From Desulfomonilia bacterium (GTDB taxonomy: Bacteria > Desulfobacterota > Desulfomonilia > UBA1062), in contig JBEKDT010000001.1 of the NCBI GenBank assembly GCA_050014195.1, forward strand, positions 256,001-320,000: a stretch of 64,000 bases of DNA, in the 5' to 3' direction. The translations under genes were made by a program, and so were the position numbers. Shown here one piece after another: positions 1-64,000 of the stretch. The notes beneath the pieces were generated by a model that was given only the letters and a program-made list of their open reading frames with translations, did no database searches and was not told the origin of the DNA. Each line of letters starts with the position of its first letter. The stretch's first letter is position 1.

Positions 1-277
1 GACCATCGGCATCACAGGTACAGCCGTGGGACTCGTGCTGGGACTCCTGCTCACCTACAACCTGAATGCCGTTGTGGCTGCCGTTGAATTCGTCTTTCAT
101 ATCCAAGTCATGCCCAAAGACGTGTACTACATCACGGGCCTGCCCACCAAGGTCGATGCCCTTGAGGTAACCCTCATCGCGGTGGCATCGGTGCTGCTGT
201 CGTTCTTCGCCACCATATACCCTGCCAGACAGGCCGCAAAACAAGACCCTGTGGAGGTAATCCGTTATGAAGGATGA
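1..277 (+). CDS. Lipoprotein-releasing ABC transporter permease LolC/E family, C-terminal part (5' truncated by window)
   Basis: Open frame from window start; FtsX-type C-terminus (VYYITGLP...[21 protein letters not shown]); overlaps lolD start. Confidence 0.9.
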   Translation, partial: TIGITGTAVGLVLGLLLTYNLNAVVAAVEFVFHIQVMPKDVYYITGLPTKVDALEVTLIAVASVLLSFFATIYPARQAAKQDPVEVIRYEG

Positions 278-956
278 GCTTGTTCTCACCGTAGAGGACC
301 TCCACAAGTCCTTTCACAAAGGACCTGAGGTTATTGAGGTGCTCAAGGGTGTGAACATTGATGTGCACCAGGCGGAAGGCATCGCAATTGTGGGGGCTTC
401 AGGATCGGGTAAAAGCACATTGCTGCATCTGCTCGGGGGCTTGGAAAAGCCTGATTCAGGTAGCATCGTCTATGGGGACAGTAACATCTCCACCATGAAG
501 GAGCGCGAGATTGCCCAATTCAGGAATAAAAAGATCGGATTTGTATTCCAGTTCCACTATCTGCTGCCCGAGTTTACGGCATTGGAGAATGTGATGGTCC
601 CGGCACTGCTTTCCTCAAAGATGTCCCGCCGGATCAGAGAGCGTTCCGTCGAGCTGCTCGATGTGGTGGGGCTTGCAGACCGCAGGAAACACAAGCCCGG
701 GGAGCTCTCGGGGGGCGAGCAGCAGAGAGTCGCCATCGCGCGGGCCCTTATGATGTCACCCGGGATCCTCCTGGCCGACGAGCCTACCGGCGACCTTGAT
801 CCGGAGACCGGTCACAAGGTCATCGAACTCTTCTCAGGGCTCAAAACAAAGCTCTGTGTCACCTTAATAATTGCCACACATAATATGGAACTCGCCCATA
901 CCATGGATAAGGTACTTGTGCTGAAAGGGGGTCACCTTGAACCAACTGCACAGTAG
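267..956 (+). CDS. lolD: Lipoprotein-releasing ABC transporter ATP-binding protein
   Basis: Walker [46 protein letters not shown]; lies between lolC/E and bamA. Confidence 0.92.
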
Positions 957-3369
957 GGTTCTGATCTTCTTCGCCCTCTTTATGCTCCTGTCCGCTTCAG
1001 CATCTGCAGATCAGTATCTTGTGATGACGCACGATCGGGCCATATCTGAATATCTCGCCGATGTCCCCTGTATTACCTTCTCCGACACTGCACCTACAGA
1101 ACTTTCTCTCGAACACAAGGAGGGGGTCTACCGCGTTACGGACGACAAAGGAGTGGGATACAGTGCAGCTACTCTAGCAGATGCCGCAGACGGTTACCTG
1201 CGGCTCAAAGGCGTGTGTGTGATCAAGGATGTAACCATCAAGGGCTATTCGCGCATAAGCGCAGACGCAATAAGGTTCCGTATCAAAACCGCCAAGGGTG
1301 ATATCCTCCATAAAAATGCCACGAGAAAGGACATCGAGGAGATCTATTCCATGGGATACTTCGAGAAGTGCGATGCCACATTTGAGGACAACGCCGTGGT
1401 CTTTCTCGTGAATGAGTATCCCATCATCATCAAGATCGAGGTCAAGGGCAATAAAGAAATCAAGGAGAAGGACATCCTGGATGCCATCGGACTGAAAAAG
1501 TTCGATATCTTAAATACCAGGCTGTTAAAGACAAGCATCGACCGTATCAAAGGGCTCTATCGCGAGAGGGGTTATTATAAGGTTGATGTCAAGTCCGAGA
1601 CGAATACCACGGAAGGAGGGATTAACCTCACCTTCACCGTGTCTGAGAACAAGCAGCTCTACATCAAGGAGATCACCTTTGACGGAAACGAGCATCTATC
1701 CTCCCGAAAGATCAAAGGCGCCATTGAGACCTCGACCCGCTGGCCGCTGGGTATTTTCAGCCACGAGGGCACATACCAGGACAGCGTGCTCGACACCGAC
1801 CTGCTCCGGATCGAACAGTTCTACGCAGACAACGGCTACATGCAGGTTAAAGTAGGCAGGCCCAAGATCGATATCAAGGAAGACGACGGCATCTATATCT
1901 CCATACCCATCTCGGAAGGGCCGCTCTTTACCGTCGGCACAATCGATGTGGCAGGAGACCTCATCCTGCCCAAAAAAAATCTATACGCAAAGATCGACCT
2001 CAAGCCCGGGGATGTCATGAGCAAGAGCAAGGTCCAGCAGAGCATTGAACACCTGCGGGACATCTACATGGACAAGGGGTACGCCTATGTCCAGATCAAA
2101 CCCGAGAGCACTGAGGAGGGAGAAAACAAGATCGGGCTGACCTTCCATATCACCCAGGGTAAACCCGTTACCATCGACTCGATTCAGATCAAGGGCAACA
2201 CCAAGACCAGGGACAAGGTCATCAGGCGGGAGCTCGAGGTGGAGGAAGGCAAGCTTTTCTCCTCCACGGCCATCAAGGAGAGCAAAGACAACCTTAATCG
2301 GCTCGGATTTTTCAAGTCCACCAATATCGATCCGGTGCCTAAAAACGATGAAAACACGTCGCTGCTGGTGGATGTAGAAGAGACAACCACCGGCTCATTC
2401 TCATTTGGAGCTGCTTACTCCTCCCAGGACGGCCCCATGGGAACCCTTGGTTTGAGTGAGATGAATCTGATGGGCCTCGGCCTGAAGAGCAAGGCAAACG
2501 TAGAATACGGTCCAAAAATAAGGAATTTCACGTTGGACTTTGAGGAGCCCTGGGTCTTCGACCATCCGGTATCGCTTGGTGAACTTCTTTACAACACAAA
2601 AAGGGATTACCTCTACTATACAGAAGAGTCCAGAGGCGGGAATATACGCTTAAGTTACCCTTTCTATGAGAAGATCCGTCACTCTATCATATATTCCTAC
2701 AATGATGTCGTGGGGCTTACCGACATCAATGCAAGCTACCGGCCTTCTCTGACCACGCAGGATATCGAGGGTGGAACCACGAGCAGCATCACAAACAGCC
2801 TTTATCGGGACACCACCAACGACTATTTCCGTCCGACACAAGGTTCCAATCTAAATGTGTCATATGAGTATGCCGGGTTAGGCGGTACATATCACTTCAC
2901 CCGGGCCACCGCATCCGCTGCACAGTTCTTTCCCCTCTGGACCGACAAACTCGCCTTGATGTTGAAACTGAGATGGGGTACAGTAAATCCCATCCGTGGC
3001 GATGACCTCCCTGAATATGAGCGATTCATCCTCGGTGGTTTGAATAGCATTCGAGGCTTCAAATCCGGCCAGATCGGCCCGAGAGACAGCCTGGGTAACA
3101 TCCTGGGGGGAAGGCTCATGGCGATAATGAACATCGAGGTCACTTTCCCTCTTGGTCCGATTCCCGGTCTCTATGGTGTTATCTTCCATGATGAGGGTAA
3201 TGGCTATGAGAAACGCATCGACCTGACGGACCTTAAAAAGTCCTACGGTGCAGGCATCAGGTGGGTGACGCCTATGGGACCGTTGCGGATAGAGTATGCA
3301 AAGGTCATCAACCCCGCGTCTGACGAATCTCCGTCACGGTGGGATTTCACCGTCGGGACTTTTTTCTAG
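937..3369 (+). CDS. bamA: Outer membrane protein assembly factor BamA
   Basis: Signal peptide, POTRA repeats (GNTKTRDKVIRRE), IRGF loop motif, RWVTPMGPLRIEYA, terminal Phe. Confidence 0.95.
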   Translation: MNQLHSRVLIFFALFMLLSASASADQYLVMTHDRAISEYLADVPCITFSDTAPTELSLEHKEGVYRVTDDKGVGYSAATLADAADGYLRLKGVCVIKDVTIKGYSRISADAIRFRIKTAKGDILHKNATRKDIEEIYSMGYFEKCDATFEDNAVVFLVNEYPIIIKIEVKGNKEIKEKDILDAIGLKKFDILNTRLLKTSIDRIKGLYRERGYYKVDVKSETNTTEGGINLTFTVSENKQLYIKEITFDGNEHLSSRKIKGAIETSTRWPLGIFSHEGTYQDSVLDTDLLRIEQFYADNGYMQVKVGRPKIDIKEDDGIYISIPISEGPLFTVGTIDVAGDLILPKKNLYAKIDLKPGDVMSKSKVQQSIEHLRDIYMDKGYAYVQIKPESTEEGENKIGLTFHITQGKPVTIDSIQIKGNTKTRDKVIRRELEVEEGKLFSSTAIKESKDNLNRLGFFKSTNIDPVPKNDENTSLLVDVEETTTGSFSFGAAYSSQDGPMGTLGLSEMNLMGLGLKSKANVEYGPKIRNFTLDFEEPWVFDHPVSLGELLYNTKRDYLYYTEESRGGNIRLSYPFYEKIRHSIIYSYNDVVGLTDINASYRPSLTTQDIEGGTTSSITNSLYRDTTNDYFRPTQGSNLNVSYEYAGLGGTYHFTRATASAAQFFPLWTDKLALMLKLRWGTVNPIRGDDLPEYERFILGGLNSIRGFKSGQIGPRDSLGNILGGRLMAIMNIEVTFPLGPIPGLYGVIFHDEGNGYEKRIDLTDLKKSYGAGIRWVTPMGPLRIEYAKVINPASDESPSRWDFTVGTFF

Positions 3370-3404
3370 GATTTTTAAGAATAAACTCTTAAAGAGGAGT
3401 ATAT

Positions 3405-3944
3405 ATGAAAAGAATTATAGCTTTTTTTACAGCCTGCTTCATCTTCAGTATGTCGGGCCCGCTTATGGCCCTGGACACGAAAATTGCCTATATCGACTCG
3501 CAGAAGATTCTTTATGAATCTCAGGCGGGCAAGGAGGCATACAAGCAACTCAGTGCGATGAAGGATCAGAGGGCTGCTGAGCTCGAGAAGAAGCAGGAGA
3601 AGCTCAAGGCCATGAACGAGCAGCTTCAGGCAAAGTCAGCCACCATGTCAACGGCGGCCCGAGATGATATGGAGGCGAAATATGACAAGGAGCTCAAGGA
3701 ATACAACCGCACACTCAAGGATGCCCAGGACGATCTTAAGCGCAAGGAAATGGAATTCTTAAAGCCTTTCAGCAAGGATCTCGATGAGATCATCAAGACC
3801 TACAGCGAGAAGAACGGAATCGATATCGTCCTTGACAAACAGAACCCAGCCGTTGTCTATGCAGCCCCCAAGATCGACATCACAAGCCAGATCATAACTG
3901 CGTTTGATAAGCGCAATCAGGAAAAGAAAGGAAAGACAAAGTAA
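3405..3944 (+). CDS. skp: OmpH/Skp periplasmic chaperone
   Basis: Signal peptide, KIAYID, coiled coil, DITSQII end; canonical bamA-skp-lpxD order; RBS GAGGAG. Confidence 0.92.
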   Translation: MKRIIAFFTACFIFSMSGPLMALDTKIAYIDSQKILYESQAGKEAYKQLSAMKDQRAAELEKKQEKLKAMNEQLQAKSATMSTAARDDMEAKYDKELKEYNRTLKDAQDDLKRKEMEFLKPFSKDLDEIIKTYSEKNGIDIVLDKQNPAVVYAAPKIDITSQIITAFDKRNQEKKGKTK

Positions 3945-3953
3945 GAGAAACCC

Positions 3954-4964
3954 ATGCTGCTGTCCAGGCTTGTAGAGCTTCTTGGCGGGACCTTACAGGG
4001 TAAAGACAGGGAAATCACCGGCGCATGCACCCTGGAGGAGGCCTCTGCCGATGACATAACTTTCCTGGCCAATCCCAGGTATAAGGGCCAGGTGAAGGAT
4101 ACCAAGGCCGGTGCCGTCATAGTTCAGGAAACCCTCGATCTGCCCATTTCCCAGATCAGAGCCGAGAATGCTTATCTCTATTTCGCCCGGGTCTTGCACC
4201 TCATCTACCCGGAAAAGCCTGTACGCCCAGGTATATCAAAGATGGCCTATGTCCACCCCGAAGCACAAGTACATCCGGGTGCCTGCATCGAAGCGCACGT
4301 ATATGTGGGTGCCAAGGCTCGCATCTTCGAGAACAGCGTGATCTATCCGGGCTGCTTCATCGGGGAGGAGGCCTCGATAGGCGAGCACACAATTCTGTAT
4401 CCCAATGTCGTCGTCTATGACGGGTGCACCATCGGCAGGCACTGTAACATACATGCAGGTGTCGTCATCGGTTCCGACGGGTTCGGCTTTGCATGGGACG
4501 GGAAGCGCCACGTTAAAGTGCCCCAGAAGGGGATCGTTATTATCGGCGACCACGTGGAGATAGGCAGCAACTGTACTATCGACCGTGCAGCACTCACCAG
4601 CACCAGGATCGGGTCGGATGTGAAGATGGACAACCTTGTGCAGATCGGCCATAACGTGGTGGTAGGCGACCATACCATCATCGTCGCCCAGACGGGCATA
4701 TCAGGCAGCGCCCGCATAGGCGCGGGTGTAATTCTGGCCGGTCAGTGCGGTGTGGCAGGCCACATAACCATCGGCGATGGTGTGACTGCAGCGGCCCGTA
4801 CCGGCATTGCCGCAGACATACCCGCCGGCAAGGTGATTTCGGGCTTCCCTGCCATGGACCATAGACACTGGCTCAGGGTCCAGAAGGTCTACAAGGATCT
4901 GCCGGAACTCTTAAAACGTGTTCGCGAGTTGGAAAGAAAGGTAAATGAACTTGCCAAAGATTGA
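3954..4964 (+). CDS. lpxD: UDP-3-O-acylglucosamine N-acyltransferase
   Basis: ITFLANPRY, hexapeptide repeats, IGSDGFGF, TIDRA, DNLVQIGHN. Confidence 0.96.
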   Translation: MLLSRLVELLGGTLQGKDREITGACTLEEASADDITFLANPRYKGQVKDTKAGAVIVQETLDLPISQIRAENAYLYFARVLHLIYPEKPVRPGISKMAYVHPEAQVHPGACIEAHVYVGAKARIFENSVIYPGCFIGEEASIGEHTILYPNVVVYDGCTIGRHCNIHAGVVIGSDGFGFAWDGKRHVKVPQKGIVIIGDHVEIGSNCTIDRAALTSTRIGSDVKMDNLVQIGHNVVVGDHTIIVAQTGISGSARIGAGVILAGQCGVAGHITIGDGVTAAARTGIAADIPAGKVISGFPAMDHRHWLRVQKVYKDLPELLKRVRELERKVNELAKD

Positions 4965-5727
4965 CCCGACTGCTCGTATATCTCCAAAAGCTATCCTGGC
5001 CGAGAATGTGACCATCGGCCCTTACACGGTTGTGGGAGACAACGTAGAGTTCGGTGAGGGGACTGTTGTCGGCCCCCACTGTATGATCGAAGGCCCCACC
5101 GTTATCGGCAAAGGGTGCATATTCACGGGTTATGCCAGCATCGGCACCCCACCCCAGGACCATTCGTACAAGGGCGAGGAAACCCGCCTTGAGATCGGTG
5201 ACGGCAACACATTCCGTGAATTTGTGACCGTAAACAGGGGCACAACCAAAGACCGCGGCGTAACCAGCATAGGCAGCCATAACCTAATCATGGCCTACTG
5301 CCATGTAGCCCACGATTGTGTAGTCGGCAGCCATGTGGTCATGGGGAATCTGGCCACGCTCGCAGGTCATGTGGAGATCCAGGACAATGCCATCTTCGGC
5401 GGCATGTCGGCAATCCATCAGTTTACTCGTGTGGGAACTTATGCCTTCGTGGGCGGCGGATCCAGGGTGAGCCTGGACATCGTGCCCTTTGCCAAGGCCT
5501 CGGGAGATAGGGCGACACTCTACGGAGTGAACACCATCGGACTCAAGAGAAACGGTTTTAGCAAGGAGCACATCACACGGATTGAAAAGGCCTTCCGGAT
5601 CCTGTTTAAACAGGGCCTGCTCTTGAAAGACGCCTTACGCGTGCTGGAACAAGAATTTCCTGACTCTATTGAGATCATCCGGCTGGTAACCTTCCTCAAA
5701 TCGACCCGCAGGGGGATCGCCAGGTGA
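4945..5727 (+). CDS. lpxA: UDP-N-acetylglucosamine acyltransferase
   Basis: Hexapeptide repeats, IGTPPQD, REFVTVNRGT, HVAHDC, LAGHV, HQF, RGIAR end. Confidence 0.96.
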   Translation: MNLPKIDPTARISPKAILAENVTIGPYTVVGDNVEFGEGTVVGPHCMIEGPTVIGKGCIFTGYASIGTPPQDHSYKGEETRLEIGDGNTFREFVTVNRGTTKDRGVTSIGSHNLIMAYCHVAHDCVVGSHVVMGNLATLAGHVEIQDNAIFGGMSAIHQFTRVGTYAFVGGGSRVSLDIVPFAKASGDRATLYGVNTIGLKRNGFSKEHITRIEKAFRILFKQGLLLKDALRVLEQEFPDSIEIIRLVTFLKSTRRGIAR

Positions 5728-6653
5728 AGGCGAACAAGCTCAAGGTCGCAGTGATCGGGGTGGGCTACCTGGGGAGATTTCATGCCCAGAAATTCGCTTC
5801 CATGGAAAATGTTGAGCTTGTCGGTGTGGTGGACATCAACAAGTCCAGGGCGGAAGAGGTGGCCCGTGAGGTGGGCACAATCCCTTCCACCACTATAGAT
5901 ACCCTAGGCCCCCTCGATGCCGTCAGCATTGCAGTGCCCACGTCATCCCATGCAGAGGTGGCCATACCCCTGCTGGAACAAGGGATCGCAGTACTGCTGG
6001 AGAAACCGATAGCAGGGAGTCTTGACGATGCCGCTTCCATCATCGATGCCTCCCACACAGGTGGAGCCATCCTCCAGATCGGCCACCTGGAACGGTTCAA
6101 CCCGGCATTACTTGAGCTGAGAGGAAGCATCACACAGCCCATGTTCATAGAGGCGCATCGCATCAGTCCGTTCAGGGCCCGAGGAACGGATGTCGATGTG
6201 GTCCTGGATATCATGATACACGACCTGGATATCATATTGTCCCTGGTGGATTCCGAGGTGGCCTCCCTGGAGGCCGTAGGCGTGCCCGTGTTGACGGATT
6301 CGGTGGACATTGCAAACGCCAGGTTGCGCTTCAAATCCGGCTGTATCGCCAACATAACGGCCAGCAGGGTGAGCGCGGATGTGATGCGCAAGATCAGGAT
6401 CTTCCAGCCTGACTCCTACATTTCACTGGATTTTGCCAAGGCCAAGGTGGATGTCTATACCTTAAGTGAGACCAGGCAGATCCAGCACAAGCACCTTGCC
6501 ATATCCGAATCGGACGCATTGGCCTCCGAGATCCGCTCCTTTGTCGATGCAGTACTTCATGGCGGTTCCGTCATGGTGGACGGGACTGCAGGGCTCAGGG
6601 CTCTTAAAATGGCCTATGCCGTGAAAGATGCCCTGATCGTACCTAAAAAATGA
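5724..6653 (+). CDS. Gfo/Idh/MocA family oxidoreductase (GnnA-like position)
   Basis: GVGYLGRFHA Rossmann motif, EKP, GHLERFNP, DVDVVLDIMIHDLD; between lpxA and lpxB. Confidence 0.9.
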   Translation: MKANKLKVAVIGVGYLGRFHAQKFASMENVELVGVVDINKSRAEEVAREVGTIPSTTIDTLGPLDAVSIAVPTSSHAEVAIPLLEQGIAVLLEKPIAGSLDDAASIIDASHTGGAILQIGHLERFNPALLELRGSITQPMFIEAHRISPFRARGTDVDVVLDIMIHDLDIILSLVDSEVASLEAVGVPVLTDSVDIANARLRFKSGCIANITASRVSADVMRKIRIFQPDSYISLDFAKAKVDVYTLSETRQIQHKHLAISESDALASEIRSFVDAVLHGGSVMVDGTAGLRALKMAYAVKDALIVPKK

Positions 6654-7741
6654 CAGCACAAAGAATCCTCATGGTGGCGGGCGAGGCAAGTGCGGACCGG
6701 CATGCTGCTTGCGTGATAAGGGCCGTCAAACAACTCATACCCGACTCTGAGATCTTCGGCATGGGCGGCCCGGAGATGGCCGGGGCCGGTATGCAATGCA
6801 TCTTCAGTATGGACGAGCTTTCCGTCATGGGTTTCACGGATGTCATCCCGAAGATCCGAAGGATCTTTAAGATCTATACCGGGATTAAACGGCTCATGGA
6901 GGAGAAGAGACCTGAGCTCTTCATACCGGTGGACCTGCCGGATTTCAACATGCGCTTGGCCAGGCATGCCAAAATCAGAGGGTTAAGGGTGCTTTACTAC
7001 ATAGCACCCCAGGCATGGGCATGGAGGAGTTCCCGGTCCAGGACGATGGCCAGGGTCACCGATGGCCTGGCCGTGATATTCCCCTTTGAGGAGCGTTTCT
7101 TCACCTCCTATGGAGTGAACACACGGTATGTGGGCCACCCCTTCCTGGAAGAACTGGATCTTTCATGGAAGGCATCATGGCCGCCAAGACGCATAGGGAT
7201 CATGCCAGGCAGCAGGTATCATGAAATCATAAGGATCCTTCCCGTGATGATGGCTGCCAAGCGCCGCATCGAGGAAAGACATCCGGAGCTCTCCTGGCAC
7301 CTGAGAGTGGCGCCGGGGCTTGATTCAAACGACATCAATGCCCTGGTAGATAAGAATGTTCAGCTCGAAAGCGGCTTAGCCGAAGTGGACCTCGCCATGG
7401 TGAAATCCGGTACCTCTTCTTTAGAGATGGCACTTCAAGGCGTGCCCGAGGTCATCTGCTACAAGACATCGCCGTTGAACTACCTCCTTGCACGGACCTT
7501 CGTAAAGATCGCAAACATCGGAATGCCCAATATCATCGCAGGCAAGAAAATCGTCCCCGAGCTCATCCAGAACCATCTTACGTCGGAAGACCTCGCCCGA
7601 ACGATCCTCTTATACCTGGAAGAGAAGTCTTTATTTGAAGCGACACAGAGATCCTTTGGAGAGTTGCGGGAGTCGTTGGGGACCATGAAGGCGTCCAAAG
7701 GAGTAGCCATGTGGTCACAGGAACTTATGGAGGGGGCATGA
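6650..7741 (+). CDS. lpxB: Lipid-A-disaccharide synthase
   Basis: AGEASAD, DLPDFN, YYIAPQAWAWR, YVGHP, MPGSR, SGT, PNII, PELIQ. Confidence 0.95.
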   Translation: MTAQRILMVAGEASADRHAACVIRAVKQLIPDSEIFGMGGPEMAGAGMQCIFSMDELSVMGFTDVIPKIRRIFKIYTGIKRLMEEKRPELFIPVDLPDFNMRLARHAKIRGLRVLYYIAPQAWAWRSSRSRTMARVTDGLAVIFPFEERFFTSYGVNTRYVGHPFLEELDLSWKASWPPRRIGIMPGSRYHEIIRILPVMMAAKRRIEERHPELSWHLRVAPGLDSNDINALVDKNVQLESGLAEVDLAMVKSGTSSLEMALQGVPEVICYKTSPLNYLLARTFVKIANIGMPNIIAGKKIVPELIQNHLTSEDLARTILLYLEEKSLFEATQRSFGELRESLGTMKASKGVAMWSQELMEGA

Positions 7742-9474
7742 AAGGTCTTACTACATACCGGCGGTTGCTGACTTATATCATTCCCTATAAATACAAACTG
7801 CTGGTCTCGCTGATCCTGTCACTGATCATAGCCGCCTGCATGCCGGCCATTGCCCTGCTCGTCAAGAACGTCATGGACGACATTTTTATTGCCAGGAAAC
7901 TTGTCATGCTCTATTTCATTGTAATGGCCGTCGTGGCCATCTACCTCATCAAGACGGTCTGCGACTACTTCAGTTTCTACTTCATGAACGACATCGGCCA
8001 GCGTACCATCATGACCCTCAGGGACGATCTCTATGCACATATCCAGACCCTTTCCATGCCCTACTTCATCCGCACCCCCACCGGGATACTCATCTCGAGG
8101 ATCACGAATGATGTCAACCTGGTCCAGCTCTCTGTCACTGAGTCGGTCACAGAATTCATCCGCCAGTCCCTAACGCTGCTCGGACTCATGGCGGCGGTAT
8201 TCTGGCGTGACTGGCGCCTTGCACTTATTGCGATGATCGTATTTCCTCTTGTCATCTATCCTATCAACAAATTCGGCCAGAGGCTCAAGCGTTATTCCAT
8301 TAAGAGCATGAAGGTGATGGGCAATGTCATGAGCATCCTTGATGAGGCCATCAGCGGCATCAGGATCGTGAAGGCCTACAACATGGAGGACTACGAAACA
8401 AGGAGATTTTCTGCTGAAAACAGAAATTACTATACGAACTGGATGAAGAGGATCAGGGTAAGGGCCATTTCCGGCCCGCTCATGGAGCTCATCGGCGGCC
8501 TGGCTACCGCGCTGCTCCTTTGGTACGGGGGCCTAAGGGTGATCAGGGGGGTGATGACCTCGGGCGAGTTCTTGTCGTTTATAACGGGGTTGTCAATGCT
8601 CTATTCGCCGATCCGCAAGCTCAACAAGGTGAACATTGAAATCCAGGAGGGGATTGCTGCAGCCAGCAGGATCTTCGACCTTCTGGATACCAGGCCCGAG
8701 ATCATGGAGAAGGCCGGAGCGAAGGCACTCCCCAGGGTTGAGGGCCATTTTGAATTCAAGGATGTATGGTTCAGCTACACGAACGATGATAGGTACGCCC
8801 TGGAGGGGATCACCTTCCGGGCGGATAAAGGCAGACAGATCGCGCTTGTCGGTGAATCAGGATCAGGCAAGTCAACAATGGCAAACCTCTTGCCGAGGTT
8901 CTTCGACGTAAGCTCCGGACAGATCCTTGTAGGCGGGACTGACATCAGGGAGGTAACTCTGGCATCGCTGAGGGAAAACATCGCCATGGTAACCCAGGAG
9001 ATGATCCTGTTCAATGACACCATCAGGGCCAACATTGCCTATGGAACCCAAAGTTCTTCCCTGGATAAGATCATCGAGGCGGCCAAGGCGGCCAATGCCC
9101 ACGATTTCATCATGAGCCAGAAAAACGGCTATGACACCGTGGTGGGAGAGAGCGGGATAAGGCTCTCCGGAGGCCAGCGGCAGAGATTGTGCATCGCGAG
9201 GGCCATCATCAAGAACGCCCCGATCCTCATCCTTGATGAGGCTACATCGGCACTGGATACAGAGTCGGAGCGCGAAGTCCAGGCTGCCCTGGACATACTC
9301 ATGAAGGGAAGGACCACCCTCGTGATCGCCCACCGTCTCTCCACCATCGTAGGGGCGGATGAGATCATCGTGCTCAGCAGAGGCCGTATCGTGGAAAAGG
9401 GAACTCACGACGCGCTGCTGAAGAATAACGGCCATTATGCGAGGCTCTATGCCCTTCAGTTCGGGAATGCTTGA
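7738..9474 (+). CDS. msbA: Lipid A export ABC transporter (permease plus ATPase)
   Basis: Multi-TM domain plus GESGSGKS, LSGGQRQR, LDEATSALD; start placed at ATG 7738 (ATGA overlap with lpxB, RBS GGAGGG). Confidence 0.9.
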   Translation: MKGLTTYRRLLTYIIPYKYKLLVSLILSLIIAACMPAIALLVKNVMDDIFIARKLVMLYFIVMAVVAIYLIKTVCDYFSFYFMNDIGQRTIMTLRDDLYAHIQTLSMPYFIRTPTGILISRITNDVNLVQLSVTESVTEFIRQSLTLLGLMAAVFWRDWRLALIAMIVFPLVIYPINKFGQRLKRYSIKSMKVMGNVMSILDEAISGIRIVKAYNMEDYETRRFSAENRNYYTNWMKRIRVRAISGPLMELIGGLATALLLWYGGLRVIRGVMTSGEFLSFITGLSMLYSPIRKLNKVNIEIQEGIAAASRIFDLLDTRPEIMEKAGAKALPRVEGHFEFKDVWFSYTNDDRYALEGITFRADKGRQIALVGESGSGKSTMANLLPRFFDVSSGQILVGGTDIREVTLASLRENIAMVTQEMILFNDTIRANIAYGTQSSSLDKIIEAAKAANAHDFIMSQKNGYDTVVGESGIRLSGGQRQRLCIARAIIKNAPILILDEATSALDTESEREVQAALDILMKGRTTLVIAHRLSTIVGADEIIVLSRGRIVEKGTHDALLKNNGHYARLYALQFGNA

Positions 9475-10423
9475 TTGCCTGGCGCTGATCTACGGCGCTG
9501 TGGTGAAAGTCCGAAACACCTTGTACGACCTGGGTGTATTGAATATTCATAAGGTACCTTTACTTGTGGTGAGCGTGGGCAATATTGAATCAGGTGGAAC
9601 GGGCAAGACCCCCTTTACCATGGCACTGGCAGGCGGGCTCTTTCAGAGAGGCCGTAAGGTTTCCATCATAACGCGAGGATACAAAGGCATACTGAAAGGT
9701 CCCGTCCTCGTCGAACACCGCCACCTAAGCGAGGAAGTGGGTGATGAGGCTCTGCTCATGTCACGGCTCATGAAGGTACCTGTCGTCAAGAGCCCCGACA
9801 GGGTTAAAGGTGCACTCTTCGCTCATACAAATCTCGGCAGCGAGATCGTTGTGCTGGACGATGGATTCCAGCATCGCAGGCTCCACCGTGACCTGGACAT
9901 TGTCCTTGTAAGCAGGGACGTCAAGGGCGAGAAGCTCCTGCCTGCCGGGACGCTGCGTGAACACGCAACATCACTCAAACGTGCGAATGTCATCGTGTCA
10001 TTGAAAGGCGCTGACTATGACGGACTCAAGGCCGAGCTGATACCGTCGGCCCTTGTGGATCTTCACGGAAATACTTACGGTCTTGAACTCGTTTCAGGCA
10101 AGCGGGTGCTCGCTTTCTGCGCCATCGGCAGACCCGAACACTTTATCGCAATGCTTCATGGGCTGGGCGCTGATGTGGATGGGCTTGTCTTTAAGGACCA
10201 TCATTCCTACACATTATCCGATGTAAGAGATATCATGGACCGGTCCGCAGGCAGGGATTTGGCGATTACCACCGAGAAAGATCTGGTGAAGATAAATCCT
10301 GCTTGGTTCACCGGAATTACAGAGAAGCTTTTTGCAGTGCGGGTGGGTATAGAGATGAGAGGATTGGCGGGTATGCTGGATGAGATCGAACAGTTGGCCG
10401 AGAACAGCCGTTTTCCTGGATAG
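9467..10423 (+). CDS. lpxK: Tetraacyldisaccharide 4'-kinase
   Basis: SVGNIESGGTGKTP, RGY, GDEA, LDDGFQH, LLPAGTLRE, TTEKD; start uncertain (9437 or 9467). Confidence 0.95.
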   Translation: MLDCLALIYGAVVKVRNTLYDLGVLNIHKVPLLVVSVGNIESGGTGKTPFTMALAGGLFQRGRKVSIITRGYKGILKGPVLVEHRHLSEEVGDEALLMSRLMKVPVVKSPDRVKGALFAHTNLGSEIVVLDDGFQHRRLHRDLDIVLVSRDVKGEKLLPAGTLREHATSLKRANVIVSLKGADYDGLKAELIPSALVDLHGNTYGLELVSGKRVLAFCAIGRPEHFIAMLHGLGADVDGLVFKDHHSYTLSDVRDIMDRSAGRDLAITTEKDLVKINPAWFTGITEKLFAVRVGIEMRGLAGMLDEIEQLAENSRFPG

Positions 10424-10946
10424 GGATGACACGATCATCAGGGATACGGGATATTTGAGCGACCCCTTAAGGATCGAGATCCTGCCGGGTGCAGTGAAGG
10501 CCGTCCAAGCACTCAATGAGGCAGGCATCCCGGTTATCATCATTACCAATCAGTCCGGCATTGCACGAGGGTTTCTCGATGAGGACACCTTAGAGGCGAT
10601 CCACTTAAGGCTTACCACCCTTCTCTCGGAGCAGGGGGCCCGGATTGATGCCGTCTATTATTGTCCCCACCATCCGGAAGGAATCAGGGAAAAGTATCGG
10701 GTGGAGTGTACCTGCCGCAAGCCCGAACCCGGGCTTCTACTCCGGGCTGCCGACGAATTCGGGCTTGATCTGATGCGCTGTTACCTGGTAGGGGACAAGC
10801 CCATTGACATAGAGACCATACACCGGGTGGGCGGCAAAGGCATTCTTATCGGATCCGGAAAGGACACTGGTCTGACAGATAGACCCGATTTCTCGGCAAC
10901 CACCTTGGAAGATGCAGTGTACTGGATACTCAAGGACATGAAGTGA
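10380..10946 (+). CDS. gmhB: D-glycero-D-manno-heptose-1,7-bisphosphate phosphatase (HAD-IIIA)
   Basis: FLDRDDT, TNQSG, YYCPHH, CTCRKP, GDK. Confidence 0.85.
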   Translation: MRSNSWPRTAVFLDRDDTIIRDTGYLSDPLRIEILPGAVKAVQALNEAGIPVIIITNQSGIARGFLDEDTLEAIHLRLTTLLSEQGARIDAVYYCPHHPEGIREKYRVECTCRKPEPGLLLRAADEFGLDLMRCYLVGDKPIDIETIHRVGGKGILIGSGKDTGLTDRPDFSATTLEDAVYWILKDMK

Positions 10947-11914
10947 TGAGTTTTGTTGACAGGCTAAACAGCGATATACAGTACTATGGGACACTCGCCA
11001 TGATCCGGCTTATCCGTGCCATGCCGTACCATGCTGCCATAGCCCTCGGCAGGTCCATCATGCTCCTCGTCTGGATCTTCATGCCGCTGCGGAGAAAGAT
11101 CGTGAAGATCCAGATGAGCTCCGCCCTCGGGCTGGATAACCCGTGGCGTCTTGGATTGAAGGTGTTTATGAACCAGGGGGAGATCATGGTGGATGCGATA
11201 AAGTATGTATACATGAGTGATGAGGAGATCAAGGCCAGGATCATAGTGGAGGGGAAAGAATATCTGGATGAGGCGCTGGCAAGCGGACGGGGGCTCATGA
11301 TGTTCACGGGCCACATCGGGAACTGGGAGGTTCTCTCCAATGCCCCGAGGCTGCTTGGCACCCAGTTCTGCCACATGGCCGTCATACGCAAGGATGCCAG
11401 GCTCGAATCCATCATAACTGAGATGCGCACCCGCTCGGGTGTCACCATCCTGCCGCCGAAAGGTAAGGGCCTCATGCTCATAAAACAACTCAGGAAGGGC
11501 AGGACCATCAGCCTGATAGTGGACCAGCGGGGCAAAAGCAGAGACGGGCTGCTCTGTGATTTCTTCGGCTTGCCTGCCGTCACCAATCCGGGGCCGGCGT
11601 TCCTTGCTCTCAAGGGTAATGCCCTGGTGCTGCCGGCATATACAGTCAAACTGGGTGGCGTCCATCGGATCTGCATAACAAAGGCCGTGGATGCTTCTGC
11701 CTTCGGGGAGGGGGATGAAGCGATACAGCGCTTAAGTGACTTCATGCAGTCCTTTATAGCATCGGTGGTGGAGCAATACCCGGACCAGTGGTTCTGGCTG
11801 CACAGCAGGTGGATACGGCGCAAGGACTTTCAAAATATCAAGACCGATAAGGACTTCAGGGACATGGTATTTGCCGAGGCAGAGCGAATACGATCAAAAA
11901 AGAAGAGAGCATGA
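10943..11914 (+). CDS. lpxL: Lipid A late acyltransferase, LpxL/HtrB family (copy 1)
   Basis: GHIGNWE, VDQ, FFG, PDQWFWLHSRW. Confidence 0.8.
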   Translation: MMSFVDRLNSDIQYYGTLAMIRLIRAMPYHAAIALGRSIMLLVWIFMPLRRKIVKIQMSSALGLDNPWRLGLKVFMNQGEIMVDAIKYVYMSDEEIKARIIVEGKEYLDEALASGRGLMMFTGHIGNWEVLSNAPRLLGTQFCHMAVIRKDARLESIITEMRTRSGVTILPPKGKGLMLIKQLRKGRTISLIVDQRGKSRDGLLCDFFGLPAVTNPGPAFLALKGNALVLPAYTVKLGGVHRICITKAVDASAFGEGDEAIQRLSDFMQSFIASVVEQYPDQWFWLHSRWIRRKDFQNIKTDKDFRDMVFAEAERIRSKKKRA

Positions 11915-12864
11915 AGCCGCTTAGGTCCATACTCCAAGAGATCAGGTACCGGGCATCGCTCCTTGTCCTTGCCCTTGTCAGGTTCCTGCCATATGTCCTC
12001 ATCATAACCCTGTTCCGTTTTTTTGCCGTCCTCGCCTTTTTTTTAGACCCGTTCCACCGGAAGGTGGCGGGCATCCAGATGCGCTCTGCACTGGGGTTTG
12101 CACATGTCCGGCTCCTGGTGCTGAAGGTGTTTATGAACCAGGCGGAGATCCTGGTGGATACCGTGCGGTATGCATACATGAGCGATGAAGAGATCAGAAA
12201 CAAGGTGAAGGTCGAGGGGAAGCAACATCTCGATACCGCCTTGTCAAGCGGCAGGGGTATCATGATGATCACGGGCCACATCGGCAACTGGGAGATCATC
12301 TCGCACATACCCCGGGTGCTTGGCATTCAGTTCTGCGTCATGGCGGATGTCCGCAAGGACAAGCGGCTCGAATCCATCGTAGATCGCATACGATCCCGTT
12401 CTGGTGCTACCATCCTGCCGCCCAAGGGTAAGGCGCTCATGCTTATCAAGGAGTTGAAAAAGGGCCATACCATCGGCATGGTAGTTGACAACCGGAGTGA
12501 GAAGAAAGACGGTCTGCTGTGCAATGTCTTTGGCATGCCGGCACCGACGAACCCCGCACCCGCCTTTATTGCCATCAAAGGCAATGCGCTGGTATTGCCT
12601 GTATATGCGATAAAGCAGAGAGGCAGCTATATCATCCGCTTTTCAAAGGCCCTTGATGCAGGCACGTTCGGCATTGGAGAGACGGCAATGCGGCATCTGA
12701 GCGACTTCATGCAGTCATGGGTGTCATCAGTGGTCAAGGAACATCCCCACCAGTGGTTCTGGCTCTACAGCAGATGGGTCAAACGATCGGACATGAGAAG
12801 GATTATAAAGAAGGGTTTGGATTTCAGAGAGTATGTCCTCAGGCAAGCGGAAATAAATTTGTAG
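11911..12864 (+). CDS. lpxL: Lipid A late acyltransferase, LpxL/HtrB family (copy 2)
   Basis: GHIGNWE, TILPPKGK, PHQWFWLYSRW; clear paralog of the upstream gene. Confidence 0.78.
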   Translation: MKPLRSILQEIRYRASLLVLALVRFLPYVLIITLFRFFAVLAFFLDPFHRKVAGIQMRSALGFAHVRLLVLKVFMNQAEILVDTVRYAYMSDEEIRNKVKVEGKQHLDTALSSGRGIMMITGHIGNWEIISHIPRVLGIQFCVMADVRKDKRLESIVDRIRSRSGATILPPKGKALMLIKELKKGHTIGMVVDNRSEKKDGLLCNVFGMPAPTNPAPAFIAIKGNALVLPVYAIKQRGSYIIRFSKALDAGTFGIGETAMRHLSDFMQSWVSSVVKEHPHQWFWLYSRWVKRSDMRRIIKKGLDFREYVLRQAEINL

Positions 12865-12997
12865 GAGCGCCTTTAGGCGCGACAAGCAAGGTACGATCAT
12901 GCTTTCTGCCCGGCCAAGCCATACGATTTTACCCGCGGCAGCAAGCATTTCAGTCATCGAGATTCAGGATAGGTCGCGGCTGAAGCCGCTCCTACAA
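12859..12997. repeat. Inverted pair of GTAG-type REP-like palindromes
   Basis: TTGTAGGAGCGCCTTTAGGCGCGAC (12859-12883) and, on the minus strand, TTGTAGGAGCGGCTTCAGCCGCGAC (12997-12973); each has its own hairpin with compensatory changes. Confidence 0.75.
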
Positions 12998-13066
12998 GGG
13001 TACATACTGAGTCTTGACTTTCCATGGGTCTCACCAGTATACCTAATAGGCTCTCAAGAGGACTAA

Positions 13067-13141
13067 GGCGGCATAGCCAAGTGGTAAGGCGACGGTCTGC
13101 AAAACCGTTATTCACCGGTTCAAATCCGGTTGCCGCCTCCA
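13067..13141 (+). tRNA. tRNA-Cys(GCA)
   Basis: Acceptor stem GGCGGCA/TGCCGCC, D arm with GGTAA, anticodon arm ACGGT-CTGCAAA-ACCGT (GCA at 13099-13101), T arm GGTTCAAATCC, encoded CCA end. Confidence 0.97.
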
Positions 13142-13210
13142 GTTTTAAACCTGCTTCAGCCATCGTTTTCAAGGGATCAGATGTTTCTCAGAATTCGCTC
13201 GTTTATTGAC

Positions 13211-13241
13211 TTACTAGAGAATTACTAGAGAATATTAGAAA
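13211..13241. repeat. Tandem 11-bp direct repeats, possible integrase arm-type sites
   Basis: TTACTAGAGAA twice (13211-13232) plus degenerate TATTAGAAA, about 70 bp from the tRNA 3' end. Confidence 0.55.
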
Positions 13242-13554
13242 TAAACGCAGATCTTGATTGTAAGTTGGAGCATAAAACGAACTGGGTATTTGAGACTGCA
13301 AACCTTCATTGGGCCTACAGACTCGTACAGTTATCTCTATAGAGTCTTGTCCTAGTAATAATCATGAGATATCAGTTCGTATAATCGAGAGAAGCCTATA
13401 TGTAATAATACTATTTAACTTATGATCAATTATCGGCGATTTATCATTACATAATTTTCTGAGTAAAAAAGTAGAGATATAAAAGCTGCTGTGCTTTTTG
13501 CGCAGAAATATCTAGAGACCTAGAGAGACATTTCTCATCAATGATTACTGTATA

Positions 13555-14715
13555 TTATACAGATATTTCTTTAAGTTTAGCCAAGTATAATATTCCCTCA
13601 TTTAATGTATTAAATGTGACATCGGCGCATGCATGGATCATTGCTAAATACTTTGATATCTCATCATTTGATTTAGATTTCTCATCTACAAAAATAATAT
13701 GTTTTCCAAGTGCCTTCGCATATCCTATTTCCAAAGCTAAAGCATAACCCCCCGGATTATTTTTTTCTAAGTAAGCAAAAATGAGATCAGATTTCCGAAT
13801 AGCTTGAAGATCCCAATTTGTATACTGAAGAGTCTCTGATAATTGATGGTTGCGAGGATCAAGAAAACTTAATGAAGGATTTAATTTTATAACATCACTT
13901 TGCCAATTTGATGTAAATCCCCCAGCTAAATATATAACCATATTTTTATTCTCTTTAGGAGCTTCGTTACGAAGGCTATCCACTGCCATGCTGAAAGGAA
14001 TAGTTAATGCCCGCTTGTTAAATTCATATCTTCTGTCTAGAAATATTATAAAAAGAAACAACATAAACCATGCATACATTGTACTGTAGTTTATTGATAA
14101 AATGCTATCGTTGCCAAATATACTAGTTAGCCACCATACCAACAATAGTATGATTATTACAGTAGCAATACCTTGACTTAGTAATGAAAGGAACATGAAA
14201 CGATAAGTTAAATCTCTATCTATCCCAGGAATACTCATTGCGACATTTCGTAAAGAATGTAATTTACTGATTGAGTTACTAAAGTTCATGTTTTTTGTTA
14301 GTTCTAATGGCATTCTCTCAATAAAATATTTAACAGAAGGATCATCAACAAATTCATTAGACCATACTTCTTCTGGCACTAAGGAAGAAGGGAGTACCTT
14401 ATAGATATCAGGAAGAAACTTGAACTTGCATAATAAGAATTTGTTTAGCTTTATAATATACTTTAAAATAAAATTTATAGGCCGGATTACCAGCCAATTA
14501 CCGAAGCTAGTAATACCATTACCTAATACATATGCTAAAATTATAAAAAACCATATTTTTGCTGCCTCTCCGAGGCCACAAGTAATTATTAAATGTTGAA
14601 ACATTTTGGGGAGTAGAATCCCAATACCAAGCAAAAGAATTGCTCCAGGAATTATTGAGCCAATAATATCGTTAAAAAATCTTAAAGAGATCGTTAAAAC
14701 ATCTTCTGATTTCAT
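13555..14715 (-). CDS. Multi-TM protein fused to a C-terminal nucleoside 2-deoxyribosyltransferase-like (NDT) domain
   Basis: About four hydrophobic helices, then IYLAGGF...FLDPRNH...WDLQAIRKSDLIFAY...ALEIGYAKALGKHIIFV; RBS AGGAGG; very AT-rich. Confidence 0.8.
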   Translation of the reverse strand: MKSEDVLTISLRFFNDIIGSIIPGAILLLGIGILLPKMFQHLIITCGLGEAAKIWFFIILAYVLGNGITSFGNWLVIRPINFILKYIIKLNKFLLCKFKFLPDIYKVLPSSLVPEEVWSNEFVDDPSVKYFIERMPLELTKNMNFSNSISKLHSLRNVAMSIPGIDRDLTYRFMFLSLLSQGIATVIIILLLVWWLTSIFGNDSILSINYSTMYAWFMLFLFIIFLDRRYEFNKRALTIPFSMAVDSLRNEAPKENKNMVIYLAGGFTSNWQSDVIKLNPSLSFLDPRNHQLSETLQYTNWDLQAIRKSDLIFAYLEKNNPGGYALALEIGYAKALGKHIIFVDEKSKSNDEISKYLAMIHACADVTFNTLNEGILYLAKLKEISV

Positions 14716-14880
14716 CGGATCATACCTCCTAATAAAATCAAGCGATTATTTTTCCTAAAAATTCAGTTTGCGGGGATGCAATTAAATGCGAAAACTTCAA
14801 CTAACCAATCTAACTCAAGTTTAATTAAATAGCTTTCAATATGCTTCATATATCTAGTATGAATTGCACTGTATTCCATA

Positions 14881-16098
14881 TTATAATCCCCTACCTGTCT
14901 TACAAGGCTTAATTTTGTTCATAACTTCATGCAAAGCATCAATTGATTCGTGTATATCTATACCTGAAGTGAATCGTCCAATACTAAACCGTATCGAGGC
15001 CCTCGCATCAGTATCAGAAAGTCCTATTGCGCGTAACACATGTGAGGGTTCTGGAATACCTGACGTACAGGCAGCACCGGTTGAGGCGGCTACAAAAGGC
15101 TGAAGTGCCCCAATAAGTTCATGCGCATCTAAGCTTCTGAAACATATATTTGCGTTGCCCGGATGCCTGAGGTCACCGCTTGCGCCGTTAATATGGATGT
15201 TTGTGGTAATGAGGTTAAGTTGTTCAATGAATTGGTCACGCAATGCACGGATCTTTATGCGTTCCATAACCGCGTCTGCTGATGTGACGAGTTCTATCGC
15301 CGCACCAAATCCAACACAAAGAGGAACAGGAAGAGTTCCGGCTCGGAGACCATTCTGTTGACCTCCACCATAGATAAGAGGTTTGACCAATCGCTGAACA
15401 TCGCGTCTAATAAATAGAGCACCAATGCCTTTCGGCCCATAAAGTTTGTGAGCAGATAGGCTAAGAAAATCGACATCGAGCTCATTAACATCTAGCGGCA
15501 TTGCCGTGAGGGCTTGTACAGCATCTGTATGTATTAGTGCTCCAACATTTCGGCAAAGTGATGTTACATCTTTCACGGGCTGAATAGTTCCGATCTCGTT
15601 ATTTACAGTCATTACTGAGACAAGTAATACATCAGTGGCTAAACGTTCTTCTAATATATCAAGTCGAATGATGCCATTATGATCAACAGGCAATTGTTCA
15701 ATAACAAGATCAAACTGTTCACTAGCTGCATAAGCAGCTGCAAAGACAGATTTGTGCTCTATTGAGCTGACAAGGATTCGACGACGGTCTGCACTTGCAT
15801 ATCCCGCAGCACCTATGATTGCTAAATTATTCCCCTCTGTGGCCCCTGATGTAAAAATGATCTCATCAGGATCTGCAACGATAGCAGATGCAATTTTTTG
15901 GGTTGCTTCATCTATTGCAGCATTTGCCTCCCAACCAAAGGCATGGTCAGAAGAATGTGGGTTACCGGGATGATCAAAAAAGAAAGGCTTCATGGCTTCA
16001 ATCACCCGTTGATCAACGGGCGTCGAAGCCTGATAGTCCATGTATATTCGATTCTTTATCAATTTACACATCTTATCAAATTTAGGGCACTCGCTCAT
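14881..16098 (-). CDS. sspA: Cysteine desulfurase (DndA/SspA/IscS family)
   Basis: YMDYQASTP, FTSGATE, EHKSV, VNNEIG, HTDAVQ, SAHKLYGPKG (PLP Lys), STGAACTSG (catalytic Cys); divergent from sspBCD; start likely 16098 or 16071. Confidence 0.88.
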   Translation of the reverse strand: MSECPKFDKMCKLIKNRIYMDYQASTPVDQRVIEAMKPFFFDHPGNPHSSDHAFGWEANAAIDEATQKIASAIVADPDEIIFTSGATEGNNLAIIGAAGYASADRRRILVSSIEHKSVFAAAYAASEQFDLVIEQLPVDHNGIIRLDILEERLATDVLLVSVMTVNNEIGTIQPVKDVTSLCRNVGALIHTDAVQALTAMPLDVNELDVDFLSLSAHKLYGPKGIGALFIRRDVQRLVKPLIYGGGQQNGLRAGTLPVPLCVGFGAAIELVTSADAVMERIKIRALRDQFIEQLNLITTNIHINGASGDLRHPGNANICFRSLDAHELIGALQPFVAASTGAACTSGIPEPSHVLRAIGLSDTDARASIRFSIGRFTSGIDIHESIDALHEVMNKIKPCKTGRGL

Positions 16099-16113
16099 TT
16101 CACTTATTAAGAA

Positions 16114-16186
16114 CTGGAGATAGCCTCCAGGTTCCTTGACAATACTCAAGGCATTATGTATTGTCAACCTGGATGAAACCTCCAGG
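16114..16186. promoter_or_regulatory. Symmetric bidirectional sigma70-type promoter with two flanking CTGGA-N7-TCCAG palindromes
   Basis: Plus strand TTGACA(16136)-17 nt-TATTGT(16159); minus strand TTGACA(16167)-17 nt-TATTGT(16144); palindromes at 16114-16130 and 16169-16185. Confidence 0.72.
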
Positions 16187-16195
16187 AAAGAACTT

Positions 16196-17167
16196 ATGGT
16201 AAGAGGCCCTCTTTATCAAGCCGAGAGCAAGCCCCTTTTTTCAGGACATGAAACCTTTCCTCTCCGGTATGGTTGGTTAAAAAAAGTATATGATACTATT
16301 TCAAAAAATTCTAACGACCCTGACAACAAACATATTTTCCTAAAAGACGACGCAATAGCCCGTTTTGGTGTTGGAAAAAACATGGTAGCATCAATGCGAC
16401 ATTGGGCGATGTGTTGTGGAGTGATTACTGAAGACGAACCGACGGGGCATCTTATCCCAACAGCATTTGGTGATTTTCTCTTCGGCCCAAGAGGAAATGA
16501 TCCATATTTAGAGAATCTTGCTTCTATCTGGCATCTTCATTGGTACCTTTGCTCCTGCGATAATAGCCGGCCGCTTAAAACAACATGGTTTTGGGTCTTC
16601 AATCATTTTAATGAAGTTAATTTCAAAAGGGATGATCTTGTCGAAGGACTAATGAAACTTGCCAAGGCTCGCAATTGGCAACGTGTTTCAAGGACAACAG
16701 TTCAACGAGATGTTGAATGTCTTGTTAGAATGTATGAGACACGAACGTCAAACAACATTGGGACAGTTGAGGACAACTTAGAATCTCCTATGGCAGAGCT
16801 TGGTCTCATTCGTGGTATTAAAGGTTATTTTCACCTTGTCCGTGGTCCCAAACCAACACTTCCTAATGGCATTTTTACTATGGCCCTGGACTCCTTTTGG
16901 AACCATATTGGTACTTCACACTCCATCTCTTTCGAAATGATCGCTCATGAGCCTGGATCACCCGGACGAATATTCCTTCTTGATGAATCAGACATAATAG
17001 ACCGTTTACTTGTTCTTGAAAATTTAACGCAGGGTACTCTTAGATGGTCGGAGACAGCAGGATTGAAGCAAGTTCTTCGAGATCATCCTCTTGGTGAAAA
17101 AGACCGACAAACACTATTGGTTAATGATTATCGGGAATCGCACCATCGGAAGGAGGCGTTCCGATGA
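16196..17167 (+). CDS. sspB: DUF4007 family protein (SspB-like)
   Basis: FSGHETFPLRYGWLKK, FGVGKNMVASMRHW, DPYLE, ESPMAELGLI, WSETAGLKQV; start moved to ATG 16196, downstream of promoter and RBS. Confidence 0.85.
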   Translation: MVRGPLYQAESKPLFSGHETFPLRYGWLKKVYDTISKNSNDPDNKHIFLKDDAIARFGVGKNMVASMRHWAMCCGVITEDEPTGHLIPTAFGDFLFGPRGNDPYLENLASIWHLHWYLCSCDNSRPLKTTWFWVFNHFNEVNFKRDDLVEGLMKLAKARNWQRVSRTTVQRDVECLVRMYETRTSNNIGTVEDNLESPMAELGLIRGIKGYFHLVRGPKPTLPNGIFTMALDSFWNHIGTSHSISFEMIAHEPGSPGRIFLLDESDIIDRLLVLENLTQGTLRWSETAGLKQVLRDHPLGEKDRQTLLVNDYRESHHRKEAFR

Positions 17168-20100
17168 GCCTTTCTGATCTTGTTCACGTTGCTAGCCGGT
17201 TTCAACGCTCAATCCGCATAGATACGGATCTTCATGATTCGAAGATACTTGAAGGATTTGTTTGTCCAAGATCATCAGCATATGTGCTCCTTACAATGGC
17301 CCAGCACATTGTGGATACAGGCCACACGGCATTCACATGGACCGGTCCATACGGTAGTGGCAAATCAAGCCTAGTTGTTGCTTTAAGCGCACTTCTTAAT
17401 GGTAATTCCACACTACAAAACCAAGCTGTGGCTATTGTTGGAAAAAACATTACAGACACTCTATGGAAAGCCTTACCTCTTAAAAAGAAAGGGTGGCGTA
17501 TACTTCCTGTTGTTGGTCAACGTTCCGTTCCAGCAGAAGTTATTGGTAAAGCACTTATTACAAATGGCTTTATTAAAAAGAAGGATGTAGGAACCTGGAC
17601 AGATGATCTCGTGATTTCTCTTCTGATCAAGCTAGCCAAAGAGCGTTCCAATATATATGGCGGATTAATTGTCTTCCTCGATGAAATGGGGAAGTTTCTT
17701 GAGGGGGCTGCTCAAGATGGTGTTGATATCTACTTTTTTCAACAACTTGCTGAAATAGCCGTTCGAAGTAAAGGCCGCCTTCTTGTTATTGGTGTTCTGC
17801 ATCAAGCTTTTGAGGAATATGCACAGCGATTAACTCGTGATCAACGTGATGAATGGGCAAAAGTCCAAGGTCGTTTTATTGATCTTATTGTTAATACTGC
17901 AGGTGAAGAACAATTAGATCTGCTTGCCCGAGCTATTCAGAGCGATTATTCAGCCAAGCATCTAACATCTTTATGCCAAACGGTTGCGAATGTAGTAAGA
18001 GCTGGCAGGCCAAGTGCTGCTATTGATATGGCAATCACTTTAGAGCGTTGTTGGCCCCTTCATCCAGTAGTAGCGTGCCTACTCGGACCTATCTCTCGCC
18101 GACGATTTGGGCAAAATCAACGCAGCTTGTTTGGTTTTCTGAACTCGGCTGAACCTTTCGGGTTCCAAGACTTCCTTCACAATGCCAACGAGAAAGATAT
18201 CTTTGGTCCGGATCACTTATGGGACTACCTCCGAGTTAATTTGGAGCCTGCAATCATGTCTTCCCCAGATAGCCACAGGTGGTCTATAGCAGTGGAGGCA
18301 ATCGAACGTTGTGAGACTATGGGAGCATCTATGGTCCACATCCAACTTCTGAAGACTATAGCTCTTTTAGATCTTTTCCGTGAGCGATCAGGGTTAAGTG
18401 CAACCTATGACTTGTTAACAGATTCTGTACTAGGAAAGGTCTCTAATACAGAAGTGATTGATATTCTCAAGCAACTTCAATCCTGGTCATTAATTATTTA
18501 TCGTAAACATCTTGGTGCATTTGCTATTCATGCTGGAAGCGATTTTGATCTCGATCACGCTTTAAAGGAAATGCTTGTCTCTTTTCAAGATGTGGATTTC
18601 CGAGAACTACGTGCATTAGCAGGATTACAGCCTATCTTAGCAAAACGACATTACCACGAAACGGGAGCTCTTCGATGGTTTGACGTTGACCTTGCACCCC
18701 TCACTGATGTGACGACACATATATCTATAGAATCCTCCTCCAACGGAGCTATTGGCCGCTTTCTGCTTGTTATACCAACTGCAAATGAATCAAAATCTAT
18801 GGCTTCTCAAATCTGTCAGGCTGTTGTCCATACATCGAGTGAGAATGTTGTAATTGGGTTATCTACTGCTTCCTGGCGAGTGATAGATTTAGCTCGAGAG
18901 TTTATTGCTATCACAAAAATTAGCGAAGAACGCCCTGAACTGAGCGGAGATCCAGTAGCACGACGTGAAGTATTCGCCCATATAGCCGATGTCAGATCAC
19001 GATTAGAAGCAGAACTCCAAAAGATGTTTGATACTGCAAATTGGTATCGCTCTGGTGTTGATCCAGTTCGATATAGCTATTCTGAGCTTAACACTTTGGC
19101 CTCAAACATAGCAGATACTATGTATAGTCAAGCTCCAAAGCTTCCCAATGAACTACTAAATCGAAAAAAACCCTCATCGAATGCTGTTGCTGCTCAGAAA
19201 GCATTACTGAAATTGATGGTACAGCATGAGGGCGAACCACGTCTCTCAATTCGAGGATTTCCTGCAGAGGGTGGTCTCTTAGAGTCCTTACTCTTAAAAA
19301 CAGATCTTTACCGGTTCCTTCCAAAACGAGGCTGGCAGTTTTTAACCCCGTCAAAAAGACACGATCCATGCGGGCTACTTCCTGCTTGGAAAGCTGTAAC
19401 CGAAATCTTGAAAAATAATTCCCACCGCACTGTCTCCTTGGCTGAAATTTTTACAATATGGCAACAACCACCTTATGGAATTAAGAATGGCCTCTTACCT
19501 ATTCTCGCTGTAGCATTTCTTCTTGCCCAACGAGATAAATTGGCCTTTTATCGTGATGGCATATTCCAAGCTCGTTTTACTGATCTAGATGTTGATTACT
19601 TAACTAATGATCCATCATCGATCCAGTTTCGATGGATGGATTTATCATTCCTTTCAAGAAAATTTCTTTCGGGTCTTGCTAAGATAGTATGCGAACTTGA
19701 TAATCAGAATAGCCTTGTTCATTTGGAACCAATCGATGTGGCACGTGGGCTCGTAGGTATTTTTGAGAATCTCAGACCATGGGTGAAGAGGACTAGTCGC
19801 CTCTCTGCAAGTGCTCTCCAAGTCCGTTCAATCTTTAAATCAGCTTCGGATCCGAACAAGTTCCTGTTCGATGATATACCGGGAATATTTGGAGAGATTG
19901 ATGCGAAAGAACCAGAACTTAATATAGAGCAAGTTATTAATTGTGTTCGAGAAGGTCTCTTTGAACTGATTCAGGCTTATTCTCATATGCTAGATAGGCT
20001 TCAACAAATGATGCTCATGGAACTTCAAGTCCCTAATACATCTCCCCAAGCATATGGTGAGCTGCGTGATCGCGCAGAAAACATTATTCAACTAACAGGG

Positions 20101-20559
20101 GATTTTCGACTAAATGCTTTTATAGGCCGATTGAGTCAGTTTAATGGTTCCGAAATGGACATTGAGGGAATTGCAAGTCTTGCAGCTAACAAACCCCCTC
20201 GAGACTGGGTCGATGCTGACCTTGATCAAGCGGGGATAGAAATTGCAGACTTAGCGCAAAGATTTATTCGAGCAGAAGCGTACGCCCGAGTGAAAGGGCG
20301 CCCAGATAAACGGCAAGCCATGGCAGTCGTTATCGGAATGGATGGGCGCCCAACGCCAGTAACAGGTGAGTTTACAATTACTGATACAGAGAGAGTTGCA
20401 GTTGATGATATAGTTGCAAAGGTCGAGCAAGCTCTTTCGAGCACAGATCAGCATGGAAGAAATATTATTCTTGCCGCACTTGCTGAGATGAGTGCCCGGT
20501 ATTTGAATGATGATATTGAGGGTCAAATATCAAAGATGGTAGCCAAGAAAGTAGGCTGA
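17164..20559 (+). CDS. sspC: Large P-loop ATPase (SspC-like)
   Basis: RFQRSIRID, Walker A GPYGSGKSS, Walker B FLDEMGKFLE, WPLHP, FGQNQRSLFGFL, PPYGIK; ATGA overlap with sspB. Confidence 0.82.
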   Translation: MSLSDLVHVASRFQRSIRIDTDLHDSKILEGFVCPRSSAYVLLTMAQHIVDTGHTAFTWTGPYGSGKSSLVVALSALLNGNSTLQNQAVAIVGKNITDTLWKALPLKKKGWRILPVVGQRSVPAEVIGKALITNGFIKKKDVGTWTDDLVISLLIKLAKERSNIYGGLIVFLDEMGKFLEGAAQDGVDIYFFQQLAEIAVRSKGRLLVIGVLHQAFEEYAQRLTRDQRDEWAKVQGRFIDLIVNTAGEEQLDLLARAIQSDYSAKHLTSLCQTVANVVRAGRPSAAIDMAITLERCWPLHPVVACLLGPISRRRFGQNQRSLFGFLNSAEPFGFQDFLHNANEKDIFGPDHLWDYLRVNLEPAIMSSPDSHRWSIAVEAIERCETMGASMVHIQLLKTIALLDLFRERSGLSATYDLLTDSVLGKVSNTEVIDILKQLQSWSLIIYRKHLGAFAIHAGSDFDLDHALKEMLVSFQDVDFRELRALAGLQPILAKRHYHETGALRWFDVDLAPLTDVTTHISIESSSNGAIGRFLLVIPTANESKSMASQICQAVVHTSSENVVIGLSTASWRVIDLAREFIAITKISEERPELSGDPVARREVFAHIADVRSRLEAELQKMFDTANWYRSGVDPVRYSYSELNTLASNIADTMYSQAPKLPNELLNRKKPSSNAVAAQKALLKLMVQHEGEPRLSIRGFPAEGGLLESLLLKTDLYRFLPKRGWQFLTPSKRHDPCGLLPAWKAVTEILKNNSHRTVSLAEIFTIWQQPPYGIKNGLLPILAVAFLLAQRDKLAFYRDGIFQARFTDLDVDYLTNDPSSIQFRWMDLSFLSRKFLSGLAKIVCELDNQNSLVHLEPIDVARGLVGIFENLRPWVKRTSRLSASALQVRSIFKSASDPNKFLFDDIPGIFGEIDAKEPELNIEQVINCVREGLFELIQAYSHMLDRLQQMMLMELQVPNTSPQAYGELRDRAENIIQLTGDFRLNAFIGRLSQFNGSEMDIEGIASLAANKPPRDWVDADLDQAGIEIADLAQRFIRAEAYARVKGRPDKRQAMAVVIGMDGRPTPVTGEFTITDTERVAVDDIVAKVEQALSSTDQHGRNIILAALAEMSARYLNDDIEGQISKMVAKKVG

Positions 20560-20561
20560 AA

Positions 20562-21398
20562 ATGAGTGAAGGGGAAAGGCATGTGCTTGGCCTATCAGGG
20601 GGGCGTGATAGCGCCGCATTGGCTGTGTACATGCGACAACACCATCCTGAACTTGACATCGACTTCTTTTTTACTGACACAGGGAAGGAACTACCTGAAG
20701 TTTATGAATTTCTCGGACGCTTGGAAGGTTTTCTGGGAAAACCAATTTTACGATTAAATCCCGACCGAGATTTTGATTTCTGGTTAAAACAGTATAACAA
20801 CTTCCTTCCCTCAGCTCAGACGAGGTGGTGTACCCGTCAGTTGAAGCTTCGCCCTTTTGAAGATTGGTTGCGTCCTCAATTGGATGCAGGGATGAAGATA
20901 TTTAGTTATGTGGCAATTCGAGCAGATGAAAACTACCGAGATGGCTATACTTCAAAAAAAGAAAGATTGACTGTATGCCTACCCTTCAAATCCGCCGGGA
21001 TTGACAAAATCGGTGTTTTAGATATTTTGGATAATGCTGGCCTAGGTCTCCCGAAATACTACGCATGGAGAACTCGCTCCGGGTGCACCTTCTGCTTTTT
21101 TCAACAGAAGATTGAGTGGGTTCGTTTATTAGAACATCACCCCGACAAATTCGATGAGGCAAAGCAATATGAGAAAACAGCAGTGGAACACTGTTCACCA
21201 TTTACATGGAGCCAAGGAGAATCGCTAGAGGCCTTATCAAAACCAGAACGTATCGAAGCCATTAAGAATGATCACGAAATGCGTTTGTCACGTTTAAAGT
21301 GTAATACCAGGCCAAATCCTTTACGGTCAGAAAATGAACCGCTTGATATTGATGACCTTTACGGGCAAGCTAAAGTATGTTTAGCCTGCCATAAGTAA
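20562..21398 (+). CDS. sspD: PAPS reductase family protein (SspD-like)
   Basis: PP-loop LSGGRDS, DTGKE, RWCTRQLK, RSGCTFCFFQ, terminal CLACH. Confidence 0.85.
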   Translation: MSEGERHVLGLSGGRDSAALAVYMRQHHPELDIDFFFTDTGKELPEVYEFLGRLEGFLGKPILRLNPDRDFDFWLKQYNNFLPSAQTRWCTRQLKLRPFEDWLRPQLDAGMKIFSYVAIRADENYRDGYTSKKERLTVCLPFKSAGIDKIGVLDILDNAGLGLPKYYAWRTRSGCTFCFFQQKIEWVRLLEHHPDKFDEAKQYEKTAVEHCSPFTWSQGESLEALSKPERIEAIKNDHEMRLSRLKCNTRPNPLRSENEPLDIDDLYGQAKVCLACHK

Positions 21399-21418
21399 TT
21401 TCCTAGGAGGACAAAAGA

Positions 21419-23056
21419 ATGTCCGGAGCCCCAGGAATCTCGATTCAAAATGTCCTTAGAAGTGCTCCGGAGAAAGCACTTCGAGACTTTGTAGGTGATT
21501 CGACGATCAATGTTTTATCAGCACTTAATCCAGACTTGGTCACAAAAGATAATTTAGTGGAGCTTGCAAATCAATCAGCATCCCCATTTGAAATTATACA
21601 GCGAAAGGCATTGCGTGATCGTCTTATTGGACTTCTTCCAATCAATAAGGCGCAAGAGCTCGCAAAAAAGATGGGTATACCTGCAGAGAGTAAGTTCCTC
21701 TATGACCGTCTTATTATTGAAGCAAACGAAAGGCGAGCAGAGTCTATTCTTCTAAGTTTCTTTGGTGTTGTCATTCCCGATCGGGCACGAGGGGCTGAAG
21801 AGGCAGCCCAAAAGGAAATATTTCCGACATATAGCTTGTTTCCTCACCAAAGAAGTGTTGTAGAGCGCGCTCTTGTTGCGTTACATGAAGATCCATACAA
21901 GACGGTGGTACATATGCCTACAGGGTCGGGTAAGACACGCACTGCGATGCATATAGTGGCTGATGTACTTAATAAGAACCCCAATCGTTTGGTGATATGG
22001 CTGTCACAGAGTGCAGAATTATTGGAGCAAGCTGCAGATGAATTTGAGAAAGCATGGGGAGCTCTTGGCTCGTTTTCCACATCAGTTTACCGTTTCTGGG
22101 GGGATCATGATCCAAACATAGAAGAAGCTCGTAAGGGGTTTCTTGTTGCTGGTCTAGGTAAGCTTCATGCTTTATCAAAGCGTGATGCTAACATGATAAT
22201 GAGGCTTGGTGATCGTGCACCGTTAACGGTTTTTGATGAGGCGCACCAGGCAATTGCCCCAACATTCAAGTCTCTTATTAATTATCTTAAAGATAAGAAG
22301 CCAGGAAACGCTCTATTAGGTTTAACCGCAACACCTGGTAGAACATGGGCAAATATAGCAGCCGATGCTGTTTTGTCTGATTTTTTCGGTAACCATAAGG
22401 TGGTCTTAGAAATTGAAGGTTACACTAATCCCGTCCACTATTTAATTGAAGAAGGGTATCTTGCTCGACCAACATTCAGAACCTTGAATGTTGACCCAGG
22501 CTTTAATATTTCAGAAAAAGATTTAAATGATATGTCCGAGGAATATGACATCCCCACCTCAGTGCTCGATAAACTTGCCATGAATGATCAGCGGAACATC
22601 CGAATTATCACAACAGTTGAGGATTTATGCCAGAGGCATAATAGAATAATAGTTTTTGCTGCAACAGTTGGACATGCTCACTTGATCTCATCCATACTGA
22701 CTTTACGTGGAACTCACTCATTTGTAATAACCGGTTATACAGATCGTACAACCCGTGAGAGTATCATTGCTAAGTTCAAAAGCAATACCTCTGAACCGTT
22801 GGTTCTTTGTAATTTTGGCGTACTTACAACAGGTTTTGATGCTCCAAAGACAAGTGCTTTAATTATTGCCCGCCCTACCAGGTCTCTGGTATTATATAGT
22901 CAAATGGTTGGCCGTGCCATTCGTGGCGAACGTGCGGGGGGCAACAAATCCGCAGAAATCGTTACAGTCGTAGACCCACAGTTGCCCGGATTTGGTGATA
23001 TTGCAGATGCATTCACAAATTGGGAGGATGTTTGGGGCGATGACAAATGCATGTGA
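21419..23056 (+). CDS. SF2 DEAH helicase (ResIII/IRC3-like)
   Basis: HMPTGSGKT, VFDEAH, GLTATP, VLTTGFDAP, QMVGRAIR; RBS AGGAGG. Confidence 0.9.
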   Translation: MSGAPGISIQNVLRSAPEKALRDFVGDSTINVLSALNPDLVTKDNLVELANQSASPFEIIQRKALRDRLIGLLPINKAQELAKKMGIPAESKFLYDRLIIEANERRAESILLSFFGVVIPDRARGAEEAAQKEIFPTYSLFPHQRSVVERALVALHEDPYKTVVHMPTGSGKTRTAMHIVADVLNKNPNRLVIWLSQSAELLEQAADEFEKAWGALGSFSTSVYRFWGDHDPNIEEARKGFLVAGLGKLHALSKRDANMIMRLGDRAPLTVFDEAHQAIAPTFKSLINYLKDKKPGNALLGLTATPGRTWANIAADAVLSDFFGNHKVVLEIEGYTNPVHYLIEEGYLARPTFRTLNVDPGFNISEKDLNDMSEEYDIPTSVLDKLAMNDQRNIRIITTVEDLCQRHNRIIVFAATVGHAHLISSILTLRGTHSFVITGYTDRTTRESIIAKFKSNTSEPLVLCNFGVLTTGFDAPKTSALIIARPTRSLVLYSQMVGRAIRGERAGGNKSAEIVTVVDPQLPGFGDIADAFTNWEDVWGDDKCM

Positions 23057-24863
23057 TGATGTTCAAAATGGAAGTGTAATTATCCCTACCAATCTTGCTA
23101 TCCGCGCAATGCGTGATAGTGGTTATCGTAATACTGCTCATGCTTTAGCAGAGTTAATAGATAACTCTGTACAAGCGACAGCAACAACAGTCGAAGTCTT
23201 CTGTATAGAGGAGATGGTCAGTGTAAACGGAAAACAGCGACGTCGGGTCACCAAGATCGCTGTTCTAGATAATGGTACGGGCATGCCACCAGAAGTACTA
23301 CGAATGGCTCTTCAATTTGGTAATGGCACTCACCTAAATGATCGATCTGGAATTGGACGTTTCGGGATAGGACTCCCGAATGCCTCCATCTCTCAAGGAA
23401 AACGAGTTGACATCTGGACATGGCAAAGCGGTCCAGACAATGCAATTTATAGCTATCTGGATGTTGATGAGATTGAAAAAGGGCAGATTCAGTTTGTTCC
23501 CGAACCGGAACATGATCCTATACCATCTGAATGGCGTAATCGAGGTAGAAGCTTTGGAACGACAGGATCTCTCGTCGTTTGGAGTAATTTCGATGATCAA
23601 CGACTAACATGGAAGAGTGCTCGGGCAACTCTTGAGAACACTGAGTGGATCGTTGGTAGGATATATCGCAAGTATATACATAAAGGTGATCTACGGATTC
23701 AGTTACGTGCTTTTGATGGAATGAATATTCTTTTCGAAAGGGATACATGCGTAAATGATCCACTATATCAAATGGCCCCATCCTCAACGCCGGCACCATT
23801 CAATAACAAACCGATGTTCGAGCAATGGGGTGAAGATGATCAAGTCTTCGATATAAATTTCAAAGGAACGAATCACAAAGTCATAGTCCGAGCTTCTTGG
23901 GCAAATCGAGAAACACTACCCGAGGACGGAACAGATCGTGGTTCTAAAGACTATGGTAAGCATGCAGGGAAGAATATTGGTGTCTCAATTGTAAGGGCTG
24001 ATCGAGAACTTGTTTTGGATCCTTCCTGGGCTATTGGATATGACCCCGTTGAGCGGTGGTGGGGTATTGAAGTTAACTTTCCTCCTGAACTTGATGAGAT
24101 CTTTGGCGTCACAAACAACAAGCAGGCAGCAACAATTTTTTCCCACATGGTCAACTTCGATTGGAAAACCGAAGCGGATCCGGGAGAGGAGTACCTTGAC
24201 TTCAAACGCCGGATCTCTGAAGAAGGTGATCATCGTGCAGATCTACTAGATATCGTTAATTACATCCGGACAATTCTCTCACGCATCCGAAGTGCATTAA
24301 GTGACCAAACTAAGGGAAGACGATCAGGGGCGAAGCGTCATGATGATACTTCTGTAGAAGACCGCGCCTCGACAAAGTTCAAGGAAAGAGCACGTTCTGG
24401 CCATGAAGCAGAATCCGACAGTGGTGTTTTTGACAAAGATGCTCAAAACGCCCTTCTGGAAGATTTGGTAACAGAAAAGAACTATGAAGAAGACACAGCA
24501 AAACAGATGGTTGAAGCAACCCTACGTCGAGGTCGAAATGTAATTTTCATAGAGTCCGCAAGCGAGATGGACGCCTTTTTTTCTGTGGAGCAAAAACCCG
24601 GCGGCATCACCCAAGTTATCTTTAATAGCTCACACCCAGCTTATGATTATCTCATCAAAACACTTGAATCAGATACTACAGAGGCAACAGATAAAGAATT
24701 AATAGGTCGTATTCAAAATGCTTCTGATACAATCTGGATGCTCTTCGCGGCATGGGCGCGACAAGAGATCGAGGACATGCCTGGGCGTGAAAAGCTACGT
24801 CGGATGCGACATGACTGGGGGCGGATGGCTCGGGATTTCCTCTCCGATGATACAGAGGACTAA
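23040..24863 (+). CDS. GHKL ATPase, MORC-like (HATPase_c_3)
   Basis: AMRDSGY...ALAELIDNS, DNGTGM, GRFGIG, TGSLVVW; later GVTNNKQ and helical tail; start placed at ATG 23040 overlapping the helicase. Confidence 0.85.
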   Translation: MTNACDDVQNGSVIIPTNLAIRAMRDSGYRNTAHALAELIDNSVQATATTVEVFCIEEMVSVNGKQRRRVTKIAVLDNGTGMPPEVLRMALQFGNGTHLNDRSGIGRFGIGLPNASISQGKRVDIWTWQSGPDNAIYSYLDVDEIEKGQIQFVPEPEHDPIPSEWRNRGRSFGTTGSLVVWSNFDDQRLTWKSARATLENTEWIVGRIYRKYIHKGDLRIQLRAFDGMNILFERDTCVNDPLYQMAPSSTPAPFNNKPMFEQWGEDDQVFDINFKGTNHKVIVRASWANRETLPEDGTDRGSKDYGKHAGKNIGVSIVRADRELVLDPSWAIGYDPVERWWGIEVNFPPELDEIFGVTNNKQAATIFSHMVNFDWKTEADPGEEYLDFKRRISEEGDHRADLLDIVNYIRTILSRIRSALSDQTKGRRSGAKRHDDTSVEDRASTKFKERARSGHEAESDSGVFDKDAQNALLEDLVTEKNYEEDTAKQMVEATLRRGRNVIFIESASEMDAFFSVEQKPGGITQVIFNSSHPAYDYLIKTLESDTTEATDKELIGRIQNASDTIWMLFAAWARQEIEDMPGREKLRRMRHDWGRMARDFLSDDTED

Positions 24864-24868
24864 TATCT

Positions 24869-25792
24869 GTGCTCGGTGAAAAGCTTCTTATAGCTGCTCG
24901 TGATGCGCAGCACGATATTACACTCATTGCCCCTTTTATAAAGGTTGATGCGTTGACGAAGGTTCTTGATAATGTTAATGCATCCATACCTCTCCGAATT
25001 ATTACAAGATGGATTCCAGCCGAAATCGCCGCAGGCATCTGTGACCTGGAAATTTTCGATATACTACAAGGAAGATCAAATTCTGAATTATTTGTTCATC
25101 CTTTTCTACACGCGAAGCTCTTCCGTTTTGATGATGTGGCCTTCTTTGGTTCAGCTAACCTAACTCGTAAAGCTCTTGGTTGGGCTGCACCTGCAAATGT
25201 CGAATTACTGCATGCCCCAAAAGATATGCTCAACGAGCTCAAAACCTTTGAAGTTGAGCTCATGGCATCTGTAATCCGAGTAGATGAGGTATATCGTGAC
25301 TTTATGTGCAAGCTAGTGGAGAAAGCAAAATCACAACCAATTGCAATAGCAGAGTTATTTGATGCAGAAACACACCAAGTGGAGTATTCTTGGCTGCCGA
25401 AATGTCGTACACCTGAATGGTTGTGGTTAGTGTACACTAACCCAGAAAAAGCAAGAACTCACATGGTTGAGTCGGCTTTTGAGGCTGCACAAATGGATTT
25501 GGTTACGCTTTACATCACACCAGGACTCCCCGAAACGTTATTCAATCAGCATGTGGCTGCTATTTTTGGAAGGATGCCATTGGTACAAGAGATCGATATC
25601 AGCGCCCGCGAAGGTGTAACAACAGATAAAGCAGTAGAGCTAATTGAAAGTGCAGCTAGTGGAGCTGAGTTACCCTATTCACCTTCTGATACTTGGGAAG
25701 TTTTAATGATGTGGCTTATGCATTTCTTCCCGCAACGTTATCGTAGAGAGCCAGAGACAGAGGTGTTTAGGCAAGGGCGTGTAATTGGTTGA
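24869..25792 (+). CDS. PLD-superfamily nuclease (single HxK motif, NgoFVII/BfiI-like N-terminus)
   Basis: IAPFIK, LHAKLFRFDDVAFFGSANLT...NVE; 5 bp after the MORC stop. Confidence 0.82.
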   Translation: MLGEKLLIAARDAQHDITLIAPFIKVDALTKVLDNVNASIPLRIITRWIPAEIAAGICDLEIFDILQGRSNSELFVHPFLHAKLFRFDDVAFFGSANLTRKALGWAAPANVELLHAPKDMLNELKTFEVELMASVIRVDEVYRDFMCKLVEKAKSQPIAIAELFDAETHQVEYSWLPKCRTPEWLWLVYTNPEKARTHMVESAFEAAQMDLVTLYITPGLPETLFNQHVAAIFGRMPLVQEIDISAREGVTTDKAVELIESAASGAELPYSPSDTWEVLMMWLMHFFPQRYRREPETEVFRQGRVIG

Positions 25793-26013
25793 TCTATGCA
25801 CTCAATAATATTGTAACCTTCATTTATCACAGGAACTTTCTTTCCTTATATAACAAATCTATATTCAATCCCATACTCCATAGTGGCACATTCTATGTGC
25901 AATTGCCTAGGCACTCCAGATTTACATACTCCTTGTTATCGGCTATTTCATACCCATAAATTTTCCCTGTGTAGGTCCATTATCTACAGAAGCAGACCCA
26001 TTGTTAATATATA

Positions 26014-27292
26014 GGGTACCTCTAAAAATTCATTAGGATCAGAGTAGATATAAAGTGCTATAATACATTGAATATGTTATATAAATAGTGGTTTTTGATA
26101 GATTTTGAGGGGGTTAAGATGAAGCAGCTTGGGTTGTTTGATATTGAGAATAGATATGACCGGATAGATAAATGCGGAGACCCGCTTATGAAGTTGAACG
26201 AGGTGATAGACTGGGAAGAGTTTCGCCCGGGGCTCATGAAGGTGAGGGAGAAAGAACGGAAGAGCAATGCTGGAGCGAAGCCGTACGATGTAGTGCTGAT
26301 GTTCAAGAGCTTGATCATCCAGTCTCTGTACAATCTTTCTGATGAAGAGCTGGAGTATCAGATGTTGGATCGGTGGACATTCATGAGGTTTTTGGGAGTT
26401 GGACCTGGGGATCGGATACCTGATGCGAAGACGATCTGGCTTTTCCGGGAGCAGTTGAAGGAGGCTGGGCTTGTAGAGGAGCTGTTTAAGATGTTTGATA
26501 GGCATCTTCAGGTGAGTGGATATGTAGCCCGGAAGGGGCAGATTGTGGATGCCAGCATAGTGTCGGTACCGAAGCAGAGGAACACCAGGGAGGAGAATGC
26601 ATTGATCAAGGAGGGCTCTGAGCCAGAGGACTGGAATGAAGCGAAGCGTCGGCAGAAGGACACAGACGCAAGGTGGTTGAAGAAGAACGGCAAGAACTAT
26701 TATGGGTATAAGAACCATGTCAATGTGGATGTGAAGCACAAGCTGATACGGGGCTATGCGGTTACGGATGCAAGCGTGCATGACTCTCAGGTTTTTGGAG
26801 ATCTTCTCCATGAAGGGAACCGGAGTAAGGATGTGTATGGTGATAGTGCCTATCGATCTGAGGAAATCCTGGAGATGCTGAAGGGGCAAGGATATCGTGA
26901 GCATCTACAGCGCAAGGGATACCGTCATCGTAAGTTAACAGACTGGGAGAAACAAGGGAATCACACCAGGTCAAAGATACGATCCCGCATAGAGCATGTA
27001 TTTGGAGTGCAAGCCATGATGGCTGGAGATCTGATATTACGGACAATAGGGATTGCACGTGCACGGGTAAAAATAGGGTTGAGGAACTTGGCCTACAACA
27101 TGTTTCGTTTCCATACGCTTGCTGCTGTCAGGTGAAGTGCGTCCAAATGGTTGGAATCATGTTACAGAGGGATCAGAAATCGCAGATTACCCCCATAAAG
27201 AATCGCTTCAGTGGCTATGATTCACAGGTAATGCATGGACAAATCAATTCCATTATAATGATTTTCAGAAAAGTGAATTATTAGAGGTGGCC
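26014..27292 (+). mobile_element. IS5-family insertion sequence (1279 bp)
   Basis: Terminal IRs GGGTACCTCTAAAAATTCA / TGAATTATTAGAGGTGGCC (16/19 match); TATA target duplication at 26010-26013 and 27293-27296. Confidence 0.9.
26119..27135 (+). CDS. IS5-family DDE transposase
   Basis: YNLSDEELE, PDAKTIWLFRE, IVDAS, DTDARW, YYGYKNH, DASVHD, GDSAY, RSRIEHVFG; RBS GAGGGG before ATG 26119. Confidence 0.93.
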   Translation: MKQLGLFDIENRYDRIDKCGDPLMKLNEVIDWEEFRPGLMKVREKERKSNAGAKPYDVVLMFKSLIIQSLYNLSDEELEYQMLDRWTFMRFLGVGPGDRIPDAKTIWLFREQLKEAGLVEELFKMFDRHLQVSGYVARKGQIVDASIVSVPKQRNTREENALIKEGSEPEDWNEAKRRQKDTDARWLKKNGKNYYGYKNHVNVDVKHKLIRGYAVTDASVHDSQVFGDLLHEGNRSKDVYGDSAYRSEEILEMLKGQGYREHLQRKGYRHRKLTDWEKQGNHTRSKIRSRIEHVFGVQAMMAGDLILRTIGIARARVKIGLRNLAYNMFRFHTLAAVR

Positions 27293-27415
27293 TATATTCA
27301 TTGCCGTTTGGTACAACAGAGAGTCGCTTTTCCTGTGAATCGAGGTATAAAGAGAATGTGTCCCTGATTTCGTTTCCCTCAGCCCTCAGCAGTTCCTTGT
27401 TTCGTGATAGTCAAC

Positions 27416-30400
27416 TCAAATCCTTTGGCATCCGGGTCCGATCAGGCTGCTACGCCCCCCTGTTTCGGGGATTACCTGTATCTGAGTGCTGATCCGCTCC
27501 TTCAGAGCCGTGACATGTGATATGACGCCGATCAGCTTTCCGTCCTGGCGTAGGCCGGCAAGGGTCTCTAGGGCCATTTCAAGTGCATCTTCATCAAGTG
27601 TCCCGAATCCTTCGTCGAGGAAGAGCGAATCCACACGAACCTTGTGGCTTGCCATCTGGGAAAGGCCCAATGCCAGAGCAAGGCTTACAATGAAACTTTC
27701 ACCGCCTGAGAGGTTCTTAGTCGAACGGATTTCTCCTGCCTGATAGTTGTCGATAACATTCAACTCGAGCGGTTGTGACACGTCACGTATGAGAACATAG
27801 CGATCCGTCATCTTCCTGAGCTGACGATTGGCATGCATGGTCATCATCTCAAACGTCAGGCCTTGGGCAAAATTTCTGAATTTCTTACCGTCGGCCGAGC
27901 CGATAAGTTCATGTAAGGCATCCCAACGGGTACATTCAGTTTTCTGGGCGTCAATGTTTTTGATTTTTTCCTGCTGCTTTACCCGTAGTTTTTCATTCTC
28001 GCTCAAGCTATTTATGATGCCGCCGATTTCTAGCCTTGTTTGTTTCAAGCTCGATTCGCATGAATTGATGCTTTCCTTAAGCGTCTCCAGGGGCTGATCT
28101 GTCAAATGTTTCTCTCGCTCCGCCGCCAGGGCTGCCGACTTGTCCTTCCGCCGGGCGTCAAGTTCCGTCTTCTCCCTGATCATGGCCTTCTCTTGTTCAG
28201 CGAGCCGTTCCCTCTCTTCTTCATTCATACAGGCAGACAGATAGTCGATCTCGTCTTCGAACCCAGTCCTCTTGATCCGCGCCATCAGATTTTGTTCCGC
28301 CTGTAGCAATTCGGTTGCTCGAAGGCCTGTTTTTTTTATCAGAGAATCTATCTTCTCCTTAAGGGCACTGATTTCTTTTTCTATCTGCACATGTTCTTCA
28401 CGTGCTTTTTCAAAGGCTTTATTGGCTTGATCCACTACATCCGCCAGGAGTTTTTCCTCTTGGTCGGCGTTCTTCTCCCCAAACAGATCACGGCGGGAAG
28501 CGCCCAAGGACTCATACTGTGCAATCAGATTATCGCGGTCCTTGCGCCTGTCCTCCGTATCATTTTCTAGTTTTCCCAGCAAGGCCTTGTCCTTATCAAT
28601 TCCAGCTTTTACGTCATTGATCTTTTTCTCAAGACCGTTTTTCTCTTCCTGCTTCGTCTGCCATGCATCTTTGCGCTCCGCAAGGTCTTTTAGGATGGAT
28701 TCAAGATCGGTTGAGGGGATCTCCCTGATCCCAAAAGGCTCGACATCCTTAAGCATAGTGATGCGAACTCTCTCCGTCTCTTCTTCTATGACTTCTATGT
28801 CTTTCTTCAGCCGCTCATGCTCACGACCGGCCGTATCGAGTCTATGCTTGGCGTCTTGTAGAGCCTTGACTGAGTTATCCAATTGCGTTCTTAATGCTTC
28901 CAGTACGTTTTGAGCTTGCTTATGCTTTTGGCCCATCTCTTCGGCTGCGGCTACAATTCCCGATATTTCAGCAATTCTTGCTTGAACATCTGCAATCTCA
29001 TCGTGTACTTTCCCGGCTCGATCTTCAGGGCTGGCCTTGATATTCAGTTTCAGCATGTTTTCGTCACATTGTTTTTCATCAGCATCCAGAGCTGACTTTT
29101 TCTCCTCCTGCTCTTTTTCAGCATGCCGTATATCCGCAATCGTCTTAGCTTGTCCGGTTTCCAGCTTGCTCAGCTTCTCAGAGACTCGTTTGAGTTCAGC
29201 CTTGGCTCTCTTTAAATCTTTTTCCGTTTTGTTCAATTCAGGGACATTACCCTTTGCATAGGGATGATCGATAGCACCGCACAGTGGGCATGGTTTACCG
29301 TCTTCAAGTCGCGCCCTCTCTTCTTCAAGGTCCCTGATACGACTGAGGAGAACGACTTGTGTCTCCAAATTTCCAATATTCCCTTCCAAAAGAATCTTTT
29401 TCTCGGCATGGGATTTTATCTCATCCGATACTTTCTCTTGATCAGTCGTTAATGTTTCAAGGCTTTTTTTCAGACTATCCAAGACCGAGCAAGTCTTGTC
29501 GATCCGATCAATGATTTCTCCTGTCTGTTTCAGAATACCCTCACGTTCTTTATGGGCATTATTTTCCTGATGCCACTGGCTGATCTCTCGTCCCTTGAGA
29601 GTGGCTGTGATCTTGTCGGTCAGAATCTTAAGGTCGTTTTGAGCCTTTTCAAATTCCTTGAGGGATTTTTCATGGTTGACCTCTATCGTCTTACACGCTG
29701 CAAGAGAAGACTTGTTTTCCTTGTCAGCGGCAGTAAGTGCTTTATGAGCTTTGATATTCCTTTCATCGAGGTCAAGTAGTGAAGTGAATACCTTGGAGAT
29801 TGCAGCAAGGTTTGTCTGAAGTGCGGCATCGGCAGCATTCTGTGTCAGGTAACCTAGGTTCGCTTTTAGCGCATCCTCCAATTTTTGCAGGTTCTGCAAG
29901 GCTTCATTGATTCTTATTTTATAATCCTCACTCTGCGTCGAAGCATCCGATATAGACTTCTCCTTGTCTTCAATATTCTTTTTCTGCTCGTTCATTCTGG
30001 CATCGAGGACGCGCACCTTTTTGATGACATCCGCTTCGGAACTCTGCTTTTTCCCTGCCTCATTCAGCCCTGTCTCTGCGGCCGTTTTTCTGTTCAACGC
30101 CTCTTCACAGGTTTTTCCCTTTACCGGCAGTGCGTTAAGTGCACCATCGAGTTCCTTTTTCTCGATGTCCTGCTGAGCACGCAAAGCAGCCACTACCCGG
30201 TAGTCTCCTTCGAGAGCGAGCGCCCTGCGCGATTTCTCAAGCTTCTTCCCATACGGCTCAAACGCCTGGAAGCGTTTCTCAAAATCCTCCTTCTGTTTAT
30301 CAAGTTCGCTGATTCCCTTTTCCAGGGTAGCAATGGTTTCAAGCCATGCGGTAGCCTTGCGAAGGCTTTCGAGCTGAACACCCAGTTCCATTTCAGAAGA

Positions 30401-31087
30401 CTGCTTTTCTTTAAGATTCGTTTGCAGAACCCTTTCCTCATCCGTGCTTAATAACTGGATGCCTTTCAATTCAGCCAGTAACAACTCAAGCTTGTCCCGC
30501 TCTTCTCCCCGGCGCTCATGGACCTTCATGGATATCAGGCTGTAGATTTCGGTTCCGGTAATCTGTTCAAGGATTGGTGCTCTCCCATCAGGAGGGGCCT
30601 GGAGAAACGCGGCGAATCCACCCTGTGCTAGCAGCATGGAACGGGTGAAGCGCTCAAAGTCCATGCCGGTTGCTTCTTCAATGAATCCGGCCACCTGGAG
30701 TATCCTTGATTCCAAGACCGTCCCGGATACGGCGTCTGCCACTTCATGCCTTGCCGGCTGCAGCTCCCCTTCAGGTTTTCTTCTGGCCCGATGCTGGCTC
30801 CAGTGGCAACGGTAGCGGCCTTTCTGCGTCTCAAAGGTGACCTCGGCAAAGCATTCTCCTGTCTGGCGCGACATGATCTCGTTGCTGCTTTTTGTAACCT
30901 TATCGAGGCGTGGTGTGCTGCCATAAAGCCCGAGGCATATGGCATCAAGGATGGTTGTCTTTCCTGAGCCCGTGGGGCCGGTGATGGCAAATATGCCGTC
31001 GGATGAATACTCCGGGTGGGTAAAATCGATATACCATCCCCCGGTGAGTGAATTCAGGTTCTTGAATCGAACACCGAGTATCCTCAT
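27416..31087 (-). CDS. sbcC: Exonuclease SbcCD subunit C (Rad50-like ATPase)
   Basis: NLNSL, GPTGSGKT, LAQGGFAAFL, zinc hook CPLCG, LSGGESF, LDEGFGTLD, VISH; start ATG 31087 with RBS AGGAG. Confidence 0.93.
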   Translation of the reverse strand: MRILGVRFKNLNSLTGGWYIDFTHPEYSSDGIFAITGPTGSGKTTILDAICLGLYGSTPRLDKVTKSSNEIMSRQTGECFAEVTFETQKGRYRCHWSQHRARRKPEGELQPARHEVADAVSGTVLESRILQVAGFIEEATGMDFERFTRSMLLAQGGFAAFLQAPPDGRAPILEQITGTEIYSLISMKVHERRGEERDKLELLLAELKGIQLLSTDEERVLQTNLKEKQSSEMELGVQLESLRKATAWLETIATLEKGISELDKQKEDFEKRFQAFEPYGKKLEKSRRALALEGDYRVVAALRAQQDIEKKELDGALNALPVKGKTCEEALNRKTAAETGLNEAGKKQSSEADVIKKVRVLDARMNEQKKNIEDKEKSISDASTQSEDYKIRINEALQNLQKLEDALKANLGYLTQNAADAALQTNLAAISKVFTSLLDLDERNIKAHKALTAADKENKSSLAACKTIEVNHEKSLKEFEKAQNDLKILTDKITATLKGREISQWHQENNAHKEREGILKQTGEIIDRIDKTCSVLDSLKKSLETLTTDQEKVSDEIKSHAEKKILLEGNIGNLETQVVLLSRIRDLEEERARLEDGKPCPLCGAIDHPYAKGNVPELNKTEKDLKRAKAELKRVSEKLSKLETGQAKTIADIRHAEKEQEEKKSALDADEKQCDENMLKLNIKASPEDRAGKVHDEIADVQARIAEISGIVAAAEEMGQKHKQAQNVLEALRTQLDNSVKALQDAKHRLDTAGREHERLKKDIEVIEEETERVRITMLKDVEPFGIREIPSTDLESILKDLAERKDAWQTKQEEKNGLEKKINDVKAGIDKDKALLGKLENDTEDRRKDRDNLIAQYESLGASRRDLFGEKNADQEEKLLADVVDQANKAFEKAREEHVQIEKEISALKEKIDSLIKKTGLRATELLQAEQNLMARIKRTGFEDEIDYLSACMNEEERERLAEQEKAMIREKTELDARRKDKSAALAAEREKHLTDQPLETLKESINSCESSLKQTRLEIGGIINSLSENEKLRVKQQEKIKNIDAQKTECTRWDALHELIGSADGKKFRNFAQGLTFEMMTMHANRQLRKMTDRYVLIRDVSQPLELNVIDNYQAGEIRSTKNLSGGESFIVSLALALGLSQMASHKVRVDSLFLDEGFGTLDEDALEMALETLAGLRQDGKLIGVISHVTALKERISTQIQVIPETGGRSSLIGPGCQRI

Positions 31088-31097
31088 GCCTGTTCTC

Positions 31098-32327
31098 CTA
31101 CTGCGCCATCGGATCTGCCTCATTCAGGGATACGATGATCTCCTGGTAGGCACTCAAAAGAACCGGTTGCTGATCCTCAGGGACCTCGTGCGATTGAAGG
31201 CAGCGTTTGAACACGTCGGTCACATCCAGGTTGTCAAGCGTTTCCTCCGTGTCCATGCCCTTCATAGACAATTCCAGTACCCGGTTGTTCTTAATGCGGA
31301 GGATCTCAAGGCCGGTATTTTCGATGGTCTCGTCCAACCGATCGCGCAGACTTCCTGCGATCTCATCACCTTCATAGACTATCTCCAGCCATGCACTGCT
31401 ACCTTCAGCCTTCAGGTCATTGATGGCACTTTCAATGATCTGCCAATCCCCCCGCAGGGTCTTCAGCATCTGGAACCTGGGGATGGGAACATTCGTGACA
31501 TTGGGTGCATTACCTGAAAACTCCACGAAGACTAAGCTCTTTTCCTGTTGCGCCTCTCCAAACCCGATGGGCAGGGGTGAACCTGAATAGCGTATGAAAT
31601 CAGATCCGCCCACCCTTTGTGGGACATGGAGATGCCCAAGGGCAAGGTAGTCGATGGATTCAGGGAATACATCCGATCTGACTTGGGCCAGGGAACCGAT
31701 ATAGAGTTCACGCACTCCATCACCGTCAACAGTCTGGCCGCCTGCGGCGAAAAGATGCCCCATGGCGACGATGGGTATGGGCTTCTCCATCTGTGACCTC
31801 TTCTGTTCGGCTGCTTCACACACCATACGGTAATGGGTTCTGATACCTTCTATGATCTTACGTTCCTTGTCCTCAACGCTCTCTCCGGCCTCAGCGGTGC
31901 GGATATCACGGTCCCGTAAATAAGGAATGGCGCAGACGATGAGCCGAGGCTCGTGATCTGGACCGGTCAGCACAATGAGTTCATTTGTGGGGGGGTCAGA
32001 TGCGCTTCCCACGACATGTACATTCAGAAACTTCAGGAGTTCCTTCGGGGCGTTTAAAAAAGAAGGCGAATCATGATTCCCTGCCGTCACAACTACATGG
32101 CGGTTTGAAGAGGCCGCTACACGGCACAGAAAACTGTAATAGAGTTCCTGAGCATAATTGCTGGGTGTACTGTTGTCGAATATATCTCCTGACACAAGAA
32201 GCACATCGATATCTTCGCGTTCAATAAGGTCTGCCAGCCAGTTCAGGAATGCCTCGAACTCTGCGTATCTCTTGCGTCCGTAAAGGGTGCGGCCAATATG
32301 CCAGTCGGAAGTGTGGAGAAGCTTCAT
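31098..32327 (-). CDS. sbcD: Exonuclease SbcCD subunit D (Mre11-like)
   Basis: HTSDWHIG, GDIFD, GNHD, MGHLF, ALGHLH, YSGSP. Confidence 0.95.
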   Translation of the reverse strand: MKLLHTSDWHIGRTLYGRKRYAEFEAFLNWLADLIEREDIDVLLVSGDIFDNSTPSNYAQELYYSFLCRVAASSNRHVVVTAGNHDSPSFLNAPKELLKFLNVHVVGSASDPPTNELIVLTGPDHEPRLIVCAIPYLRDRDIRTAEAGESVEDKERKIIEGIRTHYRMVCEAAEQKRSQMEKPIPIVAMGHLFAAGGQTVDGDGVRELYIGSLAQVRSDVFPESIDYLALGHLHVPQRVGGSDFIRYSGSPLPIGFGEAQQEKSLVFVEFSGNAPNVTNVPIPRFQMLKTLRGDWQIIESAINDLKAEGSSAWLEIVYEGDEIAGSLRDRLDETIENTGLEILRIKNNRVLELSMKGMDTEETLDNLDVTDVFKRCLQSHEVPEDQQPVLLSAYQEIIVSLNEADPMAQ

Positions 32328-32494
32328 CTCCTTCCTTTCTGTGGAGAAATATGATTTCTCAGCCTTTCATGTTTATGAAGGGTTGGAACCTTTCACAAAG
32401 GACAGAGAATATAGTATCTAATTGTTATCAAATGGACTTCCCTTAAAATCACCGTTAATACCTATTTATATTTTAGAGCTCCGTCCTACCTGAT

Positions 32495-33022
32495 TTAAGG
32501 AATTCTGCAAGTAAGGCCTGAGTTTGGTCCTCCAGGTATGCCAATCGCAGCCTCAATTGTTACAAAATCATTAGTACGTAGGATATCTAATAGAGTATTA
32601 GTAGACACCTGTGTTCCAATTTTCTGTTCAGACTCAGGCCGTGGGTTGTTTACTGCTTTGCCTCGATATACTATGAGAAAATCCTTGCCTTCCGCTTTAG
32701 CACGTAAACATAAGCCTCGGAGGTAATATCGATTAAATTCGCCCTCTGCCAACTGTTGCGCTGCATTGGGTTTATTAATATTTCGTGATCTTGTAATCCC
32801 ATTACGGGTATATTCTTCCTGTGACTTCATGTACCCACGTTTTAGAATTTCTTGTGCAATCCAGTCATCATTGTGACTCTTGATACCTTCTTCAAACAAA
32901 GATTGCCAACGTATCTGCCCATCTTCAGTTAATCGAGGACTAATATAATGATCACCTAACTGTGACTCTTCGAGCATGTACTCTCTTGTGATTTCATCAA
33001 GGTTCTCATAGTGAATACCCAT
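32495..33022 (-). CDS. Hypothetical protein (175 aa)
   Basis: ORF with RBS AGGAG; motif-like segments LAEGEFNRYYLRGLC and PGGPNSGLT; no family recognised. Confidence 0.75.
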   Translation of the reverse strand: MGIHYENLDEITREYMLEESQLGDHYISPRLTEDGQIRWQSLFEEGIKSHNDDWIAQEILKRGYMKSQEEYTRNGITRSRNINKPNAAQQLAEGEFNRYYLRGLCLRAKAEGKDFLIVYRGKAVNNPRPESEQKIGTQVSTNTLLDILRTNDFVTIEAAIGIPGGPNSGLTCRIP

Positions 33023-33094
33023 ACTCTTCTCCTTAAGAGAATAAATTTCCCAGTAGTTATTTTTTACTCACTGGAATATTCAGGCTAACTTTAA

Positions 33095-35719
33095 TCATGA
33101 TTCAGCGACTACAATAGCTTGTTTCCTGCCTTTTGCAACTTCTTTACTACGTTCTTCCACACGCAATCGCCAATTATCCAGCGTATTAATGTCTACCAGA
33201 AGTGTATCAGGATCAGGGACGGAGACACCGCCCATAAGTGCCTTATCATGGGTGTAATTCGAACACCTGCTCATGCCTTGGAATACTTGGGCATAGTCGG
33301 CATCATCGACCACCACTTCTTTAAGCCTCTGAGTCTCGATACCTTTACGAAAACGCAATACAACTCTTCGCAATAATACTTCCTCTACGGCCCTCTCCCA
33401 TGTATCACGCAACATGCGATAAGCATCCATGGTCTGCTTACGATATTCCGACTCGTCTCCATCTTTATATAACTTGGCGATCTTCTGATGCTGAGCTCTC
33501 AAGGATTTAATCCGAGATAAAGTATTCATTCCCTCGAAGGGAAGATCTGATTCTGCAACACCAAAGCCCTCCGGGCATCTGACTAGACTCTGCGTTGTGA
33601 TAGGCACTCCTGTTACTCCCGCTTCCTCGATCAGTATGCATAGGAAGTAGACATCGTGAGTTAATATAATGACCTGTCGCTTTGATGCCTCTTGAACCAA
33701 CCGTCTAGCTACACGCTCTCTGAACCGATGATCTAGTGAAGAGACTGGATCATCGAAAACTATACCACCTGATCCTCCATTAATTGCAACCTCAGCCAGA
33801 AAAGCTCCGATGGCTATGGCTCGCTGTTCACCTTCACTAAGTATATTGCCAGGACTATTAACCTGAGGAAGGCTTAGTTTGAGCTTATGCAATGGTTTGC
33901 CCTTTTCCACATTGCTCTGCAATGACACATTCAGATTACCAACGCCCAACTTCTTGAATTCTGCATTAAGTGTGTTTTCCAATTTTTCCGAAACCACTTT
34001 TTCTATCACTTCATTCGTTTTATCTGAGATGGGTTTAGTCTTCACAGCCGATAGACACTTCGTTAGTTTAGTTTGTCGGCTCATTTTATCAATTGCGGTT
34101 AAAACTGCTAATTTCATTTTTGAAAGTTTAATCCTTGCATCAAACTCATTGAATTGCGTTTGCAAAGCTGAACGTGTATCTTTGTCAGCAGCTTTTTCTA
34201 ATGTCTCTACTTCTTTATTGAGCTTGACTGACAAAGCTTTAAGCTTGTCCGCGGGACTCGCCGGTATAGCTGCTACATCTCCCCACTCATGGGATATGAA
34301 AGCAGCCTTCATCTTTGCATAGCGATCACCCATTGCCGTCTCGAAAGCCCGGATTCCCTGTGCAAGAGTTTTGTCATAGGTGGCAATCTCTACAAATGTT
34401 TCTTCATCGAGTCCTAGGGAAATGTCTAGCGCAACTAAGAGGTCATAGGCATCAATCAAGTTTTTACGTCGCGTTTGAACTGTTTTTTCGGTTTCCTGTT
34501 GCACGAACTCCTCGAACTGTTTGAGGCGCAAGGCTCCCTCATCAAGGTATTGCTGGCAAAGTGGACATTGTGCCCCTTTCTCTATATGAGGGAATGGTTT
34601 TCCTGGATATGCTTCTTTAGAGAACTTGCGAGCAGCTTCAAACAGTTCTCGCCATGCTTCACCGCCAGTTCCAGGAAGTAATTGGCTATCATCCTTAAAT
34701 TTACGGGCTGCAATAGTCGCAGCGGTTTGAGCTTCAAGAAATCTTTTATCAAGCATCTTGTATTCATTTAACTTAACCTGATCAATGAATTTAAGCTTGT
34801 CTATGACATTCTGAGCAATACGGGTAATACGCCGACTTCTAAGGGTCAACTGAGCTGCTTTCTCTTTAGGGCTGCTTTCTTTGAGGCTTCTTTCTAGTGC
34901 TTCATGTTGATTTATTTCTTCCGAAGTAAGGGTTGCTAATTTCTCAACCTGTTTCGGGTCAGTCTTAGCCGATAGCTTTTCAATGAGATTCCCCACAACA
35001 GTGGCCCCATGAAGGTCGGCAAAGGGACTTAGATCGGGAGCACACTGAGCATGTTCTTGGTCAATCTTAGTTTTAAGTTGGCGACAAATGTTCGCTAATC
35101 CTTCGAAGACATCAAGACCATAGGGCACATAGGCAAAGTCATTGTCGGAATCGAGATATGCCCTCGCACATCGATGGTCGAAAATAGCAATCGTCGAGAG
35201 AGATTCAGGGGCTACTCTTCCATTAACCCACCGTTCTTCCTTAGTTTCACCATTCACAATGATTTCAAAGGTAGCTTCTGCATTTCCTACTTGCGTAACA
35301 GGCAGATATGCGTTGGGGAGTATCGGCTCACTTTGGTCGCGAGCGCGGCATGCACGCTTCAAGACTCGAGAATATCCTGATTTACCTGTTGCGTTATCAC
35401 CATAGATTACTGTCAGTCCCTTCGGCGCGAAAGTAACTCTGTGGTTGCTAGCGATTGCATTCACATTCTGAAGGTTCTTGATACCGATAAGTTCAACATG
35501 CGTGTCAGACTTAACAGGTGCAGGTATCTGATCAGCGCTTAACTTATTAGGCTTGCGACCATTAGGGTCGGGAATGCCATGACTTGCCTTGAGTAAAGCA
35601 AACAGGTCTTCGATGTCCTCTGAGCCAAGATTTTGTTTTGTTAATAATCGCGTAATCGCATCACTCTGCCAGTCAGGCAAGCCTTGAGCCCAAAGCAATA
35701 TCTCTTGAAGAATGCTCAT
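33095..35719 (-). CDS. Rad50-like ABC ATPase with zinc hook and C-terminal HEPN-like domain (RloC-like)
   Basis: YGDNATGKSGY, CPLC hook in coiled coil, LSEGEQ, FDDPVSSLDH, LTHD, C-terminal RCSNYTH (R-x5-H). Confidence 0.75.
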   Translation of the reverse strand: MSILQEILLWAQGLPDWQSDAITRLLTKQNLGSEDIEDLFALLKASHGIPDPNGRKPNKLSADQIPAPVKSDTHVELIGIKNLQNVNAIASNHRVTFAPKGLTVIYGDNATGKSGYSRVLKRACRARDQSEPILPNAYLPVTQVGNAEATFEIIVNGETKEERWVNGRVAPESLSTIAIFDHRCARAYLDSDNDFAYVPYGLDVFEGLANICRQLKTKIDQEHAQCAPDLSPFADLHGATVVGNLIEKLSAKTDPKQVEKLATLTSEEINQHEALERSLKESSPKEKAAQLTLRSRRITRIAQNVIDKLKFIDQVKLNEYKMLDKRFLEAQTAATIAARKFKDDSQLLPGTGGEAWRELFEAARKFSKEAYPGKPFPHIEKGAQCPLCQQYLDEGALRLKQFEEFVQQETEKTVQTRRKNLIDAYDLLVALDISLGLDEETFVEIATYDKTLAQGIRAFETAMGDRYAKMKAAFISHEWGDVAAIPASPADKLKALSVKLNKEVETLEKAADKDTRSALQTQFNEFDARIKLSKMKLAVLTAIDKMSRQTKLTKCLSAVKTKPISDKTNEVIEKVVSEKLENTLNAEFKKLGVGNLNVSLQSNVEKGKPLHKLKLSLPQVNSPGNILSEGEQRAIAIGAFLAEVAINGGSGGIVFDDPVSSLDHRFRERVARRLVQEASKRQVIILTHDVYFLCILIEEAGVTGVPITTQSLVRCPEGFGVAESDLPFEGMNTLSRIKSLRAQHQKIAKLYKDGDESEYRKQTMDAYRMLRDTWERAVEEVLLRRVVLRFRKGIETQRLKEVVVDDADYAQVFQGMSRCSNYTHDKALMGGVSVPDPDTLLVDINTLDNWRLRVEERSKEVAKGRKQAIVVAES

Positions 35720-36373
35720 ATGTCTCCTTATCTTACTTTATAACCCTTTCAACAGTCGCTGGAACTCCTCCATTTATCGAGAATCTCCAGCCCTGTCTTC
35801 CTCAGGTCGTCCATTTCTTCTGACGGTTTCAGGCATAGAAGGATAAAACATCCATCATACTATCTTGAGAGCCCCCTTAAGCATTGTGTCTTCACTGATA
35901 TGAAATATTAATCTGTTGAATGATTCTTTATCGTAGGTGGACAGGATGTACCCATAGACATTTCATAAGTATAATATGCTTATATTTTATTTTTATGTTG
36001 AGAATTAGTCAAGGAAATTAAAAATATAAACTATGCCGAAATGAAATTATTTCGTATAGCGAGTTGAGTCTGATTTTCACCCATCTCGACCCCCTTTAAA
36101 GTATCACTTATAGCACATATCGCTATACGAAAGAGTCATCTTGTATAGACATCTATCAGGTATTACTAATGATTTTCCTGATGTCTTGGTGAGTTAAGCC
36201 TTTCTTAAATAAATCTTGTCACAAAACCTTCAATATAGGCAAAACGTTGTGCATAGCATATGATGATCACATTTTTCAAATGCCCAAAATGATAAAGTCC
36301 GTGCCAATATCGATACTCTCGATATAAGGTAAAAAAGTATACCTATCCTAAGAGAATACAAACTTAATGGAAT

Positions 36374-36404
36374 AAAAAAGGCAGGGTTTTTGGCCCCGCC
36401 TTTT
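36374..36404 (-). terminator. Rho-independent terminator, possibly bidirectional
   Basis: Minus strand GGCGGGG-CCAAAAA-CCCTGCC followed by T6, about 60 bp after the stop at 36461. Confidence 0.75.
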
Positions 36405-36460
36405 ATGTTTGGTTCGACCCTGCCTCGTCTGCACAAAATAACCGTGAGAATAAGTACATG

Positions 36461-37450
36461 TCATTCAGGGTCAGTTTCCAATGACTCAAGTTCATGAAAT
36501 GTTATAGACATGGTCGCCTCTTCCGTGATCAAATTTGCGAATAGCATGCAGTTGTGAATGATCGTTTCAAACCCAAGCTGCTTCAAACCATTGCCAATAT
36601 CTGGATAATTCCTATATAAGCGTTTATTATATTTTGGCTCAAAAAGATTGATTAGATAGGCCTCACAGTCATTAACAGCGAACGACTCCAACTCATTAAA
36701 AGGTGTCTCCTTTATTGCTTGCTGAAATTGCTCTTGGGTTAGGATGTTTCCATCAAAGTCCACAATCTCCTCGGAGCCATCATTTTCGATAGGGAAGAGT
36801 TCCTTTGTACCATCCAGCCTCAAGAATATTAGTGAAAGTTCATAAGGACTAAATTCACCTTCAATAAAGGGATGTTCAACCGCAAGCACTTTAGAAAGCT
36901 TTTCATGGCCGGTAAGCCTGTCCCAAATATATTGATTTTTAGCTTGACCGATATAATGGACAAAATAGGTAAGAAATTCCTCTATATTTCCTATAATCTC
37001 TATCTGAAACCCCCAATTTTTAAATAGATAATCATAAATGAGTCGTTCCGGAGAAAGCCAAGCAATGAATTTTCTATCTCTATTAAAAAATTTTATGCCA
37101 GCTGCATTCATGAATGGATGCTGTGTCTGCTGTTCCTTTTTAAAGAAGTTCATTTCTGCCATGAACCTGTTATCGGGGAAATCTGGATCATCTTTCATGG
37201 GGGCTAGTTTAACCGACAACTCTCCCTCTTTATTCCTCTGCTTGATCTTAAGATGAATTATTCCTGTTTCTTCATGCGGCACTATCTCATCAAAAAAGAG
37301 CACTGGTCTTTGGCAAATGATATAAATAGAGGAATTTTTCCAATATTCTAGGACTTCTTTTTCTTCTTTAAACTGTTCAAATTCATACACCGACATAGCC
37401 GGGTATGACATAACAAATTTTGTCTGAATATTCTTCTTCAGCAAGCGCAT
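36461..37450 (-). CDS. Hypothetical protein with divergent GIY-YIG-like nuclease domain
   Basis: HYIGQA...DRLTGHE...CEAYLINLFEPKYN; start moved to 37450 because the upstream part is an IS remnant. Confidence 0.6.
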   Translation of the reverse strand: MRLLKKNIQTKFVMSYPAMSVYEFEQFKEEKEVLEYWKNSSIYIICQRPVLFFDEIVPHEETGIIHLKIKQRNKEGELSVKLAPMKDDPDFPDNRFMAEMNFFKKEQQTQHPFMNAAGIKFFNRDRKFIAWLSPERLIYDYLFKNWGFQIEIIGNIEEFLTYFVHYIGQAKNQYIWDRLTGHEKLSKVLAVEHPFIEGEFSPYELSLIFLRLDGTKELFPIENDGSEEIVDFDGNILTQEQFQQAIKETPFNELESFAVNDCEAYLINLFEPKYNKRLYRNYPDIGNGLKQLGFETIIHNCMLFANLITEEATMSITFHELESLETDPE

Positions 37451-37506
37451 TGGGCACACTCTTCGAAGGCAACATCCAAATTCCTTAACAACTACTCCAC
37501 GCCTGT

Positions 37507-37635
37507 CCGCACTTTCTGGTCCATGATGGTAACTCCTTCCCAGCCCATAGACACTTCCTCCTGTCTCTATGAAACTATGCATAAGTGTTACCCATATACC
37601 CAGAATATTTTGTTACCTATCTCCCCGTTCGATCA
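37507..37635 (-). pseudogene. IS481-family left-end remnant with 14 transposase codons
   Basis: Two TGTTACCYAT subterminal repeats (37586, 37611), RBS AGGAGG, ATG 37548 giving MGWEGVTIMDQKVR, resembling IS481 transposase N-termini. Confidence 0.62.
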
Positions 37636-37659
37636 AAAAACATACTGTTCTAAGTTTTA

Positions 37660-38808
37660 TCACCTCGATCTAGACCTGTTTAGTTTGCTTTTAAGTGCAG
37701 TCTCTTCGGGTGGGAAGATCTGATGGAAGCCATCGTGAATATTCCGACCCATTGTTGTGATTAACCGTGTGATCTTATGAGCACTCTCAGTAGTTTCGTG
37801 TAGCATCTGCTTTGGCCTTACAGAGTTATCTCTGCTTTCTTTGATATACTTATCGTCGGCCTCTCCTCCGTTGTGTTCATAAACGTGGCGTCGGAAGAAC
37901 ATTAGGCACGCGAACTGGATGTCATCTTCTTTCATACCTTTAAAGATGTGTATGTCAAAGACTTCTCGAAGTGAATCAGCACAAGGTTTCAGATTATGAA
38001 AAAGCTTCTTTTGCCACTCTTTTTGCCGTGTTGGCGTCATGGGTACTCTAATTGCTAATTGCTTGACGATTTGCCGGGCAAAACTGTCGAAAGACGAGAC
38101 TGCATCTTTTACGCAAGCTTCGAAGTTCTCTGCTTCGGTAATTCGTTCCTGTATGATTCTCATGTCGTGTTCTAGTTCAAACACCCCATTGTGAGTACCA
38201 CAGTTTGAGCAATACCCATATCTCCCAAGGATATCGTTATAATCACCGCATGCTGGGCACTCGAATTTGTTTTGTTGAGTCTCCTCAGTGTAGTAGAACT
38301 TGGGTTTCACTCCGTCTTTTTCAACCGAATCTGTAACTGCGTCCATATTTATAATGTGTTCACCATCTTTTAAAGAGTTGATGGCATCGCGAAAAAACTT
38401 ACAGCATGCATCTACGTAGCGTCTCTGGCCAGGAGTCAGGAACTCATGCGTCTCTGTGCGAAGTCCACAATAGGGACATGTCAACAGCCATCGAGAAGGA
38501 GCAGACTTAGATCGCCAGTACCCATTACACTTCATGCATTGATGTCCGTACAACCCATGGCTATCAGAACCGATTAGGACCAAGAAGTAGGTCAAGGTCG
38601 GGGGTGGATCTGTCTGGAGTCCTATCCCACCTAAAGCGACCGTAGCCATAGGTATACCTTCCGGCAGTGCATAAATAGCAAACCATGCAGAAGGAGTGGG
38701 GCGAGAGCTTCTAACCCCGAATTGTACAGTTCGCTGCCCGTCTTCACAAGTTTCAACATGGATGCTAACTTGCCCACCACAGTGGGCAATCTCTTTGAAC
38801 TCTTCCAT
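37660..38808 (-). CDS. Zinc-ribbon protein with C-terminal HEPN-like domain
   Basis: CMKC, CPYC, CPAC, CSNC pairs; RRHVYEHNGG (R-x4-H); likely start ATG 38808. Confidence 0.65.
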   Translation of the reverse strand: MEEFKEIAHCGGQVSIHVETCEDGQRTVQFGVRSSRPTPSAWFAIYALPEGIPMATVALGGIGLQTDPPPTLTYFLVLIGSDSHGLYGHQCMKCNGYWRSKSAPSRWLLTCPYCGLRTETHEFLTPGQRRYVDACCKFFRDAINSLKDGEHIINMDAVTDSVEKDGVKPKFYYTEETQQNKFECPACGDYNDILGRYGYCSNCGTHNGVFELEHDMRIIQERITEAENFEACVKDAVSSFDSFARQIVKQLAIRVPMTPTRQKEWQKKLFHNLKPCADSLREVFDIHIFKGMKEDDIQFACLMFFRRHVYEHNGGEADDKYIKESRDNSVRPKQMLHETTESAHKITRLITTMGRNIHDGFHQIFPPEETALKSKLNRSRSR

Positions 38809-38933
38809 TTGCCCCAACATTCTATAGGCCCCTTGGACTTGCATCTGCGCTATTCTGCGCTCTAGCGGTGGGCATCATCGTCGTGATTCCGCGCGGGAAC
38901 CGTTGCTAGGCCATAATCTCAGCGCAATGGCTT

Positions 38934-39791
38934 CTACCTGTACAACTCCTCTAATATTCGTAATGTCCCAAAAATGGTGTCGGTGACAACCTTATGGTCA
39001 AACTGCTTCTCGGCATCCTTTGAATGCAGAACGTCATTCGCAGTCTTCCGTATCCCATGAGCGATATCAAGGCTGCCCTTTGACAATATCTTTTCCCACT
39101 TCGCCATATTGATGTATCGGTTCAGGTTGTCTTCCCTCGCCACGTTAATACTAGTGAACTTAGGTTCTTTATCCTTAAATGCACCTCTTGCCTTGAGTTT
39201 TCGATATAGCGCCATTTCCAACAAGGCGCGACATAAAGCTACACTTGCTCTGTATTGTCCAAAGGCATATGTTTCCTTGAGTTCTTCAAAGTATGACAGG
39301 AGGTAAGATGGAACTTTGAAAGACGAAATAATCGGGCCGATCTTTATTTTGGCAAAGTAATATCCAGTGACATCGAACCATGAATGAAAATCCGAAAATA
39401 AATCATCGAACTTGTCAGATAGGATATCACGGATTGACATTGCTATCTCATCAGTTCGATTCTTCGCTTTGGTGTTGAGCATTTTCCCGACATTCTCATA
39501 AAATGCGATTGAATAAAACTTGTCGTCTCTCCTGATAGAGTCGAGCAGCCGTAGTGCCTGTCTATCCTGAATTCTGAGTTCGGTCACATCCTTAAAGTCC
39601 TCAAGTATTTCGTTTTTTGCGGTGAAGGCCTCCACTGCTGTCTTCATCATTTCGCCAAGAAACGCTGATAGTTCCTCGGGACTCTGAGGTTTACTAGTCT
39701 CGTAGGTGAACTTCAGGAACTCCTTTTCAAGCCTTTCAAATTTGCGCACATTCTTGAGAACTCGCTGTTCGGTTGCTGTCATCTGGTCCAT
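38934..39791 (-). CDS. DUF4145-like HEPN domain protein
   Basis: YRASVALCRALLE...LNRYI...IRKTANDVLH; RBS GGAAGG. Confidence 0.65.
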   Translation of the reverse strand: MDQMTATEQRVLKNVRKFERLEKEFLKFTYETSKPQSPEELSAFLGEMMKTAVEAFTAKNEILEDFKDVTELRIQDRQALRLLDSIRRDDKFYSIAFYENVGKMLNTKAKNRTDEIAMSIRDILSDKFDDLFSDFHSWFDVTGYYFAKIKIGPIISSFKVPSYLLSYFEELKETYAFGQYRASVALCRALLEMALYRKLKARGAFKDKEPKFTSINVAREDNLNRYINMAKWEKILSKGSLDIAHGIRKTANDVLHSKDAEKQFDHKVVTDTIFGTLRILEELYR

Positions 39792-40019
39792 TTCCTTCCG
39801 AGGACTAACAATAATTATGTTTCACTTTGGTTTCGCATAACTATTCGGAGAATAATTGCAGTATATCCAGATATTGAGAATATGACAATATCCTTAATTA
39901 ATTATCAAATTGAAGATCTTATGCCACATGTAATGGTATGGAATGAATCATCCATGGCATAGATTTCGTACCAGGAGTAACGGTTTGGCCTTATTGAATA
40001 TATCTTTTGATAATCATCA

Positions 40020-40104
40020 GTGCGCCGGGAGACCGTCAAGGAGTAAAGGGTGAAAGTCCCATACAGTAAAGTAAAGGAATAGCACCATGCTGACCCCGAG
40101 TCAA
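40020..40104 (+). ncRNA. 5' fragment of a bacterial group II intron
   Basis: Starts GTGCG (GUGYG consensus), then GGGTGAAAGTCCC hairpin and GACCCCGAGTCA; no RT ORF or domain V follows. Confidence 0.55.
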
Positions 40105-40149
40105 GCTGCATCTAGTAACTTGGCATATTGTGCTTAGGTCTACTTTCCC

Positions 40150-40614
40150 TTATTTGATTTCCTTATACCATCGAACACATGCCTTTTGATGCATCAGCCA
40201 CAATAGATTATTTCGCACATCATCTTCTTCTTCTATAACCACCACTTTGATAAGTGCCCGGTAACCCTTTGGGCTAGGGTATTGTAATAGATATTGTATT
40301 GCCACATAAACATATCGTGCATCACTTAGTTTCGAAACATATCGCGTCGTGTCCTTCGTAATTTTTGCAATGCTTATATCGTTGTCACGCTTGAGCCGAA
40401 TAGTAGTCGATGTCACCCAGTTCAGAAAAAAGTTTTTAACCATCCTGTATATTTTTTTAAAAACATATTCCAATTGTTCTAAGATAACCTTTCTCCACAC
40501 CACAATTATAATTAGTGCAATAAGAGAAATAATAAGAAGAATTGCTTGGTGCTCAAGTGATAGATACATAAATTTCCAAACCCATCCTAATACCTCTTCA
40601 ACATCTTTCTTCAA
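40150..40614 (-). CDS. Hypothetical single-pass membrane protein
   Basis: Hydrophobic AILLIISLIALIIIVVW segment; last gene after kinase and receiver; start uncertain. Confidence 0.6.
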   Translation of the reverse strand: MKKDVEEVLGWVWKFMYLSLEHQAILLIISLIALIIIVVWRKVILEQLEYVFKKIYRMVKNFFLNWVTSTTIRLKRDNDISIAKITKDTTRYVSKLSDARYVYVAIQYLLQYPSPKGYRALIKVVVIEEEDDVRNNLLWLMHQKACVRWYKEIK

Positions 40615-40662
40615 ATGATTCTCTCACTCATGAATCCATAGGCTTCCTAGATAAGACGCAAC

Positions 40663-41091
40663 CTACCCTTGGAGTAGTTCATCCACAGCCTCCTTTACAT
40701 CATCCGGTGTCGCATAATACTTCAAGACAAACCCAATACTTTGATCTATCTCTTTGATTCTCGCAATCTTATCTTGTTCAGTGACTACGGTTACTACTAG
40801 TATAGGTTGATTTAGACCAATACTTCTGATGTGGCGTATTAACTCAATGCCATAAAAAATATCCTCAACTCGTAAAAGTTTCTCTTTTACCTGTTCCTTT
40901 GTTATCGCTTGTTCACCACTTGGCAAGATTATGTCAACTACATACATATCGTACTGCTTTTCTGCAATCTTAGTTAAAGCATCTGAATAATCCACAGCTC
41001 GTTCCACATTATACTTTCGGCAGACCCCATTAGAAAAAGCTCTAAATTGGTCTTTTTCATCTTCTATCCACAAGATCACCTTATCCATCAA
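40663..41091 (-). CDS. Stand-alone response regulator receiver
   Basis: ILWIEDE, VVDIILP (phospho-acceptor Asp), GIELI, VVTV, LK; no output domain. Confidence 0.85.
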   Translation of the reverse strand: MMDKVILWIEDEKDQFRAFSNGVCRKYNVERAVDYSDALTKIAEKQYDMYVVDIILPSGEQAITKEQVKEKLLRVEDIFYGIELIRHIRSIGLNQPILVVTVVTEQDKIARIKEIDQSIGFVLKYYATPDDVKEAVDELLQG

Positions 41092-42461
41092 GTCACCTCC
41101 ACTTCTTCTTGTACATAGGGAATATATAAGAAGACCTTAGTCAGATAGGGACCTTCAATACTTTGGCCTAATGGCCTGCTTTCAATTTCTGTCTTCCCGT
41201 TATGTTGCTCGTCAATTATTCTTTTTACTTGGGACAACCCTAAACCGGAACCAGTCCTGTGCCTATCACTCGATAGTTTTCCTCGGTAGCCCTCTTTAAA
41301 AATTTTGTCCATCTCGTCAGGCAAGATCCCCAGCCCAAAGTTTGCAATAGTAATCTTAACATATTTCTCCAGGCCCTCGCATGACGTCTGGATTCTTCTT
41401 GGTTTATCTTCACTCTGACCAAAGTATGAATATTTAACAGCATTGTGGTAGACATTCATGAAAGCACGCATCAACAATGCCTTGTCAGCCTCTATGTTTG
41501 GCATATCAAGATCGTTCTTCACAATAGGCTCAAAAATAACGTCTTTATCACCAGCTGGGCTTTCGAAGATTTTTTGAGCTTCCTGTAAAAGAGCAAGCAC
41601 GTTACATCTTGATACTATTAGTGCCCCAGTGTCTGCGCTTAACGTTGAGCAGATGTTCTCCACAATGGTGGAAAATAAGATGGAATTAGAGACAGCGTAC
41701 TTGATATTTTGTTGTGCATTTACGAGCTGTTGGCTGACTTCCTTAATACTTAATTGCTGATTAGAAAGTACATCAGCAAGAATATCACGTGATTCGCAGA
41801 GTATTCCACGTGCAGCTGTATTTGGCTGGTGTATTTCATGGCGCAACATTGTAATTCTATTAATTCGTCTGAGAAGGTCAGATATGATTCCAATCAAACT
41901 GTTTTCGACGGCAGCGAGTGCCTTAATCGAGTTAGCTGGAAACTCATTTATGTATTCGACTTCTGCAAATCTTGCGGTCATCTCTCCCTTGGTGACTACG
42001 TCCACTAGTCCCTCTGACTTTAATTGTTGAACTCTCCTAGTGAAACATTCTTCAGATTCCTTTGTTCTTGCTGAATCTTTGAGTTTTCGCTGGCCAGTGA
42101 TGAGAGCTCCATAGTAAACATTTTCGTGGAAAATAGGGTAAGCAAGATTCCAGAGTCCAAGGTGGCATAATCCGAGTTTTGGGTCTTGTAACTTCTCAAA
42201 GTTTCTCTGTGCAGATCGCTTAGCATGATCCTGATTACAGAGTGACCACAAGTTCGATCGGCTTCTCATATAGGAGCACAAAGGGGATAAGAGACTCTTA
42301 TGTGTCGTCCACAGCTCTCTGCCTGAATCTGTGTGCATTGCTATTACAAAATTCTGTGATGAACAGAAGAAATCTAACAGTGGGAGAATTATTGATTTTA
42401 TATCAGCACTAAAAACATCTTGAGTTGGGCTTGGCCCAATCGAGCGTCTTCTCATTTCCAT
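41088..42461 (-). CDS. Cytoplasmic sensor histidine kinase with PocR-like domain
   Basis: LCSY...LCNQD...CHLGLWNLAYPI...GALITGQ (PocR-like); H box RHEIHQP, NVYHNAVKYS, NFGLGI, GSGLGL. Confidence 0.82.
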   Translation of the reverse strand: MEMRRRSIGPSPTQDVFSADIKSIILPLLDFFCSSQNFVIAMHTDSGRELWTTHKSLLSPLCSYMRSRSNLWSLCNQDHAKRSAQRNFEKLQDPKLGLCHLGLWNLAYPIFHENVYYGALITGQRKLKDSARTKESEECFTRRVQQLKSEGLVDVVTKGEMTARFAEVEYINEFPANSIKALAAVENSLIGIISDLLRRINRITMLRHEIHQPNTAARGILCESRDILADVLSNQQLSIKEVSQQLVNAQQNIKYAVSNSILFSTIVENICSTLSADTGALIVSRCNVLALLQEAQKIFESPAGDKDVIFEPIVKNDLDMPNIEADKALLMRAFMNVYHNAVKYSYFGQSEDKPRRIQTSCEGLEKYVKITIANFGLGILPDEMDKIFKEGYRGKLSSDRHRTGSGLGLSQVKRIIDEQHNGKTEIESRPLGQSIEGPYLTKVFLYIPYVQEEVEVT

Positions 42462-43100
42462 GGAAGCGATTGTCTCCCTCCCAAAGTGAATTGAGTAAAC
42501 TCTTTTTTGATAAAAAATAACAATGCTCTACCTTTTTACAGTTAATTCACATATTGAATAAATAAGTTGTTTATTATCAGCTGTATTTGCTTGATGGGAT
42601 TCAAAGGTGTAAAATCATTCTTGGATCTAATACAATATTTTTCTAAAATAATCAAACAGGGTTTAGTTTCTTAACACAACATCTTGAGATTGCGGCCCTT
42701 ATGCATGTACTTTCTTACGTGGCATCATGAGGATCAGGTCTTATATTTTATCATTCTTTACTCTGCCCGGATAATAACAGGCCCTTTTGACTAAAGTACA
42801 TATAACTTTCCAAAACCATAATTAAACCAGTAAATTATTAATGTAAATAGTACTATAAGCACCCGACAGCCGCTGCGCAGCTGTTATTCATGCAACTAAC
42901 TAAAATATCAATCCATCCTATTATATTGATAATATTAATCTAAAAAGTAGTTAGTTAGGAGAAATGCAAGATCCGAGAAACATAACAAATCACACCGCTG
43001 TATGATATCATCTTAACTACCAGCTTCATTGTATGATCAGATCTCAACTATGATTATCAACGAAGTAGGTGACAGGCACGGTTTCCTATTTCATGATCTC

Positions 43101-43132
43101 AAAACAGGCAGCAAATTTACTGCCGCCTGTTT
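43101..43132 (-). terminator. Rho-independent terminator after vapC
   Basis: Minus strand AAACAGGCGGCA-GTAAATT-TGCTGCCTGTTTT. Confidence 0.65.
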
Positions 43133-43198
43133 CTTCAATCCTTTGGGCATCCATACATTTGATCATGTTTGCTGCATAAATCGCAGATGAGAAAAAAG

Positions 43199-43600
43199 CT
43201 AAGGTATTACTTGAAATCCAGCCAGCTCAAAGTGCTTATCGAAAGTAAACACTCTTTTTATCTTATATTCTTTCATCAAAACAAAGGATATGCAATCAGT
43301 ATAGCTTACCATCTGATCTGAGTATCTTTCGAAATATCGTAATGCTTCAAGCTCATGTGATTTATCGGGTCTCAAGATGGTAAAGGCATCGGATGAAAAG
43401 ATTGACTTTGCTCTCTGGGCAGCGAATTGATAACTAGCCCTTCTCCCTAAGAGGGTGAAAGTCTCATCTAAAACAAAATTGCTGGTGAAGAGCTTATCTT
43501 TATTCTTTTCCAGAGCCTTCCAGGAAGATAGAGCTTCAGCATGATAATCGTCTTTGGCAATATATCTGGCTATCAATGCTCCCGTATCAATATAGATCAT
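43199..43600 (-). CDS. vapC: PIN-domain toxin
   Basis: YIDTGALIA, VLDETFTLL, SYTDCISF, FTFDKHF. Confidence 0.9.
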   Translation of the reverse strand: MIYIDTGALIARYIAKDDYHAEALSSWKALEKNKDKLFTSNFVLDETFTLLGRRASYQFAAQRAKSIFSSDAFTILRPDKSHELEALRYFERYSDQMVSYTDCISFVLMKEYKIKRVFTFDKHFELAGFQVIP

Positions 43601-43833
43601 GCCTTGCTTCCATATAGATAATCATCATGCTTCTTGGAGATATCTTTTGGTGCCGACCCGGTATATACAGCTGTGTCGGTGAAGAAAGCATCTCCCTTGC
43701 CGCCCTCGTATTTCCTTAACAAATCTTTCATCGCTTCTCTTACGAACTCAGAGAGCGAGAAGCCTTTTTTCCTCGATACATCTTCGGCCTTTGCTTTCAG
43801 GTCGTCCGGAAGCATAATAGTTGTCCGATGCAT
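43597..43833 (-). CDS. vapB: Ribbon-helix-helix antitoxin
   Basis: MHRTTIMLPDDL...SLSEFVREA RHH pattern, HDDYLY tail; ATGA overlap with vapC. Confidence 0.85.
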   Translation of the reverse strand: MHRTTIMLPDDLKAKAEDVSRKKGFSLSEFVREAMKDLLRKYEGGKGDAFFTDTAVYTGSAPKDISKKHDDYLYGSKA

Positions 43834-43852
43834 TTACATCACCCCCTTTATG

Positions 43853-43887
43853 CATAACCATATAGCCATAACCATATTAAATGTCAA
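43853..43887 (-). promoter_or_regulatory. vapBC promoter with direct-repeat operator
   Basis: Minus strand TTGACA-17 nt-TATATG; CATAACCATAT repeated at 43853-43863 and 43867-43877. Confidence 0.6.
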
Positions 43888-43971
43888 GCTTCCATCCGTG
43901 GCCTCTGAGACCTTTTTATTCAAGTTATCCGTTTGATGCTAAATAATAATATAACAAATATTAATCCAATA

Positions 43972-44029
43972 ATAACAAAATGTTATAATTAAATGAATGT
44001 TGACATGTTAAAAGAAATCATTATATCCT
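43972..44029 (+). promoter_or_regulatory. Putative trb operon promoter with upstream palindrome
   Basis: ATAACA-aaa-TGTTAT (43972-43986); TTGACA at 44000-44005 with TATCCT 18 nt downstream. Confidence 0.5.
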
Positions 44030-44060
44030 TGAGTCGTAACTGGATACGAGGAGGTTGGAT

Positions 44061-44363
44061 ATGAAATGTCGCTTGTTGGCGATAACACTTGTTGCTTTTC
44101 TGGCCCCATCCATGCTTCTTGCAGCAGGAAGCGGCATGCCCTGGGAAGGCCCTCTCGATCAAATCCTGAACTCTCTGACCGGCCCATGGCTCAGGTTCGG
44201 AAGCGTTGCGGCAATTATGGCCGTGGGCTTCATGCTGGCCTTCGGTGAGACAGGCGGGATTCTGAAGAGGTCCTTGCAGGCGGTGCTTGGTCTTTCCGTA
44301 GCTTGCGCTGCTACCGGGTGGGGTCTTTCATTCTTCGGGTTCAGCGGAGGTTTGGGGTTCTGA
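44061..44363 (+). CDS. trbC: TrbC/VirB2 pilin
   Basis: Signal peptide, AGSGMPWEGPLDQILNSLTGP, LAFGE, two TM segments. Confidence 0.92.
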   Translation: MKCRLLAITLVAFLAPSMLLAAGSGMPWEGPLDQILNSLTGPWLRFGSVAAIMAVGFMLAFGETGGILKRSLQAVLGLSVACAATGWGLSFFGFSGGLGF

Positions 44364-44367
44364 ATTT

Positions 44368-44607
44368 ATGAAGGTCCCAATCCACCGAGGTCTCATAGAA
44401 AGGAACATGATTGCCGGAGTACCCCGGAATGTAGCGATCCTGGGGGGAACGCTAGGCGGTGCTCTGGTGCTGGGCATGCAAAATGCCTGGATGATTTTGG
44501 TTCTCATACCCGTTTATATTATTCTTGTTGTGTTATATAAATCAGATCCATACCTCCTTGAAGTTTTGGTCTCTCATGTCAATGAAGACGACTACCTAGA
44601 GCCATAG
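44368..44607 (+). CDS. trbD: TrbD/VirB3
   Basis: VPIHRGL...MIAGVPR, TM pair, KSDP. Confidence 0.88.
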   Translation: MKVPIHRGLIERNMIAGVPRNVAILGGTLGGALVLGMQNAWMILVLIPVYIILVVLYKSDPYLLEVLVSHVNEDDYLEP

Positions 44608-44668
44608 CTTTCAAAAGCTATAGCGACAGCTTTGCTTACTGCCCATGGATTGGGCGGGGGAGGTATTG

Positions 44669-47071
44669 GTGCTGCATCTTAAGGAGTACAGGGAAACACC
44701 GAACAAACTGGCCCATAGGCTTCCCTGGGCCATAATCATTGCCCCTGGAGTCGTCCTCAACAAGACAGGCTCCTTTCAATCAACAATCATCTTCAACGGA
44801 CCTGATCTCTACTCCTCGACAGAGGAGGAACTCGACGCGGTCGCAGCACAGGTAAACAACGCACTGATGAGGCTCCCTTCTCCCTGGGCTTACTTTATCG
44901 AAGTACAAAGGCGGAAGTACAACTACTACCCTGATTCCGAGTTCCCGAATCAGGCAAGCAGCCTGGTCGATGAGGAAAGGAAGCGGATCTTTCTCGATGA
45001 CGGGCATCACTTCACGAGCACGTACTACCTGACCTTCACCTATATGTCGCCCTCTGAGCAGTCCCAGAAGATCCTCAACAAGTTCATGGATCAGCAGAAG
45101 ATCGATTACACAAAGCACCTGGAATACTTCCAGGACGAGGTGAGGAAGATCGTCGATATCCTGAAGACCATATTCCCCTATGTCGAGTATCTCGATGATG
45201 ATGCAACCCTCACTTACCTCCACTCCTGTATTTCCACAAAGTATCATCCGGTGAAGACACCAAAGACACCGGTCTTTCTGGACTATCTTCTTCCCGACGA
45301 GATCCTGATAGGTGGCTTTCAACCGAAACTCGGAGAATCCTTTCTCAAGGTTATCTCGATTGACGGTTTCCCTCTGGAGTCCGATCCCCAGATGTTGAAG
45401 GACCTGGACGGGCTAGGGTGTGAATATCGCTGGTCTACCCGGTTCATCTGCCTGTCAAAGAACGAGGCTATCAGAGAACTGAAGAAGTATTCGAAACAAT
45501 GGTTTTCCAAGAAACGTTCCCTGTGGAGCCTGGTGAAGATGTCTTTCATGAACGAGATAGACGACGGCAAGGAAGATACCGACGCGGTGAATAAGTCCTA
45601 CGATTGCGATGCAGTCGCAGAGATGGTCGCGGGAGGGCTCGTATCAGCCGGGTATTATACCTCCTGCATCGTCCTGTGGGACAAGGACCTCGACCTTTTG
45701 CATGACAAAGTCAGCAGTGTCGAGCAGATTACCAACTCTGCAGGCTTCGTTACCAGGAATGAGTCTTTGAATGTTATTCAGTCATGGTTCGGATCGCTGC
45801 CGGGTCACTGCTGGGCAAACATAAGAAGGCCTCTTGTCCATTCTCTCAATCTCACACACCTCATTCCACTCTCTTCAGACTGGGCGGGCCCGGAAAGGAA
45901 CAATCACTTGAACGGCCCGCCTCTTTTCTATGCAAAGACCCTGAGCAACACCCCGTTCAGATATTCAACGCATGTGGGGGATGTCGGACATACGATGATC
46001 GTGGGTCCTACCGGTGCCGGTAAATCCGCCCTACTGTCATTTATGGCCGTGCAGTTCCAGAGATACAGGAATGCCCAGGTTTATATATTCGACAAGGACA
46101 AGTCTGCAAGAATCACGACCCTTCTCACGGGAGGAGATCACTACGACCTGGGAGAGAATACTGACCTGGCCTTCCAGCCCCTGATGAATATCGATAAAGA
46201 GAGTGAGAGGTCCTGGGCTCTGGAGTGGGTCACTGAAATCCTGGCTCAGCAAAATGTTGTAGTAACACCGAGTTTGAGAAATGAGCTCTGGGAAGCCCTT
46301 ACGAATCTTTCTACTTCTCCGGTAAGACAAAGGACCATCACCGGTCTTGTCACTTTGGTGCAAAACAAAGAGATCCGGGAGGCCCTTTTCCTGTACACCC
46401 TGCAGGGATCATACGGTCAACTCCTGGATGCCGAGAGCGACACCCTTGAATACGGAAGATTTCAATGTTTTGAGATGAACCATCTCATGGTCTCTATGCA
46501 CAATGCAGTGCCTCCGGTACTTTCCTACCTGTTCCACCGTCTTGATCAGAGGTTCACCGGTGATCCTACCCTGCTCCTGCTCGATGAATCCTGGCTTTTC
46601 CTGGATCATCCTATCTTTTCAAACAAGATTCGCGACTGGCTCAAGACACTGCGGAAGGCCAATGTCGCTGTCGTCTTTTCTACGCAGTCTGTGGCTGACA
46701 TGGTGAAGAGCCCTATCTTTAGCACTCTTAATGAATCGTGTCCGACAAGGATCTTCCTGCCGAACCGCAAGGCTTTTGAGCCGGAGGCATATGAGCAGTA
46801 CCAGAGGTTCGGACTGAATCACCGGCAGATCGAGATTCTCGTCAATGCCATGCCCAAGAGGCAGTATTATTGCCAGTCCGATGCCGGGAACAGACTGTTC
46901 GACCTGGGGCTCGATCCTGTTTCGCTCGCGATATGTGCTTCAAGCTCTAAAGAGGACCACAGTCTCATGGATGATTTGCTGGAAGAGGGCAAAGAGGATC
47001 TTCTGAACAGATGGCTTAACCTGAAAACCGAGACAAGGGAGGTATTGCAATGCGCAAGAGCAACTTCATAA
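44669..47071 (+). CDS. trbE: TrbE/VirB4 ATPase
   Basis: LPWA...GVVLNKTGSFQ, DVGHTMIVGPTGAGKS, LLDESW, WLKTLRKAN, SCPTRIFLPN; GTG start after GGAGG. Confidence 0.95.
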   Translation: MLHLKEYRETPNKLAHRLPWAIIIAPGVVLNKTGSFQSTIIFNGPDLYSSTEEELDAVAAQVNNALMRLPSPWAYFIEVQRRKYNYYPDSEFPNQASSLVDEERKRIFLDDGHHFTSTYYLTFTYMSPSEQSQKILNKFMDQQKIDYTKHLEYFQDEVRKIVDILKTIFPYVEYLDDDATLTYLHSCISTKYHPVKTPKTPVFLDYLLPDEILIGGFQPKLGESFLKVISIDGFPLESDPQMLKDLDGLGCEYRWSTRFICLSKNEAIRELKKYSKQWFSKKRSLWSLVKMSFMNEIDDGKEDTDAVNKSYDCDAVAEMVAGGLVSAGYYTSCIVLWDKDLDLLHDKVSSVEQITNSAGFVTRNESLNVIQSWFGSLPGHCWANIRRPLVHSLNLTHLIPLSSDWAGPERNNHLNGPPLFYAKTLSNTPFRYSTHVGDVGHTMIVGPTGAGKSALLSFMAVQFQRYRNAQVYIFDKDKSARITTLLTGGDHYDLGENTDLAFQPLMNIDKESERSWALEWVTEILAQQNVVVTPSLRNELWEALTNLSTSPVRQRTITGLVTLVQNKEIREALFLYTLQGSYGQLLDAESDTLEYGRFQCFEMNHLMVSMHNAVPPVLSYLFHRLDQRFTGDPTLLLLDESWLFLDHPIFSNKIRDWLKTLRKANVAVVFSTQSVADMVKSPIFSTLNESCPTRIFLPNRKAFEPEAYEQYQRFGLNHRQIEILVNAMPKRQYYCQSDAGNRLFDLGLDPVSLAICASSSKEDHSLMDDLLEEGKEDLLNRWLNLKTETREVLQCARATS

Positions 47072-47802
47072 GGAGCTTTATAATCATTTCGGTTCTCACC
47101 GTATCCATCACTGCTGCTTCCTACTGCTATGACACGGTATACGATCCCTGGAACTTCGTGGAAAGCTATTATAATGCCCTCCAGGCATTCGAACAGAACC
47201 AGAAGCTTTTAAATCAGCTCCAAAACCAGATGACCATGATCAATAATGAGTATCAGAATCTCAAGGCTCTCCAGGTGAATATTGGGAATACACCCATGCA
47301 GACGGCTCAAGAGATCAATACCATGTTAGGCAGGATACAAGGCGTCGGATATAACATCCAGACTCTGGACAGTAGCTATCAAAACCTCTACCAGCAGTTC
47401 GGAACAGTGATACAGGGAGCATCTCCCAGCGACATACAAACCAAGAGGTTGTCCCAGATCGTAGCAACCTCCAATGCCAATATCAATGCCATGAATGTTC
47501 AGGCACAGGAAATTCAGGGAATTAACGACGATATCATTGCTACTGACCAGGTATTGATGGGTTCCAGGCATGCTTCTGGAAATCTCGATGCCCAGCAGTA
47601 TGGAAATGAGTTAGCCGCCATGCAGATCAAACAGCAGATCAAGACCCAGCAGCTCCTGGCTGTACAAAACCATCTTGACTCAACCAGGCTCGCTGAGGAG
47701 CAGGCAAAAGATTATGAGAGGCAACAGGACTACATATACCGGATGAGGAATTGGGGTACAAAAAAATCGACGGCTGTACCCATGAATGATTTTCCTCATT
47801 GA
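47050..47802 (+). CDS. trbJ: TrbJ/VirB5 family protein
   Basis: Signal peptide, VYDPWNF, Gln-rich helices, GNLDAQQYGNEL; follows trbE. Confidence 0.85.
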   Translation: MRKSNFIRSFIIISVLTVSITAASYCYDTVYDPWNFVESYYNALQAFEQNQKLLNQLQNQMTMINNEYQNLKALQVNIGNTPMQTAQEINTMLGRIQGVGYNIQTLDSSYQNLYQQFGTVIQGASPSDIQTKRLSQIVATSNANINAMNVQAQEIQGINDDIIATDQVLMGSRHASGNLDAQQYGNELAAMQIKQQIKTQQLLAVQNHLDSTRLAEEQAKDYERQQDYIYRMRNWGTKKSTAVPMNDFPH

Positions 47803-47829
47803 AATAATTTCATTAACCATGAGGAGGGT

Positions 47830-47994
47830 ATGATGTTCAGACAGGCAATAGCGTTTGGTATTCTTGTATTGTTTCTTGCCGGATGCAGTGGATCGGACAG
47901 TTCAAATAAAGATCTCATGAGGAATTGGGGAACAAAGAAATCAACAGCTATACCAATGAAGGATTTTCCTGGTGGTCCTGGAAATAAAAAATGA
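47830..47994 (+). CDS. trbK: TrbK-like entry-exclusion lipoprotein (54 aa, absent from the ORF track)
   Basis: RBS GAGGAGG; MMFRQAIAFGILVLFLAGC lipobox; lies between trbJ and trbL; repeats the TrbJ C-terminal 18 aa. Confidence 0.8.
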   Translation: MMFRQAIAFGILVLFLAGCSGSDSSNKDLMRNWGTKKSTAIPMKDFPGGPGNKK

Positions 47995-48013
47995 ATGACA
48001 TCAAGGAATAACT

Positions 48014-49036
48014 ATGGATTCAGGAGTCTTGACCTCAGTATTGAACCAGTTGGCCGGTCGGCTTTCTCTCGGATATGCCAGAATACTCCCTGATGCATTG
48101 GTGCTTATGCGATATCTGGTGGCTATAGAGATCGTGGTACTGGGAGTATTCTGGGCATTAGGAAAAAGCGATGTCACAGTAACAGCCATAAAGAAGATTA
48201 CCGCCATAGGCTTATTTCTCTGGATAATAACCGGGATGCAGTCATTATCCTATGCACTTATCAGATCCTTTGCTCAGGCTGGGCTTGTGGCAGGCGGTAA
48301 TGCGATAACATTAACAAATCTTTTTGATCCGTCAGCCATAATAGACATGGGATTCAAGACCACAAAACCCATTTTTGATGCGATTGGAGGGTTCACCAAT
48401 ATAGCCAGTCACCCAGTGAATTCTGCCTTACAATTTTTAACAGGGGTGATAGGTCTTTTTGCATACTTTCTTATTGCCTGGAATCTGTTCATCGTAATCA
48501 TCGAGTTCTATCTGTTCTCGGTTTGTGCAGTTTTATTGATTCCCTTCGCAGTATTCAAGCCGACTGCATGGTTAGCAGAGAGAGCTATCGGTGGAACATT
48601 TACCATTGGAGTTAAATTGATGGTTCTGGCTCTCATCGTTAGTATCGCCTACGACATCATAGGTAGTTTGGATCTAACACCTGTAGCTGATGACAATTAC
48701 GCACTCTACTGTGGGATTTCAATAGTTTGTGCCATTGCATACCTCTGCTGGAGTGCTCCAAATTTTGCAGCCGGAATCATATCGGGAGGTCCAAATCTCT
48801 CAGGATCACACATGCTGGCTGGAGCTGCTGCCATGGGGTTCGCAGTAGATCGTACTGCGGCAACTACAGCAACCAGAAGCGTAGCAGTAGTAAAAAAAGC
48901 AGCTGGTTTCGGTAAGAAAGCTGGAAGCTGGGGTTACAACAAAGTGACTGGTGGAGGCTCTAACACAGGAAAAGCCCCCAATATCAAACCAGGGGCAGGA
49001 GGTGCAAACAACAATGGACAAGCTGGCAACAGTTAA
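48014..49036 (+). CDS. trbL: TrbL/VirB6
   Basis: Polytopic; DPSAIIDMG, IEFYL, LIPFAVFKPTAWLAERAIG, GIISGGPNL, Gly/Ala-rich tail. Confidence 0.92.
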   Translation: MDSGVLTSVLNQLAGRLSLGYARILPDALVLMRYLVAIEIVVLGVFWALGKSDVTVTAIKKITAIGLFLWIITGMQSLSYALIRSFAQAGLVAGGNAITLTNLFDPSAIIDMGFKTTKPIFDAIGGFTNIASHPVNSALQFLTGVIGLFAYFLIAWNLFIVIIEFYLFSVCAVLLIPFAVFKPTAWLAERAIGGTFTIGVKLMVLALIVSIAYDIIGSLDLTPVADDNYALYCGISIVCAIAYLCWSAPNFAAGIISGGPNLSGSHMLAGAAAMGFAVDRTAATTATRSVAVVKKAAGFGKKAGSWGYNKVTGGGSNTGKAPNIKPGAGGANNNGQAGNS

Positions 49037-49703
49037 AAAACTGAAGTTCGCACCGGAAGGTGAACCCGAAACACCTTACCAGAGGGCAAGACAAGAATTC
49101 GATGACTTCATCGGTGCGGCCCGGGTGCAGGCGGCAAACTGGAGGCTTATCGCATTCGGCGAGCTTGGGGTCATTATCGTTTTGCTGATCGGGTTCATCT
49201 TTCTAGCTCTGAATTCCTCTGTCGTGCCCTATATCGTCGAGGTTAACGAGCATGGAGCCGTGAACCTCATAGGCAAGGCCGACAAGCTATATAGACCAAA
49301 TGAAGCGGCAACAGAGTATTTTCTGGGTCAGTTCGTGACACAGATACGGTCCATCCCGACGGATGCGATTATTATGAGGCACAACTATCTATCCTCATAC
49401 AATTTCCTGACACCCAAGGGATCGAACACCCTCAATGCGTACGCAAAGGAATGGGACCCTTTCAAACAGCTTGGAAAGAGGGCTGTGTCAGTGGAAGTGT
49501 CGAGCGCTGTCAAGATGAGCGAGAACAGCTACCAGGTGAACTGGTATGAACAGGATTTCGAGAACAACGGTACACCTTCAACCAGACAGGCTTATACAGG
49601 CATATTCAACCTGGTCTTTCATACGCCGAAAGACGAGAAGCTGTTACGTACCAATCCGCTCGGAATCTTCATCGATTTTTTCAACATATCCAAGGTGAAT
49701 TAA
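49014..49703 (+). CDS. trbF: TrbF/VirB8 family
   Basis: PETPYQRARQEFDDFIGAARVQAANWR, VVPYIVEV, NPLGIFI; start ATG 49014 after GGAGG. Confidence 0.92.
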   Translation: MDKLATVKKLKFAPEGEPETPYQRARQEFDDFIGAARVQAANWRLIAFGELGVIIVLLIGFIFLALNSSVVPYIVEVNEHGAVNLIGKADKLYRPNEAATEYFLGQFVTQIRSIPTDAIIMRHNYLSSYNFLTPKGSNTLNAYAKEWDPFKQLGKRAVSVEVSSAVKMSENSYQVNWYEQDFENNGTPSTRQAYTGIFNLVFHTPKDEKLLRTNPLGIFIDFFNISKVN

Positions 49704-49722
49704 GACGAGGGGGAGTGAATTC

Positions 49723-50712
49723 ATGAAAAAGTATGTCATCACTGCAATCATGATCCTGTTTGTGTTCTCGGGATGTGCCCAGAACGAAAAGATCGTACCT
49801 GCCCAGCAGGTGAAAGCACCTACTCAGAAGGGGTCCACATTCGATATACCCATAGCCGATCCCGTGCCCCAGGCGAATTACAAGAAAGTGGCAAGTCCTC
49901 AGCTCAAGAAAATGGAGACAGGGTCCTCCAGGAAGAAAAATCAGGACCCGGCCAAGGTGATAGACGAGGCGAACAAGGAGGCAGCCCAGAAGCCCACTGA
50001 GGACCGATACATCAACGCCGTAACCGTTTATGACTACATGGAAGGAGCTCTCTATGAGATCTACAGTGCCCCGTTCCACGTGACAGACATCATGCTCCAG
50101 CCCGGTGAAACACTTACAAGCCCGCCTGCTGCAGGTGACACCGCCAGGTGGTCATTGGACGTTACTACAAGCGGGACTGGAAAGGACCAGAGAGTGCACA
50201 TCTTTCTGAAACCACACATTCCAAACCTTCACACTAACATCGCTGTATCTACTGACAAACATATCTATCACCTGGAATGCCAGAGCTTCAATGAGACATA
50301 CCAGGCAGGCGTGTCATGGTACTATCCAAAGGATGAGCTCGCGAACCTCACGAACAGGATCAATGCCACGAACAACACCAGAATGGATATCATTGCAACG
50401 CTGAAAGTCTCGGATCTCAACTTCAACTACACCATCAAGGGCAGCGCATCTTGGAAACCCTTGAGGGCCTTTGATGATGGAAAGAAGGTATTCATACAGT
50501 TCCCCGCCTCCATCGAGCAGGGAGAGCTGCCACCCTTGTTCATCGTGACCAGGGAGAGCGATTCTCAGCTCGTGAACTACCGCTATCAGAAGCATTACTA
50601 CATTGTGGACCGGCTCTTCGACAAAGCCTTGCTGCAGCTCGGCACTTCAAGTCCGGAGAAAGTGTACATCTACCGTAACAGTGCAAACGAGTACAGTTTG
50701 GGCTGCCGTTGA
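49723..50712 (+). CDS. trbG: TrbG/VirB9 with lipoprotein signal
   Basis: FSGC lipobox, TDIMLQPGE, AAGDTARW, WKPLRAFDDGKKVFIQFP, YIVDRLF. Confidence 0.93.
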   Translation: MKKYVITAIMILFVFSGCAQNEKIVPAQQVKAPTQKGSTFDIPIADPVPQANYKKVASPQLKKMETGSSRKKNQDPAKVIDEANKEAAQKPTEDRYINAVTVYDYMEGALYEIYSAPFHVTDIMLQPGETLTSPPAAGDTARWSLDVTTSGTGKDQRVHIFLKPHIPNLHTNIAVSTDKHIYHLECQSFNETYQAGVSWYYPKDELANLTNRINATNNTRMDIIATLKVSDLNFNYTIKGSASWKPLRAFDDGKKVFIQFPASIEQGELPPLFIVTRESDSQLVNYRYQKHYYIVDRLFDKALLQLGTSSPEKVYIYRNSANEYSLGCR

Positions 50713-50746
50713 TCTGGAGAGTTTTGTGAACTGAAATCAACATGGC

Positions 50747-52057
50747 GTGGAGGATGAGAACATGCTTGAGAACATACGACTGAAACCGGAAGGCATCAGC
50801 AAGATAAACAAGAAGATGGTTGTAGGCCTCCTCTGCGGTGTTTTCTTCATCGCTTTTGTCCTGTTCGGTGTCGGTATCGGGCCAAAGAAAAGCGGGGCTA
50901 CCCAAACCGTACAGGCAACCACGAATCCTGAAATAACAACCGAGACACGGGATAAAGTGAACCTGGAATCTTTTGATAAACTTCCAAAGACATATGGGGA
51001 GCAGATGAGAGGGAGCAAGGCAGGCGATGTGGCACAGAATGGCCAGCCTTCCTCTTACATGGACCCGAACATGCCAGGCATGAACAATGGTCAGACAGGT
51101 CCTCAGCAGCCCTATCAATACGGCTTTAACGGTGGTGATCCACGATACGGCAAGACACAGCCATATGACCCGTACACTCAGCCCACCCAAGGGGGAGGAG
51201 GTACGCAAGACTCGAAGAAACAGGCGCTTGACGAGGCCCGGAAATCGAAGATCTTTTTTTCAGAGACAAGCACTCCCACGAGAATGCAACAGGCATCGCC
51301 TGCGGCTGCCGTAACGCAAGCGCCGAACATGCCTTCAATGCCTCCGGGTATGATGCTGGCCCAGGCCCCGTGCGGCCAGGAGCCTTATACTGACCAGGCC
51401 AGGAAAAGGGCATTCCTCGATGAATCCAAGAAATCGGATGAAGCCATATATCTGGAGCACCAGATCCAGGAGCCTGCATCCCCTTATCAGGTCATGGCAG
51501 GCACTGTGCTCCCTGCAGTCCTGATTACCGGTATAAACTCCGACCTACCCGGGCAAATCATCGCCCAGCTGAGAGAGAACGTCTATGACTCGGTATCCGG
51601 CAAGTATCTTCTGATCCCGCAGGGAACCAAGCTGATCGGAACGTATGACAACCAGATCTCCTGGGGTCAGAACAGGGTCATGCAGGTATGGACCAGGATG
51701 ATATTCCCGGACGGATCATCGATTATCCTGAATGGCATGCAGGGAACCGACCTTTCCGGATACGCCGGTGCAAGTGACCAGGTTAATTATCACTATGGAA
51801 GAATCGCAGGAGCTGTCCTGTTGAGCACGTTCTTAAGCGTCGGGGCACAGCAGGCTGGAGGAAACAACTCGGAGGGCAATTATCCAACCGTCAGACAACA
51901 GATGGCAGGGCAAGCAGCAGGAGGATTCAACCAAGCAGGACAGAAGCTCCTCGATCGGGAGCTCAATGTCGCCCCTACAATCGAGATCAGGCCGGGGTAC
52001 AAGTTCAATGTTATGGTGAACCGGGACATGATCCTGAGGCCGTATTCGCTTCAATGA
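50747..52057 (+). CDS. trbI: TrbI/VirB10
   Basis: TM, Pro/Gln-rich linker, SPYQVMAGTVLPAVLITGINSDLPG, LLIPQG, PTIEIRPG. Confidence 0.95.
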   Translation: MEDENMLENIRLKPEGISKINKKMVVGLLCGVFFIAFVLFGVGIGPKKSGATQTVQATTNPEITTETRDKVNLESFDKLPKTYGEQMRGSKAGDVAQNGQPSSYMDPNMPGMNNGQTGPQQPYQYGFNGGDPRYGKTQPYDPYTQPTQGGGGTQDSKKQALDEARKSKIFFSETSTPTRMQQASPAAAVTQAPNMPSMPPGMMLAQAPCGQEPYTDQARKRAFLDESKKSDEAIYLEHQIQEPASPYQVMAGTVLPAVLITGINSDLPGQIIAQLRENVYDSVSGKYLLIPQGTKLIGTYDNQISWGQNRVMQVWTRMIFPDGSSIILNGMQGTDLSGYAGASDQVNYHYGRIAGAVLLSTFLSVGAQQAGGNNSEGNYPTVRQQMAGQAAGGFNQAGQKLLDRELNVAPTIEIRPGYKFNVMVNRDMILRPYSLQ

Positions 52058-52073
52058 GTGATGAGTATAATTG

Positions 52074-52598
52074 ATGTGGAGAAAAAAGGCCGAGCTGAAA
52101 CCATTGCTGTATGCTCTTCTGATTTTTGCTGGATTCATAATTGTATGCAAGGTTTTGAGCTATAAGATCATGTTCCAGATAACACCAAGTCTCCCTAAAG
52201 GAATTTATTGGATCGATCATCCGAACAGTATTGAAAAAGGAATGATCTGTGTCTTTGACATACCCCACAATGTTTATGGCCTGATGAAGACAAGAGGATG
52301 GCTCCCTGAACACTTCAGGTTTTATCTATCGAAACCATTGGTTGCAAAACAGGGGGATATAATCGAAGTCTCAGCAAACGGGCTTTATATTAACGGAAAG
52401 TATTTTGGACCTGTGAAACAGTATGATTCCCAAGGCCTCCCGTTACCCAGAATATACCGTAAATATATCCTTATGCAGTGGGAGTATTTCTTTGCCAGCT
52501 CATACACCAACAGCTTCGACAGCAGATATTTCGGAACAGTCAGGAAAGAGAATATCAGGTGGGTTGAAAAGCCTCTGCTAGTCTTCAGCTCTAATTGA
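52074..52598 (+). CDS. traF: Conjugative transfer S26 peptidase (pilin maturase)
   Basis: TPSLPKGIY, SK dyad region, DSQGLPLP, SFDSRYFG. Confidence 0.88.
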   Translation: MWRKKAELKPLLYALLIFAGFIIVCKVLSYKIMFQITPSLPKGIYWIDHPNSIEKGMICVFDIPHNVYGLMKTRGWLPEHFRFYLSKPLVAKQGDIIEVSANGLYINGKYFGPVKQYDSQGLPLPRIYRKYILMQWEYFFASSYTNSFDSRYFGTVRKENIRWVEKPLLVFSSN

Positions 52599-52622
52599 TC
52601 TGCCAAGGAGGAATGGAATGTT

Positions 52623-54404
52623 ATGAAGAGATACCCGGTACAAAGCCAGAGCTATGAAGGATTCGAGACCTGGTGGAACCAGATCCGCATGTCCATACAG
52701 ATGCACACCAAGATAGTATCAATACTATTATGCTTCCATGTTCTTCTGTTCTTTTTTGCCTGCTGGTACAAGATTGACAAAACCTCGATCCGTTCTGCCT
52801 CACAATGGCTTTTTGCTTATATTATGTGGCCGACCGCAAGACTGAGGTTCGTAAATACAAACGGTACAGTAGTATACGCTACTGCCCAGAGGATCGCAGC
52901 TTATGCGCCCCTGCGAGCCTATTCTATGTACGTATTCCATACAATGCGTAACCTCTTTTTCTGGTGTGCTTCGGTATATATCTTCTATATCCCTATCTGG
53001 ATGTTCTTCCACGATAAGGCAAAGTATCAGTCCGACCGGAGGCATATCCGTGGATCAAGGCTCAGCACGATTCAGGAATTCAATTATGAAGTGAAGAAAA
53101 GGAAAGATGAACCTGGACTTTCTGTCGGTAGCGTTCGCATGCCCAAATCTTTAGAACCCAGACACACTTTCATTATAGGAGGACCTGGAGCAGGAAAAAC
53201 AAACTGTGCGGCCCAGATCATTGAAGATTTAAAGAAGCGGAATGCACAGGCAATCATATATGACTTCAAAGGGGATTATCTCAGAAGGTTTTATAACCAG
53301 GAAACGGACATCATTTTCAATCCTCTCGATGCAAGATCCGTAGGGTGGAACCTTTTCAATGAGATCGAGACTCCGATGGATATCGATGCCATTGCTACTT
53401 CACTTATTCCCCATTCCATCTCTCAGATGGATACATTCTTCCCAGATGCGGCACGAGATGTTTTTGCCGGGATTCTTCATTATCTGTACCACGAAAACCA
53501 GAGGAGCAATCAGCATATCTGGGATACCGTTACTTCAAGGGCAGAATATGTTCTAGAAAAACTGCAGAGCATTGATGAAGGCAAGGGGGCAGCAAAGCAT
53601 ATTGAATTGCCTGAATCCACACAATCCCTGGGAGTTTTCGGCACCTTGATGGAATACGCAAAGGGTCTTAAGTACATGGCTAAAATAGATGGCCAATTCA
53701 AAATCAAGGACTGGCTGCAAAATGGGAAAGGGATGATCTACATCACGAATTACTCGATCATTCAGGAGGCCCTCCGGCCTATCCTCTCACTCTTTGTGGA
53801 TTTACTCGGGAGGCAGGTGCTGTCCCTGTCGGAATCAACAGAGAGGAGGATCTTTTTCCTCCTGGATGAGTTTGGGACTCTACAACGGCTTCCTACTATA
53901 GTAAAGCTTCTGACAATGGCTCGGAGCAAAGGAGGATGCGTATTTATAGGTATCCAGGACTATGGGCAGATCGACCAGACATACTCCGTCAATCATAGGC
54001 AGAGCATTATCAATGCCTGTGGGAACAAGATCATCTTTAATGTGGATGATCCCACATCCGCAAAGGTTAGCTCCGATATCTTGAGTGAAACGGAATACAT
54101 TGAAATGAATAAAACCCGGTCCATGGGTGTGAACGATAATCGGGACGGGACCTCCCTTGCTGAACGGACAAAGAGAGAAAGTCTCATCATGCCTGCAGAG
54201 CTCATGAAGCTTCCTGATCTTACCGCTATCGTCAGGTTCAAGGCCTTTGATCCTCTGATAAGCACATTCAAGTACAAGATTTATCCGGATAAGGCACCTG
54301 TGCTTGTTATGAGGGATGATCTCCTTTTGAAACCAAATCCCAAGGTTAAGAAGCCCTCTCCTGCTGAAGTTGAAGAAAGCATATTGCAAGCTATATCCCA
54401 ATAA
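52623..54404 (+). CDS. Type IV coupling protein, TrwB/TraD-like
   Basis: Two TM segments, HTFIIGGPGAGKT, YDFKG, NPLDARS, LDEFGTLQRL, ARSKGG, GIQDYGQ, ELMKLPDL. Confidence 0.88.
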   Translation: MKRYPVQSQSYEGFETWWNQIRMSIQMHTKIVSILLCFHVLLFFFACWYKIDKTSIRSASQWLFAYIMWPTARLRFVNTNGTVVYATAQRIAAYAPLRAYSMYVFHTMRNLFFWCASVYIFYIPIWMFFHDKAKYQSDRRHIRGSRLSTIQEFNYEVKKRKDEPGLSVGSVRMPKSLEPRHTFIIGGPGAGKTNCAAQIIEDLKKRNAQAIIYDFKGDYLRRFYNQETDIIFNPLDARSVGWNLFNEIETPMDIDAIATSLIPHSISQMDTFFPDAARDVFAGILHYLYHENQRSNQHIWDTVTSRAEYVLEKLQSIDEGKGAAKHIELPESTQSLGVFGTLMEYAKGLKYMAKIDGQFKIKDWLQNGKGMIYITNYSIIQEALRPILSLFVDLLGRQVLSLSESTERRIFFLLDEFGTLQRLPTIVKLLTMARSKGGCVFIGIQDYGQIDQTYSVNHRQSIINACGNKIIFNVDDPTSAKVSSDILSETEYIEMNKTRSMGVNDNRDGTSLAERTKRESLIMPAELMKLPDLTAIVRFKAFDPLISTFKYKIYPDKAPVLVMRDDLLLKPNPKVKKPSPAEVEESILQAISQ

Positions 54405-54417
54405 AGGAGCAACTCAT

Positions 54418-55374
54418 ATGGACTTCCGAAAACGTGAACAGCAAATGAACAGTAGAGTCTATGACATGCTCACGAGTTCCTTTGGCCCAACCATTCAGGA
54501 TCTTATGCGGGATAAAGATGTGATCGAGATTATGCTCAATCCTGATGGTTGTCTGTGGGTTGACCGGTTAAGTACAGGAAGGTCCTATACAGGTCAAGAC
54601 ATGAGCGCTGCTGATGCTGAACGGATTATACGAATAGTCAGCTCAAAGACAAATACCATATGCAATGCGGATAACCCCATTATCTCTGCAGAGCTTCCGG
54701 GATCAGGAGAACGGTTTCAAGGGATGCTCTCGCCGGTGGTGGAAAAGCCAACCATCACGATTCGGAAAAAGGCCCTCATGGTCTACACCCTGGAGGATTA
54801 CGTGAACCAGGGGATAATGACCGGGAAAGCTGCCGACTTTCTGAAAAAGGCGGTCCGGGATAAACAGAACATACTGGTTGTGGGCGGGACTGGTTCCGGA
54901 AAGACGACACTGGCCAATGCTATCCTTGCCGAGATAGCTCGATACGAGGATCGTATTGTGCTCATAGAAGATACCCTTGAACTTCAGTGCGAGGTCAAGG
55001 ATTGTGTCTCGTTAAGAACTTGTGATGCAGCGAATATCACCACCTTGCTAAAGGCAACCATGCGCTTGCGTCCTGACAGAATCATTGTTGGAGAAGTGCG
55101 GGGAGGGGAAGCCTTGGGCCTGCTGAAAGCATGGAATACAGGACATCCTGGCGGTTTATGCACTATCCATGCGAATGGTCCGAGAGAAGGGCTTATCCGG
55201 ATTGAGCAGCTCGTCCAGGAGGTGGTGCCCGGAGTGCCGCGAAGCTTGATTGCAGCAACAGTAAATGTCTTAGTATACATCAAGAGAGAAGGGCATGGGC
55301 GGAAGGTTGAGAGCATAGCCACTGTTGAGGGTTGCAGGGACGATGAGTATATGTTGAGGTTTCTGGAGGGGTAA
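54418..55374 (+). CDS. trbB: TrbB/VirB11 ATPase
   Basis: EIMLNPDG, GGTGSGKTT, IEDTLE, MRLRPDRIIVGEVRG, LLKAWNTGHPGG; RBS AAGGAG before ATG 54418. Confidence 0.95.
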   Translation: MDFRKREQQMNSRVYDMLTSSFGPTIQDLMRDKDVIEIMLNPDGCLWVDRLSTGRSYTGQDMSAADAERIIRIVSSKTNTICNADNPIISAELPGSGERFQGMLSPVVEKPTITIRKKALMVYTLEDYVNQGIMTGKAADFLKKAVRDKQNILVVGGTGSGKTTLANAILAEIARYEDRIVLIEDTLELQCEVKDCVSLRTCDAANITTLLKATMRLRPDRIIVGEVRGGEALGLLKAWNTGHPGGLCTIHANGPREGLIRIEQLVQEVVPGVPRSLIAATVNVLVYIKREGHGRKVESIATVEGCRDDEYMLRFLEG

Positions 55375-55755
55375 GTGGATAAGCGAGAAGGTATTGTCTC
55401 GGATGTCCGGCAGAATCTATTCAAGGTGGGTGACTGTTTTGTGAAGGTGGCATTCGGAGAACCTCCGGTTGTGAGTAATGGAGACCAAGTAGTCATTGTA
55501 GGGTTTCTTCGACGTGGGCTCATAACCCCATATGCCTGCAACAACATCACGAAGCAGCTAATGTGGCATCTGTCCTATACTCTTCATCTGTTAGCCGGGA
55601 TTCTTGTGCTTTTGTGCGGGATTTTTGTGATATTGGGTTCTACGACATGGTTGATAGTCCTTGGATGTTTGGTAAACCTCATTGGCATCTTGATGATAAT
55701 CAAAGGAGTTGTTATTCTAAGGGCAATAAGATCGGTTTCTATACCTCGCACATAA
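55375..55755 (+). CDS. Hypothetical membrane protein
   Basis: GTG directly after the trbB stop; two C-terminal TM segments. Confidence 0.6.
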   Translation: MDKREGIVSDVRQNLFKVGDCFVKVAFGEPPVVSNGDQVVIVGFLRRGLITPYACNNITKQLMWHLSYTLHLLAGILVLLCGIFVILGSTTWLIVLGCLVNLIGILMIIKGVVILRAIRSVSIPRT

Positions 55756-55764
55756 GAAAGGGCA

Positions 55765-55974
55765 GTGATGATCGCATTAAAATCTACATCTAGTGATGGG
55801 GCTTCATTTAAAGTTTATAAAAACAATATACTCATTGGTCATATCCATAAACAAAAGGGTTTGTCCGGCGATAAGTATCAGCCAGCAATCGATAAGGGTG
55901 GAGAAGAAGAGCGTGCCGCTAAGGTTTTTGATAGCCCCAATGATGCCTTGCAGTGGATTGAGAAACAACTATAA
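55765..55974 (+). CDS. Small hypothetical protein
   Basis: 69-aa ORF continuing the operon; RBS-like AAGGG. Confidence 0.5.
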   Translation: MMIALKSTSSDGASFKVYKNNILIGHIHKQKGLSGDKYQPAIDKGGEEERAAKVFDSPNDALQWIEKQL

Positions 55975-56209
55975 TCATAGAAATTAACAGCCCCCTGACC
56001 TGTTAACTTTTGAAGATTATCAATGTAAATATTCAGTTTAATCATAGCGTTGACTATGGTACAATAACCTATGATTATAAGTCTAATAAAGATGAACCCA
56101 AGTGGATTATTTCAGCCAATTATGCTATAGATTCTTTAGTGTGATGACTTTGCATCTTTGATTCCCACCAAGGCACAGACAAGACAGATTTGCAAGAAAG
56201 GTCATATTT

Positions 56210-57817
56210 ATGCACATAAAAAAAATTAAAATTGAAGGGTATAAGAGTTTTCGTAATTTTGAATTGGACTTAAACAAAACACTTAATGTCATTGTAGGTG
56301 ATAATGAGACTGGGAAGTCTACTTTGCTTGAGGCAATCAACCTTGTACTATCCTACCAACTTGAAGGTCGCAGCATACAGTATGAATTAAATCCCTACAT
56401 CTTTAATGGTGCCATAGTTCGAAACTACTTTAATGCCATTAAAAATGGGGAAAATCCATCCCCTCCTCAAATCCTAATAGAGGCATACCTTGATGATGTT
56501 GAAAGCGGTGAATTATCAAAGCTTAAGGGAACGAACAATACAGCTGGCGAAGACTGTCCAGGATTATACTTGAAAGTTGTATTGAACGATGATTTTACTA
56601 AAGACTTCATGGATTACACCCATGCAGATGATAATCCATGCATACTACCGACTGAGTACTACACAATTGTATGGCGATCTTTCGCAGATAATTCAGTGGC
56701 AACCAGGAATCTACCGTTTCGTGCAAAAATAATCGATACAAGTCTTGTCAGAGGATACATAGGGCCAAACAAATACCTCTCAAGAATAATCAATGATGTC
56801 TTGGAGGACGATAATCAACGGCTTTCTATGTCCCTGGCTTATAGAAAGCTTAAATATCTATTCATGAATGAGGATGGTATAAAAAAAGTAAATGCCCACT
56901 TGGCAAATAAAAAGGGCGATGTTACTGAAAAAACCCTTACCGTATCAATGGATATGTCTGCACGGTCAACATGGGATAGCAGTATAACGGCACATTTAGA
57001 TGACATACCCTTCGACCTCATTGGAAAAGGAGAACAATGCCGTGTACAAATGAAGCTTGCTATTGAAGCAGCAGGCGATTCGAATGTATTGCTGATAGAG
57101 GAACCCGAAAATCATCTATCACACTCAAACATGTGTAAATTGTTAGATGAAATCACACAAAGAGGTGCTGATAGGCAAGTGATTCTCACAACCCATAGTA
57201 ATTTTGTTTTGAATAAACTCGGAATTGATAATGTGAAACTACTTTCCTCCGGCAAAACTATGACTCTTTCCGATCTGTCTCCAGACACCAAAGACTACTT
57301 TATGAAGCTTCCTGGGTACGACACCTTAAGACTGATTCTATCGTTTAAAACGATTCTTGTAGAGGGACCTTCCGATGAGTTGATCGTACAAAAGGCATAT
57401 AAGAAACAGCATGGGAAACTGCCCATAGAGAATGGTATTGACGTTATTACAGTAGGTTCCCTTGCTTTCAAAAGATTCCTTGAGATAGGAAAATTACTTA
57501 ACCTTGATATCCGTGTTGTTACAGACAATGATGGAAATGTTGATTCAATTAAGGAAAAATATAGGGATTATCTTGGTAGACAGGCCGGGAATATAAAGAT
57601 TTACTATGATACTGATGAAAACTACCCTACATTGGAGCCTCAATTACTCAAGGCAAACTCGTTAGATGTTCTGAATGGAGTGTTGGGGAAAGATTTTACA
57701 AATGAAAATGATCTTCTTAATTATATGGACAAAAACAAAACAGATATAGCCCTCAAGATATTCAACTCTGATAAGCTCCTAACTTTTCCGAGTTATATAC
57801 AAAATGCAGTCATCTGA
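56210..57817 (+). CDS. gajA: Gabija GajA-like OLD-family nuclease (ABC ATPase plus TOPRIM)
   Basis: GDNETGKST, GKGEQ, IEEPENHLSH, TTHS, TOPRIM LVEGPSDE and TDND; overlaps downstream UvrD-like gene. Confidence 0.85.
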   Translation: MHIKKIKIEGYKSFRNFELDLNKTLNVIVGDNETGKSTLLEAINLVLSYQLEGRSIQYELNPYIFNGAIVRNYFNAIKNGENPSPPQILIEAYLDDVESGELSKLKGTNNTAGEDCPGLYLKVVLNDDFTKDFMDYTHADDNPCILPTEYYTIVWRSFADNSVATRNLPFRAKIIDTSLVRGYIGPNKYLSRIINDVLEDDNQRLSMSLAYRKLKYLFMNEDGIKKVNAHLANKKGDVTEKTLTVSMDMSARSTWDSSITAHLDDIPFDLIGKGEQCRVQMKLAIEAAGDSNVLLIEEPENHLSHSNMCKLLDEITQRGADRQVILTTHSNFVLNKLGIDNVKLLSSGKTMTLSDLSPDTKDYFMKLPGYDTLRLILSFKTILVEGPSDELIVQKAYKKQHGKLPIENGIDVITVGSLAFKRFLEIGKLLNLDIRVVTDNDGNVDSIKEKYRDYLGRQAGNIKIYYDTDENYPTLEPQLLKANSLDVLNGVLGKDFTNENDLLNYMDKNKTDIALKIFNSDKLLTFPSYIQNAVI

Positions 57818-58892
57818 TAACAGGATAATTATAGCATCAGCTGGCTCTGGTAAAACAACGTTTTTGATAAAAGAAGCACTGTCTCTACCAGACAGAAAAA
57901 TCTTAATACTCACATATACCAATAACAATATTAATGAGATCAGAAACAAGTTCTATAAGATATATGGTGGCATTCCTAAACATGTTGATGTGATGACATG
58001 GTTTTCCTTTCTATTGCATGAGTGCGCAAGACCATATCAGCGTTCAGTTTATTCAAGTGATAGGGTGAAGACAATCTATTATCCAAAAGGTCGTTCAGCC
58101 CTTTATGTGCCCTACAACGAGACCGAAAGATACTATTTCAAGAATGGTGATGAGATATATTCTGATAAAATTGCACGTTTTATAATCGATTGCGAAAACA
58201 ACTCAAAGGGTCTCGTGACAAAGAGGCTGGCAGATATTTATAATGAGATTTATATTGATGAATTTCAGGACTTATCCGGTTGGGATTTAGATCTATTGGA
58301 AATCTTATTACAGGTCGGAATTCGCATGGTAATAGTGGGAGATCCTAGACAATGCACCTACACAACAAATAATTCTGCCAGGAATTGCCAATGTTGCGGT
58401 ATGGGGATGCTGGATTTGATATGTCAATGGGAAGCAAACAACCTATGTTGTATTGAAAAACTCGCAAGAAGTTATAGATGTAACCAACAGATATGTGATT
58501 TTGCCGACTTGCTGTGGCCTGACATGGAGAAAACGGTTTCTCATAACCACAAGACCACTGATCATGATGGTATATTCATTGTGTCGGAAGATTACATACA
58601 CGAATACGTTAAAACCTTTTTCCCAAAGGTTCTCAGATACAATAAAACAGCTAACACCTATGGCTATGGTGCACAGAATTTCGGGGCGGTTAAAGGCTTG
58701 GAATTTGAAAGAGTTCTGATTATTCCACATGGTCCGATGAAAAAATATCTCCATACAGGGAATTTGAATGATGTCAGAAAATCTTTAGAACTGTTCTATG
58801 TGGCTATTACAAGGGCAAAACAGAGTGTTGCTTTCCTGTATGATGAGAAATGTGGGTGCGGATGTATTCATTGGAAGCCCAAACTCAACTGA
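57804..58892 (+). CDS. gajB: Gabija GajB-like UvrD helicase
   Basis: ASAGSGKT, LTYTN, IDEFQD, VGDPRQ, SYRC, KGLEF, YVAITRAK. Confidence 0.85.
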   Translation: MQSSDNRIIIASAGSGKTTFLIKEALSLPDRKILILTYTNNNINEIRNKFYKIYGGIPKHVDVMTWFSFLLHECARPYQRSVYSSDRVKTIYYPKGRSALYVPYNETERYYFKNGDEIYSDKIARFIIDCENNSKGLVTKRLADIYNEIYIDEFQDLSGWDLDLLEILLQVGIRMVIVGDPRQCTYTTNNSARNCQCCGMGMLDLICQWEANNLCCIEKLARSYRCNQQICDFADLLWPDMEKTVSHNHKTTDHDGIFIVSEDYIHEYVKTFFPKVLRYNKTANTYGYGAQNFGAVKGLEFERVLIIPHGPMKKYLHTGNLNDVRKSLELFYVAITRAKQSVAFLYDEKCGCGCIHWKPKLN

Positions 58893-59175
58893 TAGTGAAT
58901 ATTTATGTGATAACTCATCTGCCTCAATCTTTGAGTATCAACCGTTGATCCCTTCGATTTCGTCATGGTTTTGAGAAGGCGGAAAACTGAACATCATGGT
59001 TTCAAATCTATGATATCAAGGCTACAGGCTCAGAGCGCCTATCCTTTCACTCCACGTTAGAACAACCAGGAGGTCAGCTCAAAGTGGATTATTCCATAAT
59101 AATATGATATAATTATTTCAGTATCATATGACATTTCAACTGTGATTCCCTACTGACAACAAAGTGAGGTCAATT

Positions 59176-59952
59176 ATGAAATATTCATCGAGAGCCATTA
59201 TAAGTATCCTTACAATACTCATTCTTTCAGCTAATGCTCAAGCATGGTCATCAATAACCCACATACTTATTGCCCAAGAGGCTGGTATTGCAAATCCTGA
59301 AACAGCATGTTTCCCTGATCTCTCCAGGAATGAAGAATATGCCTTATTAGTTCCGTATCACTGGCATGATGCTGCTCCTAATACCATTGTTACTCCGGAA
59401 TATATTGACCGGTATAAGATATCCGAAGGTACTTATCAAAAATTGGGTTCTCCAGGATCACAACCAATCAAGATTAGAGTTCCCGATTCATCCGGGGTCT
59501 TATACTGGGAGATAGTGCAGCTTTATAAAAAGCTGAAAGGGGCAAGGGGATGGGAGTATGATTATTATCTCGGTAACATAGCCCATTATGTCGGTGATCT
59601 ATCTCAACCTCTTCATAATTTCCCCTATGATAGCTCTTCTGCCGGTGATGGGAAGGTATATCCTGAAATAGGCAAGTGGAGCAAAGAACATCACGCTGAA
59701 TTTGATGATGCATTAGATTCCGTCTTACCTCTTAGCACAGAAAAGAAGCGAGCTTTTGAAAAGATGGTAACTCCGATTCAAATCAAATCCATTGATGATC
59801 TTAAGAAGGAGATTTCAAAGATAGCAAATAGCTCAATCGGCTTGGCTAATAAGTGTTACGCACAGAAGAGAATCATTACCGAGGATGAAGCTTTGAAGCA
59901 GGTGGCTATGTCGGTTTCTTTGTTAAAAGCAATCATTGACAGCACTAAGTGA
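59176..59952 (+). CDS. Secreted S1/P1 nuclease or Zn-dependent phospholipase C family protein
   Basis: Signal peptide ending AQA then WSSITH (W1/H6 Zn ligands), WHD, AHYVGDLSQPLH, HHAEFD. Confidence 0.72.
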   Translation: MKYSSRAIISILTILILSANAQAWSSITHILIAQEAGIANPETACFPDLSRNEEYALLVPYHWHDAAPNTIVTPEYIDRYKISEGTYQKLGSPGSQPIKIRVPDSSGVLYWEIVQLYKKLKGARGWEYDYYLGNIAHYVGDLSQPLHNFPYDSSSAGDGKVYPEIGKWSKEHHAEFDDALDSVLPLSTEKKRAFEKMVTPIQIKSIDDLKKEISKIANSSIGLANKCYAQKRIITEDEALKQVAMSVSLLKAIIDSTK

Positions 59953-60013
59953 AATATACCCTCCTTAACTTTGAGTATGTAAAATTGATTTAGGTGAACG
60001 AGAAGAAAGAGAA

Positions 60014-61273
60014 TTAAGCCTTTACTACCGGGATATCTGTCCATGATGTTGTGAATTGGGGAGATCGCCTTGTCTGCCTCATCCACCATGGCCGAGCGAA
60101 GCCGGAGGAGGCATGGATGAGAGTGCCTCTGCCCCATCGTCTGTTTACATCATCCACGGTTTGCATGAGTTTTAGCTCTCGTTCCCCTTCACGACTGGTG
60201 TGGAAAAGGTTCATTTGTACCTGTCCTCTTTGACATATTCCAGAGAGCATTACTCCGGCCTTCCTATATGCCGGACCTCTCCTGTATACACGTTCAAGAA
60301 GGGCCTTGGCATACCTTATGAGATCAGGGGTGTACGAGGTGGCAACAGGAATTGTAGTGGAGCAGAAATGAGTCCTTGGATGCCCATCATTGAATGGAAA
60401 CTCGATGAGCATCACTTGGATGATAGATGCGGCAGAATTCTGTTCTCTCAGCTTCTCCGATACTCTCGATGTGTAAGCAGCAACCGCCTCTTTGAGCTCG
60501 TCCAGGGTGTAGACCTTACGTCCGAAGGATCTGGAGCACATGATGGACTTTTTGGGTTGCTCTCCTTCATCAAGGGGTATGCAGGACGTACCTCTAAGCT
60601 CCATAACCGTGCGCAAGCCCACGACCGTCATGTGCTTTCTCACCCAGGAATCAGATGCATTCCTCAAGTCCAACGCCGTCAAGATCCCGTGTCGCCTGAG
60701 GAGCTTGGTATACTGCCAACCAACCCCCCATACATCTCCCACATCAATGTCGGCGAGGGTTTCTATGTGGTCTGTGATATCGAATACTCCTTGATATTCA
60801 GGCAGCTTCTTCACTAGCTTTGCAGCAGCCTTAGCAAGTGTTTTGGAGGGAGCTATCCCGATGGACACAGGAATGCCGACCCATCTTTTTACGGTCTTCC
60901 TGATAATTCTTCCATACTCAGTGAGGTTCTCAGGAATGCCGGTGAGATCTAGAAAGGCCTCATCTATTGAATAGACCTCCATCTCGGGAGTAAAGGTAGC
61001 AAGTGTCCCCATCACACGGGCAGACAGATCGCCATATAGCGGGAAGTTAGATGAAAAGACGTGCACCTTGTTTTTTGCTATGAGGGTTTGACACTGATGC
61101 AGAGGCTCTCCCATCTTGATGCCCAAGGCCTTAGCTTCGTTTGATCTGGCTATGATGCACCCATCATTGTTTGAAAGTACGACGACCGGTTTACCTTCAA
61201 TAGAAGGGTTAAAAATACGTTCGCAGGATGCATAAAAGTTGTTGCAGTCTACCAGAGCAAAGATCTGTTCCAT
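60014..61273 (-). CDS. umuC: Y-family DNA polymerase V subunit
   Basis: LVDCNNFYASCE, VVLSNNDGC, YSIDEAF, SRSFG, SPQFTTSW. Confidence 0.95.
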   Translation of the reverse strand: MEQIFALVDCNNFYASCERIFNPSIEGKPVVVLSNNDGCIIARSNEAKALGIKMGEPLHQCQTLIAKNKVHVFSSNFPLYGDLSARVMGTLATFTPEMEVYSIDEAFLDLTGIPENLTEYGRIIRKTVKRWVGIPVSIGIAPSKTLAKAAAKLVKKLPEYQGVFDITDHIETLADIDVGDVWGVGWQYTKLLRRHGILTALDLRNASDSWVRKHMTVVGLRTVMELRGTSCIPLDEGEQPKKSIMCSRSFGRKVYTLDELKEAVAAYTSRVSEKLREQNSAASIIQVMLIEFPFNDGHPRTHFCSTTIPVATSYTPDLIRYAKALLERVYRRGPAYRKAGVMLSGICQRGQVQMNLFHTSREGERELKLMQTVDDVNRRWGRGTLIHASSGFARPWWMRQTRRSPQFTTSWTDIPVVKA

Positions 61274-61276
61274 GGA

Positions 61277-61729
61277 TCACACCTTGTGGATTACGTAAGA
61301 AACGACTCCCCACACTTCCACCTGCATGCCCTCCGTTATCTCGATAGGCTTAAAATGAGGATTTTCAGCCAGGAGGAAACATCTGCCATCGATGTGGTGA
61401 TACTTTTTCACTGTAAAGTCGCCATTGACCATGGCAATCACTACATTACCCGATTTTGGTTCCAAAGCTCTGTCTACGATGAGGATATCACCGGTATGAA
61501 TACCCGCCCCGGTCATCGAATCTCCTGCAACTCGGACAAAGAATGTTGCAGACGGATGTTTGATGAGAAAATCGTTGAGGTCGAGATTCTTTTCAATGCT
61601 GTCTTCTGCCGGTGAGGGGAATCCGGCAGATATGCCTACAGAGAAGAGAGGTATCTTGAGGCTAGTCTTGCTTTCGAAGCCCCAGATTTCTGTAACACGC
61701 AATTCGTTTTTTTCTGAGTTTTTTATCAC
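61277..61729 (-). CDS. umuD: S24 peptidase, polymerase V accessory subunit
   Basis: SAGFPSPA cleavage site, GDSM, FTVKK, VWGVV. Confidence 0.93.
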   Translation of the reverse strand: MIKNSEKNELRVTEIWGFESKTSLKIPLFSVGISAGFPSPAEDSIEKNLDLNDFLIKHPSATFFVRVAGDSMTGAGIHTGDILIVDRALEPKSGNVVIAMVNGDFTVKKYHHIDGRCFLLAENPHFKPIEITEGMQVEVWGVVSYVIHKV

Positions 61730-61869
61730 AAGCAGGAGATACTAACACCACGGGAGTTGACTGTAAAGGAGAGAGGGGAAGAGATCTGGATAACCGTGCA
61801 AAGCTCCTGTGCATGGACAACTTATCATTATTTGATGTACAACCCAGTATATCAGAAGAGGAACGAATA

Positions 61870-62553
61870 ATGTGTGGCCGGTTCATCCAGATCATTGACC
61901 CAGAGCTTATCGAAGTAGACTTTTCAGAGTTGGAAGTGGACGAGGAGGCTCTGAGTCGCTTTATCCCGAGCTATAATGTCACGCCCACAAAAGATATCTT
62001 GACCGTGCTGAATACTCCCACACCAAGGCTCACCCTCACACATTGGGGACTTATACCCTACTGGTCAAAAGATAAGAACATAGGGAGCAGGATGATAAAC
62101 GCCAGGTCCGAAACGCTTATAGACAAACCTTCTTTCAAAGAGCCTCTCAAGAGAAACAGGTGTATCATCCCGGCAATTGGGTTTTATGAATGGGATACTG
62201 CGAATAAGACAAGAACGCCCTACCTCATCAGGCTAAAAAGTGGAAAGCCCCTCGCCTTTGCTGGGCTTTGGGATAGGTGGCGTGACAAGGAAACCGGAAA
62301 TACGATCATCTCAAGCACGATCATCACCACGGAAGCAAATTCACTGATCGCACAGATCCATGGCAGGATGCCTGCTATCCTATCTCCTGGTTGTTTCAAG
62401 TCATGGCTGAGTTCACAGCGAGAAGAGGAAGTTGCCTTGCTGAATTGCCTTAAACCTTATCCTGCCGAGGAGATGGAGGCATATGAAGTCTCGAAACTTG
62501 TGAACGATCCTCGGAATGATTCTCCTGAAATCATTGATCACGTTTTGAGATGA
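61870..62553 (+). CDS. SOS response-associated peptidase (SRAP/YedK/HMCES)
   Basis: MCGRF N-terminus (start 61870 so Cys2 is exposed), WGLIPYW, INARSET, GFYEW, HGRMP. Confidence 0.92.
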   Translation: MCGRFIQIIDPELIEVDFSELEVDEEALSRFIPSYNVTPTKDILTVLNTPTPRLTLTHWGLIPYWSKDKNIGSRMINARSETLIDKPSFKEPLKRNRCIIPAIGFYEWDTANKTRTPYLIRLKSGKPLAFAGLWDRWRDKETGNTIISSTIITTEANSLIAQIHGRMPAILSPGCFKSWLSSQREEEVALLNCLKPYPAEEMEAYEVSKLVNDPRNDSPEIIDHVLR

Positions 62554-62569
62554 TTATTCCCTCTTTAAT

Positions 62570-64000
62570 TTACTTCTTTTCTAGTCCCAACCCCTGATTT
62601 TTTTCAATTTTTACTGATGGAGCCTTTGCAGAATGCATCTTCTGTCCGTCATATGAAACATACCGGTGCATCTGCATCTGATCGTATTGATTATCGTAGG
62701 GCACCATATAGCGAACCCCCTTCGATTCAATCACTGCATATTTATTGCTGCCGAGTTCCTCGATCTTTGTATAATAGCCTTCCACAGCCCTTTCTCTTGG
62801 GAAGTCTACCCTAAGCCCTCTATCCTTCATTCGCTGGCAGTAATTGAATTCTTCCGGGGTAAGCTTCCGGTCGAATGCCGATATGTCTTTTCCTTCCTGT
62901 TTCTCTTGAGAAACTTGCTGCTGCATTTCTTTCTCGAGAGTTCTGCTCTTCTTTGCATATCCCATTTCCTTCCCATCATAGGCTACATAGTGGTGCATCT
63001 GCATTTGATCATATTGCTTCTCGTAGGGTATCAGGTAACGAATTCCCTTAGTCGGATTGGCGTGCATATCGATAACAGCATAACTCTTACCTCCGACTTC
63101 TTCCACTCTCTCAAAATATCCGGATACAGATTTATCTTTGGGGAATTCAACTTGAATGCCTCTTCCCTTCATTTGTTTGACATACTGTTCCTGGTCTCTT
63201 TGCTGTTGCCATTCCTGAGCCTGGATTCGTCTCTCTTCATGAGTCAGAACTTTCTCAGCTTCGATGACTCTGTTATCTACCTCGATGCCTCTCGGAATCC
63301 CATAATCCACAACCAGACTCTTTGGCCGTTCTCTGCTCATGACTCTCTGCAGATCTTCAAAATTCCTGAACTCATCCTTGCCGTAATACATGGTCACATT
63401 CTCTCTATGCCTGCTCATAGCAACGTACGCTGTATGCTTATCAAAATGACGTGAACCGAGAACAAATGTATGGTCGAGGGTTGAGCCTTGGGTCTTATGC
63501 ACGGTGGCTGCATAGCCGTGGTCGAAGTCTTTATACATGCTGGTATCGATAGCGACCCGGTCGCCTTTATCAAGCTTGACGGATATGGCTCCCCGGTTGA
63601 TGCTTTCCACCGTACCGAGTGAACCATTTCTTATGCCTAAGGAATGCTCGTTCCTGAGGAAGATAATCCGGTCTCCTGTGCAGAAATTCCTTTCTCCTTT
63701 CTCGGTCATGAAGGTGTGCTCGTAGCCTCGGAGCTCTCCGTGCATTTTTCTGTGTTCTCTTGCCCCCTGGTTCAGTTCATTTACATCCCTATTCGTGTAA
63801 GCCATCATGAGGCTGGTTTCGTGTTTCTGTTTTGAGAGTTGTTGTTGATCCGCCCACTCTTTCAGCATCTTATCCTTGGCATCCTGCCTGGTCTGGAATT
63901 CATGGATATGACCATGGTTGTGGTACATTTCCAGGGCTTTCTCTGATTGTTCTTTGTTGCCGGAGAATTCTACGGTTGCTTGTTTCTGCCAATCGATATG
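62570..64000 (-). CDS. traA: TraA-like conjugative relaxase-helicase, C-terminal part (5' end outside window)
   Basis: Frame open to 64000 (DWQKQAT); GDRIIFLRNE, NGSLGTV, HGYAATVHKTQG, YVAMSRHR; relaxase domain itself not visible. Confidence 0.82.
   Translation of the reverse strand, partial: HIDWQKQATVEFSGNKEQSEKALEMYHNHGHIHEFQTRQDAKDKMLKEWADQQQLSKQKHETSLMMAYTNRDVNELNQGAREHRKMHGELRGYEHTFMTEKGERNFCTGDRIIFLRNEHSLGIRNGSLGTVESINRGAISVKLDKGDRVAIDTSMYKDFDHGYAATVHKTQGSTLDHTFVLGSRHFDKHTAYVAMSRHRENVTMYYGKDEFRNFEDLQRVMSRERPKSLVVDYGIPRGIEVDNRVIEAEKVLTHEERRIQAQEWQQQRDQEQYVKQMKGRGIQVEFPKDKSVSGYFERVEEVGGKSYAVIDMHANPTKGIRYLIPYEKQYDQMQMHHYVAYDGKEMGYAKKSRTLEKEMQQQVSQEKQEGKDISAFDRKLTPEEFNYCQRMKDRGLRVDFPRERAVEGYYTKIEELGSNKYAVIESKGVRYMVPYDNQYDQMQMHRYVSYDGQKMHSAKAPSVKIEKNQGLGLEKK

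Follow-up and report, generated by a model that had tools for sequence, protein, structure and literature searches.

The window (the 64,000-nucleotide stretch of DNA that was analysed) contains, at positions 14881-25792, seven ORFs that we read, with a probability of roughly 65%, as a two-module phosphorothioate (PT) restriction-modification locus, in which a helicase, a MORC-type ATPase and a PLD nuclease form a PT-linked effector arm. The first module, SspA together with SspBCD, would mark host DNA with PT. The second would be a separately inherited effector cassette, read here as the restriction arm. The sspA gene is divergent from the run sspB-sspC-sspD, which is followed by the three effector genes (Table 1). 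ORF coordinates and sequence agreed with the first-pass annotation in all seven ORFs, in the overlaps and gaps and in the named motifs. Neighbouring genes overlap by 4 nt (sspB/sspC) and 17 nt (helicase/MORC, the latter starting with ATG) or are separated by 2 nt (sspC/sspD), 20 nt (sspD/helicase) and 5 nt (MORC/PLD), and the effector genes are thus packed as in one operon, with no overlap or gap exceeding 20 nt.

Table 1. Features of the locus in window coordinates.
Feature	Positions	Strand	Basis
sspA, class-V aminotransferase-fold cysteine desulfurase (sulfur donor)	14881..16041	-	PADLOC, Pfam
sspA-sspB divergent intergenic region, 154 bp	16042..16195	.	two palindromes
sspB, DUF4007 DNA-binding/nicking subunit	16196..17167	+	PADLOC, Pfam
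sspC, large BrxC-like P-loop ATPase	17164..20559	+	PADLOC
sspD, PAPS-reductase-family ATP pyrophosphatase	20562..21398	+	PADLOC, Pfam
SF2 DEAH helicase/translocase, 545 aa	21419..23056	+	Pfam, PDB sequence matches
GHKL + S5 ATPase, MORC/MutL/SMCHD1 type, 607 aa	23040..24863	+	Pfam, structure model
HKD/PLD nuclease, 307 aa	24869..25792	+	conserved motif, fold matches

All four components of the modification module are present and gave strong model matches, as had been claimed for it at first pass. SspA matched the PADLOC models of SspA (6.7e-132) and DndA (8.6e-129) and Pfam Aminotran_5 (2.1e-80), and SspB matched its PADLOC model over the full model length (2.7e-103) as well as Pfam DUF4007 (5.3e-85). 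SspC was likewise recognised over the full length of its PADLOC model (E=0, 1315 bits; BrxC, 1.4e-108), and SspD at positions 1-277 of 277 (1.4e-133; Pfam PAPS_reduct, 3.9e-6). Such strong family membership indicates that SspABCD probably writes PT marks on host DNA.

The helicase comprises a variable N-terminal region of ~130 aa and a RadD/Rad25/type III Res-like motor. It matched Pfam ResIII (3.8e-23), DEAD and Helicase_C and, by sequence comparison with the PDB, RadD (6jde, 3.4e-22) and SauUSI (7clg, 4.3e-13). The motifs MPTGSGKT and DEAH were seen, and GKT, DEAH, TATPGR and QMVGR..R were invariant in 38 orthologues. In the MORC-type ATPase (Pfam HATPase_c_3, 2.6e-22) the motifs AELIDN, DNGTGM and GIGRFGIGL were found, and residues E38, N42, D77, G79, G81, G104-G111 and K361 were invariant in 51 sequences. 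A GHKL ATP-binding domain with intact motifs is followed by an S5-fold transducer, and fold comparison of residues ~12-428 of the structure model (pLDDT 83.3) gave SMCHD1 (Z 19.6), MORC3 (18.6), E. coli MutL (18.1) and MORC2 (16.8). 'MORC-type' is used here as a descriptive label and not as a placement among true MORCs versus paraMORC1-5, which are separated by a family-specific motif according to Iyer, Abhiman and Aravind 2008 (PMC2292703). The C-terminal ~180 aa lie outside the MORC/MutL/SMCHD1 fold match. Assignment to MzaB of the MZA system was rejected, the NCBIfam MzaB model scoring 64.3 bits (cut-off 850) and the PADLOC model matching (1.8e-13) only ~100 residues within the GHKL domain.

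The nuclease is predicted to consist of an N-terminal single-HKD domain and a C-terminal helical tandem-wHTH-like domain. Pfam PLDc_2 scored 22.6 bits, under its 27-bit cut-off. The motif HAK...GSAN was seen, H81, K83, G94, S95 and N97 were invariant in 43 orthologues, and the arrangement HxK(x)4D...GSxN, in single copy on a PLD fold, places the protein in the HKD/PLD superfamily. In the structure model (pLDDT 92.9), residues 1-149 matched SauUSI best (Z 17.0, rmsd 1.9, 140 aligned), followed by NucT (15.7), Nuc (14.4) and BfiI (13.6); the domain also matched the R protein of NgoAVII (12.7). Matches of residues ~171-307 were middling (N.BspD6I, Z 7.2; BrxA, 6.3; SspB and FokI, 5.8), and the wHTH assignment is based on these values, which are within the chance range for helical domains. 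No homology between the PLD protein and SspB was found by hhalign. Since each PLD protein has one HKD copy, dimerisation would be needed for one active site. DISARM was rejected as an identity, because DrmC, its PLD protein, matched at 1.8e-6 over ~90 residues only and PADLOC matches to DrmA and DrmB were absent. Judged by the motifs invariant across orthologues, the trio is catalytically intact, and it probably constitutes the DNA-cutting arm.

Of 505 genome loci that encode a MORC relative, the best 80 were surveyed for linkage of the trio to ssp, and the recurrence with sspBCD that had been expected at first pass was borne out in many genomes. At least one of sspB, sspC and sspD was present in 66 of these 80 loci; among those with full 10-kb flanks, sspB/C/D genes were nearby in 48 of 51, and three had no ssp gene within 10 kb. 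As a background, 15 of 401 genomes sampled from the window's phylum had SspD at any position. The MORC family was found in two of the 401, both with SspD, the genes lying 1 kb apart in one of them (G043). The full gene set was repeated in five of seven IMG/VR loci, with MORC identity down to 36%, and gene order and orientation varied, loci being colinear, convergent, divergent or triad-first. The helicase-MORC-PLD cassette is no chance neighbour of ssp.

Pairwise distance correlations in 36 complete gene sets were high among the ssp genes (rho 0.83-0.92) and among those of the triad (0.66-0.79) but weak between the two groups (0.02-0.31), which points to re-pairing of two modules, as would be expected if M and R modules can be exchanged. 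The weak correlation between modules, above all of PLD with SspB (rho 0.07), would argue against a common sequence specificity. Weak correlation would equally be expected from unrelated neighbours in one island.

The same data bear on the view that helicase-MORC-PLD forms a defence system of its own that does not depend on PT, an ATP-dependent nuclease of the MORC-helicase-nuclease type with restriction-like or abortive action that merely co-resides with ssp in defence islands. We regard this as unlikely. Loose co-residence should give a lower linkage than that observed against the SspD background and should not outlast many rearrangements, and the operon in the window has no methylase or further modification gene in the ORF list or among the Pfam matches. 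The weak triad-ssp correlation is, on the other hand, in keeping with independence, and so is a triad-only locus without ssp (L049), as are L020 and L064, which also lack PLD. A whole-genome search with one SspD query in five genomes with ssp-free loci gave SspD elsewhere in three, which speaks against independence, and nothing convincing in two. The ssp-free loci and these two genomes suggest that the cassette may work alone. Independence would also fit the operons of Iyer et al. 2008, which are described as stand-alone and restriction-like, usually with methylases, and the argument of Rakesh et al. 2024 that DndFGH is often decoupled from the Dnd modification genes.

Within the cassette, helicase and MORC are the constant core, and the nuclease is interchangeable, PLD being one of several. 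The helicase adjoins MORC in 78 of the best 80 of 505 loci, while PLD is present in 56 and missing in 24, so the trio is not universal. In cyanobacterial loci PLD is replaced by a true SspE, a DndB-like or an HNH protein, and every PLD-less locus inspected had another nuclease-type gene beside helicase-MORC. In one of the 80 loci (L052), helicase-MORC directly follows a full-length SspE (SspE model E=0, 1224 bits), and in three others (L063, L075, L076) it directly follows SspE-like genes. The trio is therefore not simply an alternative to SspE. In three loci PLD and an SspE-like gene occur together, and the arm may be an addition and not the sole PT reader.

These loci could also be taken to mean that helicase and MORC assist the PT machinery or SspE-type sensors, acting in DNA scanning or loading or in the processing of nicks that arise from modification, without licensing a nuclease, and that PLD was added late or serves as a back-up suicide nuclease. 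The retention of the pair in the loci that lack PLD and its position directly after SspE or SspE-like genes fit such a role, as does the fact that MutL-type ATPases coordinate nick-directed processes. We nevertheless consider it quite improbable. Distances of helicase, MORC and PLD correlate with each other and not with those of SspB/C/D, which indicates that the three genes evolve together and separately from the modification genes. A nuclease-type gene accompanies the pair wherever PLD is missing in the loci inspected, and according to PMC8092258 DNA is modified by characterised SspABCD systems that have no such partners.

SspABCD-SspE of Vibrio cyclitrophicus FF75 and E. coli 3234/A has the same modification module, with the effector directly downstream of sspD. 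SspE is, however, a single DUF262/GmrSD_N and DUF1524/GmrSD_C protein, whereas the effector here consists of three proteins, of which two are ATPase motors and one is an HKD nuclease. Ten proteins in and around the locus were compared with the PADLOC SspE model and none matched it, with L052 as positive control (E=0). The only GmrSD_N protein of the genome was rejected as SspE; it lies in a type I RM operon ~140 kb off and matched Orf5 best (1.8e-196), also HEC-06, and SspE at 2.7e-19 over ~100 residues only. SspABCD-SspFGH of Vibrio anguillarum FF-93 likewise has a three-gene effector cassette adjoining sspBCD on one strand. In PMC8092258, SspF is described with a Walker A motif only and SspH with an FtsK-like C-terminus, and there is no mention of a helicase, PLD or histidine kinase. 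The SspF models PDLC02793 and PDLC02796 were silent throughout the genome (100% complete), but also in all 14 control genomes, which limits the weight of their silence here; the trio proteins had no PADLOC match to SspF, and their Pfam matches included no FtsK/HerA-type domain. The proposal that the trio is an arm other than SspE is thus supported for this locus, while the constant core, the swappable PLD and the loci with genuine SspE narrow it.

The two activities of the trio are also combined in PbeA of Dnd-PbeABCD and in SauUSI, where the HKD nuclease is fused to an SF2 helicase. Here nuclease and motor are separate proteins, a MORC-type ATPase is encoded between them, and the nuclease has its own predicted helical DNA-binding-like domain. 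According to Rakesh et al. 2024, PbeABCD comprises the PbeA fusion, PbeB, PbeC (a CxC ABC ATPase) and PbeD (DndE-like), and enzymes that combine HKD and SF2 occur directly downstream of Dnd modification genes. In the present operon the partner is Ssp and not Dnd, equivalents of PbeB, PbeC and PbeD are absent (PbeC and PbeD gave no matches), and the helicase has no HKD domain, the HKD protein lying two genes away. The first-pass expectation for PADLOC was SspABCD without SspE, SspFGH or Pbe; SspABCD was found and SspE and SspF were not, but the helicase matched PbeA weakly and partially (6.5e-22, model positions 240-439 of 672). A split arrangement with an HKD nuclease subunit that has its own DNA-binding domain and a separate SF2 motor is also seen in ATP-dependent restriction enzymes of the CglI/NgoAVII type; the present locus differs in the helical domain in place of a B3-like barrel, in a helicase without DEAD-Z1 matches and in the added MORC ATPase.

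The likeness to SauUSI, a type IV enzyme whose structure the nuclease domain matches best, raises the question of whether the cassette makes up a type IV-like, modification-dependent enzyme directed against foreign DNA with PT or other modifications, as SauUSI is against modified cytosine. The helicase, too, has weak matches to SauUSI and to type IV models in PADLOC. A PT-targeting nuclease in one operon with the PT writer would, however, attack the host, and the tight sspBCD linkage better fits a self-marking partner, which makes this reading highly improbable.

The effector type itself was predicted in 2008. In PMC2292703, operons of a MORC or paraMORC (GHKL+S5) ATPase, a Rad25-like SF2 helicase and a nuclease, including HKD, are predicted to be restriction-like and follow the same logic; they are paired with DNA methylases, and PAPS reductase, cysteine desulfurase and phosphorothioation are not mentioned in the text. 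The figure legend names Nitrococcus mobilis, Erythrobacter and Roseovarius, and cassette members were found in Nitrococcus mobilis Nb-231 (L004) and Erythrobacter (L050, L070). No paper was found that ties the helicase-MORC-PLD trio to Ssp, so the first-pass view of an undescribed combination stands for the PT link but not for the effector type.

As to how a PT-linked effector arm might work, we tentatively propose, as one possibility, a clamp-and-license mechanism. The PLD subunit would attach to DNA via its C-terminal tandem-wHTH-like domain, and the SF2 motor would translocate along DNA. The MORC/MutL-like ATPase would dimerise upon ATP binding and serve as a licensing clamp, joining two single-HKD nuclease subunits into one active site. 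Host PT marks would set the state of the complex, and unmarked incoming DNA would be cut. Helicase and MORC would act as the constant engine for an exchangeable nuclease. In MutL-UvrD-MutH methyl-directed mismatch repair, a mark on one strand is read by a GHL ATPase together with a helicase and a nuclease that is latent. The N-terminal domain of E. coli MutL is the part that matches the ATPase model; the present locus differs in lacking a MutS-like sensor, in the HKD fold, in an SF2 instead of an SF1 helicase and in a context of defence, not repair. The analogy was drawn by Iyer et al. (PMC2292703).

The sspA ORF extends to 16167 in the ORF list; reading of the sequence gave 16041 on the minus strand as its likely true start, and 16196 as that of sspB, an in-frame ATG preceded by AGGAAA. 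The region between them is a candidate bidirectional promoter/operator. It contains the palindromes CTGGAG-N5-CTCCAG (16114-16130) and TTGACAATAC-N12-GTATTGTCAA (16136-16167), as read from the sequence, and -35-like TTGACA hexamers on both strands, which are consensus matches only. No RNA run was found that contains the stretch. The locus is set in a variable island adjoining tRNA-Cys.

The locus has the content claimed in the first-pass annotation: sspA is divergent from sspB, sspC and sspD, which are followed by genes for an SF2 DEAH helicase, a GHKL/MORC-type ATPase (MORC) and an HKD/PLD nuclease (PLD). As expected, all four Ssp proteins were strongly recognised by PADLOC, each over approximately the whole model (SspA 6.7e-132, SspB 2.7e-103, SspC E=0 with 1315 bits, SspD 1.4e-133), and Pfam concurred (Aminotran_5, DUF4007, PAPS_reduct). 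By sequence, the locus carries a complete SspABCD set, predicted to make single-strand phosphorothioate (PT) modifications. The junctions described for the operon match once the re-read starts are used: sspB and sspC overlap by 4 nt, the spacings from sspC to sspD and from sspD to the helicase gene are 2 and 20 nt, the helicase and MORC genes overlap by 17 nt, and 5 nt separate MORC from PLD. The divergent region between sspA and sspB, 154 bp long, contains two perfect palindromes, the second of which holds TTGACA on each strand. This arrangement would be compatible with a shared regulatory region, in which the palindromes are a candidate operator; no obvious regulator and no DndB-like gene was seen at the locus.

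Features of the locus and its surroundings (window positions)
Feature	Position	Strand	Remark
tRNA-Cys	13067-13141
386-aa protein	13555-14715	-	between tRNA-Cys and sspA
sspA ORF	14881-16167	-	428 codons as listed; probable start 16041, read from sequence
Two palindromes	within 16114-16167
sspB ORF	16136-17167	+	as listed; probable start 16196, read from sequence
sspC ORF	17164-20559	+	ORF list
sspD ORF	20562-21398	+	ORF list
Helicase ORF	21419-23056	+	ORF list
ATPase (MORC) ORF	22992-24863	+	as listed; probable start 23040, read from sequence
PLD ORF	24869-25792	+	ORF list
IS transposase	26095-27135	+	DUF772 + DDE_Tnp_1; 300 bp 3' of PLD gene
SbcC-like/SbcD-like pair	27416-32327	-	SbcC-like protein 1235 aa, weak LmuB matches
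AAA_13 ATPase	33095-35719	-	874 aa
VirB4-type ATPase	44645-47071

The helicase (545 aa) contains the Pfam domains ResIII, DEAD and Helicase_C, and its PDB relatives by sequence are RadD (3.4e-22) and SauUSI (4.3e-13). Its motifs GKT, DEAH, TATPGR and QMVGR..R are invariant among 38 orthologues, in which the N-terminal ~130 residues are poorly conserved. The ATPase (607 aa) carries HATPase_c_3 and matched the GHKL domain of human MORC2 by sequence (5.4e-5). Residues ~12-428 of its predicted model (pLDDT 83.3) resemble two-domain GHL ATPase modules, namely those of SMCHD1 (Z 19.6, rmsd 4.9, 344 aligned), MORC3 (Z 18.6, rmsd 3.9, 304 aligned), E. coli MutL (Z 18.1, rmsd 3.7, 291 aligned) and MORC2 (Z 16.8, rmsd 4.0, 322 aligned), and Foldseek concurred. 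Across 51 sequences, neither the ATP-binding residues nor the S5 lysine varies. Of 8000 scored candidates, 3634 belonged to the family at E <= 0.001. The wide structure search, which scarcely probed these parts, yielded no fold for the C-terminal ~180 residues of the ATPase or the N-terminal ~130 of the helicase.

The PLD protein (307 aa) scored under the Pfam cut-off, and no PDB relative was found by sequence. All 43 orthologues share H81, K83, G94, S95 and N97, and residues 1-149 of the predicted model (pLDDT 92.9; Foldseek was also run) resemble HKD nucleases: SauUSI (Z 17.0, rmsd 1.9, 140 aligned), NucT (Z 15.7), Nuc (Z 14.4), BfiI (Z 13.6) and NgoAVII R (Z 12.7). The helical C-terminal half (~171-307) gave middling scores with N.BspD6I (Z 7.2), BrxA (6.3), SspB (5.8) and FokI (5.8), and the last ~85 residues matched ArsR-type wHTH proteins at Z 6-7. 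These matches of the model form a coherent tandem-wHTH DNA-recognition group, and a wHTH-like assignment is taken as a lead. The idea that this DNA-binding-like domain is a copy of SspB was dropped because hhalign of the PLD and SspB families gave a probability of 0.09%; a PLD-SspB distance correlation of 0.07 points the same way. At 50% identity, the full-length protein was represented by 728 clusters (E <= 1e-30). Almost all proteins listed in a profile search of 1.84 billion representatives were 295-330 aa long, and no fused PLD forms were found among proteins of 539-2000 aa, which is weak evidence.

Two Ssp effectors are known for PT-based defence, SspE and SspFGH. To our knowledge, little is understood about how sulfur in the backbone of a single strand is read. 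The PADLOC models of SspE, SspF and DndFGH did not match the helicase, the ATPase or the PLD protein. As a control, the SspE model gave E=0 on a cyanobacterial SspE; SspF models are also present in the library, and they matched nothing in the whole genome of the window (100% complete by marker genes). The genomic predictions of the first-pass annotation held; the PbeA models match the helicase weakly and in part only (6.5e-22). According to the text available, PbeA comprises HKD and SF2 helicase fusions downstream of Dnd genes, for which no GHKL partner is described there (Rakesh et al. 2024). The SspFGH paper (PMC8092258) assigns SspF a Walker A motif and SspH an FtsK-like C-terminus; the words helicase, PLD and histidine kinase are absent from it. 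The single GmrSD_N protein of the genome lies ~140 kb off inside a type I RM operon, with Orf5/HEC-06 as its best models. At L081 of this genome (G000:C1:128000-142000), the S and R genes of a type I RM operon with M, S and R are separated by three inserted genes, for a PDC-M04A/B pair and for a DUF262 protein of 707 aa with matches to the Orf5/HEC-06 models.

Relatives of the ATPase were encoded at 505 loci in one-genome-per-species contigs, and the best 80 (42-68% identity) were examined by tblastn with the proteins of the window; the counts come from species that are not independent and omit the other 425 loci. Among these best 80 of 505, the helicase was directly upstream of MORC in 78, and PLD was directly downstream in 56. 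The proposed linkage of the trio to sspBCD was borne out in other genomes, with one or more of sspB/C/D present in 66/80 loci, all seven genes in 36/80, and ssp genes in 48 of the 51 loci with full 10-kb flanks. A contig end cuts 11 of the 14 loci that show no ssp genes. When five genomes of ssp-less loci were searched whole, SspD was present elsewhere in three, and no convincing match to it was obtained in the other two. The background frequency of SspD in sampled genomes of the phylum was 15/401; the ATPase family occurred in 2/401, both with SspD, and in genome G043 of this sample the two genes are convergent and 1 kb apart. Two genomes of the same genus as the window had neither SspD nor the ATPase family. 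In IMG/VR, five of seven loci carried sspB, C and D with helicase, ATPase and PLD-like matches (ATPase identity 36-64%); the other two were a locus truncated at the contig start and a weak partial match.

The order of the two gene sets varied among the 80 loci. The arrangement of the window was found in 18 loci and a convergent one, in which Hel-MORC-PLD faces sspDCB with or without sspA, in 19; a divergent form was seen in L021, and the triad preceded sspA-D in L015 and L016 (these L numbers, like those below, denote loci among the best 80). Pairwise distances were correlated for 36 sets with all six proteins complete (35 loci and the window), 45 loci having been dropped for an incomplete or missing ORF. 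Spearman rho was 0.83-0.92 among SspB, C and D, 0.66-0.79 among helicase, MORC and PLD, and 0.02-0.31 between the two groups. Correlations were thus high within and weak between the sets, and therefore the cassette has been re-paired with different ssp lineages while adjacency was kept. In L044, L046 and L077, SspD is 74-78% identical to that of the window, and MORC only 45-47%. Exchangeable restriction and modification modules behave in this way, and the re-pairing weakens the idea that the PLD DNA-binding domain tracks SspB specificity.

PLD was absent from 24 of the best 80 of 505 loci, mostly from Nostocales. The inspected PLD-less loci had the order sspB-C-D, X, helicase, MORC, sspA, where X in L052 is a full-length SspE (GmrSD_N + GmrSD_C; SspE model E=0, 1224 bits). 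SspE-like genes also occupied this position in L063, L075 and L076, a DndB-family protein in L072, and an HTH + HNH_4 protein in L065, where another small HNH protein follows the ATPase. Conversely, the PLD loci L015, L016 and L079 also carry an SspE-like gene (25-27% identity). Helicase and ATPase therefore form the constant pair, coexistence with SspE is possible, and the nuclease slot of the cassette is swappable.

In the Nostocales loci L057, L059, L064, L065, L071 and L074 the helicase ORF is only ~360-370 aa long, without the Walker A region, and in L065 the HTH + HNH_4 ORF lies just upstream of it. These short helicases may have been disrupted by an inserted HNH gene, or may have decayed.

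The locus most likely encodes a PT-based restriction-modification system, the restriction arm of which is a helicase plus MORC-type engine with a plug-in nuclease, here the HKD protein, which has a DNA-binding-like domain of its own. How this arm works, which way it depends on PT and that its proteins form a complex are all inferred. Helicase and MORC might be a general, portable engine for reading PT marks, the defence-side counterpart of MutL-UvrD-MutH, to which we give about one chance in five. Single-strand PT marks would then be read by an SF2 motor together with a MutL-like GHL clamp, and the two would license the plugged-in nuclease, which would be PLD here and SspE, DndB-like or HNH proteins elsewhere. 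If this engine reading is true, the Ssp effectors SspE and SspFGH would be joined by a third class with a distinct mechanism, and a bacterial MORC-type ATPase would gain its first assigned function tied to a defined epigenetic mark. To current defence-finding models, such loci would appear as Ssp modification genes without an effector. The cassette is common, almost always beside sspBCD among the best 80 of 505 loci, and built of well-understood parts with clear mutational targets; the locus is worth a bench test, and the cassette offers a tractable system for how PT marks gate an ATP-driven nuclease. It also bears on how restriction modules exchange nucleases and on the role of bacterial MORC-type ATPases, hence on the origin of eukaryotic MORCs.

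A link between the trio and Ssp was not found in the literature covered, part of it as titles and abstract beginnings; outside that coverage, Xiong et al. 2020 may bear on priority and on other sspBCD neighbours, as may Makarova et al. 2011. The closest prior work is Iyer, Abhiman, Aravind 2008 (PMC2292703), in which MORC/paraMORC ATPases, Rad25-like SF2 helicases and nucleases, HKD included, were predicted to form restriction-like operons and the analogy to MutL was already drawn. The prior computational mention which the first-pass annotation had allowed for thus exists for the operon type; PAPS reductase and phosphorothioation are nowhere mentioned in the text of that paper. A figure legend of the same paper names Nitrococcus mobilis and Erythrobacter, and the cassette was found in both these genera. 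MORC is not mentioned in the accessible part of the 2026 BREX paper by Rakesh et al.

A core region with lpxK and the genes of two lipid A acyltransferases stops at tRNA-Cys, and over some 32 kb (about 12000-44000) G+C lies at 0.38-0.47, down from ~0.54. The flank and the tRNA-Cys are common to two same-genus genomes, in which synteny with the window stops at this tRNA and the following 15 kb contain nothing matching the window. The break of synteny at tRNA-Cys and the IS transposase that follows the locus place it in a variable island. Neither a second copy of the tRNA-Cys 3' end nor the right border of the island was found within the window. The tRNA-Cys boundary, the low-G+C stretch and a VirB4-type ATPase together probably mark a large variable or mobile island. 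The stretch is contained in 20 DNA datasets, from peat or wetland metagenomes, and no RNA dataset was listed.

The 386-aa protein next to sspA has a C-terminal nucleoside 2-deoxyribosyltransferase-like domain (Pfam 1.5e-9) and no PADLOC match. Its sole relative in the 80 loci is encoded in L035, immediately 3' of PLD (46% over 123 aa). The gene may encode another accessory, or may be a defence gene in its own right. The SbcC/SbcD-like pair and the AAA_13 ATPase, near which several ORFs without a family were seen, may together with these ORFs be further defence genes of the island. Transposases also lie 3' of the cassette in L020 and L049. PLD has been lost to transposases in L020, where a HEF_HK + HATPase_c protein (4896-6359) is encoded two genes upstream of helicase-MORC; a published link connects HEF_HK proteins with paraMORCs (PMC8011034).
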